From the IMG/VR virus record IMGVR_UViG_3300027887_000002: DNA of 53,361 nt; one strand, 5' to 3'. The DNA is from a virus. The number at the start of each line of letters is the position of its first letter. Within the stretch, counting starts at the first letter, position 1. Positions 1-53,361 of this stretch are shown piece after piece. Under the pieces are notes generated by a model. It worked only from the letters and a program-made list of their open reading frames with translations. It searched no databases and was not told the origin of the DNA. Position numbers and translations under genes: made by a program.

Positions 1-99
1 TCGTAAAATGAAAATCCTGGGCATGACAATTGAGACAAAAGTGACATTGGGACAGGTTGTGTCGGTAGTAATCTTTGTACTGGGTATTACATACCTGGC
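1..99. repeat. terminal overlap copy 1 (identical to 53263-53361)
   Basis: Bases 1-99 (tcgtaaaatgaaaatcctggg...atacctggc) recur exactly at the 3' end of the window. This implies a closed unit of about 53,262 bp. Confidence 0.95.
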
Positions 100-358
100 C
101 GGGCAGATGTCAACCAAATTGTCAGCCATGGAGACGGACGTCAAGAGTTTAAAGGACTCGTCTGTTACCCAGGAGCAATTGAAAGCAAGTATCGAAAGCA
201 TAGACAAGAACATCAGTGTCATTACTCAATTGGTAATTACCCATGTCGCGAACCTTACAACTCTTGCACCCCAAGCTTCAAGAGTTGGCTCTTCAGTTAA
301 GAGTCGACAGTTTGGGAGCCGGAATACCGATAGTCTTCACACAAACATTCCGCACTAA
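8..358 (+). CDS. small type-II membrane / coiled-coil protein of the lysis cassette (holin- or i-spanin-like)
   Basis: N-terminal hydrophobic helix VVSVVIFVLGITYLAG, then a helical charged region (KLSAMETDVKSLKDSS). Its ATG overlaps the stop of ORF 52746-53273 (ATGA) across the junction. The last 116 nt overlap the endolysin ORF in another frame. Confidence 0.45.
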   Translation: MKILGMTIETKVTLGQVVSVVIFVLGITYLAGQMSTKLSAMETDVKSLKDSSVTQEQLKASIESIDKNISVITQLVITHVANLTTLAPQASRVGSSVKSRQFGSRNTDSLHTNIPH

Positions 359-743
359 AGAGGAGCAGGACGCCCTTTATGACCAAGGACGTACTATTTC
401 TGGTCCACCTTGTTGGCATCATGGCCGGAGTATCGGTGTGGGCAATTGCAAAATACATCCGAAAGGGTGTCGCATTACCAATGCCCGTGGCGGTTATAGT
501 TACCATAATTACGGTCTGGCTTTTGACGTTGCTGTTCTCGACAGAGGCACACTAAGTTGGATTGACGGAGTTGACGTCAACGACAACGACATTTCTGACT
601 ACGAGGAGATAGGCAATCTCGGGGAGCGGCTTGGTCTGGAATGGGGTGGACGGTGGAAGTTTGCAGACATGCCGCATTTTCAACTCAGTTTTGGATTGAC
701 AATCAATGACCTCCTTGCCGGAAAAAAGCCTCCGAGCAGTTGA
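243..743 (+). CDS. endolysin, peptidase M15 (VanY / L-Ala-D-Glu peptidase-like zinc amidase)
   Basis: LHPKLQELA..., TKEEQDALYDQGRT, SYHNYGLAFD and DMPHFQ motifs. The H-x6-D ... H pattern matches the zinc ligands of the M15 cell-wall peptidase family. Confidence 0.85.
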   Translation: MSRTLQLLHPKLQELALQLRVDSLGAGIPIVFTQTFRTKEEQDALYDQGRTISGPPCWHHGRSIGVGNCKIHPKGCRITNARGGYSYHNYGLAFDVAVLDRGTLSWIDGVDVNDNDISDYEEIGNLGERLGLEWGGRWKFADMPHFQLSFGLTINDLLAGKKPPSS

Positions 744-1662
744 ACGTACCGAAATAGATTTCGAAGACGACGCCGACAAAGTAATAGATCGTGTTTTTGC
801 CGATGAGGGCGCCCGTCAGGACACACTTTCTCTCGAGGAGAAGAGAATTGTCATTAAGGAGCTCGCGCTCCAGGCTTCCCAAAAGGAAGTCGTAGGTAAA
901 CTCAATGAATACCGTGGGGCGCGGCTCCTCCCCTTGATCCAAGAGAAGTTCGACATTACGCACTACAAACAGCGATACCCGACACTCATTGACGATGTCG
1001 CATTGCTGTACGCTAAGAATCTCGCAAGGAAGTTCCGCTTCGCAGACCGTCTTTTTAGGGTAGCGAAGCTCTCGGCTCTCTGTGAACACCTCAATACTCG
1101 TATTGAAGCGAGGAAAGAGGCGGCAGAGGACCTCAAGCTGGATCGACACGAAGAGAGAGCCCACAATGACACTATCAAACTCCTCTCCCAGCTTACGGAC
1201 GAGATAGACACTCAGATGGGCAAGATCCGCCTTACCCAGATTGACATTAACGTCAATGACGGCGAGAAAAAGCCCATGATAACCAACGCCAACGACGTTA
1301 AAGAAATGGTGGCGCAGTTTCTAAAGCGTAGCGTCGGTAGTCTGAACTCTATCGTAGATGCGAATTTCTCGGAAGTCACCGATTATGAAAAGTGTGGCTG
1401 GGGAGAAGAGTGGACCTCCACTCATTATTGCCGTTATCATGGTGAAGAATGTAAAGTAAAGACTGGGGCTATTCAACTTTGCCCCTATTTTCTTAATAAG
1501 GGGTGCGTAACCTCGAAAGAATGGCTCCAGAAGGGTTACGTCGACTCGAAACTCTCAGTAAAGGAACTAGCGGAATTAGCTGGTTGCAAAGAGGTATCAC
1601 AAAAGGTCGTAGAGTATGTCAGAGGTAAACTCCACGAGCACGGAGTTGAACGAGCTTCCTGA
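706..1662 (+). CDS. putative small terminase / DNA-recognition subunit
   Basis: Lies directly upstream of terL and overlaps it. Helical charged centre, Cys/His-rich C-terminal segment (CGW..HYCRYHGEEC..C..C) and an HTH-like LSVKELAELAGCKEVSQKVVEYV. Function is inferred from position only. Confidence 0.4.
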   Translation: MTSLPEKSLRAVERTEIDFEDDADKVIDRVFADEGARQDTLSLEEKRIVIKELALQASQKEVVGKLNEYRGARLLPLIQEKFDITHYKQRYPTLIDDVALLYAKNLARKFRFADRLFRVAKLSALCEHLNTRIEARKEAAEDLKLDRHEERAHNDTIKLLSQLTDEIDTQMGKIRLTQIDINVNDGEKKPMITNANDVKEMVAQFLKRSVGSLNSIVDANFSEVTDYEKCGWGEEWTSTHYCRYHGEECKVKTGAIQLCPYFLNKGCVTSKEWLQKGYVDSKLSVKELAELAGCKEVSQKVVEYVRGKLHEHGVERAS

Positions 1663-3265
1663 AGAGGTCTTTCTTCAGTCTTTCGTTCTCTTTTTGCTGG
1701 CTAAATGGAAGATATCCTCTGGGGAGGGGAAGGGTGAGGCGTATCGTTTTGATGAGCGTCCATTCCTCTACACGATAGCGACCGACGACTTTTGGAAGAA
1801 GGTCGTCATTAAGTCCGCCCAGTGCGGCATAACCGAGCTTGAGATAGCTGAGGCCATTTTCTTGGCCCTTTCCCGCAAGGGAAATGTGTTATACGCATTC
1901 CCGGCCCTTCAGCAGTTGAGACAGATGGTAGGGGCAAGAGTAAGGCCCGCTATAGAGGATAATCCTTATCTCTACGCTAAGGTCTCGGGGATGCTTAACC
2001 TCGAAGCCATTCAGATGTCCGGAAATACCCTGTATTTCACCGGGGTTCAGAATCGCCGCCAGATGATCTCCAAAGACGTCTCGGCGCTGTTCATTGACGA
2101 GCTAGACACGGCAGTCCTGGAGGCAAGTGAAAACCACTTTGGAAACGTCGTTTACACGCTGGAAAAGCGCCTTGGGGCCGCGAGTAAACCCATCATTCGC
2201 TATTACTCTACTCCAAGCTATGCAGGGATGGGAATATCAGCAGAATTTGCTGGTGATGACTCGAATCTGGGCTCGGATCAACGAGAGTGGATTGTCAAAT
2301 GCTCGTATTGCTATAAGGAACAGGAAATAACGTGGGAAGAGAACGTAATAGACAGGAATTTTCAACTAGCGGGAGATTCCCGTTACGTGCCCGACGTCCA
2401 TCGGGTATGTACGAAGTGCCGTCGAGACCTTACGGTGGAGGCGATTGTCGGTGGCCGCTACGTGGCCAAGAAGCCGAGTATTTCGCATCTCTGTCATGGA
2501 TACCACGTATCCAAGCTCTTCACGGCAAAGCCGCCGCTAAACCAGATGTGGCTCGATTCCCAAAACCCACTAAGAGAGCAGGAGTTTCGGTGCTCGGATC
2601 TAGGTTCGCCCTTTGAGCCCAAGGGAAGCAAGTTAACGGACGAAATACTCGATATGGCCGTGGCAAATTCTAACCACGCCATGTTGACCCAGTCTTCAGA
2701 TCAAACATACATGGGAGTCGACCTTGGCAAGAACCACAACGTCATTATAGGTCAAGAGACTCCAGAAAAGAAGATAAAGCTTCTTTATGCCGGGGAAGCT
2801 GAAGATCTGAACGCTGTAGACGCTTTGATGAAGAGATTCAATGTGGGGTTCGGTATTATGGACGCCCAGCCTGAGCACTTGAAGGCCAAAGACTTCTGTA
2901 GTGCTCACCCGGGCAGGATGATGGCGGCCTATTACCCCACGTATCTTGAGAACACGAAAGACATAGCCAAAGACAAAGACGACATGATTATCCATGTCAA
3001 TCGTAGTCTGGTTATGAGTATGGTGATTCAAGCATTTTTCAATGGCAAGATCCTTCTCCCTAAAGATATCCGCTCGGTGAAGGATTTTTACAAACAGATG
3101 AAGTCTCCGGTCAAGGCCACCCAGGAAGATACCAATGGGAACCTCCGGACGTTCTTCCCGCCCACTAAGATGGCGGATCACTATTTTCACGCATTTGTTT
3201 ATTTGATGATAGCCCTGGAAAAGCGTCCCCGGAGCGTCATCTTCATCCCGAAAGGTATCTGGTGA
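1616..3265 (+). CDS. terL: terminase large subunit, GpA (lambda)-like
   Basis: Walker A-like VVIKSAQCGITE, Walker B ALFIDELD, internal zinc ribbon CSYCYKE...CTKCRRD, and a C-terminal nuclease-like region with acidic motifs (GVDLG, IMDAQPE). 549 aa. Confidence 0.85.
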   Translation: MSEVNSTSTELNELPEEVFLQSFVLFLLAKWKISSGEGKGEAYRFDERPFLYTIATDDFWKKVVIKSAQCGITELEIAEAIFLALSRKGNVLYAFPALQQLRQMVGARVRPAIEDNPYLYAKVSGMLNLEAIQMSGNTLYFTGVQNRRQMISKDVSALFIDELDTAVLEASENHFGNVVYTLEKRLGAASKPIIRYYSTPSYAGMGISAEFAGDDSNLGSDQREWIVKCSYCYKEQEITWEENVIDRNFQLAGDSRYVPDVHRVCTKCRRDLTVEAIVGGRYVAKKPSISHLCHGYHVSKLFTAKPPLNQMWLDSQNPLREQEFRCSDLGSPFEPKGSKLTDEILDMAVANSNHAMLTQSSDQTYMGVDLGKNHNVIIGQETPEKKIKLLYAGEAEDLNAVDALMKRFNVGFGIMDAQPEHLKAKDFCSAHPGRMMAAYYPTYLENTKDIAKDKDDMIIHVNRSLVMSMVIQAFFNGKILLPKDIRSVKDFYKQMKSPVKATQEDTNGNLRTFFPPTKMADHYFHAFVYLMIALEKRPRSVIFIPKGIW

Positions 3266-4857
3266 TGGACTACAAGACCATCCTCGTCGACATTCAGAGC
3301 TATTACTCCACCCGGAAAATGAACATCCTGAAGCTCTGGGATTTCTATATGGGGGACAACCAGAGATTCTATATTGGGAAGTTCAAAGGCGAGGACCCTA
3401 ACGACTTCACTGAGAGGGTCGGGAACGCCAGCGTAGAAAATCATTGTGCCAAGACCTGTGACACCATCGTCGGATATCTCTACGGGAATCCGGAGAGCTC
3501 TGGTAGAGTCAAGGTGACCATCCGGAACAGGAAAGACAAGAAGATCAACGAGGAGGCTATGGAGTTTCTCTCTGAAAACGTCTGGCGACACAATGCCATT
3601 GACGCATTCAGGGTAAACGTGGGTCTGATGAGTTCTATTACCGGGATAGGGGTGGTCTTTAAGGTCTTTGTTGACTCCAGGACCTCACTTCCTTTTGGCG
3701 TCTTTGCTACGGCTGAGGAAAAGAAGGAATTCGGTACGATCAGGTACGATCTATGGGAATCTGCTGACACGATCGCTGTTCCACTGGTAGATTCTCAGGG
3801 AAATGCGCATTCCGGAGTCCTAGGGGCTATCGTGCGGATCACCCAGCCGGATGCCAAGAGACTTATGGAGTCTCCGGTAGGACGGGTGGTAAACCTGATG
3901 AACACGAAGTATCGGGCAGATTATTTCGATTCCGAACAGTATGTCATAGCTGACGTCGACAGAAGTTCTATTCAGCAAGAGACCATCAAGTCTATTCCGA
4001 ATCCTTACAAGAGTCTCCATATCCCGTTTACCCTCTTCAGGAACTACGGGAATCCCATGGGTCTTGAGGGATATTCGGATATCGACCAGATGGTGAGCCT
4101 CCAGACGGATCTGAACGAGCTCTCTACTGACGATAAGACCTGCATAGACTACCACTCATTCCCACTTCTCAAACTTACAAAAGGGGCCAAACTTCCACCC
4201 AACTTTGTGCGAAAAGCAAATTCGGCATTGGAGATGGACGGGGACCAGGATGCGGACTATTTGACTTGGGACAATGTCTTGGAGGCTTCCCAGAAGAAAC
4301 AGGACTCAATCCGCAAGCAGATGACTGTAGTGTCGGGTGTCTCTCAGCTCTCGCGCGGAAACGCTGATAGTGTTGGACAGGTCAAGGGAGCTACAGCCCT
4401 CAAGACACTCTTCCAGGCTGACATCCTCGAAATCGGGCTAAAAATCCCATTCTTCCGTACCGCAGAGGAAAGACTTGCCGAGTCGACACTCAAGATGTGG
4501 GAAATGGAGACCGGAACCACTTTCGGAGATGTCTACGCGGAATGTGAATTCCCGGCAGATTTCATCGGAATCGACAAACTGTTGGCCGCTCAGACGGATC
4601 AGATCGAAGTAACGTCCGGAATCGCCTCTATTCGCGAAAAGATTGCGGCGAGACATCCCGATATCACTTCAGAAGCAGAACTCGACGCTCTCGTACAGTT
4701 GGTATATGACGAGGCCGCAGAGATGGCCGAGGCTAAGGCCGGACCACAACTTGCGGTTGCCAAGATGCAACAGGATACCATGATAAAGACCACCGAAATG
4801 AACGCTAGTGCAAAACCGCAGAACCCGGCTCAAAAGAGCGCAGAACAAAACAAGTGA
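3262..4857 (+). CDS. portal protein
   Basis: 531 aa. ATG overlaps the terL stop (ATGA). The N-terminal LWDFYMGDNQ pattern resembles SPP1 gp6-type portals. Position is between terminase and scaffold. Confidence 0.7.
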   Translation: MMDYKTILVDIQSYYSTRKMNILKLWDFYMGDNQRFYIGKFKGEDPNDFTERVGNASVENHCAKTCDTIVGYLYGNPESSGRVKVTIRNRKDKKINEEAMEFLSENVWRHNAIDAFRVNVGLMSSITGIGVVFKVFVDSRTSLPFGVFATAEEKKEFGTIRYDLWESADTIAVPLVDSQGNAHSGVLGAIVRITQPDAKRLMESPVGRVVNLMNTKYRADYFDSEQYVIADVDRSSIQQETIKSIPNPYKSLHIPFTLFRNYGNPMGLEGYSDIDQMVSLQTDLNELSTDDKTCIDYHSFPLLKLTKGAKLPPNFVRKANSALEMDGDQDADYLTWDNVLEASQKKQDSIRKQMTVVSGVSQLSRGNADSVGQVKGATALKTLFQADILEIGLKIPFFRTAEERLAESTLKMWEMETGTTFGDVYAECEFPADFIGIDKLLAAQTDQIEVTSGIASIREKIAARHPDITSEAELDALVQLVYDEAAEMAEAKAGPQLAVAKMQQDTMIKTTEMNASAKPQNPAQKSAEQNK

Positions 4858-4889
4858 CACGATTTGCGCACGACTAGCCGATATATTAC
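4855..4889 (+). promoter_or_regulatory. late promoter-like tripartite motif, copy A (TGACAC-N7-GCACGAC-N7-TATATTAC)
   Basis: TGACAC 4855-4860 contains the portal stop codon. GCACGAC is at 4868-4874 and TATATT at 4882-4887. Spacing is the same as in copies at 11392 and 52459. It sits 23 nt upstream of the csp ATG. Confidence 0.55.
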
Positions 4890-4911
4890 CAGCCACTGAA
4901 AAGGATTTTCC

Positions 4912-5184
4912 ATGAGTCAGGAAGTCGCAGGGACATGCAAATGGTTTGACGAGGCTAAGGGCTACGGATTCCTTACCTCGGATTCGGTTATTGATGAAAA
5001 CGGTGTAAGAAAAGACATCTTCATACACTATAAACACATCGTCGCACCCGGCTACCGGAAGCTTGTGCGCGGTGAACTGGTAACATTTAAGCCCGTGAAG
5101 ACCGATAAGGGAGTCATGGCGACGGAAGTAAAAACTGGTGATAAACCACAAGAAGGGGTAATTAGTCATGCCGAAATTCGGTGA
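4912..5184 (+). CDS. cold-shock domain protein (CspA family)
   Basis: GTCKWFDEAKGYGFL (RNP1-like KGYGF) and DIFIHY (RNP2-like). Core size about 70 aa plus a short C-terminal tail. Confidence 0.9.
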   Translation: MSQEVAGTCKWFDEAKGYGFLTSDSVIDENGVRKDIFIHYKHIVAPGYRKLVRGELVTFKPVKTDKGVMATEVKTGDKPQEGVISHAEIR

Positions 5185-5806
5185 CGCAGAAGTATCTGAA
5201 GAAACAATGCTTGATTATTTCCGTTCTCGCGGAAAGCGTGTTGTAACGGAAGAGGACTACGAGAAGAAAGCCTCCGCCGCAAATGACCTTGCCAAGCTTC
5301 GCAATCTGAGCGGGGACAATCGCTCGATGGACGAACTTGCCGGAGTGATAAAAGGTCAAAAAGATCTTGAAGGAAAAGTCGCCGAGAAAGACGCGGCGCT
5401 AGCCAAGTTGACGAAAGAAGTAAAGATCAACCACGTAAATACTTACGTGAAAGCGGCTACGGGGGCCCTGGGCGTGAAGATTGCCGACCAGTTCCTGAGC
5501 CCCCTGTTGAATGAGCTGTACGACATCGACCCAGCAGTTGTGGGTAAAGAAACTTACGACGCCAAGGTGAAAGAAGTTGTCGCCAAGGCAAACGAGGTGC
5601 AGATCAAGACCCTTACCGAACTTGGGTTCGCCCCCGGTAGTGGTCCTGTGACACCTTCGTTTGGTAGTGGAGGCCGTGTGCCGGAGGGTGATACTGGTAA
5701 TGCTATGAACGATATGGCTAAACTTTTACAAAATACCGCCGCCTCCAATAAGGGTCCGGCCATAGGGCCGATAGTTCCCGACTGGATGCGACAGGCAAAG
5801 CAGTAA
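5168..5806 (+). CDS. scaffolding protein (putative)
   Basis: 212 aa, strongly charged and helical (KDLEGKVAEKDAALAKLTKEVK). Located between the portal and capsid genes. Confidence 0.55.
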   Translation: MPKFGDAEVSEETMLDYFRSRGKRVVTEEDYEKKASAANDLAKLRNLSGDNRSMDELAGVIKGQKDLEGKVAEKDAALAKLTKEVKINHVNTYVKAATGALGVKIADQFLSPLLNELYDIDPAVVGKETYDAKVKEVVAKANEVQIKTLTELGFAPGSGPVTPSFGSGGRVPEGDTGNAMNDMAKLLQNTAASNKGPAIGPIVPDWMRQAKQ

Positions 5807-5829
5807 ACCTTCCGAAAAGAGAATAAACA

Positions 5830-6786
5830 ATGGCCTTCCCGTTTGATGGAGGTTATGGCGACGCTTTTGCGGTAAACAAATCGCAAATGGCGGGTCAGAA
5901 CCAAGTTCTGACACAGTGGAGCGGAGAAGTTCTTCGCCTCACGCAGGATTCACTTGTATTCCCCCGGTTCTTTGACCTTGCGCCTCCTGGCATCACGATG
6001 GGACTAGGCAAGGGAGACACCTGGCGCGCACCTATTTTCCTCTGGAATGAGACTACGGCGGCTACCACGGCGCTGACAAGCGGCACCACTATTCCCCTCA
6101 TTACACAGGCAACATTGAACATCTCGGGTACCATCGACGAGTATGGTCGTGGTATCGCCGCAGAGAATGTTCTTGAATACTATGTGAAGTTCGGTGTGCA
6201 GGGCGAACTTCTCCAGACTTTGGCCAACAACAGGGCCCTTGTTCTGAATGAACTCTGCCGTGGAATCATCCACAACACCAAGCACGTTGCAATCCTTGGG
6301 ACCAATGGTACGATTTATCGGCAACTTGGAGCGGCTTCCGCCACCCTTGCCAATGGTACCATCACGACCACGCAAGTCAACCAGCTCTACGACTCGCTGA
6401 AGGCGGCTAGGGTTCCTCGGTGGGGCAACGGGCTCTACGTCTGGATCGGGAATGCGGCACAACTGCGTCCCCTGAAGGACTCTGGTGTGTTCCAGAACTA
6501 TTCGCTGTACAATGCTCCGATGGCGGGTTATGTGTATCAGACCATCGGCAACTTCGGCGGGTTCACGTTCATCGAAACCGAGGAAGGCATGAATGCGACG
6601 ACCTCGTACATTCTTGCCCCCAACGTAGCGGCTCAGGCTTATGCCAAACCCATCAGCCTGTACTACTACCCCGATTTCAACTCGGATGCCGGACGGTTGA
6701 ACGTGTTCAAGTGGCACATGCTGGCTGGGTTCGCCCCCATCTTGCGTGATTATGGAACTCGTGCGATTCGTCTCATCACGACCTAA
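5830..6786 (+). CDS. major capsid protein (putative)
   Basis: 318 aa ORF immediately after the scaffold gene and followed by a GC hairpin. Assigned from order and size only. Confidence 0.65.
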   Translation: MAFPFDGGYGDAFAVNKSQMAGQNQVLTQWSGEVLRLTQDSLVFPRFFDLAPPGITMGLGKGDTWRAPIFLWNETTAATTALTSGTTIPLITQATLNISGTIDEYGRGIAAENVLEYYVKFGVQGELLQTLANNRALVLNELCRGIIHNTKHVAILGTNGTIYRQLGAASATLANGTITTTQVNQLYDSLKAARVPRWGNGLYVWIGNAAQLRPLKDSGVFQNYSLYNAPMAGYVYQTIGNFGGFTFIETEEGMNATTSYILAPNVAAQAYAKPISLYYYPDFNSDAGRLNVFKWHMLAGFAPILRDYGTRAIRLITT

Positions 6787-6806
6787 ATTGAAGTAAGTCA
6801 ACGTAC

Positions 6807-6841
6807 GGGGGCGGGGTGGGTATATCCTATCTCGCGCCCCC
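6807..6841 (+). terminator. GC-rich stem-loop after the capsid gene (possible attenuator; no U-tract)
   Basis: GGGGGCG (6807-6813) pairs with CGCCCCC (6835-6841) around a 21-nt loop. It lies 20 nt after the capsid stop and before the first glycosyltransferase ATG. Confidence 0.3.
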
Positions 6842-6866
6842 TGCGTTGCTAATACGGGAATTACAT

Positions 6867-7484
6867 ATGAAAATCTCACTCGTGTGCGTTTCAGATTGCC
6901 GGAATATGGCTAATCTGGAGCGCATGGTTGTTTCTGCTCGCCCCATCATCTCTGACGCTGTTCTGGTCGCCCAGACCAAAGACGCGAATACTTTTCGCGA
7001 AGCGTCAAAGCTATTTGATTTCTCCATCCAAACCCTCCCAAAGGGAAACGCTGACCCCGACAGAGACTACGCCTATTCGTTAGCCTCTGGAGATTGGATT
7101 CTCTCTCTCGACGACGACGAATATCTCACCGACGAATGCAAAGACTATATCGGCCGCATCGTTCATTCTAAGGCTGACGTCGTATGGTTCGACTTCAAGA
7201 ATCTGGTCGATAAAGTTGACATCAAGGATATTCTCGGTCCCGACCCACATCCCAGGCTCTGGAGGAAAATCCCCGGATTGATTTCCTGGCCTCCGCAGGC
7301 GCATACATTCCCGCAGATTGCCTCCCCTAAACAGGTGTTTACCCGCACACAGATAGTTCACGACAGGGAGTACAAAGACCTCGAAGAGCGTCATAAGATA
7401 AGGGGTGCGTACATTGATCCCCAGATGCAAGAGGTTGAACAGAGATTTTTGGCGGCGGTTAAACAGAGACTAGGGAAACAATGA
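6867..7484 (+). CDS. glycosyltransferase family 2-like (GT-A)
   Basis: MKISLVCVSDC start and a DxD-type motif in SLDDDEYL. I chose ATG 6867 (downstream of the hairpin) over the ORF-track start at 6816. Confidence 0.6.
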   Translation: MKISLVCVSDCRNMANLERMVVSARPIISDAVLVAQTKDANTFREASKLFDFSIQTLPKGNADPDRDYAYSLASGDWILSLDDDEYLTDECKDYIGRIVHSKADVVWFDFKNLVDKVDIKDILGPDPHPRLWRKIPGLISWPPQAHTFPQIASPKQVFTRTQIVHDREYKDLEERHKIRGAYIDPQMQEVEQRFLAAVKQRLGKQ

Positions 7485-8659
7485 AAAAAGCAATCCTTTT
7501 TCGTATGGGAGGAATGGGTGATATCCTCATCTGTACGATAGTTCCTAAACAACTCCGCAAGATGGGGTACGATGTCGTTGACGCCTGTTTTGGCAGTCCC
7601 TCTTGTAACGTGAAAGAACTTCTAAAGGGAGTAAACCCCTTTGACAACGTATTTGAGTATACTCGTTCCTTTACAGGAGTTGACTGTTACAAAACGCCTG
7701 AAGGGGATGACGCCTCGATCGAACTCCTCAAACAGGGTTACGATCTGGTCGTTGATTACAAATACTCTATTGAGCTCAACAGCCACTACAAGGACTTGGC
7801 TAATGCTCCCGGAAGAGAATGGTTCGTTAGTCAGAACTCAAACTTCCAGAATTGGGCAGACGTCATGCTTTCGTGGGCTGGGGTTGACCCAACGACGGTA
7901 TCCGACGAGGAGAAGATCCCCCTTTACGAGGCGACTCCTGATGAGCTTGACTGGGCGGCGAAAGTAGCTGGTGCCTCGGCCACAAGTAAAGAAATCATCA
8001 TATCTATCCAGACCAATGCGTCGTCTTTGGTCAGGACGTTCTATTATCCATTAAGACTTCCGGACGCCATTAAGATGGCGTACCCTGGAAAACCATTCAC
8101 ATTTCTCCTGTTTGACGGAGTCAACTGGTTAAAGATCAAAGATGACAAACGATTTCCGATTCTCTTTCCCGAAGGACTCGATAAAATTAGATACAGTGCC
8201 GCCCTTCTGGGTGTTAGTGACCTGTTTATTGGTGCTGATAGTGGGTTCTCCCATATTGCTGAAACACTTCATCGTAAGTCTATCACGATCTATACGACGG
8301 TTCCTTCGTGGACACGGATGAAGTATTATAAATACTCCACGGCTATTGAGCCAATCGGACATGAGTTCAACGGTGTAAAGTGCCATCCGTGTTTTGTTCT
8401 CGACCGTTGGTGCCCCAGGATTCGGGAGAAAGCCCTCGCCGAAAGGACCGAAAGGGAGGTCAAGCTTGCGGAATGCGTCATTGCTAACCGGAACCCGGTA
8501 GAGGTAGCGGAGGAGTTCGGTACCACTCCACAAGGCATCTTAATGGAGGCAGAGATGGCCGCCAAGCGCATCGAAGCCCTCTTTGAGAGGCAGAGTCCAT
8601 GTTCTGAGACGATCACCCCTGAACGCATCGTAGACAAGGTTAGGAGTATTTTAGGATGA
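7481..8659 (+). CDS. glycosyltransferase family 9-like (heptosyltransferase fold)
   Basis: N-terminal ILFRMGGMGDILICT and C-terminal GADSGFSHIAE resemble ADP-heptose:LPS heptosyltransferase motifs. ATGA-coupled to the upstream gene. Confidence 0.6.
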   Translation: MKKAILFRMGGMGDILICTIVPKQLRKMGYDVVDACFGSPSCNVKELLKGVNPFDNVFEYTRSFTGVDCYKTPEGDDASIELLKQGYDLVVDYKYSIELNSHYKDLANAPGREWFVSQNSNFQNWADVMLSWAGVDPTTVSDEEKIPLYEATPDELDWAAKVAGASATSKEIIISIQTNASSLVRTFYYPLRLPDAIKMAYPGKPFTFLLFDGVNWLKIKDDKRFPILFPEGLDKIRYSAALLGVSDLFIGADSGFSHIAETLHRKSITIYTTVPSWTRMKYYKYSTAIEPIGHEFNGVKCHPCFVLDRWCPRIREKALAERTEREVKLAECVIANRNPVEVAEEFGTTPQGILMEAEMAAKRIEALFERQSPCSETITPERIVDKVRSILG

Positions 8660-9582
8660 AAGTAGTTCTTGACACAACCCACCTAGGTGCAATCGGCGGC
8701 GGCGAGAACTATCTTATGCGGCTCTCACTGGCGCTGAGGGAAGTCTCAGATTTCTATGTAATGGAGAACTTCCACCCGTATTTCCCAGAGTTTAACGGCT
8801 TTGGAGACACATTCGAGGTATACAATGGATTATTCAAACCTGACCTTTACATCCATTCTTCTTACAGTTCTGTCGGGCGTCCTATTGGGCGTAGGAATGC
8901 TTCTGTTGTCTTTTTCCCTAAGAAGAACCTTGTCCCAAACAATTTCGATAGCGTTGTGGCTATCTGCGATTATTCATCTCGTTATATATTGGAATACTGG
9001 GGCAGAGAGGCTTTTGTACTGGAGCCTTGTATCCAGCCTTCTCTTTTTACTCCAGGCAGAAAAGAGGACTTAATCATATCCGTTGGGCATTTTTTCAAAG
9101 AAGCCGATGGCCACAGTAAAAATCAGGACGTACTCATTGAAGCCTTCCAAGACCTCCCGGGATACAAGTTCGAGCTCTACGGGAATGCTCAAACCCTAGA
9201 AGACAAAGTCTACGTACAGTATTGCAAAGAGAAGGCCAGAGGTAAAAATGTCGAGATTCTACTCAACAAACCCCACAAGGATATCAGAAATGCGTTCGCT
9301 CGTGCCAAATATCTTTGGCATGGAAATGGCTACGGTAGATCCGACCCAGCGCAGACCGAGCATTTCGGTATCATCGTTCTGGAGGCGATTGCGAGCGGCT
9401 GTATACCTATTGTCTATAACTCGGGTGGAGCTAGTGAAATTGCTCCATATACTTGGGAAAAGCCCGGAGAGCTCTCAACTGCAGTTAGAACTGGCGGCGA
9501 AGTACCTGGCCTACGAAAACAATTCACTGTCCCCTACTTCAACAAAAAAGTAGCAAAATGGTTAAAAGATGTCTCAATGTAG
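8656..9582 (+). CDS. glycosyltransferase, GT-B fold (family 4 / GT1-type)
   Basis: EHFGIIVLEAIASGCIPIV (E-x7-E region) and a HGNGYG segment. ATGA-coupled. Confidence 0.75.
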   Translation: MKVVLDTTHLGAIGGGENYLMRLSLALREVSDFYVMENFHPYFPEFNGFGDTFEVYNGLFKPDLYIHSSYSSVGRPIGRRNASVVFFPKKNLVPNNFDSVVAICDYSSRYILEYWGREAFVLEPCIQPSLFTPGRKEDLIISVGHFFKEADGHSKNQDVLIEAFQDLPGYKFELYGNAQTLEDKVYVQYCKEKARGKNVEILLNKPHKDIRNAFARAKYLWHGNGYGRSDPAQTEHFGIIVLEAIASGCIPIVYNSGGASEIAPYTWEKPGELSTAVRTGGEVPGLRKQFTVPYFNKKVAKWLKDVSM

Positions 9583-10034
9583 GTTGTGGTAACGACTACC
9601 ACCTATCCGATAAGACCGTAGAGTGGACCAATATCGACATATCCACTACTTGTCACACAGATTTGGTGTGCCATGTCAAAGACATTGACAAGCACTTCGG
9701 AGAAGGATACTTTGATCAATTGGAAGCCGTTCAAGTCTTTGAGCACTTGGAGCGGGACGATTACATACAAACCCTACGCGCCCTCTACTGGGTCTGCGCT
9801 AATGGAGCCACTTGGAACATCGTGGTCCCCCATGGATTCTCAGATAACTTTATCACAGATCCCACCCATAAGCTTCCCTTTTCCCCGCGATCTTTTGACT
9901 TCTTTATTGATGGCAAACAGCTCAGGGAAAATGGAGTGATCTACGGCTGGGAAGACATCAAGCTTGAAGAAGTGAGAACTCCGGAGATTGACGGGAATAG
10001 TTCAATCCATTTTCTTCTTAAAGTGGTAAAATAG
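9558..10034 (+). CDS. class I SAM-dependent methyltransferase
   Basis: CLNVGCGNDY glycine-rich motif I and LEAVQVFEHL (Methyltransf_11-like). Confidence 0.65.
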   Translation: MVKRCLNVGCGNDYHLSDKTVEWTNIDISTTCHTDLVCHVKDIDKHFGEGYFDQLEAVQVFEHLERDDYIQTLRALYWVCANGATWNIVVPHGFSDNFITDPTHKLPFSPRSFDFFIDGKQLRENGVIYGWEDIKLEEVRTPEIDGNSSIHFLLKVVK

Positions 10035-10657
10035 TGGATAAAAAGGGTATTTATGCGATGTTCCCGGATGATTACTGGGAACATTTTTATAAAGAGTTTG
10101 GACATGATTTCGTGGACGCGCATTATGCGAGAACGGCGGTCTACGAGAGTAAGTTTTTCTCTGATCTGCAGGGAAAGAGAGTGATTGAGGCTGGTGGCTA
10201 CCCGGGACTTCTTATAGCGGCGTATATACTAAGTGGGATCGACGTAGTATGCGCCTTCGATCATCCAGACTACAGACCCGCGTATTATCTGTCTTGGATG
10301 AAGGAAATGGGGATACCATCCATAGAACACAACTTCAACTCTGGATATCCCGAAGGACCGATCCCGGAGGCTGACGTCATGGTAATGAGTGACGTCCTTC
10401 TTCATAATGGTGGATTTCCAACGAAGTTCATAGAGTGGGCTCTTAGTCACGTAAAAGAGATCTATCTCATCAACTACGAGGGGAGTGGCCCAGTATTAGA
10501 ATCTCGTGAATTTGATCTAAAAAAGGGCTTTAGGGTCCCAAACTCTACGGCAATCATAGCGCACATGCACACCCTAGGGGCTTCTTGTTCGCGCAGGGAC
10601 TCGTCAGCCGATAGATCTTTGCTCGTATTCAAACCAGGAGAACCATGCGTACCTTAA
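10034..10657 (+). CDS. putative methyltransferase-like Rossmann protein
   Basis: GKRVIEAGGYPGLL glycine loop and DVMVMSDVLLH. The GTG start overlaps the upstream TAG. Assignment is weak. Confidence 0.4.
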   Translation: MDKKGIYAMFPDDYWEHFYKEFGHDFVDAHYARTAVYESKFFSDLQGKRVIEAGGYPGLLIAAYILSGIDVVCAFDHPDYRPAYYLSWMKEMGIPSIEHNFNSGYPEGPIPEADVMVMSDVLLHNGGFPTKFIEWALSHVKEIYLINYEGSGPVLESREFDLKKGFRVPNSTAIIAHMHTLGASCSRRDSSADRSLLVFKPGEPCVP

Positions 10658-11394
10658 TTATTGTCCCACATTACGGCTCAATCGACCATTTGCGAAAACT
10701 TTTCCCATCACTTGGTCTAACCGACAAAGATGTTGACGCTTGCACGGAGAGGGTGTCCATCTTCACCACCTTCTATGGAGCGGTTCTCGTTGTGAACAAC
10801 AACTTGGAGAACTGGGGATTCACCAAAGCCTGTAATATTGGGATGCGGTACGGATTGACGTCTGATTACGACATTCTCTGGCTTCTCAATAATGATACGG
10901 ATGTCCCGGATATACATAAGGCTCTCACTGAACTCGAAAAGGAGTTCGTAGACAACCCTAAAACTGGCGTGGTTGGGTTCAAGATATGTTCCATGGAAGA
11001 CCCGGATTTCATCCATCACGGGGGAACGGGTCAATGTATTCCCACTGGGGTTCACAAGGTTGGATACGTGTCTCAGAAACAGTACGATAAACGTACATTC
11101 GAGCACTGGGTTACGGGGGCTTCTATGGCTATTTCTGCGGGATGTCTTCTGGCTACCGGGGAGATGGACGAGAAGATGGAGAACTACTATTCGGACTCAG
11201 ACTTCTGCTACCGGGCCAGATACTGTGACTACAATGTCGTTTACCTTCCTATCCCAATTCTGCATAAAATAGGTCAATCTGCCAAACCATCCGAAGAGCA
11301 GACCCGGGTGATGCAGAAGGACTTCCTCGTTTTCCAGGCTAAATGGTTGTCTTCTAGGGCCTTTATGGAGTTGTCGGCGGAAGCGTTTGCCTGA
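10645..11394 (+). CDS. glycosyltransferase family 2 (GT-A)
   Basis: LIIVPHYGS start, VVNNN..GFTKACNIG and LLNNDTDV motifs typical of GT2 enzymes. Confidence 0.7.
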   Translation: MRTLIIVPHYGSIDHLRKLFPSLGLTDKDVDACTERVSIFTTFYGAVLVVNNNLENWGFTKACNIGMRYGLTSDYDILWLLNNDTDVPDIHKALTELEKEFVDNPKTGVVGFKICSMEDPDFIHHGGTGQCIPTGVHKVGYVSQKQYDKRTFEHWVTGASMAISAGCLLATGEMDEKMENYYSDSDFCYRARYCDYNVVYLPIPILHKIGQSAKPSEEQTRVMQKDFLVFQAKWLSSRAFMELSAEAFA

Positions 11395-11426
11395 CATCCT
11401 TTAGGCACGACTGCCGGGTATATTAC
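11392..11426 (+). promoter_or_regulatory. late promoter-like tripartite motif, copy B (TGACAT-N7-GCACGAC-N7-TATATTAC)
   Basis: TGACAT 11392-11397 contains the GT2 stop codon. GCACGAC is at 11405-11411 and TATATT at 11419-11424. The next ATG (11435) is 9 nt downstream. Confidence 0.55.
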
Positions 11427-11434
11427 GCCCTGCG

Positions 11435-12226
11435 ATGACAACCTACATCTCCGAAACCGACCTGAACTCTGTCCTCGAAGGGTTTGTCCCTGCTTATTAT
11501 GGGACAGTCTTTTATGGGGACGGGACTGTCACGATTGGCACTCAGTATCCAGCCGATCATGCGCTTTCGTTCCAAAAAGTGAACGAAATGCTTTACGGTA
11601 TAGGACATCTCAAGGCGGTTCCAGTCGGGACCCAGAGGGATGGAAACTACCCTTATGCCGTACGGATGATGCAAGCCAACTTCATGGTGTACCAGAGGCT
11701 TCTTTCCAAACATTATGGAGAGGTCTCCGGGGGAGAAGTTCCTCCCTGGATAAACGTCTACCGTACCCGAGCTATGGAGACGTTGTCTGATATCAAGGGG
11801 CAGGACATCATCTTCCTCGACGATGTGAGTCAGGGCGAACAGGGGATCGGCGTCGGCTCTTGGACTCGGAAGAACGGTACGGTGAACCTGTTCACCAACT
11901 GGGAAAGTGGTACCTATCAGGGTGTCGACTGGGCCCGGGTGTACGTCGTAGAGATTGACGCTACGACCACCGGAACCGCGATCGGCAAAGCAAACTTCAA
12001 GTGGAGTCGCGATGGCGGTGTCTCTTGGGTTGGCACACTCGGAACGACCGGAACAAACTGGAATTACCTTGAGAACGGTCTCTGTGTTCGCTGGGAGCCC
12101 GTCCTTTCGGGGACGTTGGTTTCTGATGTGTGTGGGTTGGGCGACCGATTCGAAGTGACTTGTGTGCCACAGAATATCCCAGTAAAGAGTGGGAATATCA
12201 GATTTGTTACCTGGCGGCGTGGATAA
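11435..12226 (+). CDS. virion structural protein (head-tail adaptor-like N-terminus plus beta-rich C-terminal domain)
   Basis: First gene after late motif B. The N-terminal YISETDLNSVLEGF resembles connector/adaptor proteins. Assignment is positional. Confidence 0.4.
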   Translation: MTTYISETDLNSVLEGFVPAYYGTVFYGDGTVTIGTQYPADHALSFQKVNEMLYGIGHLKAVPVGTQRDGNYPYAVRMMQANFMVYQRLLSKHYGEVSGGEVPPWINVYRTRAMETLSDIKGQDIIFLDDVSQGEQGIGVGSWTRKNGTVNLFTNWESGTYQGVDWARVYVVEIDATTTGTAIGKANFKWSRDGGVSWVGTLGTTGTNWNYLENGLCVRWEPVLSGTLVSDVCGLGDRFEVTCVPQNIPVKSGNIRFVTWRRG

Positions 12227-12696
12227 TGGCGAACTGGGAGACTGTCTCCAAGAATGTTGTGAATGCCCTTCGGGACGACTCTGTCCTCACCTCCTATGCG
12301 AAGGTGGAGTTCATAGATTCGATCTCGGACTACGTCGAGAAGAGTGTAACTCAGACTGTGAACGACGGCTATCTCATCCTCGTATCAACTCCAGAAGGAG
12401 ACATGGTGAGGACGGAGAGCCTTCTTAATGGTATTAAGAGGAAGTTCTTTCTGCTGTCCCTGGCTATTATCGTCAAAAACGAACCAACCAGCAAGGGAAG
12501 GCTCATTGGTGAACGTGGTAAGGGTATTTTCGAAGTACAGGAGGATGTTGAACGCATCCTGGAACACTCAAATCTCTCCGGCACCGTAGACAGTAAGGCC
12601 GGGACGAATTTCGATTCAGGGTGGACGAAGATCCCAGTAGATAGCAGAGCAATCACTATCTACACTACCGTCTACACCGCCGTCAAAACAGAATGA
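12226..12696 (+). CDS. head-tail joining / neck protein (putative)
   Basis: ATG 12226 overlaps the upstream TAA (TAATG). I chose the internal start MANWETVSKN over the ORF-track start at 12130. Confidence 0.45.
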   Translation: MANWETVSKNVVNALRDDSVLTSYAKVEFIDSISDYVEKSVTQTVNDGYLILVSTPEGDMVRTESLLNGIKRKFFLLSLAIIVKNEPTSKGRLIGERGKGIFEVQEDVERILEHSNLSGTVDSKAGTNFDSGWTKIPVDSRAITIYTTVYTAVKTE

Positions 12697-12706
12697 AGGA
12701 CACACA

Positions 12707-13801
12707 ATGAGCAAGGGTTGGGAAAGCTCCATCAGGGTGCAGGAAAACTATCTGGGCTTTGGCTCCACGATTGGAAGCTTGGTCAGGATGGGCAACTTCC
12801 TGTACGTCGATAGTGAATCTATTGCAAGGAATCCGACGATTCGGGAACGCGATAACAAACTCGTGCCTACCCGACTGGTCCCAGCCGAAACAATGGGTCT
12901 GGATCAGTACGCACCGGGAGGCCAAGTCACTTGGCAACCCCGATCTGACGATTCGCTCTCAATGCTTATGGCCTTCTTCCAGACGGCCACACATATGTTT
13001 GGCGGGACTACCCCCGCTTTGAACGCCACTGGGACTTGGCAGTTTGCCTTTGTCCCCAAAAGCCTTCTCTGGACCGGGAAACAGTATTACGGAACAGGAA
13101 ACGGTTACGGCACCGGAACCTCGGTATACTGCGTAAATGCGGATCTTTGCTTCGGTCAGGGTATGACGACCACGCCTAACGGTATCCGTTTTGAGCGTGG
13201 TATTGTCACGAAACTTACGATCCAGCAAGATCCCGCCGCAGACCTTCAGTTTGTTGCGGATATGAAGTTCCTCCAACACGAAGATCAGGCGACGTATACG
13301 TCAGCCTTCAGCTTCCTGCCTGGGGCGGCTGGCTCGCTCTCTTCGAAAAAGCAGTTCGTTGATTGGAATGGTACCTTGACGGTTGGGGGAAACTCGTATA
13401 ATATCGAGAAGCTTTCCCTTGAGGCCGACAATCAGAACGTCGATCGCAGGAAACTGGGTCAGAAGGGCTTTGCGAACTTCCCGTTTGGGCGAGCTATCGT
13501 CAACGGTCAGTTCGATCTTGAGCTCGAAGATCTCACATTGTTCACTCCTGCCGCCTCTGGTGGCACGTTACAGTGTACATGGAGAACTTCTGACGGTGAT
13601 TGGCTCCAGGTGTTCTGCCCGAATATCTATTACAAGAATCCGGACCCGAAGGTTAATGATGCTGGACCGATCATCCTGACGGTGCCTTTTAGGGCGTATC
13701 CAAGTGCTCAGGGACGTAACGACGCTGTTCTCGTCAACGTCTGTCCACTTGGCTCGTACGCTTTGGCTGGGACTGCGGTTCCCCAGCTTATCTGGAATTA
13801 A
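12707..13801 (+). CDS. major tail (tube) protein (putative)
   Basis: 364 aa ORF directly upstream of the chaperone / frameshift / tape-measure set. Confidence 0.5.
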   Translation: MSKGWESSIRVQENYLGFGSTIGSLVRMGNFLYVDSESIARNPTIRERDNKLVPTRLVPAETMGLDQYAPGGQVTWQPRSDDSLSMLMAFFQTATHMFGGTTPALNATGTWQFAFVPKSLLWTGKQYYGTGNGYGTGTSVYCVNADLCFGQGMTTTPNGIRFERGIVTKLTIQQDPAADLQFVADMKFLQHEDQATYTSAFSFLPGAAGSLSSKKQFVDWNGTLTVGGNSYNIEKLSLEADNQNVDRRKLGQKGFANFPFGRAIVNGQFDLELEDLTLFTPAASGGTLQCTWRTSDGDWLQVFCPNIYYKNPDPKVNDAGPIILTVPFRAYPSAQGRNDAVLVNVCPLGSYALAGTAVPQLIWN

Positions 13802-13818
13802 CAAATACCAGGAGTACC

Positions 13819-14169
13819 ATGCTTAAGAAAGCTAGTAACAAAGTCGAAGTTCTGGATCTGGATGGCACAAAGATCCACGCCATTCGTGCGGACAAGGGAA
13901 TCTACGACGACTACGCCGATGTTCTTTTCGATAGGAACGACAAGGGCGAACTCGTTGTGAAGAGTGGCCGGGCAATCCAGGAAGTGTACGCCAAGTGCGT
14001 CAAGAAGATCGAAAACTGCATGATCGACAATGTCGTCGTTGCAGAAATAAACGACACCCAAAAGATTGTCGAATTCTTGACGCACCTTGACGACCCAATC
14101 ACCGGGAAGAAGATTGATAATTGGCTTTTGGGTCTTTCTACCCTTGAGCCCATTGAAATAAAAAATTAG
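13819..14169 (+). CDS. tail assembly chaperone (G-like, zero-frame product)
   Basis: 116 aa with an AGGAG RBS. It ends 1 nt after an A_AAA_AAT slippery heptamer and sits two genes upstream of the tape measure. Confidence 0.65.
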   Translation: MLKKASNKVEVLDLDGTKIHAIRADKGIYDDYADVLFDRNDKGELVVKSGRAIQEVYAKCVKKIENCMIDNVVVAEINDTQKIVEFLTHLDDPITGKKIDNWLLGLSTLEPIEIKN

Positions 14170-14723
14170 CCTGGGCGACAGAGTGTGATCTTCTGGTCTC
14201 TGACGCCCCCAGAGATACCTATAATTGCCAGAAGTGTATTGCCCTTGGGAAGCAGAATAAGGTTAAAGGCCGCGAATGTCTGCTTGATAGGGACTTGAGG
14301 TGGGCGCCTTTACCCTATATGTACAGGGTGCGTGGCAAGGAGCTTCTTGGTGGTACAATTTATTCAGAGAGCGACCTTTTCAAAGTCTTAAGGGACGCTC
14401 AGGCGCTCTACGAGACTGAGGAAGTACAAGTGGCTCTGCGTCGTATAGGGAAGGGTGTATGCCCAAAATCGTTCCCCATAACGAAGCAGAGCCATTACTT
14501 TTTAGAGTTGTTCCGTCTAACCCATGGTGGCGAGTATGGTCTTGAGTTGATGAGACTCCCTCTTTCCGGGGGAGTCCTTGACCAGCCAGCCATATTCTAC
14601 CAAGCGTCTGATATCATTCGTAATGTAAAGTCAAGATTCATCAAAGCAAAACTGGATAAGCCTAGTGAGCGTCAAGATAATCTGCAGGGGTCAGACCGTC
14701 CTACAGGATATATTGGGAGGTAA
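14157..14723 (+). CDS. -1 frame extension of the tail chaperone (T-like part; fusion product 13819..14723)
   Basis: This frame has no stop from 14157. Its only in-frame start is a TTG at 14295. The frame overlaps the slippery site, matching the G/GT arrangement. Confidence 0.55.
   Translation, partial: NKKLAWATECDLLVSDAPRDTYNCQKCIALGKQNKVKGRECLLDRDLRWAPLPYMYRVRGKELLGGTIYSESDLFKVLRDAQALYETEEVQVALRRIGKGVCPKSFPITKQSHYFLELFRLTHGGEYGLELMRLPLSGGVLDQPAIFYQASDIIRNVKSRFIKAKLDKPSERQDNLQGSDRPTGYIGR
14160..14166 (+). promoter_or_regulatory. -1 programmed ribosomal frameshift slippery heptamer A_AAA_AAT
   Basis: Zero-frame codons are ATA AAA AAT TAG. The -1 frame is open from 14157 to 14723. Confidence 0.6.
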
Positions 14724-15333
14724 GAAGAGTCTTCTCAGGATCATCGACGAGATGGCTGTCCCTAGTCCCAAGCTCATGCGGACTATCGGGGAAGAGATGG
14801 TTCTCGGCTACCAAGGTGGACGCAGACTCCTTCTAGGAGATGTGAGCTTTGGACCCAAGGGTGGGATGACTTTCTCTGGAAGAAATGGTAGATATTCGCG
14901 CGGTATCATGCGGCGCGTATCTCCAGATGGCAAACCTTACCCAATCTTGGCAAACGGTAAATATCATGCCCAGTCCACCTTAGATCTGAAGGAACGCAAC
15001 AGCTCCCGATTCGCCGCAGATCAATATGTACTTCGTGATACAGATGACATGATGCAGAAGTTCACCTATCAGATAAGTGCGACCAAGAGAAACTGTTCCG
15101 CAAGAGCTGGGTTCTTCGGGCATCCAGATTTGAATGCGAAAAGTATTCGCCTTGAGAATGGCGGAAACTTTAGGAGTAAAGATCTATCGAATAAGAAAAA
15201 GGGCGGGAATACGGTGATGAGGACAATCCACCTCACCCCTAGACCCCACAGAGCGATGCAACCTGAAACCGAAATGGTTATTCGTGGTCTACTGAGGCGT
15301 TGGGCCCAAAGATTCGCAGGTAAAAGTTTATGA
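14665..15333 (+). CDS. tail-associated protein of unknown function
   Basis: ORF with its stop overlapping the tape-measure ATG (ATGA). Start is uncertain (GTG 14665 or ATG 14752). There is a faint resemblance to virion-morphogenesis/tail-completion proteins. Confidence 0.45.
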   Translation: MSVKIICRGQTVLQDILGGKKSLLRIIDEMAVPSPKLMRTIGEEMVLGYQGGRRLLLGDVSFGPKGGMTFSGRNGRYSRGIMRRVSPDGKPYPILANGKYHAQSTLDLKERNSSRFAADQYVLRDTDDMMQKFTYQISATKRNCSARAGFFGHPDLNAKSIRLENGGNFRSKDLSNKKKGGNTVMRTIHLTPRPHRAMQPETEMVIRGLLRRWAQRFAGKSL

Positions 15334-18300
15334 TTAACTCTACTACTGGCGCCACGATGCAGGTCAACGTCGAGATCACGACGGTTGGCGCCGAACATGC
15401 ACATGCCCTTCTTAAGAAACACATGGCGGATCTTGAGGCTCTCAGACAAACGGAAATGCGTCTGCAGAGTGGTCATCCATTGGCTGTGTGGAGAGCTAAC
15501 CAGGACGTTGCCGGACAGATACAGGCGGCGGCGGCATCTAAGGCCGCTTTTGAATCGTTTGAAAAACAGAGACGCTCTGTTTTGGGAATAACTGCCGCTC
15601 AAAAGGATGCGGCAGAACAAGCTAAACTACTTGCGGCGGTAGATCCTCTTAACCAATGGGATAAAAGTTTTCGCAAAATGGTAACCGTGTTCCAGCGTGT
15701 GCGGGACGCTCTTTTATCTTTTATGGTTATCAATATGGTTAGCCAGGGGATTCAAGAGTTTTTTACAAAGCTAGTGCAGGCCAACGCCCAGATTGAAATG
15801 CTTGATACCAGACTGGCTAGAATGAATATCTCGGCAGAGGGTATAAAAACCCTAAAAGATTCTATAGTTCAGTTGACTTTACAGACCCCGTTTGTCATTA
15901 AAGATTTTACTGATGCGGCTGTTCAGTTAGAAGCTTTTGGCATCTCCGCCGAAAAGAATTTAAAGCCCATATCAGACTGGGCATCGGCTATGGGTAGAGA
16001 TCTTGCCGATATGACTACGGCATTTTCTAAAATTGCCATAGGCAGTCCTAGAACTACACTTTTATTGACGACCAGGGGCATTCGAAAAGAGGAGTTTGAT
16101 GCAGAACTTAAGGTTACACATGATCGTGTCTTAGCTCTGTCTAATGTGATAGAGAAAAAGTTCAGTGAAATGGCAAAGGCCACTTCTAATACATTTCTTG
16201 GAATGATTGCCAACATCCAAGATGCCTGGTTTCTTTTGGCAAAACAGATTGGTGGCCCACTATTCGAAAAAATGAGAAGTGATGTAGGCCGTCTATTTAT
16301 TGGTCTCAAAGATGCTTTGGGTGGAGATGTTGCCGGGAAAGGTTCCTTGCCAATAAAAATTCTAGGAGAGACTATTGGATATCTGTACTCCGTTATCAAG
16401 ATGTCTCTTCCTATGATTACGGCATTCCTTGGAGCTTGGGCCATAAGGGGTACCGCAGTTGGGATAATGTGGCTTGTTGGGCAATTTCAGGGGATGATTA
16501 GGAACGTCTCTACACTTGGAGCCGCTTTTACGGAAGCTGGACAGGCCATTCGAGGATTTGGCCTCATGTCTCAAAGTGCGCGCATCTCTTTGCAGAGCCT
16601 TTATTTAGCTCTTGCTCCCGTTATAGCTATTGCTTCTGTAGCATTTATGGGTATATATTCATTCTTGGGTGATATGGAGCGGGCCGGAGTAGATTCTGCG
16701 GCGGCTATCGCGGCGCTCAACGATGAAATGATTACTACGGATGGAAAAATACAGGCCCTTAAGGTCTCTATTGCTTCCATGGAGAATGCTACTGGCGGAT
16801 TCTTCTCTAAGTTGTGGGCCGGGATTCTGGACATCGCAAGTGCCCGTGGCAGGGCCATGCATGGTGGGTTGCCCGGTCAACTTGAGATGATGGATATACT
16901 TGAGAAAGAACTTGCCAGAGAGAAAGATATTCTTTCTGTTCTTCAGGCTCAAGAGGAAGAGCGTAAGCGTATGCTTAGGCTCACCAGAGAGTCTCTTTCT
17001 ACCGTAGACGCTCTTGCCATTTCTGAGATGGTAAAGAAAAAGCAGGGCGGGGAAGAAGTTCTTGAGGCGGCAAAGAAACAGGTTGCCGCACAGCTCCTGG
17101 ATGCCGACAAAGCTTATACGAATGCCACAAAGCTTGCCAATGAGTCGGATGCTAAATTCAAGCAGAGAAAAGAGGGACTGCTTGATGTCCTGCAGACACT
17201 CCGACATCTCCAAAAAGTTTTTACAGAAGTTTCCCTTGGTCCAGAAGTGCTTAAAGGCAAGGTTGTAACTGAGACATTGTCTAATATGGACACCATTATT
17301 AAGTCGATTTCTCTTGGTAGGGATCAGGCTTTAGGTGCGTGGAAGGAGATCCTTGGGGATCTTCCGGACGAAGAAAAGAACAAGACGAAAGGCAAGGTGG
17401 AGAAAGACATATCGGCGTGGTTTACCAAGATAGCCGAGATGGAGGCTCGTTTTGCGTCACTTTCCGAGGGTGAACCCAGGTATGCGGAGCGCATAAAGGG
17501 CAATCTGGCGAAGATGATGATAGAGCGCGTGAGAGCTTTAAGCACTATAGGTGGCGCCGTGGGGATTAAGGCTTACATGAACTTCATCACGGCCGCAGTA
17601 TCTACGTACGAAGAATTGAATAAATGGCTTGAAGCAATTGCCAGAAATGACGAAAAGCTTCAGAATGCCCAACGACATCGTTATGATGCGGAGCGTGAAG
17701 CTCAGGAAGCCCTTCTTTCTGCGGAAAAGGCCAGAATAGACTATGAATATGAGCGGTCTGGTAGACTAGAGGATGTTAGAGCTGAAAAGCAAATGCAATT
17801 ATTCAAAGTGACAGTTCTTATGAAGCAAGCCGAGATGGAGCTTGCTAAGGCAAAGGACAAAGTAGTGAATGGGGCTATAGCTGAAGCCGAAAAAATGGCT
17901 GCTGTAGCCGAAGTTCAGAAAAGTTTGAATGGACTTACAAAAGATTACTGGGATATTCTCAAAGAGATATACGCTCTACCTTCGACAGACTTTGTTATGG
18001 CTTGGGAAAAAGCCATGAAAAGGTTGCAGGATGACATTAACGCGTTTTATGACACACTTTCAGATTCTCTTGTCTCGGGCCTAAGAGACTTTGCGGTTGG
18101 GGTTATCAAGGATTTTGTCCACCTGTTTTCAGCCACGGATGAACGTACAGCAGACTTGCTCGCCGCCCAAGAGGAACTGTCTCAACTTCAGAATGACAGC
18201 AAACGGAACTATGTTCAGGTTGAAAAACTGCGCCGGAGTGCGACAGAGACGAATGAAGAGTATCTGAGCCGGATGAAGATGCAGGAACAACTCACCAATG

Positions 18301-18641
18301 CCAACGTGATGCAGTATGAGGCGCAGACTAAAGAAGCTGAATTGATGACCAAGATCAACCAGCTTGAGGCCGAGCGCAACAATCTCCTATTGGATAGGCT
18401 CCGTATCCTTGGCGAAAAGATTTTCGATACCGTATTAACGGGTGCCGTAAACGTCTTAATGCATTCTATTGGAATTGGTGGTGGTGGTGAATCTAATGGT
18501 CCATCTCTGCCTGTGCCAGAGCCAGTCCCAGAAAATCCGTTGACGTCTATCAATTTCTATGGTGATGTCTACGGTATGGAAGACTTCTCGCAGAAAGTTG
18601 ATTTGGCTGTTAGGGAGAATTCCCGCAGGAGGAGTGGATAA
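15330..18641 (+). CDS. tape measure protein
   Basis: 1103 aa with long helical/coiled-coil stretches. Central hydrophobic segments: ITAFLGAWAIRGTAVGIMWLVGQF and LALAPVIAIASVAFMGIYSFL. Position is after the chaperones. Confidence 0.85.
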   Translation: MINSTTGATMQVNVEITTVGAEHAHALLKKHMADLEALRQTEMRLQSGHPLAVWRANQDVAGQIQAAAASKAAFESFEKQRRSVLGITAAQKDAAEQAKLLAAVDPLNQWDKSFRKMVTVFQRVRDALLSFMVINMVSQGIQEFFTKLVQANAQIEMLDTRLARMNISAEGIKTLKDSIVQLTLQTPFVIKDFTDAAVQLEAFGISAEKNLKPISDWASAMGRDLADMTTAFSKIAIGSPRTTLLLTTRGIRKEEFDAELKVTHDRVLALSNVIEKKFSEMAKATSNTFLGMIANIQDAWFLLAKQIGGPLFEKMRSDVGRLFIGLKDALGGDVAGKGSLPIKILGETIGYLYSVIKMSLPMITAFLGAWAIRGTAVGIMWLVGQFQGMIRNVSTLGAAFTEAGQAIRGFGLMSQSARISLQSLYLALAPVIAIASVAFMGIYSFLGDMERAGVDSAAAIAALNDEMITTDGKIQALKVSIASMENATGGFFSKLWAGILDIASARGRAMHGGLPGQLEMMDILEKELAREKDILSVLQAQEEERKRMLRLTRESLSTVDALAISEMVKKKQGGEEVLEAAKKQVAAQLLDADKAYTNATKLANESDAKFKQRKEGLLDVLQTLRHLQKVFTEVSLGPEVLKGKVVTETLSNMDTIIKSISLGRDQALGAWKEILGDLPDEEKNKTKGKVEKDISAWFTKIAEMEARFASLSEGEPRYAERIKGNLAKMMIERVRALSTIGGAVGIKAYMNFITAAVSTYEELNKWLEAIARNDEKLQNAQRHRYDAEREAQEALLSAEKARIDYEYERSGRLEDVRAEKQMQLFKVTVLMKQAEMELAKAKDKVVNGAIAEAEKMAAVAEVQKSLNGLTKDYWDILKEIYALPSTDFVMAWEKAMKRLQDDINAFYDTLSDSLVSGLRDFAVGVIKDFVHLFSATDERTADLLAAQEELSQLQNDSKRNYVQVEKLRRSATETNEEYLSRMKMQEQLTNANVMQYEAQTKEAELMTKINQLEAERNNLLLDRLRILGEKIFDTVLTGAVNVLMHSIGIGGGGESNGPSLPVPEPVPENPLTSINFYGDVYGMEDFSQKVDLAVRENSRRRSG
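18413..18426. repeat. CGAAAA-GA-TTTTCG palindrome-arm copy
   Basis: cgaaaagattttcg inside the tape-measure gene. Arms are perfect with a 2-nt spacer. Confidence 0.8.
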
Positions 18642-19090
18642 TGGTTCTTCTGAACTCAAGGATCAGATTCTATGTCTGGTGCGACCTTTCCCAGACTACC
18701 GTGGATTACTGTCCAGACATATCTGATCTTCCGGAATACCCAAGAGACTCAGGAATCGACATATTTGCCGATCGCTATAAGAGTGTCTTTGGGAGCAACT
18801 ACTGGAACTACAGTCGGGGCGTGTCGAGCTACTGGAATATGAGTTGGGAGGATGTGTCGGATAACTGCCAAGCTACGATGGGTATGATTGTCGGGAGTCT
18901 ATCCCAGAGTTCCCCGCACATAGCTATCTGGCAGGGACCCGGGTTGCATAACATCACCCTTGGCTCCCTATTGTCTTTGACTGGAACCGAGTTGTGCGGA
19001 ACGTATTTCTGTGAGAATGACCAGTGGGCCCCAAAAGAACGTATATACGGCAACTGGGGATTTGATACCAAATTTAGGAGAGAGGCATGA
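18641..19090 (+). CDS. distal tail protein (putative)
   Basis: ATG overlaps the tape-measure stop. 149 aa. Assignment is positional. Confidence 0.45.
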   Translation: MVLLNSRIRFYVWCDLSQTTVDYCPDISDLPEYPRDSGIDIFADRYKSVFGSNYWNYSRGVSSYWNMSWEDVSDNCQATMGMIVGSLSQSSPHIAIWQGPGLHNITLGSLLSLTGTELCGTYFCENDQWAPKERIYGNWGFDTKFRREA

Positions 19091-19569
19091 ACAGCATAAT
19101 CAATTTCAACAACCCCATCAAGTACATGGTGGTTAGTCCAACCGGAGAGATTATCCAGAGGGGTCAGGTACAGAATGCTGTGGGTGCCAGACTGAAAGAT
19201 CAACTCTCCAGGGCTATGGGATTTTCCTATGGGACTCCTGCCGGGACGGTCCTTCAGATCACCGGGATGGGCTTCAGGACAGACGGGAGCGCGATTCTGG
19301 GTTCTTTCGCACAATGGTTCGCCGGGGCCACCTGCGCGGGAACGGTGTACAATACCGCTACCTACTCGAACTCCATTATGCTTGCCGGAACCTATACGGC
19401 GACAGCCAACGTGTCGGTGAAGAGTGCGATCTTATACTCCTTGGCGGCGAATCTGACGTCTCCATCTTTGGATGTAGGCTCTTTCTGTTACGCTTATTCG
19501 ACCCAATTCAATATGAGTTGCGGTTCCGGCGGTCTTATGATTATCCAATGGACGGTGAACGTATTATGA
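19087..19569 (+). CDS. tail/baseplate protein, unknown function
   Basis: ATGA-coupled. 160 aa. Confidence 0.45.
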   Translation: MNSIINFNNPIKYMVVSPTGEIIQRGQVQNAVGARLKDQLSRAMGFSYGTPAGTVLQITGMGFRTDGSAILGSFAQWFAGATCAGTVYNTATYSNSIMLAGTYTATANVSVKSAILYSLAANLTSPSLDVGSFCYAYSTQFNMSCGSGGLMIIQWTVNVL

Positions 19570-20423
19570 TTGGGACGGCCTTAGCATATACGTTGGCCTA
19601 TAGATTGGCTGGGAGTAGTTACAGGGGTGGATTTAACCAGGGTGGGCAGGGTTCGCAGAACATATACGGTGGAACGTCTATAGCTTGGGTGGGAGCCAAC
19701 GGGTACAGATTCGGTGGGACATTTTTTGAATATGGGGCTGGCTGGCACAGTGGGTTCGGCAGTCATCTTAGACTCATCCGTGCCACCATTGCTTCTGGAA
19801 CTAGTGCTGGGAGTTTCAATAGTTTCGCATTCTGTAGTGGTACCGATGTTCTGGCTTATTCAACATTTTCAAGTGTCTACTCCCCGTCGGCGACGTTAGT
19901 AGTAGATTGGACGTTATTCATGGGAACGATACGTCCTTTCTCTTGGGATGATTGGAGCGCCTTGGCGTCTGAGTTCATTATGATCTCGGCTCTCCGTCCT
20001 CCAAGTGGAGGATGTGGGTTCGCCTCGTTCACCTGTGCCAGTTTGTATGATGCGTTTAACACCACCCGGAACTTCATGGCGACGAAGGTTTCTGAGACCG
20101 TATTACTCAATACTGCAACCACCATATTCAGGGGGACTTGCCCATATAGTGGGTTTAATCTCGGTATGATCCGGTTGTATGCTCGTACCGCCAAAAACGA
20201 CGTTATGGCTATGGAGAATATGGTCTTCGAACATACCCGCTATTGGGAACAAGAACAGTTAAGAGGGACGTACGAATTTGGCAATATGGATATGATTACC
20301 ATAGAGAACGGGGATATTTGGGCTGGGACATATTACTGGCTCGTAGAGGGAGTGGTTGATAATGTCGACTGGAATGCAACAGTTTATCCGTTGGGTACAA
20401 TAGACCCAGCGGATAGACGGTAG
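19566..20423 (+). CDS. tail/baseplate protein, unknown function
   Basis: Internal ATG 19566 (MIGTALAY...) overlaps the upstream stop (ATGA). The longer ORF-track start at 19314 would overlap the previous gene by 256 nt. Confidence 0.45.
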   Translation: MIGTALAYTLAYRLAGSSYRGGFNQGGQGSQNIYGGTSIAWVGANGYRFGGTFFEYGAGWHSGFGSHLRLIRATIASGTSAGSFNSFAFCSGTDVLAYSTFSSVYSPSATLVVDWTLFMGTIRPFSWDDWSALASEFIMISALRPPSGGCGFASFTCASLYDAFNTTRNFMATKVSETVLLNTATTIFRGTCPYSGFNLGMIRLYARTAKNDVMAMENMVFEHTRYWEQEQLRGTYEFGNMDMITIENGDIWAGTYYWLVEGVVDNVDWNATVYPLGTIDPADRR

Positions 20424-20441
20424 ATATAATCCGGAGAATCA

Positions 20442-20753
20442 ATGGCCTTACTGCAACAATGGTGGAAATTTAGGGTTCCCATATCCGAAAAGTTTTCGGT
20501 TGGAATTATTACTCCATTTACCGATAGTGAGACGGTAAGTGAAACAATGGCGCACGGTATCTTACAGAGTTTTTCCGATTTTCCTTCTGTTGTTTCAGAT
20601 CCGCCATCATTGAATATACTTCAGGAAGAGATCACTCCGTACGACCAACCATTCGGTTTCGTGAGAGGAGCCCTCAAAACTTTGTGGATATCGGATGAAC
20701 GGTATTTCCCAACTCCGAGTATACCTAAAAAAATAGAGTTAGATAGGAGCTGA
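20442..20753 (+). CDS. hypothetical tail-module protein
   Basis: 103 aa ORF in the co-directional block. It contains palindrome copy 20486-20498. Confidence 0.4.
   Translation: MALLQQWWKFRVPISEKFSVGIITPFTDSETVSETMAHGILQSFSDFPSVVSDPPSLNILQEEITPYDQPFGFVRGALKTLWISDERYFPTPSIPKKIELDRS
20486..20498. repeat. CGAAAA-G-TTTTCG palindrome copy
   Basis: ccgaaaagttttcgg. The palindrome extends to 15 nt. Confidence 0.85.
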
Positions 20754-20756
20754 ATA

Positions 20757-21530
20757 ATGGCCTTGGTTCTTCCACCTCAGGCATGGCAAGGAGAAACCGG
20801 AATACAGACTGTATGGACGGAGACTGTCGCCGGGCTATACTTCATCGGAGGGACACTGGCTCCGATAGGGACCGAGGGCGTCCTAATAAACTATGGGCGC
20901 ACATTCACCCAGTTTGACAATATCTATCCTGATATTACCTGTTTCAAGGGGACTAGTAACATAGAGTGTAGGGTTGCTTTTGGTCCATCGAGTGCCATGA
21001 TATATCCAGCCAAACAGGACGCCACACTCTATTATCGAATGGAATGGTACACCGGAGTGTACGACACCACCGTTCATGTCGAGAGAGGATACTCTTATGC
21101 TGGGGTAGACGGGCTCATTGTGCGGTTTAATACGCCATATACTCACGCCGCCAGCCTAACTCTCCAGGCTGTAGGACTTAATAATACGGGAAACGCTGTA
21201 GAGTTGGGGATAAACTACGGCTCAACAGCCGCCACATTCTCTCCTGCGGCCGCCTGTATAGTGTACTGGAGAGCTCTTGATACCTCTGGCACTATAGCTG
21301 GAAGCCATGTTGAGAGAGGGGTTATCCCGAATGTTGGGACTGTTGGGGCTTGGGCAACCTTTGCGTCTACTTTCTCTGCTGGACAGGTATATTTCCCAAG
21401 TGCTCGTTGCCAGTTTGGTACGTCAATCGCCGTTGAAGTTCAAGTGGCCAGCTTCACGCTCGCCAGTTTCTATATAAAGCCCTCTAAGGGCGGAGGAACT
21501 GTTACATGGCTCGCAGAACGCATCTACTGA
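20757..21530 (+). CDS. hypothetical tail-module protein
   Basis: 257 aa, beta-rich composition, co-directional. Confidence 0.45.
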   Translation: MALVLPPQAWQGETGIQTVWTETVAGLYFIGGTLAPIGTEGVLINYGRTFTQFDNIYPDITCFKGTSNIECRVAFGPSSAMIYPAKQDATLYYRMEWYTGVYDTTVHVERGYSYAGVDGLIVRFNTPYTHAASLTLQAVGLNNTGNAVELGINYGSTAATFSPAAACIVYWRALDTSGTIAGSHVERGVIPNVGTVGAWATFASTFSAGQVYFPSARCQFGTSIAVEVQVASFTLASFYIKPSKGGGTVTWLAERIY

Positions 21531-22156
21531 TAAGTCTTCTCCTTCTGGCTGGCACACTTCTAGCTCAGGATAGGGATGTACAAAATATCTACATCCATCA
21601 GAGACAGTTTATGGATTCCATAGCTATCCCAGCAATCCCTCCGGTTTCCGGTTCGGTTTCTGTGTTTAGCCGTGGGAAACTGGGACTCTTTATGATGTTT
21701 CCGGACGCTTCCGTGAAGAGGGTTGACTCTGTGGGGAGTGCCGCTTATGGAGATTCTGCCAGAATTGCCTATGAAGCCATGAGTATAAAGAACTATACCG
21801 TAGTGACTATGTGGCCTATGTTCGGAGGAGAGGCAGACTCAGCCTACATCACTACCAGCATCAAACTGGGAGGTGGAATTCAGCCTAGAAATGTGGTTAT
21901 AGACTCGATTAAGTACAGCGCCTTTGGTGGAAGTTGTAATGTTACCCCAAGTGTCAGGTATGGATATGACAGGTCGGCGTCTGGAACATCGGTGATTACC
22001 AGTCCTTCGGCCGTCACAAGTGTAACTACGCCCACGACTATATCGTCTTTTAATAATGCGACTGTTCCAGCAAATAACAATGTCTGGCTTGTTTTTACTG
22101 ACACAACGACTAAGCCGTGGCATTTGATGTGGACTGTGTACGGACACTACCAGTGA
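21506..22156 (+). CDS. signal-peptide-bearing protein; C-terminal domain paralogous to 24623-25066
   Basis: N-terminus MARRTHLLISLLLLAGTLLAQD. The C-terminal GIQPRNVVIDSIKY...NNNVWLVF...WTVYGHYQ aligns with GVQPTGVVIDSVHF...GNDVWITW...IIWGHLI. Confidence 0.55.
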   Translation: MARRTHLLISLLLLAGTLLAQDRDVQNIYIHQRQFMDSIAIPAIPPVSGSVSVFSRGKLGLFMMFPDASVKRVDSVGSAAYGDSARIAYEAMSIKNYTVVTMWPMFGGEADSAYITTSIKLGGGIQPRNVVIDSIKYSAFGGSCNVTPSVRYGYDRSASGTSVITSPSAVTSVTTPTTISSFNNATVPANNNVWLVFTDTTTKPWHLMWTVYGHYQ

Positions 22157-22881
22157 TACGAAAACTTTTCGTTCTATTACTTATCTGTGTTGGCGCCCAG
22201 GCCCAAGTGATGTACCCTTATGTGACCAAGAAGGCCAGCGCTGGTGGAGGTGGAGGTTCTCCTACCCCGTTCTATCTGGCTAACGCCACCATGGGAACAA
22301 CCGTGTCGGGTGGTACCAGTATGCAGATTACAGTATCTCTACCTTCTGGCTGTAACTATCTAAGGGTGGAGATGGGTGAGGCCAACGAATACTCTCGTTG
22401 TGACTCTGCGTATATCTGTAGCACGACCCCTGACGTTATTGGTGCAAGGATCGGCCTTAAAGACGCTGGGGGGACTAATCTAAACCAAGAGTCTTGGGGC
22501 ATACAGCGCTCGGATACTTCTGCCGCCTCTGTGGTTGTCCGCATACACATGACAGCCTCGATCGACTTCGCCGCAGGGGTAGTCCCGGTGGTGAAAGCAA
22601 ACTCTAGTGCGCCAGCAGGAACCTACAATGGGCAATCAAGTGCCGGGACCACTTCTCCGTCTTTCACTGTGGAGGCCGTTTCCGGAGATACGATTGTAGT
22701 CTCCACCCTTGAAGGGAACGTGACTGGAGGCTCTGTTACAAACATAGGCTCGGTATCAGACCTCAGTGGGTACCGTAGTTTCACAATTCTGAAAAAGGCT
22801 TACGTGGCGAACCCGACAACTGTTTCGTATGCCACATCCAATAGCCCCCTTAATGCCGGGGGAGCGGCGGTGAAACCATGA
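22153..22881 (+). CDS. signal-peptide-bearing protein, unknown function
   Basis: GTG 22153 overlaps the upstream TGA. Leader is (V/M)IRKLFVLLLICVGAQAQ. The leader codons carry palindrome 22159-22171. Confidence 0.5.
   Translation: MIRKLFVLLLICVGAQAQVMYPYVTKKASAGGGGGSPTPFYLANATMGTTVSGGTSMQITVSLPSGCNYLRVEMGEANEYSRCDSAYICSTTPDVIGARIGLKDAGGTNLNQESWGIQRSDTSAASVVVRIHMTASIDFAAGVVPVVKANSSAPAGTYNGQSSAGTTSPSFTVEAVSGDTIVVSTLEGNVTGGSVTNIGSVSDLSGYRSFTILKKAYVANPTTVSYATSNSPLNAGGAAVKP
22159..22171. repeat. CGAAAA-C-TTTTCG palindrome copy
   Basis: cgaaaacttttcg at codons 3-7 of gene 22153, read as RKLF. Confidence 0.85.
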
Positions 22882-24620
22882 TACGAAAACTCTTTGCGCT
22901 ATTCATACTCAGTACAAGTCTCAGTTTTGCTACTGACTATTATGTAAAGACCAACGGAAACGATGCGCTCTCCGGCACAAGTGTGGGGAACGCTTGGGCT
23001 ACCATCTCAAAAGCCAATAACACTCTTGTGGCTGGCGACAGAGTGCTCGTCTTAGGTGGAGAATATAGTGGTCAGATCAATCCGGTCAACAGTGGCTCCG
23101 CCGGAAACTATATCACTTATATAGCTTATGACGCCGCTTGGCGTCCTATTCTCCGTCCCGCTTCGGGCCCCTCGGCAAATCTTTCAGAGGACAGCTATAT
23201 CCGCGTAGAGGGCTTTGGGATGCCTAGGGGATTTGATATTTACAAGGGCAGTCACAACATCTTCCGTAACGACTCCTGTGCCTTCGACACGCAGGGTAAA
23301 ACGATATCGTATGGGGTAGGAGATTTAAACAATACCGCGTTTAATACCATTCGAAGGTGCTTTTTCAACGCGAATGATGGTATGTACGCAGAGTACGGGA
23401 GCCATGCTGGTGTCGCTATGTCCTCTGATGATATTGGCGGTGGGTGTTACGACAACCTCGTCGATAGCTGTATGAGTATCCAGAGTTCCGACATTGGGTA
23501 TTCTACATTCGGATGGCAGGGATTCAACCGTAATGTGTTCCGTGCCGATACCGCCATGTGGTGCCATACGGGATTTATGACTGAAGACGGTGTTAGCGCA
23601 CACAATTTTCTTATTGACCGTTGTGTTATTATCCAGTGTGGCATCAACTCAGCAGATAGACCAGCGTTTCCGGGATATCAGCTTAACGGGCACTCCTACG
23701 AGCTTCTCGGACAGGATCACCTTATCGTCCGATATAATGTCGCGATAAATGACACGAACCTCACGGGCAGTTACATTCCATCCCATATGTACTGGGATGA
23801 AATGGGTATTTCTCCAGATCTTGAGGGTGGGGTCGTCTGGGCGGACGCCACAAATTACTACGTTTACAACAATACGATATGGGGGCGGTGTGGGAACTCT
23901 CAAGAGCATTACATTGTACGTGTGGAAATTCCCGAGGCTGGTCAGGTCACTCAGAACATAAATGTCAAGAATAATATCTTTGCTCGGGAGACCAACTCGC
24001 CCACTATGGTCTACGAAGCCAACAGATACGGGTACGTAAACCAAACCGTAGACTTCGACAACCACTTCACAAACAACATATTCTATCGTACGTCCGGGAC
24101 TGGATCGGATGTTGGTGCGTACGAGGACGCTGGTGGGTATGTTGGGTCGTTCACAATTTCGGAATTGGAGTCATCGTATCCAGCTCGTTGGAGTAGTAAC
24201 ACCCTTGAGAATCCGGTTTTTGCGGACACTACTTCACGGGGTAGATGGATAAACTTGGGGTTACAGGCAAGTTCTCCCGCTATAGATGCTTCTGATCCAT
24301 TGACATATGCCAATGGAGGAGGTTCTGGAACGTCTCTTACTGTAGACGATGCCGGATATTTCTGGGGAGGGAACGAGTTGGTCCCTGCCGACTCCATAAT
24401 GATTGGTTCTGTGAAGCGGCAGATTAGTTCCATTAGTGGCAACGTGATAACCCTGACACAAACCGCCACATGGTCGGACAATACCCCAATATACTACTAT
24501 TCTTGGGATAAGTGGATCGGGAATTACCCAGATATCGGGGCTTTGGAATACGGAACACCCGCACCTCCAGCAGAGGGAGCCGAGCCAAGTATTCCAGGGA
24601 AAATGGTCATTGTGAGGTAA
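22878..24620 (+). CDS. right-handed parallel beta-helix (pectate-lyase fold) protein with signal-peptide-like leader; candidate polysaccharide depolymerase
   Basis: Leader MIRKLFALFILSTSLSFA. It is followed by TDYYVKTNGNDALSGTSVGNAWATISKA, a cap motif common in beta-helix proteins. Asn-ladder-like rungs recur (NIFRND, NTIRRC, NLVDSC, NVFRAD, NNTIWG, NNIFAR, NNIFYR). Confidence 0.65.
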   Translation: MIRKLFALFILSTSLSFATDYYVKTNGNDALSGTSVGNAWATISKANNTLVAGDRVLVLGGEYSGQINPVNSGSAGNYITYIAYDAAWRPILRPASGPSANLSEDSYIRVEGFGMPRGFDIYKGSHNIFRNDSCAFDTQGKTISYGVGDLNNTAFNTIRRCFFNANDGMYAEYGSHAGVAMSSDDIGGGCYDNLVDSCMSIQSSDIGYSTFGWQGFNRNVFRADTAMWCHTGFMTEDGVSAHNFLIDRCVIIQCGINSADRPAFPGYQLNGHSYELLGQDHLIVRYNVAINDTNLTGSYIPSHMYWDEMGISPDLEGGVVWADATNYYVYNNTIWGRCGNSQEHYIVRVEIPEAGQVTQNINVKNNIFARETNSPTMVYEANRYGYVNQTVDFDNHFTNNIFYRTSGTGSDVGAYEDAGGYVGSFTISELESSYPARWSSNTLENPVFADTTSRGRWINLGLQASSPAIDASDPLTYANGGGSGTSLTVDDAGYFWGGNELVPADSIMIGSVKRQISSISGNVITLTQTATWSDNTPIYYYSWDKWIGNYPDIGALEYGTPAPPAEGAEPSIPGKMVIVR

Positions 24621-24622
24621 CT

Positions 24623-25066
24623 ATGTTGCGAAAACTTTTCGTATTGTTGTTTATTCCCGTTCTGGCGATTGGGCAGACCAAGCTTAGTCATTCTACGGCT
24701 GGTCTAGATTCTGCGGCCTTTGGTTCAAAAGCATATTTCGCCTGTGGAGCAGATTCCGCTAACACCACTACTTGGGACAAGTTTCCCATGGGGGTTCAGC
24801 CGACTGGGGTGGTAATTGATAGCGTACATTTCATTTGTCTATATTCTACCACTCCAAACTTTACGCCCACCATTAGCTATGGGACGGACGTCAATGCTAC
24901 GGGAACAAGTCTGGGATCGTTCTCCTCCGTAGCGAGTTCACATGTCACTTCGGCGGTTGGGAAAGGAACAACCATTCCTGCGGGAAATGACGTCTGGATA
25001 ACCTGGGGAAGTATAACGACCCTGCCTCGGAGGTGGGCGGTGATTATCTGGGGACACCTGATATGA
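24623..25066 (+). CDS. signal-peptide-bearing small protein, paralog of the 21506-22156 C-terminal domain
   Basis: GAGG RBS 6 nt upstream of ATG 24623. Leader MLRKLFVLLFIPVLAIGQ carries palindrome 24629-24641. Confidence 0.55.
   Translation: MLRKLFVLLFIPVLAIGQTKLSHSTAGLDSAAFGSKAYFACGADSANTTTWDKFPMGVQPTGVVIDSVHFICLYSTTPNFTPTISYGTDVNATGTSLGSFSSVASSHVTSAVGKGTTIPAGNDVWITWGSITTLPRRWAVIIWGHLI
24629..24641. repeat. CGAAAA-C-TTTTCG palindrome copy
   Basis: cgaaaacttttcg at codons 3-7 of gene 24623, read as RKLF. Confidence 0.85.
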
Positions 25067-26340
25067 GACTACTTTTTTTGATGTTGTTATCTACGTCGGT
25101 TTATGCACAGTCGATATTTTACGGGTCATACCGAATCTCATCAGACCCAAATATTGTGCTTGTCGGCAGAGATAGTGCCAATATATTGTACGTAAACGAT
25201 AAGACCCTCACTACGTCTTTGAGTGGTTCAGACGGGAATAGGTATAGTCTGTTTTTTGTGGGAACCTATACGTCAGGGGCAAATTTTGTAGATTCTGTTA
25301 CTGTAGATAGCGTTGCTGGTGGTTCTATGAAAAAGGCTACACTTGTGGGTCGTACACAATATCCAGCGGGTGGGTTACAGGTTAATATTTACGGCATGAA
25401 GAACCTAAATAACGGGAGTCATACAGTGCACGCTTATGCGCCATCTCAAATGTACGGCGGGATGCTTGCGGCGGTTCATTTAGGCAATGTAGACCAAACA
25501 TTACCAATAGCAGAATATGCAGGGAACTATAATTATAGTGTTGTCCCCACTGTCATTGCTTCAAATCGACATAAACAGTGGCTCTTTGATTGCACGGTTA
25601 ACTCTGGTGGTCAGGGGAACATGGGGACGGCTGGACAAACTCTTGCCGCAAGTATTAGTAACAACGCAGACGGGGAGAACTGTGCGGTTGGGTGGGATTC
25701 AACCGTAGGATATATTTCCACTTGGGCATCCCTGGGTACGGCGAGTTGGGTTCTTGGGGCCGTCACCGTCAACCAGTATATGTCTGGAGATTCTTATGAT
25801 ACAGTATTAACAGAGGTGGACACTCAGTTAAGAGATGCGTATTGCGTTCTAAATTATACCTCAGCCACCGACAATGGTTATTTGCGCTGTGGTTCATATT
25901 TAAGTCAAGCGCGCGAGTGGGGTGCCGAGATGCCTCTGGCAATTCCTAAAGATGCCGATATTATCAATGCTGTTCTTATTTGTACAGTAAATGACAATAG
26001 CGGCTGGGGTGTTACGGATACAATGTCGGTAAGAGCTTTTGCTGTTGATAATGCCTCTGCTTTTGTTCACGGAGCATCAGAGTGGATACATGAACATCAT
26101 ACCCGAGGTACAGACTCAACATACTGGATAAGTCCAGACGGTTGGGCTGGAGATAGGGTTGAGCGCTCTTTTGATGCAAGTGCTCTTGTGCAAGCCGTCG
26201 TAAATCGTTCTGGATGGAGTTCTGGAAACTATATTGGATTTTGTGGAGTAGCGAAGACGTACGTAGACCCAAATTACATGGGGTTCAAGGACTATACTTC
26301 GGGATCGGGTAGGATGAAACTGCGAGTTGTTTACCACTAA
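25063..26340 (+). CDS. signal-peptide-bearing protein, unknown function (425 aa)
   Basis: ATG 25063 overlaps the upstream TGA (ATGA). Leader MRLLFLMLLSTSVYAQS. Confidence 0.5.
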   Translation: MRLLFLMLLSTSVYAQSIFYGSYRISSDPNIVLVGRDSANILYVNDKTLTTSLSGSDGNRYSLFFVGTYTSGANFVDSVTVDSVAGGSMKKATLVGRTQYPAGGLQVNIYGMKNLNNGSHTVHAYAPSQMYGGMLAAVHLGNVDQTLPIAEYAGNYNYSVVPTVIASNRHKQWLFDCTVNSGGQGNMGTAGQTLAASISNNADGENCAVGWDSTVGYISTWASLGTASWVLGAVTVNQYMSGDSYDTVLTEVDTQLRDAYCVLNYTSATDNGYLRCGSYLSQAREWGAEMPLAIPKDADIINAVLICTVNDNSGWGVTDTMSVRAFAVDNASAFVHGASEWIHEHHTRGTDSTYWISPDGWAGDRVERSFDASALVQAVVNRSGWSSGNYIGFCGVAKTYVDPNYMGFKDYTSGSGRMKLRVVYH

Positions 26341-26358
26341 ACATTAAGGAGAAATATC

Positions 26359-26766
26359 ATGGCTATTAAGATGTCAGTCACCGTTCGCAATGCTCGCCTG
26401 GACGCCATCGAAACGGCGATTGGCACCGGGGCAGTTTTGAAGATCCGCACTGGGGCGCCCCCGACAAATATCGCAGACGCCGATTCCGGTACCGTACTGG
26501 CGACGCTTACTCTGGATTCAAACTGGATGGCTGATGCCGCAAGTGGAAGCAAGGCTCTCGCTGGGACATGGCAGGATACGTCTGCAGACGCCGCAGGGAC
26601 AGCCGGACACTTCCGTATCTACGCTTCCAATGGTACCACACAACACATACAGGGTACGGTTGGTGGTACGTCAAGTGGTGAAGATATGGAGTTGGATAAC
26701 ACTAGTATTGCGGCTGGTCAGACAGTAACTATCACAAGCTTCACGCTCACGGACGGGAACGCATAG
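26359..26766 (+). CDS. small conserved-looking phage protein, unknown function
   Basis: AAGGAG RBS. 135 aa, Ala/Gly/Thr-rich. Confidence 0.5.
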   Translation: MAIKMSVTVRNARLDAIETAIGTGAVLKIRTGAPPTNIADADSGTVLATLTLDSNWMADAASGSKALAGTWQDTSADAAGTAGHFRIYASNGTTQHIQGTVGGTSSGEDMELDNTSIAAGQTVTITSFTLTDGNA

Positions 26767-26769
26767 TAA

Positions 26770-28650
26770 ATGGCTTTTAACGTACGCCAAAAGTCTTTCC
26801 GTGGCAGGATAGACAACCAGGTCTTGAATGCCGCATCGTGGGATTACGGGTTGAACACGGTGTGGACATGGACTACTGGTACGTTCTATCGTGTCCGCTT
26901 TTCGCTTCAGGAATACGGGACGACTGCTGGCACCACTACGTGGAGTCTGATGTACCGGAGGAACTCGGGCACGTTTGCTACCGTGTCCAGTTCCTCTCCG
27001 TGGATTCGACTTGCGACAAGTTCACAGTTCGCCAACTTGACGGCCGCCACTGTCAAGTTGTTGGACGGTATAGGAACTTGGCGTAACGGAGCTGGATTAA
27101 CCACTTCTCAGTACACGGCCACTCACCAGATGGCCTCGCTCGGCCACACGGAATTTGAGTTTGGCCTGAAGGCGATTGGCTCGTGGGTGGGTGGCGATAC
27201 CATGAACCTGAGGGTCTACCAGTCCGGTACCAGGGTTGCTCTAACTGGCTACCTTGGTACTGGCACCTGGACGATGGCCCAACCCTGTAACGGAACGACC
27301 AGTGAGACGCTTGGCGATATTACTAGGTCTTCTGCGGGTAAGGTCTACGTGGCGGGAACTTTTAGCCAGACTCTTTCTGCTATAACCCGGTCTATTTCTG
27401 GGACAATAACAAATCCGCCAAGTGGAGCTCTTGTACAATACAGAGCACTTCTTGATGCTTACGGGTCAGTTGTCCTAGATAGTAACAGTGCTACAGTCTA
27501 TACCAGAGAGTGGAATTATCAACTTTCTGATGTAGGAAGGACTTTGACTGGGAAGGTTACGACACACGGAACCTTCAATAAAACTCTTGCCAATATAACA
27601 CGTTCTATTGCTGGGAATATTCAGAACCCAGCCATTCATGGAATCCTGAGTAAGAATCTGGATGCGATTACAAGATCCAGTGCTGGTAAAGTCATAGCGA
27701 AGGGTTCCACCAGTAAGACTTTAGCTACCGTTACCAGAAGTTCTTCCGGTAAAGTTATCGTAAAGGGCTCTACCAGCAAAACACTAGATAGTGTTACGAG
27801 AAATTCTGCTGGAAAGGTTACGGTAAAGGGGTCCACTTCCAAGACGTTATCTACTATTACCAAGACTATCACTGGTAAGGTGGCAGTCAAGGGGAGCCTT
27901 GGAAAGACTCTTGGTGCAATTGCACCTTCTATTTCCGGGATAGTTTTTACTCCGATTCCCGGTATTACTGGTTCTTTAGCTAAGACGCTTTCCGGAATCA
28001 CCTCGGCATCTTCTGGAAAGATTATTGTTAGTGGGACGTTTTCTAAGAGTCTTTCCACGGTTACCAAGACTCTTTCTGGCAGGGTGACTGTAAATGGCTC
28101 CTTCGCCAAGAGTTTGGCGGGTATAGGCAGGTCATCGTCTGGAACCGTAAAAAATGCCATACACGGAACGACAGCAAAAACTCTTGCCAACATTACTCGT
28201 TCCAGTGCTGGTAAAGTTTATGTCAAGGGAAACTCTGCAAAGAGTTTGGCTTCTCTAGGCAGAACGATTTCAGGAAAACTCCCCATAAAGGGGACTGGTC
28301 TAAAGACTTTCTCTTCCCTGACAGGAACAGGCACGGGAAGGGTGTATGTTAAGGGTGGCGCACAAAAGGGCTTGGATGGGATAACCCTATATGGTAGGGC
28401 GCATGTCCCCATGCTGGGTATTAATGGATCTCTCGGTAAGCAACTTGGAGGCGTCGTACTTTACAGTGTTGGTTCACCGATAACTGGCGGCGGAACTCCA
28501 GATAACACTCTTGTCGAAGGCGGGAGATCCAGTATATCCAGAGATATTAGCCCAAATATCCATGGGAACGACAGAGAGATTGTTTTTGGTAATCCTACAT
28601 CTATCGTAAAAGGGAGGGCTCATGCCCCGGTTCGCCGTTCAGAGGGTTAG
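26770..28650 (+). CDS. tail fibre-like protein with about 16 tandem 21-aa repeats
   Basis: 626 aa. From aa 181 the unit ITRS(S/I)(A/S)GKVxVKGxxSKTLxx repeats. Four near-identical core units span aa 300-381. Confidence 0.6.
   Translation: MAFNVRQKSFRGRIDNQVLNAASWDYGLNTVWTWTTGTFYRVRFSLQEYGTTAGTTTWSLMYRRNSGTFATVSSSSPWIRLATSSQFANLTAATVKLLDGIGTWRNGAGLTTSQYTATHQMASLGHTEFEFGLKAIGSWVGGDTMNLRVYQSGTRVALTGYLGTGTWTMAQPCNGTTSETLGDITRSSAGKVYVAGTFSQTLSAITRSISGTITNPPSGALVQYRALLDAYGSVVLDSNSATVYTREWNYQLSDVGRTLTGKVTTHGTFNKTLANITRSIAGNIQNPAIHGILSKNLDAITRSSAGKVIAKGSTSKTLATVTRSSSGKVIVKGSTSKTLDSVTRNSAGKVTVKGSTSKTLSTITKTITGKVAVKGSLGKTLGAIAPSISGIVFTPIPGITGSLAKTLSGITSASSGKIIVSGTFSKSLSTVTKTLSGRVTVNGSFAKSLAGIGRSSSGTVKNAIHGTTAKTLANITRSSAGKVYVKGNSAKSLASLGRTISGKLPIKGTGLKTFSSLTGTGTGRVYVKGGAQKGLDGITLYGRAHVPMLGINGSLGKQLGGVVLYSVGSPITGGGTPDNTLVEGGRSSISRDISPNIHGNDREIVFGNPTSIVKGRAHAPVRRSEG
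27310..28464 (+). repeat. in-frame tandem coding repeats, period about 63 nt
   Basis: Repeats are read from the translation. The core is 27664-27915 and flanking copies are degenerate. Confidence 0.8.
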
Positions 28651-28906
28651 CGAAAGAATTGAACAGGGATTTGACTTCTCTGCTCTGTTTCCTACGGGTG
28701 AGAATGTTACCTACTCGGTGACAATTCTGCCCGTAACCAACCCTACATTTCAGAGTTTCTCAAACGGTACTTCGGGAAGGCTTTTGACACATCTTCTGGG
28801 TGGGGGCGTGGCCGACGAGAAGTATCATGTAACAGCATGGGGTACGGGTGCTACAACGGGGGGAAGAAAGAGTATCGACATATTCATTTCCGTAAGACCC
28901 GATTAG
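28622..28906 (+). CDS. small beta-rich protein next to the fibre gene
   Basis: 94 aa. Overlaps the fibre gene 3' end by 29 nt. Pattern GFDFSALFPTGENVTYSVT. Confidence 0.4.
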   Translation: MPRFAVQRVSERIEQGFDFSALFPTGENVTYSVTILPVTNPTFQSFSNGTSGRLLTHLLGGGVADEKYHVTAWGTGATTGGRKSIDIFISVRPD

Positions 28907-28913
28907 GAGACCT

Positions 28914-29627
28914 ATGAAACGAATTCTTGCATTACTTCTGTTGCTACCGTGCATACTTTTCGCACAGCCAAAGCGCTATGCAAAACTTGCACTGTACGAG
29001 GAATACTACACCCCGCAGAAGGCCGCCATTGTCTGGGAAAACTCTTGGGAAACCTCAATGCCAGACACGGTGTACAATATGTACATCGGGAACGTGATTT
29101 GGTTTAAAGACACGACTTGCTACAATCCCGAAATATCTTTTCGCTTAGATTCTCTTAGGGGGAGAGGAGATAAACGAGAGGCGCGTATTACGGCAGTACG
29201 GAAATCTCCAGTCAAAGCCGATTGGATCTGGCTCTATACGCCAAGTATTTACGAAATGAAGATGAATCCTCAAAAGTATCCCGTTACCGTTACTCCTACC
29301 GGGGGTTATCTTCGTAAGTGGCAAGACACCCTGATGGCCGTGACTCCAGATTCAACATATCGTGAAAGCCAATGGTTCTCGTACACGCGAAAAGACTATT
29401 GGAACCAGATTGTGGGGGCTGACGGACAGGGGATGGCGACTTGGATGTTCCAGTCATTCATTCCCAAGGATACCACACAAAATAGGCGGACACTGAAATG
29501 CTGGATGGAAAAAGTCATCGGAGATCCCACCGTAAACAACGGATGGAATCAACTCATTCGATTCCGCATGGTTTACTATGCAGAACAGCCAAAGCAATTT
29601 TACGATGCATCAAACAATGCATTCTAA
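28914..29627 (+). CDS. signal-peptide-bearing protein, unknown function
   Basis: AGGAG RBS. Leader MKRILALLLLLPCILFAQPK. 237 aa, Trp/Tyr-rich. Confidence 0.55.
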   Translation: MKRILALLLLLPCILFAQPKRYAKLALYEEYYTPQKAAIVWENSWETSMPDTVYNMYIGNVIWFKDTTCYNPEISFRLDSLRGRGDKREARITAVRKSPVKADWIWLYTPSIYEMKMNPQKYPVTVTPTGGYLRKWQDTLMAVTPDSTYRESQWFSYTRKDYWNQIVGADGQGMATWMFQSFIPKDTTQNRRTLKCWMEKVIGDPTVNNGWNQLIRFRMVYYAEQPKQFYDASNNAF

Positions 29628-29658
29628 ATCGGTTCCTATATTATGAAGTAAGGCCATG

Positions 29659-29671
29659 CGAAAACTTTTCG
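29659..29671. repeat. CGAAAA-C-TTTTCG palindrome copy (intergenic)
   Basis: cgaaaacttttcg directly after an orphan ATG (29656). The 15-codon mini-ORF reads MRKLFGSISYTHKGY*. Confidence 0.85.
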
Positions 29672-29704
29672 GTAGTATTTCATACACACATAAAGGATAC
29701 TAAT

Positions 29705-30001
29705 ATGGAGCGTTATCGGTTCTCGTGGAATCCCTCTCCCTCGGCGTTTGTTGAGAAGATCCAGGTTGTAGGAAAGATTGATGGTGGCGCAGAAGCCGTT
29801 CTTGTGGACAGTCTCCCGTCCAGTGCTTTTGAAGCCTTCTATGATTTCGAGACTGGCGCCGTGGTTGAGGCGTGGGGCCGTGTTGTTGGTGACAATGCTA
29901 CCGTTGCGGATACGGCACATCTCTCGTTCACCGCAAAGAACGAGGAGCAGGTCGCTCCCGTTGAGGATTTTGGAGTAGCGTGGGTTCAACACATAGCCTA
30001 A
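29705..30001 (+). CDS. small Ig/FN3-like protein (putative)
   Basis: Internal ATG 29705 (MERYRFSWNPSPSAFVEKIQVVG...). The ORF-track start at 29498 would overlap the previous gene. Confidence 0.4.
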   Translation: MERYRFSWNPSPSAFVEKIQVVGKIDGGAEAVLVDSLPSSAFEAFYDFETGAVVEAWGRVVGDNATVADTAHLSFTAKNEEQVAPVEDFGVAWVQHIA

Positions 30002-30005
30002 AGTT

Positions 30006-32051
30006 ATGAGCGGAGAGTCAAAGAACTTTAATCCAGATGTTCTTTTCCTCTACCGTACTACTAGGAAAACGGTTGGGAGCGTCATAGTCCCGGCTTTCGA
30101 TCTGGGTAAAACTGATTGGAACCGAAGACTTACCGATGCTCCCACTGTTTCTAAAGAGTCGGTTGATTGGACTGGGAAACCTACGTCCGGCGAGATAGTT
30201 TTCACTATCGCAGATACGGATGGAAGTGTAACCCTGACCGTAGGGCAGAGATTGGGTGATCCCGTAGCTATGTTCTTTAAAGCTAGCGAGAATCCCCTTA
30301 CTTGGTGGCCTGTCTTTGAGGGTAATATCACGAAGACGATGCGCTCCCAGGGTCTCTACACTATTACTGTTACTGATGCCGTGAAAAACATCTATAACAG
30401 TCAGTTCATTTCCGACTACGTTAATCTTGGCACTACCATAGGAAATAATATCTATGGTACTGTGAAAGATGTTATTGGGACCAACGTCTATCTTGATGAC
30501 ATGGGGGACGTCCAGTGGATCAGGAGAAGGATACCTGGAGACGATTCTTGGTGGGCTAGTATTACCGGGGCGGCTCTCGGTGCTTTAGCTGGCGCAGTTT
30601 CCGGTGGATTTGCACTTCTTCCCGCGCTCATTGGGGCTGGAGGGGGGTTCTTACAGGGAATCCCAAAGGGTGGAGCTTATGATCGGTTCTCCGTACGGGT
30701 CAATGACCAGAATATAATCTCTGACGACGAGGTTCTTGGCGGTCAGATGCTTAAGTTCTACGCTGGAAGTATCAGTGGATGGGCGCAGAACACGGAAAGC
30801 CCACTATTTCCTCTCGTCGCCCAGCATACCCGTGGTGGAACATTCATGCTTGGACTCCATGGAACGATCTACATGGAGGATATGCTCCACGGCGTACAGA
30901 AGGGCGATTACATCTACAGTGAGCTTCCTCTCTATTTCAGGGGAAGTCCTGACGATGTTATCGTCAATATGCTCACCGGAAAGAATACTACCGTAAAATA
31001 TACCTTCCCGGACGATTTTAGCTGGGACTGGAGTTACCAGACGGCTCCCTTAAGACACATTGATTGCTGGGGACTAGTGAGTAACTTCGAGTCTGGCGCC
31101 GTAGCCGACATCATCAATAAACTCTCGGAAGAGTTTGGGTTCTCGTTCTATGTTGACGAAAGCAATAGATTTGCCATTAGGACTCTCAGGTCAAAGAGCA
31201 TAGGTACCGACGTCCTAGGTACGTTTACAGAAGACTACAATATCATCGGAGATACTGAGTACGAGTACGACCTGCAGACCAGTTATACCGATCTCGTGAT
31301 AAACTACAGAGACACCTTCATTGGGGATATGTATGGCATGAAGGTGCAGGCCACCTTAAATAGTGCTTCTTTCTATGGTGGTGTAAGGCGCGTCAAGGAG
31401 ATCAATTCGGAATGGATTCACGATAAGCTTACTGGTGAGTACATGATTGAGAGGTACAAGAGGCGGTTCGCGACTCCTGTGCCCGTACTGAAGTTTACGG
31501 CTCCACTCTACTCGGCGCCTATTCATATAGGGGAAATCATTAGGGTCTCCGGATATGCCTGCGGCTCAATGGTTCCCTACGAAATCAGCAAGTATCAGAA
31601 AGACTTTGCCCGTTCTTCGGTTGACATTGAAGCAGAATGTGTCGGATCTTACTACGGCGCCTACAAATACGGATATCTTGACGGGTCTTGCTATTGTTCC
31701 ACCTTTGCTCCGATGGACTATCCGGGGCAATATGGAGCAATCCCATACGCCATAGACGATATCCAGACTTCTATCACTGTTTCCGGACCCGTCTATATTC
31801 AGGCCCTATCTGTTGGGATGAGTTTTACGTTCAACACCGCGACAAAGTGCGAGATGATACAGATACTTGCCGTAGAGGGTCAGAAGTATTCCACGGATCT
31901 TGCTGGTCAGGCTTGGTTCACCTACAAGGTCAAACGTGGCGCACTTAATTCGCAACCCCAGGCTTATCCTGCTGGAGCGGCTGTTCGTCAGTGCGTCTAC
32001 GGAAGACACAAGACAAATAACGACGATTCGATTCCCTATATCTGGTACTAA
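30006..32051 (+). CDS. large distal-tail / baseplate protein
   Basis: 681 aa. Contains a Gly-rich hydrophobic insert (AALGALAGAVSGGFALLPALIGAGGGFLQG). Assignment is positional. Confidence 0.5.
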   Translation: MSGESKNFNPDVLFLYRTTRKTVGSVIVPAFDLGKTDWNRRLTDAPTVSKESVDWTGKPTSGEIVFTIADTDGSVTLTVGQRLGDPVAMFFKASENPLTWWPVFEGNITKTMRSQGLYTITVTDAVKNIYNSQFISDYVNLGTTIGNNIYGTVKDVIGTNVYLDDMGDVQWIRRRIPGDDSWWASITGAALGALAGAVSGGFALLPALIGAGGGFLQGIPKGGAYDRFSVRVNDQNIISDDEVLGGQMLKFYAGSISGWAQNTESPLFPLVAQHTRGGTFMLGLHGTIYMEDMLHGVQKGDYIYSELPLYFRGSPDDVIVNMLTGKNTTVKYTFPDDFSWDWSYQTAPLRHIDCWGLVSNFESGAVADIINKLSEEFGFSFYVDESNRFAIRTLRSKSIGTDVLGTFTEDYNIIGDTEYEYDLQTSYTDLVINYRDTFIGDMYGMKVQATLNSASFYGGVRRVKEINSEWIHDKLTGEYMIERYKRRFATPVPVLKFTAPLYSAPIHIGEIIRVSGYACGSMVPYEISKYQKDFARSSVDIEAECVGSYYGAYKYGYLDGSCYCSTFAPMDYPGQYGAIPYAIDDIQTSITVSGPVYIQALSVGMSFTFNTATKCEMIQILAVEGQKYSTDLAGQAWFTYKVKRGALNSQPQAYPAGAAVRQCVYGRHKTNNDDSIPYIWY

Positions 32052-32053
32052 CC

Positions 32054-32500
32054 ATGGCTTTTTCTGACATAGGCACATTTAACTTTGGTACTTGGCATAG
32101 GAGTATCGCTCCCGTACCAGGGGACCCTGTTACAGTCTACTGGATGGGATTTGTAGCCGACAATATCGCAAGAGTTAGCCGACCTCTCTCGTGGATACGA
32201 GATGTTTCTATCCCTGTGGGCGGCAGTCTGCAATTTAATCTTGCTACTATGCCCTGCTCTGGATTCCCATTTGCAAAGATGTACGTCAAGCTTGTAGATG
32301 GATGGACAGACCGTTACTCTTCCGGAGAGGAAAGTTCTTGGGTAGGTCGTGGCGACGTTACTAGTTATAACCTACGGTTTATCAGTACCGGAAGCGCCGA
32401 GGCTACCTTGGCTACTCTCGAAGCAGGTGAAGCCTGTCTTATGGCTTTTGGTGGCAACACTACTATTCTGAAAACAGCAGCAATTTTCTGGGGAAAATAA
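32054..32500 (+). CDS. hypothetical tail-module protein
   Basis: 148 aa. Starts 2 nt after the upstream stop. Confidence 0.45.
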   Translation: MAFSDIGTFNFGTWHRSIAPVPGDPVTVYWMGFVADNIARVSRPLSWIRDVSIPVGGSLQFNLATMPCSGFPFAKMYVKLVDGWTDRYSSGEESSWVGRGDVTSYNLRFISTGSAEATLATLEAGEACLMAFGGNTTILKTAAIFWGK

Positions 32501-33210
32501 TGCGCCCGACAAATGGGTTCACGAAGTTCTATACTAACGATTTGATTGTCGAAGATAGTGACCTTTCAAACGCTCTCTGGGGATACCATCTTGCCAACAA
32601 CATGGAACATCTCCTTGGGTTGGACGGCTATCTTTACTTTGGCGCTACTGGTGACGGTGCTCTAGGGTATGAGGGTCCAAGGAGTGCTCAGGTCAGTCTT
32701 TCAAAGCTTGAGCTTACCCACGCCCCAGTCATAGAGATGTATGCAAAACCAGACTGTATTGTACAATTTGGTACTACCCGTGTCATAAAGGAATGGGATG
32801 GCTTCGGCTGGGTAGTTTACGACGTCGAAGACAGATACATAGACATAGATATTCAGTATAACGGTCTACTTACCTCGTTTGTCGGTCAAGATATACGTAT
32901 AGGTCATAACCAAGATGAGATCATGCATGTTCTTGGATACTATCCCATGGGGAACATAGGGGAAGACCTGTACGCTCAGAGACTTCGTGTAGCGAGAGCT
33001 ATCACCCCGTCAACGGGTGCCGACTTCTATTCTGCTGGCGAGAGAATCTATATCGTAGGCTCGTACAATGCGACAACGCTGGCTATACCGAATGTCACTT
33101 TTAGCCTCAATCCTGTCTGGATGGAAGCGATAGCGAATCGTGACTATGCGAGGTTTACATGGATGCACTCTTCTCCTGGTACGTTATACTACAAGATATT
33201 TGGGGTATAA
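32500..33210 (+). CDS. hypothetical tail-module protein
   Basis: 236 aa. ATG overlaps the upstream stop (TAATG). Confidence 0.45.
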   Translation: MRPTNGFTKFYTNDLIVEDSDLSNALWGYHLANNMEHLLGLDGYLYFGATGDGALGYEGPRSAQVSLSKLELTHAPVIEMYAKPDCIVQFGTTRVIKEWDGFGWVVYDVEDRYIDIDIQYNGLLTSFVGQDIRIGHNQDEIMHVLGYYPMGNIGEDLYAQRLRVARAITPSTGADFYSAGERIYIVGSYNATTLAIPNVTFSLNPVWMEAIANRDYARFTWMHSSPGTLYYKIFGV

Positions 33211-33816
33211 ATGGATGCTACACTTAATGCCGCACATCTGTCCGTAGATAGGACTGGTCTTGTTCCAGACGTTTTTGCTACTCTTACCCCTGCTTGGGGA
33301 AGAAAGGTCTCAGAGCAGACCGTAAGGGCTTCCGGACTTCATGGAAGTGCCATTATTCCGTTTGTCGGTCTGAAGAGACCTGACATATGGGGATGTAGTT
33401 ATGTCTACTCCACGACGGTTATCCTTCCTTATGGATACTTTGGTTCTACTGTACCACCCATGATATATGTCATGCCTCAGTATGGGAGCATGGTTATTTA
33501 CAAGCACATCATGGATGTACAGCAGAAGATTGTAGAACCCTACACTATGGGAAACTCAGCCGCTATCGGCGATAGAGAACGCTTCACTACTACGGTCGAG
33601 AAACTCAACTGGGCTGGAGGTATCTGGACATTCTCAATCGTCCATGCTGTGTCTGACTGGGTTCTCGCTGGTGTTAATTCTGGCGCAAACATCAAAAAGC
33701 CATACGGGGATATGCGTTATGGCTGGTGGCCCAACATAGCCGCCGCTACTGACCCCGCACGTATGAATGGTATCGTACTACACTGGGTTGCTTTCGGTGG
33801 GGACCCCAATGCTTGA
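33211..33816 (+). CDS. hypothetical tail-module protein (last rightward gene)
   Basis: 201 aa. Abuts the upstream stop. Its own stop abuts the stop of the convergent leftward gene. Confidence 0.45.
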   Translation: MDATLNAAHLSVDRTGLVPDVFATLTPAWGRKVSEQTVRASGLHGSAIIPFVGLKRPDIWGCSYVYSTTVILPYGYFGSTVPPMIYVMPQYGSMVIYKHIMDVQQKIVEPYTMGNSAAIGDRERFTTTVEKLNWAGGIWTFSIVHAVSDWVLAGVNSGANIKKPYGDMRYGWWPNIAAATDPARMNGIVLHWVAFGGDPNA

Positions 33817-34086
33817 CTACTGGACAGTCGTACTGCCCTGCGCTGGATAAGGGACGCTATTCTCCATCATCGCCTTATTGAGACGCCTCATCGCCTCATT
33901 CCTCCAGTCTGGCGTGGGGATCATCAGAAACAACTGGACGATGACGTCTACGATCCTATCCTCAGTTACTTCCTTCAGACTCAGTTCCAACTCTTCGTTT
34001 GACTTGTCTGCATCGTGAAAAATAGCATACATATGCGGGTGTTTGACATCCGACATCTGAATTTTCTCTTTCCCTCTTGAAAACAT
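33817..34086 (-). CDS. hypothetical protein
   Basis: 89 aa. Last gene of the leftward arm. Confidence 0.4.
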   Translation of the reverse strand: MFSRGKEKIQMSDVKHPHMYAIFHDADKSNEELELSLKEVTEDRIVDVIVQLFLMIPTPDWRNEAMRRLNKAMMENSVPYPAQGSTTVQ

Positions 34087-34093
34087 AGCTTCC

Positions 34094-34411
34094 CTACTCC
34101 TCTTTTTTCAGTAAGATAATGCGCTTTTTGGGGAATGGGTCTACTGCCCCATCCTTGCGCCGTATTCGCCAGTCTACTGGCTTATCGGGTACGATTTGCA
34201 CCGTTCCGAACTCTGTGGGGATTACTTCTGTTGTCCCCGCTAATTCAATAGCCTGCTTCCTTAAGGCTTTGAACTCTTTTTCTGTAAGACCGAGAGCCGT
34301 CAGCATCGCTTCTCTCGCTTCCGCTAGGCGTTTCTCCACCATCGCCCAGTGCAAAAGCGAATCCGGCGAGGTTGATTGCGTCTGCTTCGTCGTCTTTGAC
34401 TCGTTTTCCAT
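34094..34411 (-). CDS. hypothetical protein
   Basis: 105 aa, charged and helical. Its 5' 167 nt overlap the 3' tail of the RuvC-like ORF in another frame. Confidence 0.4.
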   Translation of the reverse strand: MENESKTTKQTQSTSPDSLLHWAMVEKRLAEAREAMLTALGLTEKEFKALRKQAIELAGTTEVIPTEFGTVQIVPDKPVDWRIRRKDGAVDPFPKKRIILLKKEE

Positions 34412-34859
34412 ACTTCTTCCTTACCAGCCTTTTAGACAGTCTTTTCAGATTGTCACTTTTCCTGGATTCTCCCTTTTTGAATGTGAGCATAGAACTCTGC
34501 CATTGACTGGCATTTACTACTAGAAAATCTACCCTCAACCCAAAAAGAGATCGGACAAGAGACTCTACCATACCAATAAGAGTCGACAACTTGATTGCTA
34601 CTTGGATATTTAGTTTGACGAATGGACGTTCTATTGCCACCGTGAAGTGGTCTGTTCCAACAAGAACATCGGCATCTCTAGCCCTGGTATACTGCCAGAA
34701 AATAGCGTCCGATATAGCGCAAGCCGTATCGTACAGATCTTTCTTTGGTGGCACATTTGCGGTCTTGAAGAGAGAATGACCATCCTTTGAGGCTACTACG
34801 CTAGCTACCCAGATGGGCTTTGCGTAGGCAATGTCTACTCCTATACAAAGACGGTTCAT
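34245..34859 (-). CDS. RuvC-like Holliday junction resolvase
   Basis: LCIGVDIAYAK (first acidic motif), VAIERPFV (Glu) and KDDEADAINLAGFA (C-terminal Asp pair) match the RuvC/RNase H-fold resolvase pattern. Confidence 0.65.
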   Translation of the reverse strand: MNRLCIGVDIAYAKPIWVASVVASKDGHSLFKTANVPPKKDLYDTACAISDAIFWQYTRARDADVLVGTDHFTVAIERPFVKLNIQVAIKLSTLIGMVESLVRSLFGLRVDFLVVNASQWQSSMLTFKKGESRKSDNLKRLSKRLVRKKYGKRVKDDEADAINLAGFAFALGDGGETPSGSERSDADGSRSYRKRVQSLKEAGY

Positions 34860-35491
34860 TTTATCTCCGCGAATACTTGTCCGTTGACGGTGAAAATACT
34901 AACTGATCCGGATAACTTGGTTCGTTCCGACTCATCAGGCGCCCTTTCGACTGCCACCAGTTCGTAAAATCCCGATGGGGCAGGGCTTTCTGCTGTTGTT
35001 CCTCCAAGAGTTCGCTTAAAGTCGGACGCAGTAAACTTGCCACCGTACCGTTGCTCGATTGCATATTCGATTGCTTCCTTCGGATTCTCACACCTTGAGG
35101 CAATTTGATAGAAATGTGCTGGAAGTATGCACTCAAAGTCTGGGTCGTTTTTGATGAATGTGTCGTACACACGGATATCTATTTCTGCCATCCGTATCCC
35201 GATGCCAAAGGACTTTGCTAAGTCCTTGACAGTACCATCTCCTCGGGAACTCCTACCATGAGCCGTACCAAGGATGATACATCTGACTACCCAGGAAACC
35301 TGCCCGATTAACTTTGCCTCTTCGTATAGTGCTATCAGGGCATCATCGGACATCCCTTCGATTCTCTTGCGAATACCTTTGAAATCTTCACGAAATCTTT
35401 GAAGCCCGTAGATCAGTTCCCCTGAGTGCCTTTCGTCTTCATTACTAGGGTTGCTGAGTGCGAGTTCACTTGATATATCCTGTGGTCCCAT
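34856..35491 (-). CDS. hypothetical protein
   Basis: 211 aa. ATGA-coupled to the RuvC-like gene. Confidence 0.45.
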   Translation of the reverse strand: MGPQDISSELALSNPSNEDERHSGELIYGLQRFREDFKGIRKRIEGMSDDALIALYEEAKLIGQVSWVVRCIILGTAHGRSSRGDGTVKDLAKSFGIGIRMAEIDIRVYDTFIKNDPDFECILPAHFYQIASRCENPKEAIEYAIEQRYGGKFTASDFKRTLGGTTAESPAPSGFYELVAVERAPDESERTKLSGSVSIFTVNGQVFAEIK

Positions 35492-35643
35492 CCCTTCCCC
35501 TTCTTTACCAGTTTGTCTACAAAAATATCACCATTTTCAGTGAAACTTATTACTTTTCCGTATACTACTCCGTCTTTTTCATGGTAAAATGTTACATATG
35601 CGTTGAAATCAAACGCTGTTCCATTCTTATCGTGTGGCATCAA
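35413..35643 (-). CDS. hypothetical protein
   Basis: 76 aa ORF in the leftward operon. Overlaps its neighbours. Confidence 0.35.
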   Translation of the reverse strand: MMPHDKNGTAFDFNAYVTFYHEKDGVVYGKVISFTENGDIFVDKLVKKGKGWDHRIYQVNSHSATLVMKTKGTQGN

Positions 35644-35842
35644 AATGCTCCCAGAATGCTGTACTGTCAGCAGGCGGGGTCACTAGTCGGGTCTCCAGGA
35701 GTTCGCCCTTCCTAGAGGCATTTGCGCTCGAATAAATGGCAATTACAACGGGTCTCTGACTACCCCTACCCACTAGATATCCAACATACCCTGCCAGATA
35801 TAGGAATATAAGCAAAAGACCCACGGAAAGCAAATATCCCAT
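35627..35842 (-). CDS. small membrane protein
   Basis: N-terminal hydrophobic segment GYLLSVGLLLIFLYLAGYVGYLVG. Confidence 0.4.
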   Translation of the reverse strand: MGYLLSVGLLLIFLYLAGYVGYLVGRGSQRPVVIAIYSSANASRKGELLETRLVTPPADSTAFWEHFDATR

Positions 35843-35868
35843 GGGTTCATGTGCTGGTCTATGCCTCT

Positions 35869-37110
35869 TTAGCGAGGCGACTTGCTTTGAAAGAGTGTCA
35901 ACCTTTGATTGAAGATTACGGGTATCCCTTCGTGATGTACTGGACCATTCCTGTGTTTTGCTACAATGAGCGATTTGTCGTCTATTGGACCATGCACGAA
36001 GATGATGACGTCTGCGTCTTGCTCTATTGCTCCAGAACCTCTTAAATCTGAGAATTTTGGTCTCCCTTCCGCCCTGCGTTCAACGTCCCTGTTGAACTGG
36101 GACAACATAATAACAGGGATATTTAGTTCCTTTGCTATATGTTTCGTCATGTGAGAGACAGATGCTACGTCACTATCCGACCCATCTCCACCCTGGATGC
36201 CTGGTATTAACTGTAAGTAATCTATGATGAGAAAGTCTATCTTCTGCTCCATTTTAAGTTTTCGGGCACGGGCTTTCATGTCGATGAAGTTAATAGGCGA
36301 ATCGTCTATGAACATCGGCATACTGCTTAGTTCGTTGAGGGCGAGAAAGATTCTACGCTCTTCATCGGCGTCTGTTTTCCCATGCTGGGCACGGAAGCTA
36401 TCTACACCCGATAGGGCTGAGGCTAACCCTATGACTATCTGCCTATTACTCATCTCGACAGAGAAAAACCCGCCCCGAAAACCTGCTTTTACCGCATTCA
36501 GAAGAATAGTCTTTGCTAGTGCTGTCTTGCCTTGAGATGGGCGACCTGCTATGATAACCATGTCGCCATCCTTGAACCCGCCTAGTACGTTGTCGAGGTC
36601 TATCAGACCAGACGGTACTGCGTGTATCTCTCCAGCTTTAGCCCTTCTCATGCTTTCTATGACTTCTGGGGCTATCTGAGCTGGAGATTGATACTGCCTT
36701 TTGAGAGAGAATGAAGATATAGCGAAAAGTTTTCGCTGTGCTTCCTCTAATACTGCCTCCGTGGCTCTAGTATCTTCTACTATGAGGTTCTGCCCGAGAC
36801 GCCTTAGCTCGTCTCGCATATTGATATCAACTAAAACCCTTGCGTACTGTGGTGCTCTGTAGCCTAATGTATCCGCTATGGGCAGGTTGAGGACTTCAGC
36901 CGAAGCCTTCCCTTTGCCCACTTCTTTCGCCAGACACATTATGTCAAACTCTTCACCTGCCGTGTAGAGTTTTACCAGCGCATCCCAGATTTTTTGGTAG
37001 ACTCCCGTAAAGACTTTTCGCCCCGCGATAATATCCGATACGTCTCCCATCGTATCAGAGTTATTGACAAGAGCGGCGAGTAAAACCTTTTGAATATCAT
37101 TACTTTCCAT
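35869..37110 (-). CDS. dnaB: replicative DNA helicase, DnaB family
   Basis: 413 aa. Walker A IIAGRPSQGKTALA, Walker B FLIIDYLQL, and the SQFNRDVE / GSGAIEQDAD motifs of DnaB/RecA-fold helicases. Confidence 0.9.
   Translation of the reverse strand: MESNDIQKVLLAALVNNSDTMGDVSDIIAGRKVFTGVYQKIWDALVKLYTAGEEFDIMCLAKEVGKGKASAEVLNLPIADTLGYRAPQYARVLVDINMRDELRRLGQNLIVEDTRATEAVLEEAQRKLFAISSFSLKRQYQSPAQIAPEVIESMRRAKAGEIHAVPSGLIDLDNVLGGFKDGDMVIIAGRPSQGKTALAKTILLNAVKAGFRGGFFSVEMSNRQIVIGLASALSGVDSFRAQHGKTDADEERRIFLALNELSSMPMFIDDSPINFIDMKARARKLKMEQKIDFLIIDYLQLIPGIQGGDGSDSDVASVSHMTKHIAKELNIPVIMLSQFNRDVERRAEGRPKFSDLRGSGAIEQDADVIIFVHGPIDDKSLIVAKHRNGPVHHEGIPVIFNQRLTLFQSKSPR
36723..36735. repeat. CGAAAA-G-TTTTCG palindrome copy
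   Basis: gcgaaaagttttcgc inside dnaB, read as QRKLFA on the minus strand. Confidence 0.85.
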
Positions 37111-37276
37111 TAGCCCCTGAATGTTTTCGAGAGATTGCAGGACGAATGAGCGTTTTCCCTTGCTTTACCAGCGTACAGCCTGTCTTTTGGTGGATCTTCT
37201 TGATGTCCCGTATCTCATCCTTACTGGTCGAGAATACTGTATGACCACAAGTATTACAGCGGAAGCTGTATGTCAT
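37100..37276 (-). CDS. small zinc-ribbon-like protein (58 aa, below the ORF-track cutoff)
   Basis: Hand translation: MTYSFRCNTCGHTVFSTSKDEIRDIKKIHQKTGCTLVKQGK.... Its stop overlaps the dnaB start. Confidence 0.35.
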   Translation of the reverse strand: MTYSFRCNTCGHTVFSTSKDEIRDIKKIHQKTGCTLVKQGKTLIRPAISRKHSGANGK

Positions 37277-37460
37277 CGACGGCTTTCCATGGGATTGTGG
37301 CTGTATAAATAAGGTTTACATCATCTCCGTACCGCATCTCCCTCTGCATCCGAATCTCTTTCCTGGTGAAATCTATAGAAAGTAAGTTCCAAATTCTACC
37401 GTCAAAACTTACTTTACTATCGGATGTAAATTTTGTATTTTTGACTTCTTCGTCTGTCAT
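37254..37460 (-). CDS. hypothetical protein
   Basis: 68 aa. ATGA-coupled to the upstream gene. Confidence 0.4.
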   Translation of the reverse strand: MTDEEVKNTKFTSDSKVSFDGRIWNLLSIDFTRKEIRMQREMRYGDDVNLIYTATIPWKAVDDIQLPL

Positions 37461-37699
37461 ACTTTCCTTTCCAAGACTTCTTCCAGTCTTTCCATTGCAT
37501 CCAGGAATGCTTCTTCGGTCTTTTCATCGCAAATCCGCGTACCCCAGTCATACTGGAAGACTACTTCTTGGGCTAGTTCTTCGACTTTTGTGAGATACTT
37601 CAGGATTTGGTCAACATCAGACCTGCAATAGAAGAATCCGTCGTCATCCCAGACGAATCCCTTGGTCTTAGACCATGAGACTGGATGCAATTTATCCAT
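37457..37699 (-). CDS. hypothetical protein
   Basis: Start taken at internal ATG 37699 (MDKLHPVSW...), which overlaps the upstream stop by 8 nt. Confidence 0.4.
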   Translation of the reverse strand: MDKLHPVSWSKTKGFVWDDDGFFYCRSDVDQILKYLTKVEELAQEVVFQYDWGTRICDEKTEEAFLDAMERLEEVLERKV

Positions 37700-37874
37700 T
37701 TTGCTTGTCCCACTCAACAGAACGAAGTGCCAGATGCAGTTTCTCTGTTGTCCAATCAAGCAAGAGTTTAGCCTTTCTATACTCCTCTACATTGGAGTTT
37801 TTAAGACCTGCCATGACTTCTCTTGCCTTGACCCATTTGAGTCCAGTAATAATTACTTTTTCTTCTGGTGTCAT
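37692..37874 (-). CDS. hypothetical protein
   Basis: 60 aa. ATG overlaps the ERF stop (ATGA). Confidence 0.4.
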   Translation of the reverse strand: MTPEEKVIITGLKWVKAREVMAGLKNSNVEEYRKAKLLLDWTTEKLHLALRSVEWDKQNG

Positions 37875-38707
37875 ACGAATGGAATGATTTTATCGAGTGT
37901 TTTCATTACGTCAGAGCGAGTGTCTTCCGATAAGTCTGCGAACTTTTCGGCACCCTTGCTCTGGATGATTGTGCTTGCAGTACCTATAAACTCCTCTACT
38001 CCTGCCAAAAAGTCAGCCTGAGCAGAAGCTCCTTTTATGTCCATTGGGTCTTTCACGTGATAATTTTCTACGAATTGATCGTAGTATTTCGTGAATTTTC
38101 CAAAGACATTGTAGTATTTTACCTTGATTTCAGGCAAGATATTGGCAAAACTGACAGATTTTGGCTCCTCAGTCTTTCTGAAGTTAAACTTGCTCTTCGG
38201 GGGCGGTTTCAAGATATCTGTCGGTTCTTTGGCGACTGGAACACTCTTGAAATCATCGTATGGCTTTGGACCAACAGAAACTACTTCATAGTCTTCGTTC
38301 TCTGTATCGACTTTCTCGTTCGTCGCGATGCAGAAAGCCTGGACAAGTGCGTACTTGTGAGCCGCTGACATTGCTTTGTTGCATCCCTTGTCGCCAGAAT
38401 CCATAGCTTCTCCCTCTGTCGTTGCAACAACGAAGCTTCCATCGGTAGCCATGAAGGTGTAGGCGACACGCAGGAGGGTTGTGAAGATTGCCGTACCACG
38501 GTCATTTTTCCTTTCTTCTCGTATCATTTCCTTGACGTCAGGGATGCAGATGATCTCGTGCTTTCCCAAAAGGGAATGCAGTTCGTTGTAGATGTCATCT
38601 ATCCCTCTGAATTTGTACTTCAGGTTGACGTTTTGCTGGTTCTTACCAATGGGACTCATTTCCCGCATGATAAGAGCCATTTGTTTGACTATCAGCATTT
38701 CTGCCAT
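37871..38707 (-). CDS. erf: ERF-family single-strand annealing recombinase
   Basis: IGKNQQNVNLKYKFRGIDDIYNEL..., GEAMDSGDKGCNKAMSAAHKYALVQAFCI matches the conserved ERF core pattern. Confidence 0.8.
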   Translation of the reverse strand: MAEMLIVKQMALIMREMSPIGKNQQNVNLKYKFRGIDDIYNELHSLLGKHEIICIPDVKEMIREERKNDRGTAIFTTLLRVAYTFMATDGSFVVATTEGEAMDSGDKGCNKAMSAAHKYALVQAFCIATNEKVDTENEDYEVVSVGPKPYDDFKSVPVAKEPTDILKPPPKSKFNFRKTEEPKSVSFANILPEIKVKYYNVFGKFTKYYDQFVENYHVKDPMDIKGASAQADFLAGVEEFIGTASTIIQSKGAEKFADLSEDTRSDVMKTLDKIIPFV

Positions 38708-38708
38708 A

Positions 38709-38915
38709 CTAGTTCCCTTTCACACCATCATCGAATCCTTCCGCCCTTACGACGGACAGGCATTGCTTACAAGGTTCTACTGTGATATATACCACTTCCT
38801 GATACTGTTTTGCAACTGAGATTTCTTCCCCTAGTTCTGTTTGAGTTTGGAGGAAGATTACAGATACTGGTTCGCCACAATGCGTACATCGTGCGTTTAC
38901 TCTGATATCGTCCAT
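38709..38915 (-). CDS. small zinc-ribbon protein
   Basis: CTHCGEP ... CKQC pairs. 68 aa. Confidence 0.4.
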   Translation of the reverse strand: MDDIRVNARCTHCGEPVSVIFLQTQTELGEEISVAKQYQEVVYITVEPCKQCLSVVRAEGFDDGVKGN

Positions 38916-39694
38916 TATGCTTTCAGAGCCATCATAGCTCCGTCCCGAATCTTTGATTCATTGATTGTGTCTACGATGTAGTTTGCCTTCCAGTGTGGCT
39001 GATCGCCACTCAGGAACTTGTTTACTGCCGCTTCCAGAGAGACATACATCGAACGGGAAGCGTTCTGCAGAAGAAACCCTGCGTCTGGAGTCCGGTACTC
39101 GACAATACCTTTGTCGTCTTTCCACCTGAAAGCTCCAGCTTTCCCGTATATCTGCCGTCTTATTTTGCTCCATTCGTCTCCATAGGCGAGAGAGAGAAGT
39201 CCTACTGTTGAATCCAGATACCTAACAAATTTGCATACTTCCTCGAACTTTGTCAGCTCCGGAATCTGCACAGTCATATGTCCACCAGCAAAGCGGAAAG
39301 GATAGACTTCTGCGTCAACGTCTACCTTGTTTGTTTCCTGTGTATAGGCGTTGAAGTCTGGCATACAGCCCATCTCATACAGGTCTATCGTCTTATCCTC
39401 TTCTGGGATACTGGATATGTCCATCCCGACCTTCCGATGCACTCTGAGACCGATACCTTGAAGGATTCTAGCCCCATCATTCATCAGATTCTCCAGGTTG
39501 TGGGATACTTCAATAGCATCTCCTGGGGTTGGATTCAGCTCCAGAGCCAGCCCATCTCGGTTAAACCCACCACATTTCGAGTGTGCTGTTACAATCTTCG
39601 GAAAAGGCAGGAAATCTGTTGGAGGACAAGCTAAACCTGAACTAACCTTTTCACAGAGAAGTTCAGGATCACCACCCATCAAACGGTAATTCAT
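38915..39694 (-). CDS. COOH-NH2 ligase (amidoligase, gamma-glutamyl-cysteine synthetase/GCS2 superfamily; phiEco32-like type 2)
   Basis: N-terminal GGDPELL, GLALELNPTPG and RFAGGHMTV resemble the phage amidoligase pattern (acidic start strand, LE-x-RP/NP strand, GxH strand). Needs an HMM check. Confidence 0.55.
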   Translation of the reverse strand: MNYRLMGGDPELLCEKVSSGLACPPTDFLPFPKIVTAHSKCGGFNRDGLALELNPTPGDAIEVSHNLENLMNDGARILQGIGLRVHRKVGMDISSIPEEDKTIDLYEMGCMPDFNAYTQETNKVDVDAEVYPFRFAGGHMTVQIPELTKFEEVCKFVRYLDSTVGLLSLAYGDEWSKIRRQIYGKAGAFRWKDDKGIVEYRTPDAGFLLQNASRSMYVSLEAAVNKFLSGDQPHWKANYIVDTINESKIRDGAMMALKA

Positions 39695-39695
39695 T

Positions 39696-40190
39696 CTAAT
39701 ACAGAGGCTCGTTTAATTTGATTGGATACCCAAGATCTTTTGACTTTTGTGTAAGTTCTTTTGTCCATTCCTTGATTTTTTCTCCGTGAAACCATGCCCT
39801 GCTCCATTTCATCCCAGGATGTTCTTTTGCCCAGTCTACATATTCCTCTTTAGTCGGAGCCGGATGCAATAGTGCGATGCAGTCATACTGATCTGAACTG
39901 TTTGACTTCCCAAGCGGAAGTTTGCACCATCCGAAATCCGTCAGAGCTTTAATGAGTTTCCCGTATGGTTTATTTGACGGGAAGTACGCTACCATGGTTT
40001 TGTGCCCCGCAGTAAGCGCCGGATATGTCATTGCTCTGACAAGTTCATCATAGTTTTCATCGCAGATGAAAGAAAGAAACTTTGAATATCCGCCTACTTC
40101 TATGATATGGCAACAGCTTTGGGAGTTATAATACCCCATATTGCGAGTAAACCATTCGATCGGATAGAGATTTTTACTAGTTGATGGCAT
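39696..40190 (-). CDS. hypothetical protein of the amidoligase module
   Basis: 164 aa. Sits between an amidoligase and the amidotransferase with overlapping or abutting ends. Confidence 0.45.
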   Translation of the reverse strand: MPSTSKNLYPIEWFTRNMGYYNSQSCCHIIEVGGYSKFLSFICDENYDELVRAMTYPALTAGHKTMVAYFPSNKPYGKLIKALTDFGWCKLPLGKSNSSDQYDCIALLHPAPTKEEYVDWAKEHPGMKWSRAWFHGEKIKEWTKELTQKSKDLGYPIKLNEPLY

Positions 40191-41154
40191 ACTGTATTCC
40201 TTGTGAGGTTAGTTGAAAGTGTAAGTCTGCAAGATCAATTCCATATGCTGGGTTGCTTCTTTGTTGCACCGGATATTGTTGACCTCCACCTCTGCCTCCA
40301 CGATTGAAAAAAGATTGCTGTCCATCTCCGTAAACCCCATACTCTGAACCATAAACCTTTGTCTCTTGGATTGGTTCCAATCTTTCGAACCGTGGATCTC
40401 TCTTTGCCTTTGTCTCATAAACGTGCTTCGTTCTGACGAATACCAAGTTATCCTTGACTACCTCTAACCCATTGTCAACAGTCACTTTACAGAGTTTGTT
40501 CTCTGCCATATTCCACCATGTACCAACAGAGAGGCTCTTGATGTTATGGTTTGTTTCTTCCCATGCAAGAGGGTCTGTGATTTCCGTAGTGGAACCGAAT
40601 ACCAGACTATCAGAAACTCTCTCGTATCCGTACACGATTGGGTTATGGTGCCTGATAAGGTAGAGATCGCCAGTCGGTTTATGTACAAATGCTAGAGCAA
40701 ATCCATCGTCGTCGCACAACATTTCCAGTCCGTCAAGTCCAAATTCCTGCAAATATGATACTGCGATCTCGGAATCACATTTGCTGTTGTACTTGTAATC
40801 CTTGATGATAGGAGAGTCGTGAAGGATGCCATTGTGAATAAGAATCCAGTCTTTCGACTCGTGAGGATGGTTATTTTCGTTATCCTTTGCAGGAGCGAAG
40901 AATCTTCCCGATGCCGCCTTTCTGTTGTGAATGATGCAGAACCTATCTTTTACTGCTATTGCCAGCTCTTTTTCGTGATCGCTACAGAATTTTATTGCAG
41001 TCTGTGGTTCTTTTACTATTCCGATACTTGGACTGTATATACCTACAGCATCTCCGCCTCTGGAGTGTGTAGATATAATACAATCAGCGAGCTGTTCCGA
41101 CGAAAATCCTTTGCCTTTCTTTGAAAATCTGTAGAATCCAGCTATTCCACACAT
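40177..41154 (-). CDS. stand-alone class-II (Ntn) glutamine amidotransferase domain protein
   Basis: Canonical MCGIAG N-terminus (catalytic Cys2), HNRKASGR.. and HNGIL motifs. Low-complexity Gly/Gln C-terminal tail (GGRGGGQQYPVQQR). No fused synthetase domain is visible. Confidence 0.75.
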   Translation of the reverse strand: MCGIAGFYRFSKKGKGFSSEQLADCIISTHSRGGDAVGIYSPSIGIVKEPQTAIKFCSDHEKELAIAVKDRFCIIHNRKAASGRFFAPAKDNENNHPHESKDWILIHNGILHDSPIIKDYKYNSKCDSEIAVSYLQEFGLDGLEMLCDDDGFALAFVHKPTGDLYLIRHHNPIVYGYERVSDSLVFGSTTEITDPLAWEETNHNIKSLSVGTWWNMAENKLCKVTVDNGLEVVKDNLVFVRTKHVYETKAKRDPRFERLEPIQETKVYGSEYGVYGDGQQSFFNRGGRGGGQQYPVQQRSNPAYGIDLADLHFQLTSQGIQYAIN

Positions 41155-41170
41155 TATGTGTTTGCCCCTT

Positions 41171-42856
41171 TCACATATTTTTGATTAGGTCTTGAACAAA
41201 CATCTTGACTCTATTGCGTGATCCCCTACTAGCACGTAACAGCTCGTTCAGTAGTTGCCTGCTTATTCCAAAGTATAGAACTGGTCTTTTTAGTGCTGAT
41301 TCGTTGTATCCTAGCACTTTACTAATTCTCACGGCTACTTCTGCACGATTTTCAATGAACTCCTTAACAGAGTTTGGTATTCCTTCTGGATTGGTTGTTG
41401 ATAGACATACCATCCTGTCCCTGTCTCCAGTATATACAAGAACAGTTTTGAAGAGCTTCTGTGGATGATATATCTTGAATGGACTAATCTCCAGTCCGGA
41501 TTCATTTGCGAAATGTACTTCGATATCACATTCGAAGTCCTTTTCGAATGGTCTATTGAACCACGTTCTCAAGATGGGAACGTCTAGGCGTTGCTTGCCT
41601 TGTATGAAGTTGACAACATACTGAATACTATCGGCGTATTTGTCAAAGTCTTCAAGTCCTTCGTACCACTTGATTGAGAAGTTTGTTTCATCGAAGGCAT
41701 ACGGCTTGGTTGCTACTGTGGCTGTTTTGACGATACACCATGCAATCGCAAACACTCCAAGAGTCATATCTCTGTCAATACAGGTGGTGGGTGGTCTACG
41801 CCACTCCCATCCATTATGACCAAACTCTCCATGGTTTACCTTGCTTCTCCAGTCTCCGGGTTGTCCATATCCACCATCACTACTCCTTGCCCCACCAGGA
41901 AGATTGACGAGCACATTTCCGAGTAGATTGTCAAGCCAAACCACATACTGATCCGGCTGTAATCCATGCTGATTTGAGTCAGCCCTTGTATTTGAGAAGT
42001 GTATGTGAAGCCCTGTCGATCTCCTCAGGGAACGGCTACCACCACCCAGCAAATCATGTCCAGGGGGCATCTTCTTGCTCAACTCGAAGAGAATGTCCTC
42101 AACATTCTTTGTGAGTGCTTCTGGTGATCTTGCCGCTTTTGGACGGATTTCCAATGTTGCTACGTTCCCATCTGTTCCGATTGCACCATCAAGACTATCA
42201 TCGACAAAGCAGGTTGCATCGAAGAATGAGCCAGATGGATCGAATACACTAAATTCAATATCTGTCCCAATTCTAAGGTTGTCAGCCGAAAACTTTTCGT
42301 CTTTCTTTGCTGGAGTAAAAGTTTCAACAAATTCAACCAACATCTTCAGACGATCATTGACTTTCGCTAAATCTTCTGCTATTTCTGATTTACTACCTTG
42401 TATTTTTTGGTAGTAATAGAATATTAGAAGATTTCTTTCTACAAAGTAGGCTCCAGTTATATAGCCAGAGGAATTGACAAATGCAATCACACTACCCTTG
42501 AGTGTCCCACCGCCTGCTATCTTCTTAATCAGTCCAGTGGTAAGTGGACCATGACGACGCAACTCGTCCTCTGGCGGGTAGGATTCCCCAATAGTGACTG
42601 CCCTCTGAGGAAATGTGCCACTCATCCTTGGCATATGATACTTGAGATCGTCGAACGGGGCAAACTGTATAGTGTCCGACAGCAATAGCCTGAATTCTCT
42701 CTGTGTCAGACTGGTAAAGTCAGACCAAAACTGATTTCTTCCGTTTTGCGTAGGAGCTGTCATTTCCAAAGGAAACAATATATCTACTCCTTCGAACCAG
42801 TCTCTCGTATTATACGAGTACCCCGACTTCTTATCTGTGAGAATTGGAAGATTCAA
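41171..42856 (-). CDS. large protein with central COOH-NH2 ligase (amidoligase) domain
   Basis: RIGTDIEFSVFDPSG, GTDGNVATLEIRPKAARSPE and STGLHIHFS reproduce the amidoligase pattern seen in 38915-39694. The roughly 200-aa N-terminal region is unassigned. Confidence 0.55.
   Translation of the reverse strand: MNLPILTDKKSGYSYNTRDWFEGVDILFPLEMTAPTQNGRNQFWSDFTSLTQREFRLLLSDTIQFAPFDDLKYHMPRMSGTFPQRAVTIGESYPPEDELRRHGPLTTGLIKKIAGGGTLKGSVIAFVNSSGYITGAYFVERNLLIFYYYQKIQGSKSEIAEDLAKVNDRLKMLVEFVETFTPAKKDEKFSADNLRIGTDIEFSVFDPSGSFFDATCFVDDSLDGAIGTDGNVATLEIRPKAARSPEALTKNVEDILFELSKKMPPGHDLLGGGSRSLRRSTGLHIHFSNTRADSNQHGLQPDQYVVWLDNLLGNVLVNLPGGARSSDGGYGQPGDWRSKVNHGEFGHNGWEWRRPPTTCIDRDMTLGVFAIAWCIVKTATVATKPYAFDETNFSIKWYEGLEDFDKYADSIQYVVNFIQGKQRLDVPILRTWFNRPFEKDFECDIEVHFANESGLEISPFKIYHPQKLFKTVLVYTGDRDRMVCLSTTNPEGIPNSVKEFIENRAEVAVRISKVLGYNESALKRPVLYFGISRQLLNELLRASRGSRNRVKMFVQDLIKNM
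42287..42299. repeat. CGAAAA-C-TTTTCG palindrome copy
   Basis: cgaaaacttttcg inside gene 41171-42856, read as DEKFSA on the minus strand. Confidence 0.85.
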
Positions 42857-43251
42857 TGTAATGCCTCATACAATAACGAAGTTGCCAAGAATGTATAGTC
42901 TGGTGCCTGAAGATATACTATCCCCTTGTCTCCACGAGCGGAACTATCTCTGTAGAACTTTCTGACTGGTGTGACTACGTAGACAGATTTTCTTTGTCCG
43001 TCTATAGTCACTTTCTTTGCGTAGTTTTGTATCGTTCCTCCATACTCAAACAGAGAACCTCCGGTGGCTACGTAGGTATGTTCTCCATCTGCTACTACGT
43101 CTCCTGGTGATACTTGTTTATATTTCATGTTGTCATTCTCTTCTCCTGTTTCTTCTGGTGGAATCTCAAAAATTCTTGTAGTTGAAGTACCAGCGACCCA
43201 ATTAGCAAATGCTTGTGGATCGATGGTTATACTACTGTTTGATCCCGGCAT
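42853..43251 (-). CDS. hypothetical protein of the amidoligase module
   Basis: 132 aa. ATGA-coupled. Confidence 0.45.
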   Translation of the reverse strand: MPGSNSSITIDPQAFANWVAGTSTTRIFEIPPEETGEENDNMKYKQVSPGDVVADGEHTYVATGGSLFEYGGTIQNYAKKVTIDGQRKSVYVVTPVRKFYRDSSARGDKGIVYLQAPDYTFLATSLLYEALH

Positions 43252-43678
43252 CGTCTAGCTCCTTCCGACGTTTCACCTCTCCAGAAGCTATGATATACTG
43301 TATCTTTTCCAGCTCCTCGATATGATCCATCCTTTTCATGTATAGTTCTTGTCCCTTGACGAAATATGGGATTATCTCTTTTACTGCAGGATCTTCTCGA
43401 ATTGCCCTGTCTGCACCCATGGTTCCATTTTTTGAGACCGAATACATGACACTACCGACCTTGATATAATCTTTCACTGGTGGTACTATTACTCTGTTTC
43501 TGTCGATGGTATCGCAGTATCCTACCTGATCCCTCCAAGTCTGATCTGTCGCGGATTCCGGAGCATAAATATGCGACTTGAATGGTCTCATTATGCAGAA
43601 AATCTTCACAATATCTGCAACAGAGAAGTTGCCCTTGACAAGCCTTTTAGTTAGCTTTTTCAAACTCTTCGATGTCAT
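43232..43678 (-). CDS. hypothetical protein of the amidoligase module
   Basis: 148 aa. Ends overlap the neighbouring genes. Confidence 0.45.
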   Translation of the reverse strand: MTSKSLKKLTKRLVKGNFSVADIVKIFCIMRPFKSHIYAPESATDQTWRDQVGYCDTIDRNRVIVPPVKDYIKVGSVMYSVSKNGTMGADRAIREDPAVKEIIPYFVKGQELYMKRMDHIEELEKIQYIIASGEVKRRKELDDAGIKQ

Positions 43679-44372
43679 GTGACTCTCTGATTATGAGTTC
43701 TTCGACTAATCTTGCCCTTTCGAATAGCTTTTCTGTTTTCTCGTACAAAGCAATCAATGGTTGCATAGCTTCCATTGGAACTTTGTCTGAGTAGGTGACT
43801 GTTTGCCGTGGCGCTACTTGCATATTCATAATTGACTGCGCCAGAGAATACTTGATCTTGTCTACTGTAACCGTTTTGTAATCGGTAAGGCTACACCCCC
43901 AAAATCTAGCAAATTCATGCATCAGTTTTGCCATATCCAAGGTAGTGTAATATCCTACCGTTTCTTTTTCCTTTGGCTCCTCTGATGTTGTTATTCCAAG
44001 GATTTTATTGACTTCCTTTTCTGATTCTTTAGGGTCTACTTTCCTCAAGAATCCAGACTCATTGACAAGATGATGGTGTCCATCTCCATTCCTACATTCC
44101 TCACAGCACTCCGCAAATGCGTATGTGTATATGCCTACATGGTTCTGATCCGATGCGAAAACAGTATTCGATAAAGTTTCTTTTAGAGACACACTTACTA
44201 CGTGAAGCAATGTACCCAAGGGAAATATACGCCCGTCCGGTGTCCTGAGAGGACGCTTCAGCGAATCCGTGACAATGACTAGATCGCCTGGTTCAAAGCT
44301 AGCGGCTCGTACCGTCATCCTTCGCCTCCGAAATCGTACCAGAGCCAGAATTTTCGATAGTGCCTTTTCCAT
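43647..44372 (-). CDS. hypothetical protein of the amidoligase module
   Basis: 241 aa. Contains a Cys/His patch (ECCEECRNGDGHHH). Confidence 0.45.
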   Translation of the reverse strand: MEKALSKILALVRFRRRRMTVRAASFEPGDLVIVTDSLKRPLRTPDGRIFPLGTLLHVVSVSLKETLSNTVFASDQNHVGIYTYAFAECCEECRNGDGHHHLVNESGFLRKVDPKESEKEVNKILGITTSEEPKEKETVGYYTTLDMAKLMHEFARFWGCSLTDYKTVTVDKIKYSLAQSIMNMQVAPRQTVTYSDKVPMEAMQPLIALYEKTEKLFERARLVEELIIRESHDIEEFEKAN

Positions 44373-44382
44373 CGTTTTTTAC

Positions 44383-45243
44383 TCAACGTCTCCTCCATCT
44401 GTGATTGATGATTGCTCGTGCATATGCTTCGAGTCCACGTTCTGTGTCGATGGCTGGAGCTGTATTGACTTCCCATACTATGGATTTTCGTTTCCCATTC
44501 CTATCCCTTTCATCGAGACTGCTAATATCCACAGCCCCAAAATCAAGTCCTAGAGCTTCGATTGCTTCGAGAGAGTTCTTGATTACGCTTGGCGGTACTG
44601 CCCTTTGATGGTTGTTTACAGAGATAAACTTGTACCCATGGGAGTAATTCCTGACCATTTCCCGTGTTTCTTCGAGTATATCTCTGTCTGCGTTTGAGAT
44701 ACTGCGCTCGTCACATATCCTGTTGAATAACTCTGGATCAAACACCTTCTTTTGGACGAATAGCACTTTACCGTCAAAGACATGGACTCGATACTCTTTG
44801 TGGGTAGGGACATACTCTACTGCGTAGTTCCACTTCATTCGCGACCAGTGATCCAGCCCATTGACTATCCTGATATCTTCCCCTCTGGTATGATGGAACT
44901 TTCTCAGGAAGAATATCTGGTTGGTTATTGCCCCACGATGTCTTGCTTCGTCTACGTGCTCTCTTGGATAGAATGGTGGTACTGGAATGCTCTCACCATC
45001 TAAGACGCACAGTGTTTCGTACTTGTTTTGAGCCATTTGCATGGAGTGTAGGGGCTGGAGAATATCCCCCTCATCGAATACTCCAGGGATAATACCGCTG
45101 TATCCCCATCTGATAACTGGGCTGTATGCTGATGCCCTTTCTGGGCTAATCCCGTAGTGTACGCCGTGGGGACGTAATTCGATGAGCTTACCACCTAGCT
45201 TTCTGCCTGTTGGCTTGCAACTGGAGTGATATAGGAGAAACAC
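44383..45243 (-). CDS. ATP-grasp ligase (RimK-like)
   Basis: KEYRVHVFDGKVLFVQKKV, GYKF and LGLDFGAVDIS...IVWEVNTAPAI match the ATP-grasp C-terminal half. GTG start. Confidence 0.75.
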   Translation of the reverse strand: MFLLYHSSCKPTGRKLGGKLIELRPHGVHYGISPERASAYSPVIRWGYSGIIPGVFDEGDILQPLHSMQMAQNKYETLCVLDGESIPVPPFYPREHVDEARHRGAITNQIFFLRKFHHTRGEDIRIVNGLDHWSRMKWNYAVEYVPTHKEYRVHVFDGKVLFVQKKVFDPELFNRICDERSISNADRDILEETREMVRNYSHGYKFISVNNHQRAVPPSVIKNSLEAIEALGLDFGAVDISSLDERDRNGKRKSIVWEVNTAPAIDTERGLEAYARAIINHRWRRR

Positions 45244-45307
45244 TACCTTCCCCTTTCTTTTGCTGATATGATGATTACTATGATAATCAGGAGGGCTATC
45301 CAGTATC

Positions 45308-45568
45308 CTAGGTACATATATACCCTAGCATTTCTGTAGCCTTCTCGAATCGGGCTACTCCATCCTGTCTAGAGATGGGCTTCATTTGCCAGTTACACTT
45401 GGCATATCCCTTGCCTACTGCGCTGGTTTCAACCATCACGCCTTTATCCCACTGGTACAATTCCACATAGTACACATAGTACCTGCTGATCTCCGTAATA
45501 TAGCGTACTAGGCTCTTTTTACGGTTATCCTGGTACCACTGACCTGGCTTAAACGGGAATTCCTTCAT
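45308..45568 (-). CDS. hypothetical protein
   Basis: 86 aa. ATGA-coupled. Confidence 0.4.
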   Translation of the reverse strand: MKEFPFKPGQWYQDNRKKSLVRYITEISRYYVYYVELYQWDKGVMVETSAVGKGYAKCNWQMKPISRQDGVARFEKATEMLGYICT

Positions 45569-45723
45569 AGATCATACTTTTGGGCGATATTGACTATGAG
45601 TGAGAGAGTCCACAGAAGAGCCATGCCTATGAATAGGACAGAGATATACTTGTCCTTGTCGCTCCAGAGGAGCTTGGCGATAGAAAGGCTGGCTACTATA
45701 CCAATAAAGGGAACTGTTATCAT
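45565..45723 (-). CDS. small two-TM membrane protein
   Basis: Internal ATG 45723 overlaps the upstream TGA (ATGA). Translation: MITVPFIGIVASLSIAKLLW...ISVLFIGMALLWTLSLIVNI. Confidence 0.4.
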   Translation of the reverse strand: MITVPFIGIVASLSIAKLLWSDKDKYISVLFIGMALLWTLSLIVNIAQKYDL

Positions 45724-46190
45724 GCCGTGACTGCCTCGGTGTTGCCTACTTCGAGAATCAGGCATTGCTTGGGATGAAATACTACCTTGACCCCTTGAAT
45801 AACGTGCTTGCCGATCTCTCGGGCACATTCCTGGATTGCCATACCGCGCTCAATCTCTCGCTGGACTTCGCGGGTGAATGTACTCTGAGCCTTGGTAGCA
45901 CCCTTGGAGCGATGCAGTACCATGGTAGCGATCTCTGGGGGAATCACGATCTCCTTCTTGAACTTCATGCTGTAGGAGATGGTACATGAGACCTTTGCAT
46001 TGGCTCGCTTATTAGGCTTGATTTCGACGCTCTCCAAGCCTACTAAGAGATTCTTGAGCCTGAAAATATGCGCATTGACAGGCATAAGATGAGACTTCGC
46101 TGTCTCACCTATGGCAATCTTCTGCGCCTTGATAGGCTTCGCAACCGAAACCTCTTCGGTTACTGGTCCTACTGCCAGCATATCTTTCAT
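45720..46190 (-). CDS. hypothetical protein
   Basis: 156 aa. Preceded by palindrome 46219-46231. Confidence 0.45.
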   Translation of the reverse strand: MKDMLAVGPVTEEVSVAKPIKAQKIAIGETAKSHLMPVNAHIFRLKNLLVGLESVEIKPNKRANAKVSCTISYSMKFKKEIVIPPEIATMVLHRSKGATKAQSTFTREVQREIERGMAIQECAREIGKHVIQGVKVVFHPKQCLILEVGNTEAVTA

Positions 46191-46218
46191 GTTATCCTTT
46201 CATTGGTGGTGAAATAGG

Positions 46219-46231
46219 CGAAAACTTTTCG
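46219..46231. repeat. CGAAAA-C-TTTTCG palindrome copy (intergenic)
   Basis: ggcgaaaacttttcgcc, a 17-nt extended palindrome, 29 nt upstream of ATG 46190 (minus strand). Confidence 0.85.
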
Positions 46232-46395
46232 CCTTAGTACCGTACCCACACCTAGCGCGTGGTGACTGGCACTCGCGGTAAAGCCAAGGCTAATTTACCC
46301 ATTACTCGGACTAGTCCTGGTACCTTGGCGTTGTTTTGCCGTCCTCCCAGTGTACGGTACGAGATCAGGCGTAATGCCTTACTCGGGGGTACTAC
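46232..46395 (-). ncRNA. about 165-nt element with nested long-range inverted repeats (structured RNA or DNA element)
   Basis: GTACCGTAC (46237-46245) / GTACGGTAC (46352-46360). GCCAAGG (46283-46289) / CCTTGGC (46323-46329). AGGC-gtaat-GCCT (46367-46379). GGACTAGTCC palindrome (46308-46317). The element begins at the stop of ORF 46392-46658. Confidence 0.3.
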
Positions 46396-46658
46396 ATTGT
46401 AGCTACTGCTTGCTTCGACTGCTTCTCAGCTTTCTCGGCGAGCTTCTGTTCGGTGGTTTTTGGAGTAATCAGCGTATGGTACAGGCTGAGTTGCCCCTTC
46501 TCTCCATTGAGCCACGGTGCTTTACCACACACCATGACCATTGGCTTGTGGCTCGAAGTGCTAAAGCGAGTCTCACCTACCAATGTAAATGGACGACCAC
46601 CGTTAATACGAAGTTCGACCGTTACTGGCTTGCCTTCTACGAAGGTAAAGTCTGACAA
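46392..46658 (-). CDS. hypothetical protein
   Basis: 88 aa ORF co-oriented with its neighbours. Confidence 0.4.
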   Translation of the reverse strand: MSDFTFVEGKPVTVELRINGGRPFTLVGETRFSTSSHKPMVMVCGKAPWLNGEKGQLSLYHTLITPKTTEQKLAEKAEKQSKQAVATM

Positions 46659-46726
46659 GGGTATTGGTCTCCTTGGTACAACGTACAGATTCCCACCGAT
46701 ACTGCTGGTTTGGGCATGAATTACTA

Positions 46727-46842
46727 GGGCTACAGGGGGAATCCAACCCCCATCCCGTTACTTACCGCAAGCCGGGGGGACTCAATGAGTCACAAGGCTA
46801 ACTCGGTAGATTCCAAGCGGGACGCCTTGCATGACTATAGCC
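46727..46842 (-). ncRNA. GC-rich structured element with acceptor-like closing stem and T-arm-like hairpin
   Basis: Minus strand: GGCTATA...TGTAGCC closing stem, GGGGG-TTGGATT-CCCCC hairpin, GACTC-ATT-GAGTC hairpin. It starts 16 nt after the stop of ORF 46859-47056. It is not a canonical tRNA. Confidence 0.3.
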
Positions 46843-46858
46843 TGACCACCACCAATGG

Positions 46859-47056
46859 TCAAAGTGCTCTGGCAAGCTCCAAGAGAGACTCTGCACCGTC
46901 TATCACGGTCTGCTTGCGTCGAGCAAGTTTCTCGCCAGTAATACCTGCTTTAAGTGCTGTAAAGTAGGCACCAAGGTCATTGCGGAGGGTAAACTGCATC
47001 TCTGCAATAGGTGTACCTTGTCCTGGTCTGGGAGGTCGTTCTGCTCTTTCAGCCAC
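46859..47056 (-). CDS. hypothetical protein
   Basis: 65 aa ORF, co-oriented. Confidence 0.35.
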   Translation of the reverse strand: MAERAERPPRPGQGTPIAEMQFTLRNDLGAYFTALKAGITGEKLARRKQTVIDGAESLLELARAL

Positions 47057-47212
47057 GGTATTTTGTGTTTGTTGGACAATGCCAGCCTATGTGCTGGACA
47101 ACAGTCCGGGCTGGGGGTGCTCCCCTGTATTTTTGTCCGTACGGTTCCTACCCGTGTTTAGGGGATAGGTCAGCCCGAATTTGGATGCCCTAAATCCAGT
47201 TACAGGGCATAG

Positions 47213-47278
47213 GGGGCAGAGTAGGGATTGAACCTACATTGACCGATTTTCTCGGGGTCTTACTTAGACGATCTGCCC
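47213..47278 (-). ncRNA. tRNA-like element with truncated anticodon arm
   Basis: Minus strand: acceptor GGGCAGA/TCTGCCC (7 bp), D-arm GTCT-AAGTA-AGAC, T-arm GTAGG-TTCAATC-CCTAC. The anticodon arm is only CCGA-GAAAA-TCGG (13 nt instead of 17). It starts 6 nt after the stop of gene 47285-47521. Confidence 0.5.
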
Positions 47279-47284
47279 AAAGGA

Positions 47285-47521
47285 CTAGAGTAATACTACT
47301 GCTTTCTCGACTTGGTCGAATAGGGCTTTACTAGCCTCTTTCCGCATAGTTCCAATATAGGACACGCAGGAAGCAAAGCTAAAGCCTACAGTGGCAGTAA
47401 TACTACCGTCCTCTTCTTCGGCTATCTTCCTAAGAACCACGCCCTTACTGATTGTAGCTGACTTCCTATCGGTAAGGGTGCGATAATAGGGAGACCGCCT
47501 AGAAATGCTGACGGTTTCCAT
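47285..47521 (-). CDS. hypothetical protein (first gene of a leftward unit)
   Basis: 78 aa. Lies downstream of the divergent promoter region. Confidence 0.45.
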   Translation of the reverse strand: METVSISRRSPYYRTLTDRKSATISKGVVLRKIAEEEDGSITATVGFSFASCVSYIGTMRKEASKALFDQVEKAVVLL

Positions 47522-47611
47522 GATTTTGTACCATTGGTGGTTACTATGGGTTAGATCGAAAGGGCGAATTTAGGGCTAGAGAGACATATGACATATCTGT
47601 CGTATAGCGAA

Positions 47612-47641
47612 AAGCTATTCGTCAAAAATGTCATACGTCAA
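47612..47641 (-). promoter_or_regulatory. candidate leftward sigma70-type promoter (TTGACG-18-TAGCTT)
   Basis: Read on the minus strand. The -10 lies inside the near-palindrome CGAATAGCTTTTCG (47608-47621). Confidence 0.3.
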
Positions 47642-47766
47642 ATATGTCACATGACAAATATGGCATATCTGATAACTCATTTTTTCTCTTCCCTTTTTTA
47701 TTCTCCCCCTCATAGGTTATCAGATGCCAGCAAGAAAAGTCAAGCATATTTTTCTTCTTTTTTTTC

Positions 47767-47795
47767 TTGACATTGATATGAGATAAATGTATAAT
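47767..47795 (+). promoter_or_regulatory. consensus sigma70 promoter (TTGACA-17 nt-TATAAT)
   Basis: TTGACA 47767-47772, 17-nt spacer, TATAAT 47790-47795. Both hexamers match the consensus perfectly. Confidence 0.7.
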
Positions 47796-47859
47796 AACAT
47801 ACCTTTTGGCATGACCCTTTTTTGCGTTTCATTAGGAAAACATAACAAAACCCATGCCA

Positions 47860-47873
47860 CGAAAAGCTTTTCG
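47860..47873. repeat. CGAAAA-GC-TTTTCG perfect 14-nt palindrome (intergenic)
   Basis: cgaaaagcttttcg, located between the two rightward promoters. Confidence 0.85.
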
Positions 47874-47922
47874 TTTTATTAGTGGAACATTGAAAATAAA
47901 GTCAAAAAAGACCTTGACAGGA

Positions 47923-47951
47923 TTGACAGAACGAAAATTTTTCGCTATTGT
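47923..47951 (+). promoter_or_regulatory. sigma70-type promoter (TTGACA-17 nt-TATTGT) with the palindrome in its spacer
   Basis: TTGACA 47923-47928 (a second TTGACA is at 47914-47919). The 17-nt spacer contains CGAAAATTTTTCG (47932-47944). TATTGT is at 47946-47951. Confidence 0.55.
47932..47944. repeat. CGAAAA-T-TTTTCG palindrome copy (operator-like position)
   Basis: cgaaaatttttcg inside the promoter spacer, 60 nt upstream of ATG 48004. Confidence 0.85.
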
Positions 47952-48003
47952 ATAGAAGCAAGACGGAGAATCCGCCTGCATCACATAGCGAAAGGGTTAA
48001 GCA

Positions 48004-49089
48004 ATGGAAAAACGAACCGCAATCGAAAAGACGGAAATTGATTTTTCCGCATATATGAAAACCGAACCGATGGACGAAGCAAGAAGGTTATTAAAAAGAA
48101 AGGGGATGGAATCAAAGCAGAAAGCCTGCGACATCATAGGGGAAGCTTTGACAGGGAACCCGATGAGCTATCGAACATATATGAGGCACAAGAAAACCGG
48201 AAAAGCTGTGCAATCAATCACAAGGGTTATTTTTGTCAAGAAGGCAAACAAAGCAGATTTTTCAAAGCTTGTTTCAACCTATTTCTTTGAAGAGAAAGTG
48301 ATGCCAAAAGTCACAAAGCTAAACGAGATTGACAGCGTATGTGAGGAAAAGCTAGGCGAAACAAAAAAAGCATATGTAGAAATAAACGAAGAAGTCAAAA
48401 AGCTTTTCGCGAAAGAAATGAGCGAAGCAATCAAAAAAGACAAAGGGGAAACAATCACAAAGAAAAGCAAGTTAAGCAGAAAAGCTTTTCGCAATGAACA
48501 AGGTGAATATATAACCCCTTTATATGAAGTAGTAACAAAGCCACAAAGCATAACAAGCAAGGAATCAATCATAGAAAAATATGATGCAATGGAGAAGGAT
48601 AGAAAGAGAGAAGCAAAAAAGGAAAATAAGGCGATTGAGCATATCAAGGTAGAAGTCAAGCGGAATGTGGACATTGAACGCATAACAAAAACAGTAACAA
48701 ACTATATATATTCCCTATATTATCAAATGCGTGATGACATAGGAAGCAGATTTTCAACAAAAAGCTTTTCGCATATGGCTAGGTTCTCTCCTCAAGATAT
48801 TATTTCAGCAACATTAGAACAAGCATGGCTCGAATATATGGAGAAAGGGGAATTGCCTAGCATTCAATGGCTAATGTTAACAGCAAAGAATATGTTTATG
48901 AGGGAATATACAGTCAATAGAAAATTCTCCCCCTTAGAAATTCAAGCATTTGATGTTGACAGTTTAGAACAAGGCGATATGTGGAGCGAAGAAAGGGAAG
49001 TAGAAAGTAGTGAGCTTATATCAGATTACGGTATCAATGAAAGGGCTATTATATTTAGTGCATTGCAATGTATGCCGTGGAATAGATAA
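48004..49089 (+). CDS. Lys/Glu-rich 361-aa protein; possible DNA-binding / sigma-like regulator
   Basis: AT-rich gene with its own promoters and terminator. The C-terminal DIISATLEQAWLEY....IQWLMLTAKNMFMREY loosely resembles sigma-70/ECF region 2. The gene contains three half or near copies of the palindrome (48397, 48478, 48759). Confidence 0.5.
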   Translation: MEKRTAIEKTEIDFSAYMKTEPMDEARRLLKRKGMESKQKACDIIGEALTGNPMSYRTYMRHKKTGKAVQSITRVIFVKKANKADFSKLVSTYFFEEKVMPKVTKLNEIDSVCEEKLGETKKAYVEINEEVKKLFAKEMSEAIKKDKGETITKKSKLSRKAFRNEQGEYITPLYEVVTKPQSITSKESIIEKYDAMEKDRKREAKKENKAIEHIKVEVKRNVDIERITKTVTNYIYSLYYQMRDDIGSRFSTKSFSHMARFSPQDIISATLEQAWLEYMEKGELPSIQWLMLTAKNMFMREYTVNRKFSPLEIQAFDVDSLEQGDMWSEEREVESSELISDYGINERAIIFSALQCMPWNR

Positions 49090-49101
49090 ATAACTTTTCA
49101 A

Positions 49102-49130
49102 CCCCTTGTCGATACGGCAAGGGGTTTTTT
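49102..49130 (+). terminator. rho-independent terminator
   Basis: CCCCTTG (49102-49108), 9-nt loop, CAAGGGG (49118-49124), then TTTTTT (49125-49130). It lies 12 nt after the stop of gene 48004-49089. Confidence 0.8.
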
Positions 49131-49268
49131 ATGTGCGTCAGGCTGGGGTTACTCCCCCTTTTTGCCACACCCTGATTTTCTCGTATACGAAGAACCTTTT
49201 CGTAATTATCCGAAAATCCCGGGAAAACACTTTTAGGAAAGGACCCATCCTCAAAAAATACGAAAAAT

Positions 49269-49484
49269 TTACGTATTACGTACGAGGGATCTTACCAGGT
49301 CTTTGCGTTCTCTTAGGAAGTCATTTACGGTGTCTGTGTGGGTGCGCCAGTGTTCGTCGATGATGCCCCAGTCCTGAAGGTAGTCATTGTAGGCGTTCAG
49401 GAGGGCTCTCGCAGTCAAGATATCCTGGGATTTCGACGTATCTATAACATCTTGGGCATATGTCGAGGATTCGCTTCTTTCCAT
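49269..49484 (-). CDS. hypothetical protein
   Basis: 71 aa ORF downstream of the tRNA on the minus strand. Confidence 0.4.
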   Translation of the reverse strand: MERSESSTYAQDVIDTSKSQDILTARALLNAYNDYLQDWGIIDEHWRTHTDTVNDFLRERKDLVRSLVRNT

Positions 49485-49561
49485 GGATTTCGTGTCTAAG
49501 ATGGGAGTAAGAGAAGAATTTGTGGCATTTGTCGCATATGTAGCCCGAGAGCTTTCTCATG

Positions 49562-49633
49562 TAGCGGGGGTGGGATTCGAACCCACGACCTCCTGGTTAT
49601 GAGCCAGACGAGATACCACTTCTCCACCCCGCA
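49562..49633 (-). tRNA. tRNA-Met (anticodon CAT), initiator-type
   Basis: Full cloverleaf. Acceptor GCGGGG/CCCCGC with an unpaired U1xU72. D-arm GAGA-AGTGGTA-TCTC (A11:U24). Anticodon arm TCTGG-CTCATAA-CCAGG. Variable loop AGGTC. T-arm GTGGG-TTCGAAT-CCCAC. Discriminator A. No encoded CCA. Close to the E. coli tRNA-fMet sequence as I recall it. Confidence 0.85.
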
Positions 49634-49689
49634 TCTTTTCGCGGGCCTAACCCCGCATAAGATCTTACACCTAAATACCCTTTAGAAGG

Positions 49690-49830
49690 TCATTTGGGTG
49701 TCTTTTTCTTTTTGAGGATCTTGAGCTTTACAAGGGCTTTTCTGAGGCAGTCACCACACATGGGGGTCTGGTTCATACCAAACCATATCAACGCCTCCTC
49801 TTTGCATTTATAGCACTTCACCTTCTTCAT
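49690..49830 (-). CDS. 46-aa zinc-ribbon protein (below the ORF-track cutoff)
   Basis: Hand translation: MKKVKCYKCKEEALIWFGMNQTPMCGDCLRKALVKLKILKKKKTPK. ATG overlaps the upstream TGA (ATGA). Confidence 0.45.
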   Translation of the reverse strand: MKKVKCYKCKEEALIWFGMNQTPMCGDCLRKALVKLKILKKKKTPK

Positions 49831-50033
49831 TTCGTCTCCTCAGTAGCGACCATAATGGTATAGTCCGGCTGTTTTGTTCCCTCTTCCTTCTTCTCGTTCG
49901 CAAACATCAGAAAAGAGAACTTCCCGTCTTTCTCGCTCGCGAAAGTCTCTAGTTTCACTACGTCCATGGAAAGACTCACGAACTGCCCCTTTTTTCCTTC
50001 CCTTATCCAACCTGCCCCTACCTGCTTTAACAT
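49827..50033 (-). CDS. small protein, unknown function
   Basis: ATG 50033 is preceded by AAAGGAGA. The ORF-track start at 50054 is a GTG. Translation: MLKQVGAGWIREGKKGQFVSLSMD...KQPDYTIMV. Confidence 0.5.
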   Translation of the reverse strand: MLKQVGAGWIREGKKGQFVSLSMDVVKLETFASEKDGKFSFLMFANEKKEEGTKQPDYTIMVATEETK

Positions 50034-50941
50034 ACCGTCTCCTTTTTTTGACACACTCTATGCAACTGTAGTCCGGGTGAGCTCCCGACAACCCCAGGTG
50101 GTCGCCCCGGTTACGCCACCTGTGCTTCCAAAACTCCGTCTCGTACTTGTATCTCCTGCAGGTCGAGCATTGGTACAGCATGAGACCCTGAGAATCCCTC
50201 TTTACCTTCCTGTATTTCTTGCGCGCGACTCGCCTTCCGAGCGAACCATTCCTGTCGCTGACGCAATCGAGACAACTTGCGCTGTACCTCCCGTCCTTCC
50301 GCAGTTTGAAATTTTCTATAGGGATGTATATTCCACAGCTCGCACACAGCTTTGAGACTATCAACCCCCGTCGCATTTTTAATATCGTCGAAGACCTTGG
50401 AATCCGGGGGATATACCTTCCGAGCGTATCGTACAGACCGCCACTTAAAGCCTCTAAGGTTGAAACATGGCCTGCAGACCCTGAGAATGGCCCGCTTTCC
50501 ACTCTTGAGGTGGGATTGGACGCACTCCCTGACGGGAATATCTTTGTGACAGTCTGTGCATTCAAGTGCCTTGACTCCTCCTACTCGCTTTATCATCATT
50601 TCTATGGTCTGACGGGGCTTCTTACCAGAGGCTCGACGCTTCTGCTCCATTCTCTCAGCCTGAAATTCACAGTGACAGTGCTTGCAAAGCCTGGAAAAGC
50701 CTAAAATGAGCGTCTTTCCGTCTTTTTTGAACTCCCCAACTTCCCTCAGCCGCTCAAAACTGGTAGTGTCTCGGTATTTTGGGTGAAAAAGGGCGATTTC
50801 TTTCCATGTCTGACACTTTGTACAGAATCGGAAGGTCACAATCCCGTTCCGGATACGTATATTGTCGTTCCTGCCCTTATCCGAAGACAACCAGGCGTAC
50901 CTACCATCACTACAGGGAAAGATCTCACCCTTTGCACTCAT
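50030..50941 (-). pseudogene. four-repeat CxxC...CxxC zinc-ribbon protein split across two reading frames
   Basis: Frame A (50941 -> about 50350) carries CTKC..CKHC and CTDC..CRPC units. Frame B (about 50400 -> 50030) carries CASC..CLDC and CSTC..CIEC units of the same C-x2-C-x(8-12)-F...C-x2-C type. The junction needs a +1 shift. Confidence 0.5.
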
Positions 50942-50949
50942 AAGTATCC

Positions 50950-51126
50950 TTAAAATACCATTTTCCAGAGAAAGTATACCATGTTAATCGCGATTGGGGA
51001 AGAAATAGCCGCTACAAACCCAATACTTGGCTTTTTGTCGTCCGGAAGAACCGCTCTCCCAATCTGGAAGAAAACAAATAACAAAAGATTGAGAACAAAC
51101 AACGCTAGATTTGCGGATATATACAT
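50950..51126 (-). CDS. 58-aa two-TM membrane protein (below the ORF-track cutoff)
   Basis: Strong AAGGAGG RBS 4 nt upstream of ATG 51126. Translation: MYISANLALFVLNLLLFVFFQIG...IGFVAAISSPIAINMVYFLW. Confidence 0.45.
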   Translation of the reverse strand: MYISANLALFVLNLLLFVFFQIGRAVLPDDKKPSIGFVAAISSPIAINMVYFLWKMVF

Positions 51127-51135
51127 TCGTCCTCC

Positions 51136-51513
51136 TTAGATTGGTTCCAGTTGTGAAGGGCTTCTATCATCAGATCTGCCCGATATACTGAGGAAGTCCC
51201 GAAATATCCTGTCGCAGTCGGATAAGGTGGGTACTGGATAGTTCCTAAAACGGTAGGAGTCTCTGTGGTATTCCCAGATCCAGTGGTGGATGGGACACAT
51301 CGGGACCGCCATCCAATCATGTCCTTTAAGACCGTGATAAGATCGTCCAATATGGCTCGCCGTGATTGGCTCCCGCCCAAAACCCCCTCTATGACATACA
51401 AAGCATTGTTGTTTTCGAAGATACGCAAGGTACGCCTCGTTCCTGTATGCGGAGGAGAGCTTGGAGATGAGCCCAACTCTCCCCCGCTTTGACGGTTTAG
51501 GTACTTCTGTCAC
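51136..51513 (-). CDS. HNH-fold nuclease-like protein (Ref/DUF968-like pattern)
   Basis: CFVCH...ASHIG....GLKGHDWMAVPMCPIHH resembles CxxC...H...KxxD..vPlCxxHH zinc/HNH proteins. Preferred over the overlapping frame 51105-51476. Confidence 0.5.
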   Translation of the reverse strand: MTEVPKPSKRGRVGLISKLSSAYRNEAYLAYLRKQQCFVCHRGGFGREPITASHIGRSYHGLKGHDWMAVPMCPIHHWIWEYHRDSYRFRNYPVPTLSDCDRIFRDFLSISGRSDDRSPSQLEPI

Positions 51514-52067
51514 TGAGCCGAACCCCTATTGTCGATTCTCTCGATGAGGGGCCTCATCTTGTCGTATACCTGCATTAGGCTCTTCACATCGCAGTCACAG
51601 TGATAGACTATCGTGGAAAGAGCCTTCGAATCACCATTGTATGCGGCCCTGAGCCAAAGCCTCTGGTCTATCTTCGTCTTCTGAATGGAACAGTCGAGGA
51701 AGTAGATGAGTGCGTTCAGGCCGTTCGAACCAAGTTTCAGATTCCTGCGCGAAAGCCTCACAGGATCTACAAACTTGGTATACCGGAGTTGCTGTGGAAT
51801 CCCGTACTTGATGCACTTAGCCAAAAGCCAGGCTTTATCAAAGAACTGCCCGTTATGCGCAACAAGTATGTCGAACTGCATCAGATAATCGACGATTGCC
51901 TTTACGATATGCCTATCATCGGCACGGTTCGTCTTCCATGTCGAATAATCGTCTGCTCTGAATCTCTTAATACCTTTCTTCCCGTACTCGGCGACGCTAC
52001 AACATAAGATGATCCCCCAGTCAGCGTCTCTTGAACTGGTTTCTAGGTCGAAGATTCCTACCCTCAT
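51510..52067 (-). CDS. DEDD-type 3'-5' exonuclease (RNase H-like fold)
   Basis: VGIFDLETS (Exo I D-x-E), ILVAHNGQFFD (Exo II), and YHCDCDV (candidate Exo III). Confidence 0.7.
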   Translation of the reverse strand: MRVGIFDLETSSRDADWGIILCCSVAEYGKKGIKRFRADDYSTWKTNRADDRHIVKAIVDYLMQFDILVAHNGQFFDKAWLLAKCIKYGIPQQLRYTKFVDPVRLSRRNLKLGSNGLNALIYFLDCSIQKTKIDQRLWLRAAYNGDSKALSTIVYHCDCDVKSLMQVYDKMRPLIERIDNRGSAQ

Positions 52068-52129
52068 GTAGCTCCTGGTAGTTGTAAGTTACAACTTCGC
52101 CCTTAATATACGAAATTTAAAGGCAAAAG

Positions 52130-52303
52130 TCAAGCTCTTTCTTTGTTTTTATTGAAAAGTTCAGGATGTCTGTATCCAGACGCGATCTCCTTCCAAACAT
52201 CCCTCTCGGTCCTCGCCTTCTTGAGGTAAACCAACAAATCTTCTCTTGAAGCGTTTTCAATGTCTGGATTCAACGGTCTGTAGTCTTCGGGGAATGTGTT
52301 CAT
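52130..52303 (-). CDS. 57-aa hypothetical protein, first leftward gene (below the ORF-track cutoff)
   Basis: Hand translation: MNTFPEDYRPLNPDIENASREDLLVYLKKARTERDVWKEIASGYRHPELFNKNKERA. Confidence 0.35.
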   Translation of the reverse strand: MNTFPEDYRPLNPDIENASREDLLVYLKKARTERDVWKEIASGYRHPELFNKNKERA

Positions 52304-52458
52304 AGTAGAATGTTTTAGTTAAGAGAAAAAGAAGCCCCCCAGAAGAAATACTCTTCATTATTTATTTGCTCGAACCAAGCGTCTTGTGAACGCAAGTCTG
52401 GCGCAGAGCGCAGTAAGATCATAATACACACTAAGCGATAGTTGTACCCCGAGTCATC

Positions 52459-52493
52459 TGACACCCCTTGGGCACGACCGTCCGGTATAATAC
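52459..52493 (+). promoter_or_regulatory. late promoter-like tripartite motif, copy C (TGACAC-N7-GCACGAC-N7-TATAATAC)
   Basis: TGACAC 52459-52464, GCACGAC 52472-52478, TATAAT 52486-52491. It lies 31 nt upstream of ATG 52525 in the divergent intergenic region. Confidence 0.55.
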
Positions 52494-52524
52494 GCTCTGC
52501 AGTTCGACCAGATCGAAGAAAACA

Positions 52525-52749
52525 ATGAAAATTCTCGAGTTTTTGCAGGAATCCAACGGCCAGCTCTCTTCGTCAAGACTTTTTGCGTTGATCGTGACCT
52601 TGTGTTTCTGCGCCGACTGGGTTGTTCACATCATCAATCAGCAGATGTACGATCCGACTCTGACCATCGTTGGAATCGTTATTGGTATTAACGGCCTGAA
52701 AGTGGCCCAGAAACCCTTCGAGGAAAAACCCTTAGAGGCGGCGAAGTGA
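52525..52749 (+). CDS. holin-like two-TM protein
   Basis: Internal ATG 52525. Translation: MKILEFLQESNGQLSSSRLFALIVTLCFCADWVVHII...LTIVGIVIGINGL, with a charged C-terminus. First gene of the lysis cassette. Confidence 0.5.
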   Translation: MKILEFLQESNGQLSSSRLFALIVTLCFCADWVVHIINQQMYDPTLTIVGIVIGINGLKVAQKPFEEKPLEAAK

Positions 52750-53273
52750 AAGAGTTGTTATACGCACTACTTTTCGTTTTCGCTGGTTTTGCCCTGTGTT
52801 ATTTCCTTTTTCCGCAGGACAGGGAAGTAATCGTCGAAAAACCTGTTATTGTCGACCTTACTCAGCATCAGATCGACTCACTCGAACTTGCTTTTCGTAT
52901 AAAGGTCAAGGGAGAGATGAAAACGAAAATTTTTCGCTATGAGGATTCAGCGACAGTATCCAGGCTTAAAAAGACGTTGGACTCCCTCAAAGAAGAGCTC
53001 TTCTGGAGTTTGAAACCCGGAGAGTTGCCGAGCGAGATGCAACTAGAGTATCATACGGATTCCCTTGGTTTTTATCGTGACACCTTGGATGTGATAGCTA
53101 GCTTCGTAACCGACACTATTTCGGTGCATTTTCAACCCAGAAATAGACAGTGGGAGCAAACACACGTTGATACGGTAGCCATTGTTGCCAGTAGAGGCGC
53201 ATTCGAATTCGATTTCAAGGATGTTGCTGAAATCGTTTTGACTGCCGTATTAGTAGGAGTGATCGTAAAATGA
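52746..53273 (+). CDS. membrane protein with N- and C-terminal hydrophobic segments (candidate unimolecular spanin)
   Basis: N-terminal LLYALLFVFAGFALCYFLF (contains a Cys) and C-terminal IVLTAVLVGVIV. ATGA/GTGA coupling on both sides. Contains palindrome 52924-52936. Confidence 0.45.
   Translation: MKELLYALLFVFAGFALCYFLFPQDREVIVEKPVIVDLTQHQIDSLELAFRIKVKGEMKTKIFRYEDSATVSRLKKTLDSLKEELFWSLKPGELPSEMQLEYHTDSLGFYRDTLDVIASFVTDTISVHFQPRNRQWEQTHVDTVAIVASRGAFEFDFKDVAEIVLTAVLVGVIVK
52924..52936. repeat. CGAAAA-T-TTTTCG palindrome copy
   Basis: cgaaaatttttcg inside gene 52746-53273, read as TKIFRY. Confidence 0.85.
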
Positions 53274-53361
53274 AAATCCTGGGCATGACAATTGAGACAA
53301 AAGTGACATTGGGACAGGTTGTGTCGGTAGTAATCTTTGTACTGGGTATTACATACCTGGC
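53263..53361. repeat. terminal overlap copy 2 (identical to 1-99)
   Basis: Direct comparison with the window start. Confidence 0.95.

Follow-up and report, generated by a model that had tools for sequence, protein, structure and literature searches.

Known Phage Amidoligase Cassettes

The phiEco32-type amidoligase cassette of phages is known from a computational description by Iyer, Abhiman, Burroughs and Aravind (Mol Biosyst 2009). Later papers on phiEco32, LUZ24/PaP3 and LUZ24-like phages, RIO-1, HP1, CVT22 and PhiM6 refer to a putative "peptidoglycan modification module" or "cassette", and the cassette is regarded as a module that putatively forms peptide bonds or modifies peptidoglycan (PMC5498523, PMC6256558, PMC11945000). 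No experimentally defined product of the cassette was found in the literature up to 2025–26, in agreement with the preliminary description of the present locus, and papers up to 2025 still speak of a putative module. That description also pointed to a similar neighborhood in phiEco32-like genomes, and rightly so: phiEco32 has given PF14395 its name, and the homologous trio of ATP-grasp ligase, PF14395 ligase and class-II glutamine amidotransferase (GATase) is found in Kuravirus, Zobellviridae and PaP3/LUZ24-type phages. HP1, CVT22 and Escherichia phage 172-1 have the same trio with Amidoligase_2 next to it, and these canonical cassettes additionally carry gamma-glutamyl cyclotransferase (GGCT; HP1 and 172-1) or Peptidase_C26 (CVT22). 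Experimental evolution of a Pseudomonas phage gave derivatives after 15 and 30 rounds, and both had acquired missense mutations in the genes for amidoligase and GATase (PMC11450229).

Comparative genomics had already revealed cassettes of this kind, and the gene block analyzed here is a variant of them. The reading that we favor, with moderate confidence in it as a whole, is that the block is a lineage-specific, rearranged variant of the phiEco32-type cassette, that it is expressed as part of a long early/replication transcription unit running leftward in a complete, very divergent tailed-phage genome of 53.26 kb, and that its ligases and GATase modify one acceptor.

Organization of the Gene Block

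The window, that is, the whole 53,361-nt stretch of viral DNA analyzed, contains eight minus-strand open reading frames between positions 38915 and 45243, all of them in the ORF listing at exactly the coordinates first reported. In the order of transcription they encode a RimK-like ATP-grasp peptide ligase (44383–45243, 286 aa), partner A (43647–44372, 241 aa), basic partner B (43232–43678, 148 aa) with a helical C-terminal half, acidic orphan partner C (42853–43251, 132 aa), a large COOH-NH2 ligase (41171–42856, 561 aa), a stand-alone class-II (Ntn) GATase-type protein (40177–41154, 325 aa), partner D (39696–40190, 164 aa) and a small COOH-NH2 ligase type 2 (38915–39694, 259 aa). The motifs quoted in the preliminary description are all present: the 561-aa translation contains GTDIEF, LEIRP and GLHIHF, the 259-aa translation GGDPEL, LELNP and GGHMTV, and the 325-aa translation begins with MCGIAG. 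The genes are tightly packed, as had been noted, but to call them all overlapping is a slight overstatement, since overlaps of 32, 20, 4 and 14 nt occur at four junctions and the remaining three have gaps of 1–16 nt. None of the eight proteins contains transmembrane segments. Downstream, the tight packing runs on into a 68-aa zinc-ribbon ORF and the genes for ERF and DnaB, and no convincing minus-strand terminator was found before 35846–35819; the block is not a separate transcription unit.

Like the phiEco32-type cassettes, the block comprises an orthologous RimK-like ATP-grasp ligase, a PF14395 COOH-NH2 ligase and a class-II GATase, together with a second glutamine-synthetase-fold ligase and interspersed small ORFs of no assigned family, and is located in the early/replication arm, adjoining the replicative helicase. 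It differs in gene order, in its lineage-specific partner genes, and in the nature of the second ligase, which is Amidoligase_2 (PF12224) in the canonical cassettes and here a PF14395 paralogue extended by a further domain at each terminus. The C-terminal zinc ribbon of the canonical GATases (CxxCG..IT...CxxC in HP1, CVT22 and 172-1) is absent from the GATase of the block, and neither GGCT nor a C26 peptidase is encoded anywhere in the complete 53.26-kb genome. The lack of PF12224 and GGCT indicates that the pathway may differ from the canonical one. The carrier is also of another type: the presence of a tape-measure and a tail-tube protein shows that it is not a podovirus, and its terminase has only about 24% identity to that of any known phage.

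Ligases and Glutamine Amidotransferase

The product of 44383–45243, translated from a GTG start with the ribosome-binding site GGGGAAGG, can be assigned by profile comparisons to the RimK/cyanophycin-synthetase-like ATP-grasp ligases, as proposed originally. It matches PHROG 2599 (1e-25) and, in NCBIfam, MptN (1e-6), its best curated match, and cyanophycin synthetase (6e-4). A phmmer search with the single sequence gave no match; a profile of the protein and its relatives (A2) searched against the PDB retrieved cyanophycin synthase (1e-6), followed by alpha-L-glutamate ligase 7qys, RimK (4iwx/5zct) and Ddl. The similarity to RimK, alpha-L-glutamate ligases and cyanophycin synthetase is remote (profile E-values of 1e-6 to 5e-5), and extends to the fold family and to two Mg-ATP motifs, E-x-R and D...E-x-N, represented by the invariant residues E150-x-R152, D239 and E258-x-N260. 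The orthologue in the related contig L004 is 31% identical.

Both proteins first reported to carry a GCS2/COOH-NH2-ligase pattern exceed the Pfam gathering score of PF14395 (25 bits), the large one with 48.6 bits (8e-13) and the small one with 31.6 bits (1.3e-7), and are accordingly classified by profile as "phiEco32-like COOH-NH2 ligase type 2" proteins. The two families are related to each other (hhalign probability 96%, E = 3.6e-9), while the probability for the large ligase and Amidoligase_2 is only 0.3%. In the large ligase a variable N-terminal region (residues 1–190) is followed by the PF14395 core (about residues 196–402, nt 41651–42271) and a conserved C-terminal domain, the last element of which is a basic helix, SRGSRNRVKMFVQDLIK; beyond the protein itself, its family comprises only four clusters. 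Residues E201, E236, R238, H284 and H286 are invariant. Foldseek matches of the core, modeled by AF2 with a pLDDT of about 70–90, are limited to GshA (2d32), YbdK (1r8g/1tt4), GshF, glutamine synthetase and Dop. The predicted core fold is thus common to YbdK/GCS2, gamma-glutamylcysteine synthetase, glutamine synthetase and PafA/Dop, and the metal/ATP-binding E, E, H, E-x-R pattern of the YbdK/GCS2, glutamine synthetase and PafA/Dop superfamily occurs in both PF14395 proteins; the large ligase differs from this superfamily by its two extra domains, and its identity to the superfamily structures is 10–15%, with TM-scores of 0.17–0.37 on a mediocre model.

The small ligase has no relative in the PDB at the sequence level. 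It matches PHROG 3815 (3e-27), shares 43% identity with its L004 counterpart and 26–33% with proteins from 113 phage records, and contains the invariant residues D9/E11, E52, H139 and E199-x-R201. These similarities identify it as the orthologue of the "COOH.NH2 ligase" of canonical cassettes.

The product of 40177–41154 is similar to GATase_6 (6e-7) and GATase_7 (5e-4) of Pfam, to the N-terminal domains of GlmS and AsnB in NCBIfam, and to PHROGs 4736 and 14519; its C-terminal tail is of low complexity and rich in Gly and Gln. Cys2 is kept across the phage orthologues, missing solely from the annotated start of the 172-1 protein, and R78, N108-G109 and D127-S128 are invariant among them; identity to the L004 orthologue is 31%. 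These residues point to a stand-alone class-II (Ntn) GATase with an intact Cys/Arg/Asn-Gly/Asp active site, and the original assignment, including the lack of a fused synthetase domain, was borne out. To call it an "ammonia donor" is an assumption, since ammonia donation and hydrolysis of gamma-glutamyl amides would both fit the sequence. Stand-alone class-II GATase homologues can hydrolyze gamma-glutamyl amides instead, EgtC of ergothioneine synthesis being the precedent, and MurT/GatD is a pair of a ligase and a separate glutaminase. In EgtC-type proteins and MurT/GatD, as in the block, the Ntn Cys nucleophile domain is unfused and encoded beside amide-forming ligases, a likeness of domain layout only.

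Conservation in Relatives

Synteny of the four enzymes, at 31–43% identity, is kept in the only related contigs found. The order of the four enzymes and two partners is the same in L004, L005, L008 and a 56.7-kb JGI contig, always just upstream of DnaB. Co-conservation, which had been suggested as a check on the module, thus holds for the enzymes and for partners A and B, whose syntenic homologues are diverged, but not for partners C and D, which have only positional counterparts; lacking detectable homologues in the closest relatives, C and D are placed in the functional unit by position only. Between L004 and L008 the module proteins are 58–90% identical (as little as 55% where the 153-aa protein can be aligned), and the adjacent DnaB 97%. 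Every module gene in the relatives, partners included, is under purifying selection, with dN/dS of 0.03–0.18, rough values because dS is saturated for several genes. Together with the curated-profile matches of the four enzymes and the recurrence of the gene set in independent metagenomic relatives, this comparison of sequences confirms that the module is more than a chance association.

Proposed Function

Early in infection, the cassette probably serves to make a short peptide or amide of the gamma-glutamyl type. Its three soluble cytoplasmic ATP-dependent carboxylate-amine ligases, the RimK-like ATP-grasp protein and the two glutamine-synthetase/GCS2-fold PF14395 paralogues, would each convert a carboxylate to an acyl-phosphate and couple it to an amine, and together may add up to three amide bonds, probably of the glutamate/gamma-glutamyl type, onto one acceptor. 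The Ntn GATase, with its intact pocket for free glutamine or a gamma-glutamyl head group, would either donate ammonia for the amidation of a carboxylate in the product or take off a gamma-glutamyl group. The four fast-evolving partners are most plausibly specificity, scaffold or regulatory subunits. Since no product, substrate or phenotype is on record for any cassette member, this chemistry is inferred only from that known for the families. The testable parts of the earlier interpretation, among them the family assignments of the ligases and the GATase, were supported, and the missense mutations in the evolved Pseudomonas phage count as an experimental hint in favor of the present reading.

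Tentatively, this acceptor could be a cytoplasmic peptidoglycan precursor, a published hypothesis that involves superinfection exclusion. Nothing in the window provides a specific cell-wall link, the module enzymes contain no peptidoglycan-binding or Mur-ligase domains, and the module sits among replication genes rather than lysis or envelope genes.

A small molecule is a somewhat more doubtful acceptor. The ligases would then gamma-glutamylate a small amine (a polyamine, amino acid or cofactor tail), and the Ntn protein would be a gamma-glutamyl amidohydrolase, not an ammonia donor. The gamma-glutamyl handle has precedents in EgtA/EgtC (ergothioneine synthesis), PuuA/PuuD (putrescine use) and BtrJ/BtrG (butirosin synthesis). 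Every recognizable family of the block acts on glutamate or gamma-glutamyl groups, MptN glutamylates a cofactor, and the GATase, lacking a synthase partner domain, keeps the residues for a free alpha-amino and alpha-carboxylate head group. The GGCT or Peptidase_C26, a gamma-glutamyl-hydrolase family, of canonical cassettes would suit such a pathway, but both are missing from this genome, as are a transporter and further small-molecule tailoring enzymes, and four non-enzymatic-looking partners are hard to fit into a simple metabolite pathway.

Protein tagging, in which the RimK-like and/or PafA-like ligases would attach glutamate or a short peptide to a protein of host or phage and the fast-evolving partners would be adaptors or substrates, is rather unlikely. 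The ATP-grasp protein has RimK and alpha-L-glutamate ligases among its best matches, the depupylase Dop is among the fold matches of the large ligase, whose conserved extra domains could bind a macromolecule, and the divergence of the partners relative to DnaB fits host-interaction pressure. However, no target can be named, and the C-termini of the small partners show no Glu, Gln or Gly-Gly-type ending conserved across lineages, so that a Pup-like or S6-like substrate inside the module is not supported.

Decoration of a DNA base or nucleotide precursor with an amino-acid-derived group is improbable. The cassette lies inside the replication gene cluster, beside a helicase or primase, in every lineage, and that of phage 172-1 is near a dCTP deaminase and a nucleotidyltransferase. 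Against this, the complete genome encodes no thymidylate-synthase-like or hydroxymethylase gene, as already noted in the preliminary description, and no DNA polymerase of its own, and no Pfam match was obtained in it for tRNA-guanine transglycosylase/DpdA, 7-deazaguanine synthesis or nucleotide kinase; no DNA hypermodification route is known to use these ligase families. Auxiliary metabolic genes that raise the nitrogen or glutamine/glutamate metabolism of the host, an idea put forward speculatively for Phage-ZRK32 with its amidoligase, GATase, GGCT and glutathione-synthase-like genes (PMC10945688), are the least probable explanation, since the published proposal is indirect, only a very distant relationship connects the enzymes to housekeeping glutamine synthetase, GlmS and AsnB (scores far below NCBIfam equivalog cutoffs), and phage-specific orphan partners and fast evolution are unlike typical genes of this kind.

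Partner Proteins and Zinc-Ribbon Protein

The four proteins originally called unrecognizable proved to be so: partners A and C have no family match in Pfam, PHROG, NCBIfam or PADLOC, and partner B none in Pfam, PHROG or NCBIfam. Partner A most likely starts at ATG 44318 (43647–44318, 223 aa) rather than at 44372, because a ribosome-binding site (GGAGG...GAAGG) is located directly upstream, the homologues, which begin with MT(I/V)R, align at this ATG, and the recorded gene call of the identical contig L006 agrees with it. Among 5.8 billion clusters partner A matches itself alone; its syntenic homologue in L004/L008 was recognized by Smith-Waterman (Z = 10.2) and BLASTP (5e-5). The invariant ECCxxC...HH motif (C89, C90, C93, H99 and H100; alignment A12) may be a metal site. 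Partner B is related to the syntenic 167-aa protein of L004 (Z = 7.0, BLASTP 3e-5, alignment A13), and dN/dS for the L004/L008 pair is 0.064.

The stop of partner C overlaps the start of the large ligase by 4 nt. Its similarity to the 153-aa positional counterpart in L004 is not significant, and the 28% identity in a MAFFT alignment leaves homology unproven. Partner D, whose start overlaps the GATase stop by 14 nt, matched itself and one junk repeat in a full HMMER scan of 1.84 billion representatives, and its AF2 model (pLDDT 49) is unusable. Its N-terminal QSCC motif is common to the 207–209-aa protein that follows the GATase in the relatives; hhalign with the 207-aa family gave E = 0.0019 and a probability of 14% over 36 columns.

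The 68-aa zinc-ribbon protein (38709–38915, minus strand; CxxC...CxxC, in the translation CTHCG...CKQC), whose start overlaps the small ligase stop by 1 nt, is a possible though uncertain ninth member of the module, linked to the ribbon of the canonical GATases by this motif only.

Organization of the amidoligase gene cluster

The eight-gene cluster at 38915–45243 does not represent a new type of system but is a variant of a phage amidoligase cassette that comparative genomics had already brought to light, and the interpretation given in the preliminary description proved essentially right. All eight minus-strand ORFs proposed there were recovered in the ORF listing at exactly the same coordinates, and the motifs quoted from them are all found in the ORF translations. 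The genes, described as tightly overlapping, are indeed tightly packed, but overlap at four junctions only (by 32, 20, 4 and 14 nt), the others being separated by gaps of 1–16 nt. The true start of the 241-aa ORF is very probably the ATG at 44318, which gives a protein of 223 aa: a GGAGG..GAAGG ribosome-binding site lies directly 5' of this codon, the codon lines up with the MT(I/V)R beginning of the homologues, and it is also the start annotated for this gene on the identical contig L006. The sequence of L006 is 100% identical to the window and offers no polymorphism to read.

The cluster is not a transcription unit of its own, since the packing runs on into a 68-aa zinc-ribbon ORF, ERF and DnaB, and the first convincing minus-strand terminator is found only at 35846–35819. 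The 68-aa ORF (38709–38915, minus strand), with a CxxC...CxxC arrangement, overlaps the stop codon of the small ligase by 1 nt; its product may represent the split-off ribbon domain of the glutamine amidotransferase (GATase) and a ninth member of the module. None of the eight module proteins contains a transmembrane segment, and they are located in the cytoplasm.

Enzymes of the module

Profile searches bore out the ATP-grasp ligase, the two amidoligases and the stand-alone class-II GATase recognized earlier. The ATP-grasp protein (44383–45243) matches PHROG 2599 (1e-25) and, weakly, the NCBIfam families of MptN and cyanophycin synthetase, and phmmer links it to the ATP-grasp genes of phages CVT22 (7e-20), HP1 (4e-19) and Escherichia phage 172-1 (3e-12). 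In the PDB, the profile of this protein and its phage relatives matches cyanophycin synthase, alpha-L-glutamate ligases, RimK and D-Ala-D-Ala ligase, with the matches to RimK, alpha-L-glutamate ligase and cyanophycin synthase spanning ~200 residues. The Mg-ATP motifs E150-x-R152, D239 and E258-x-N260 are invariant. The protein belongs to the ATP-grasp superfamily's RimK-like peptide-ligase clade.

Both the large ligase (41171–42856, 561 aa) and the small ligase (38915–39694, 259 aa) score above the Pfam gathering score for PF14395, "phage phiEco32-like COOH-NH2 ligase type 2," and both keep the superfamily pattern E / E / H / E-x-R. The small ligase also matches PHROG 3815 (3e-27). As judged from profile comparison, the large ligase is paralogous to the small-ligase family and divergent from it (hhalign 96%, E=3.6e-9, 211 columns); its own family comprises 4 other clusters among 5.8 billion. 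The possibility that it is a diverged Amidoligase_2 was rejected (hhalign probability 0.3%). Its N-terminal region is variable and its C-terminal domain conserved, the latter with a basic helix at its end. The AlphaFold model is confident in the core only; the first 190 residues and part of the C-terminal domain came out too poorly for these regions to be identified. The top Foldseek matches are all gamma-glutamylcysteine synthetase, YbdK/GCS2, GshF, glutamine synthetase or Dop, and their low TM-scores (0.17–0.37) support the fold class and nothing finer.

The GATase (40177–41154, 325 aa) matches GATase_6 and GATase_7, and no fused synthase domain was found with Pfam and NCBIfam. It starts with MCGIAG, and in the alignment with the HP1, CVT22 and 172-1 proteins R78, N108-G109 and D127, equivalent to R73, N98-G99 and D123 of GlmS, are invariant across the phage orthologues, while Cys2 is conserved except in the annotated start of the 172-1 protein. 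The protein thus carries the N-terminal Cys nucleophile and the glutamine-binding Arg, Asn-Gly and Asp of a class-II (Ntn) enzyme.

The four proteins called unrecognisable in the preliminary description (39696–40190, 42853–43251, 43232–43678 and 43647–44372) are likewise without a family match in Pfam, PHROGs, NCBIfam and PADLOC, which returned sub-threshold noise only. Searches of big databases retrieved only the proteins themselves and one junk repeat translation, their profiles have no match in the PDB, and the AlphaFold model of the 164-aa partner is unusable (pLDDT 49).

Comparison with the phiEco32-type cassette

Iyer et al. (2009) are said to have described this phage cassette; the prediction is >15 years old. 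The link to phiEco32-like genomes made in the preliminary description is borne out by phage records that include Kuravirus, and the cassette is widespread: relatives of the ATP-grasp protein, 26–33% identical, occur in 263 phage records and those of the small ligase, which is orthologous to genes of CVT22 and 172-1, in 113. The carriers are Zobellviridae (HP1, RIO-1, CVT22), Kuravirus (phiEco32-like), PaP3/LUZ24-like Pseudomonas phages and Vibrio phages, and they include therapeutic-candidate phages of Pseudomonas and E. coli. The neighbourhood in HP1, CVT22 and 172-1 comprises ATP-grasp, PF12224 Amidoligase_2, a PF14395 ligase and a class-II GATase, together with gamma-glutamyl cyclotransferase (GGCT) or Peptidase_C26 and interspersed small ORFs lacking assigned functions, and adjoins primase/helicase genes.

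The window module shares with this cassette the RimK-like ATP-grasp protein, the PF14395 ligase, here in two copies, and the class-II GATase. It also shares the early/replication location, lying in the leftward arm upstream of ERF and DnaB; the context is alike in CVT22, 172-1 and the related contigs L004 and L008. However, gene order and partner genes differ. Amidoligase_2, present in all three compared phages, is missing here: Pfam gives no PF12224 match in the module at E up to 1, or elsewhere in the genome at E up to 0.001, and its slot is filled by the 561-aa PF14395 paralogue. GGCT occurs in many but not all members of the phiEco32 type, whereas no GGCT/AIG2-type family was found by Pfam in the module or in the 64 further ORFs of the complete genome, nor was a C26 peptidase found by Pfam in this genome. 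Finally, canonical GATases carry a C-terminal CxxCG..IT...CxxC ribbon, which the window protein lacks.

The value of the window variant is comparative. It shows that the indispensable core consists of ATP-grasp, one PF14395 ligase, another ligase of the glutamine-synthetase fold and the Ntn amidotransferase. The replaceable parts are Amidoligase_2, GGCT, the zinc ribbon and the small partners. This narrows the minimal set to be reconstituted. Since the window phage is uncultured, the cultivable carriers phiEco32, LUZ24 and CVT22 are better models for such work.

Relatives and sequence divergence

The module is syntenic with a cluster found in the related contigs L004, L005 and L007, in L008 and in a 56.7-kb JGI contig, in the order small ligase, ATP-grasp, 302 aa, 222 aa, 167 aa, 153 aa, large ligase, GATase, 207 aa, Slr1353_N protein and DnaB. 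The expectation that the eight genes are conserved together holds in this lineage for the four enzymes (identities of 31% for ATP-grasp, 37% for the large ligase, 31% for GATase and 43% for the small ligase) and for two of the partners: the 241-aa protein corresponds to the 222-aa one (Z=10.2, BLASTP 5e-5, with an ECCxxC..HH motif common to both) and the 148-aa protein to the 167-aa one (Z=7.0, BLASTP 3e-5). It is not borne out for the other two, as the 132-aa protein has in the 153-aa protein a positional counterpart only, and the similarity of the 164-aa protein to the 207-aa one is confined to a short QSCC stretch near the N-terminus (E=0.002, probability 14%). The 302-aa gene is an extra of the L004 lineage and has no counterpart in the window; paralogy of the 302-aa and 207-aa proteins, which have a "CCG" motif in common, was ruled out (hhalign probability 0.5%).

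All module genes are under purifying selection, with dN/dS between L004 and L008 of 0.03–0.18, rough values given that dS is saturated for several of them, and are therefore real genes. The module proteins of L004 (4099–11851) and L008 (2909–10630) are 58–90% identical, the 153-aa protein falling to 55% over its alignable part, while the flanking DnaB and upstream 230-aa protein are 97 and 94% identical, respectively; the module thus diverges or recombines much faster than its neighbours.

Further relatives proved scarce. The module DNA has no match, near-identical or from a close relative, among the 50,697 phage records, and tblastn of the large ligase against this collection gave no match. 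Scans of viral contigs with single proteins and with the large-ligase alignment retrieved no relatives, nor did a scan of genome contigs, which therefore provides no prophage or host clue. A metagenome scan added one contig only, belonging to the already known L004 lineage.

Possible function of the module

Going by the chemistry of their families, each ligase would use ATP to convert a carboxylate into an acyl-phosphate that is passed to an amine. RimK-type ATP-grasp enzymes extend a carboxylate by glutamate or aspartate, enzymes of the GCS2, glutamine synthetase and PafA types activate the gamma-carboxylate of glutamate, and the Ntn domain would attack the gamma-amide of glutamine or a gamma-glutamyl group with a free head group. 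Because of this chemistry, we somewhat favour a three-step assembly in which a peptide or amide of the glutamate or gamma-glutamyl type is built on one acceptor, the Ntn protein either amidating it or trimming gamma-glutamyl groups. Stand-alone class-II domains have a precedent in EgtC-type hydrolysis, and hydrolysis would be an equally good reading of the GATase as the role of ammonia donor, in which a ligase or the 164-aa partner might take up the ammonia.

As the acceptor, a cytoplasmic peptidoglycan precursor is a tentative candidate. This is the published idea: in later papers the cassette is given the putative role of modifying peptidoglycan, with a block of superinfection as a possible effect (PMC5498523, PMC10580990, PMC6256558, PMC11318856, PMC11945000). 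In agreement with the preliminary description, no experimentally defined product of the cassette was found in full-text searches of the literature. The only experimental hint comes from a Pseudomonas phage: in both of its experimentally evolved derivatives (15 and 30 rounds), the genes for amidoligase and GATase had gained missense mutations (PMC11450229). A small amine or metabolite as the acceptor is slightly more doubtful than the precursor.

A protein acceptor is unlikely. A Pup-like or S6-like substrate among the partners was ruled out, as none has a conserved acidic or Gln C-terminus. Less likely again is a macromolecule-directed tagging machine, pupylation-like or RimK-like, formed by the rapidly evolving partners and the large ligase, whose additional N- and C-terminal domains are conserved. 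It would attach a short gamma-glutamyl/glutamine peptide to a host or phage protein or another polymer. Such a machine would serve cell takeover or defence evasion and would be neither a cell-wall nor a metabolite pathway. Tagging of the PafA/Dop/Pup kind would call for a small tag with a conserved C-terminal Gly-Gly-Gln/Glu, whereas the C-termini of the four partners and their L004 and L008 counterparts are not conserved and have no GGQ or GGE end.

DNA or a nucleotide is a very improbable acceptor. Hypermodification of the hmU/hmC type is contradicted by the absence of a pyrimidine hydroxymethylase: as the preliminary description had it, no thymidylate-synthase-like hydroxymethylase was detected in Pfam scans of the module and the 64 further ORFs of the closed genome. 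A role of the module in auxiliary nitrogen metabolism, as proposed in PMC10945688, is hardly to be expected.

Genome context

The window represents an entire JGI metagenome contig. The first 99 nt (1–99) are repeated exactly at 53263–53361, so the assembly is circular and the genome, closed at ~53,262 bp, complete; the absences reported here are therefore real. Structural genes are directed rightward (243–33816) and include the large terminase, portal, major head, tail tube and tape-measure proteins, while the early and replication genes are directed leftward (34245–47521). The terminase is only ~24% identical to anything in the 50,697 phage records. Together with the structural gene set and the unmatched module DNA, this identifies the phage as tailed, very divergent and other than a podovirus, and the range of the cassette is thereby extended to a non-podovirus lineage. 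The complete genome encodes DnaB, ERF, an RNase_H-fold protein and a Holliday-junction-resolvase-like protein, and no DNA polymerase.

Within the head-morphogenesis block, directly 3' of the major head protein gene, are two plus-strand glycosyltransferase genes, GT9 heptosyltransferase-like (7481–8659, 6.5e-7) and Glycos_transf_1 (8656–9582, 2.7e-15), whose products could add sugars to virion proteins or change those on the host surface.

A sigma-70 consensus promoter matching at 12/12 positions (47767–47795, plus strand; TTGACA, 17 nt spacer, TATAAT) points toward a 361-aa gene (48004–49089) that ends in a strong terminator (49100–49126), and a 10/12 promoter-like site (46862–46834, minus strand) points leftward into the early arm. 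A divergent early control region is suggested by this pattern, as is a host that uses standard sigma-70 promoters.

Just upstream of the module lies a small ORF without a family match (45565–45828, minus strand). The C-terminal half of its product contains two hydrophobic helices (MITVPFIGIVASLSIAKLL...ISVLFIGMALLWTLSLIVNI), and this product is likely a membrane protein of ~52 aa if an internal Met is the start. The 276-aa protein encoded at 50111–50941 (minus strand) has a weak match to NapC/NirT cytochromes (7e-4), which was dismissed as spurious; the protein is Cys-rich, contains several CxxC pairs and is probably of the zinc-finger type. The sole tRNA gene of the genome, a tRNA-Met (CAT) predicted by both ARAGORN and Rfam (49561–49633, minus strand), is located between the two arms.
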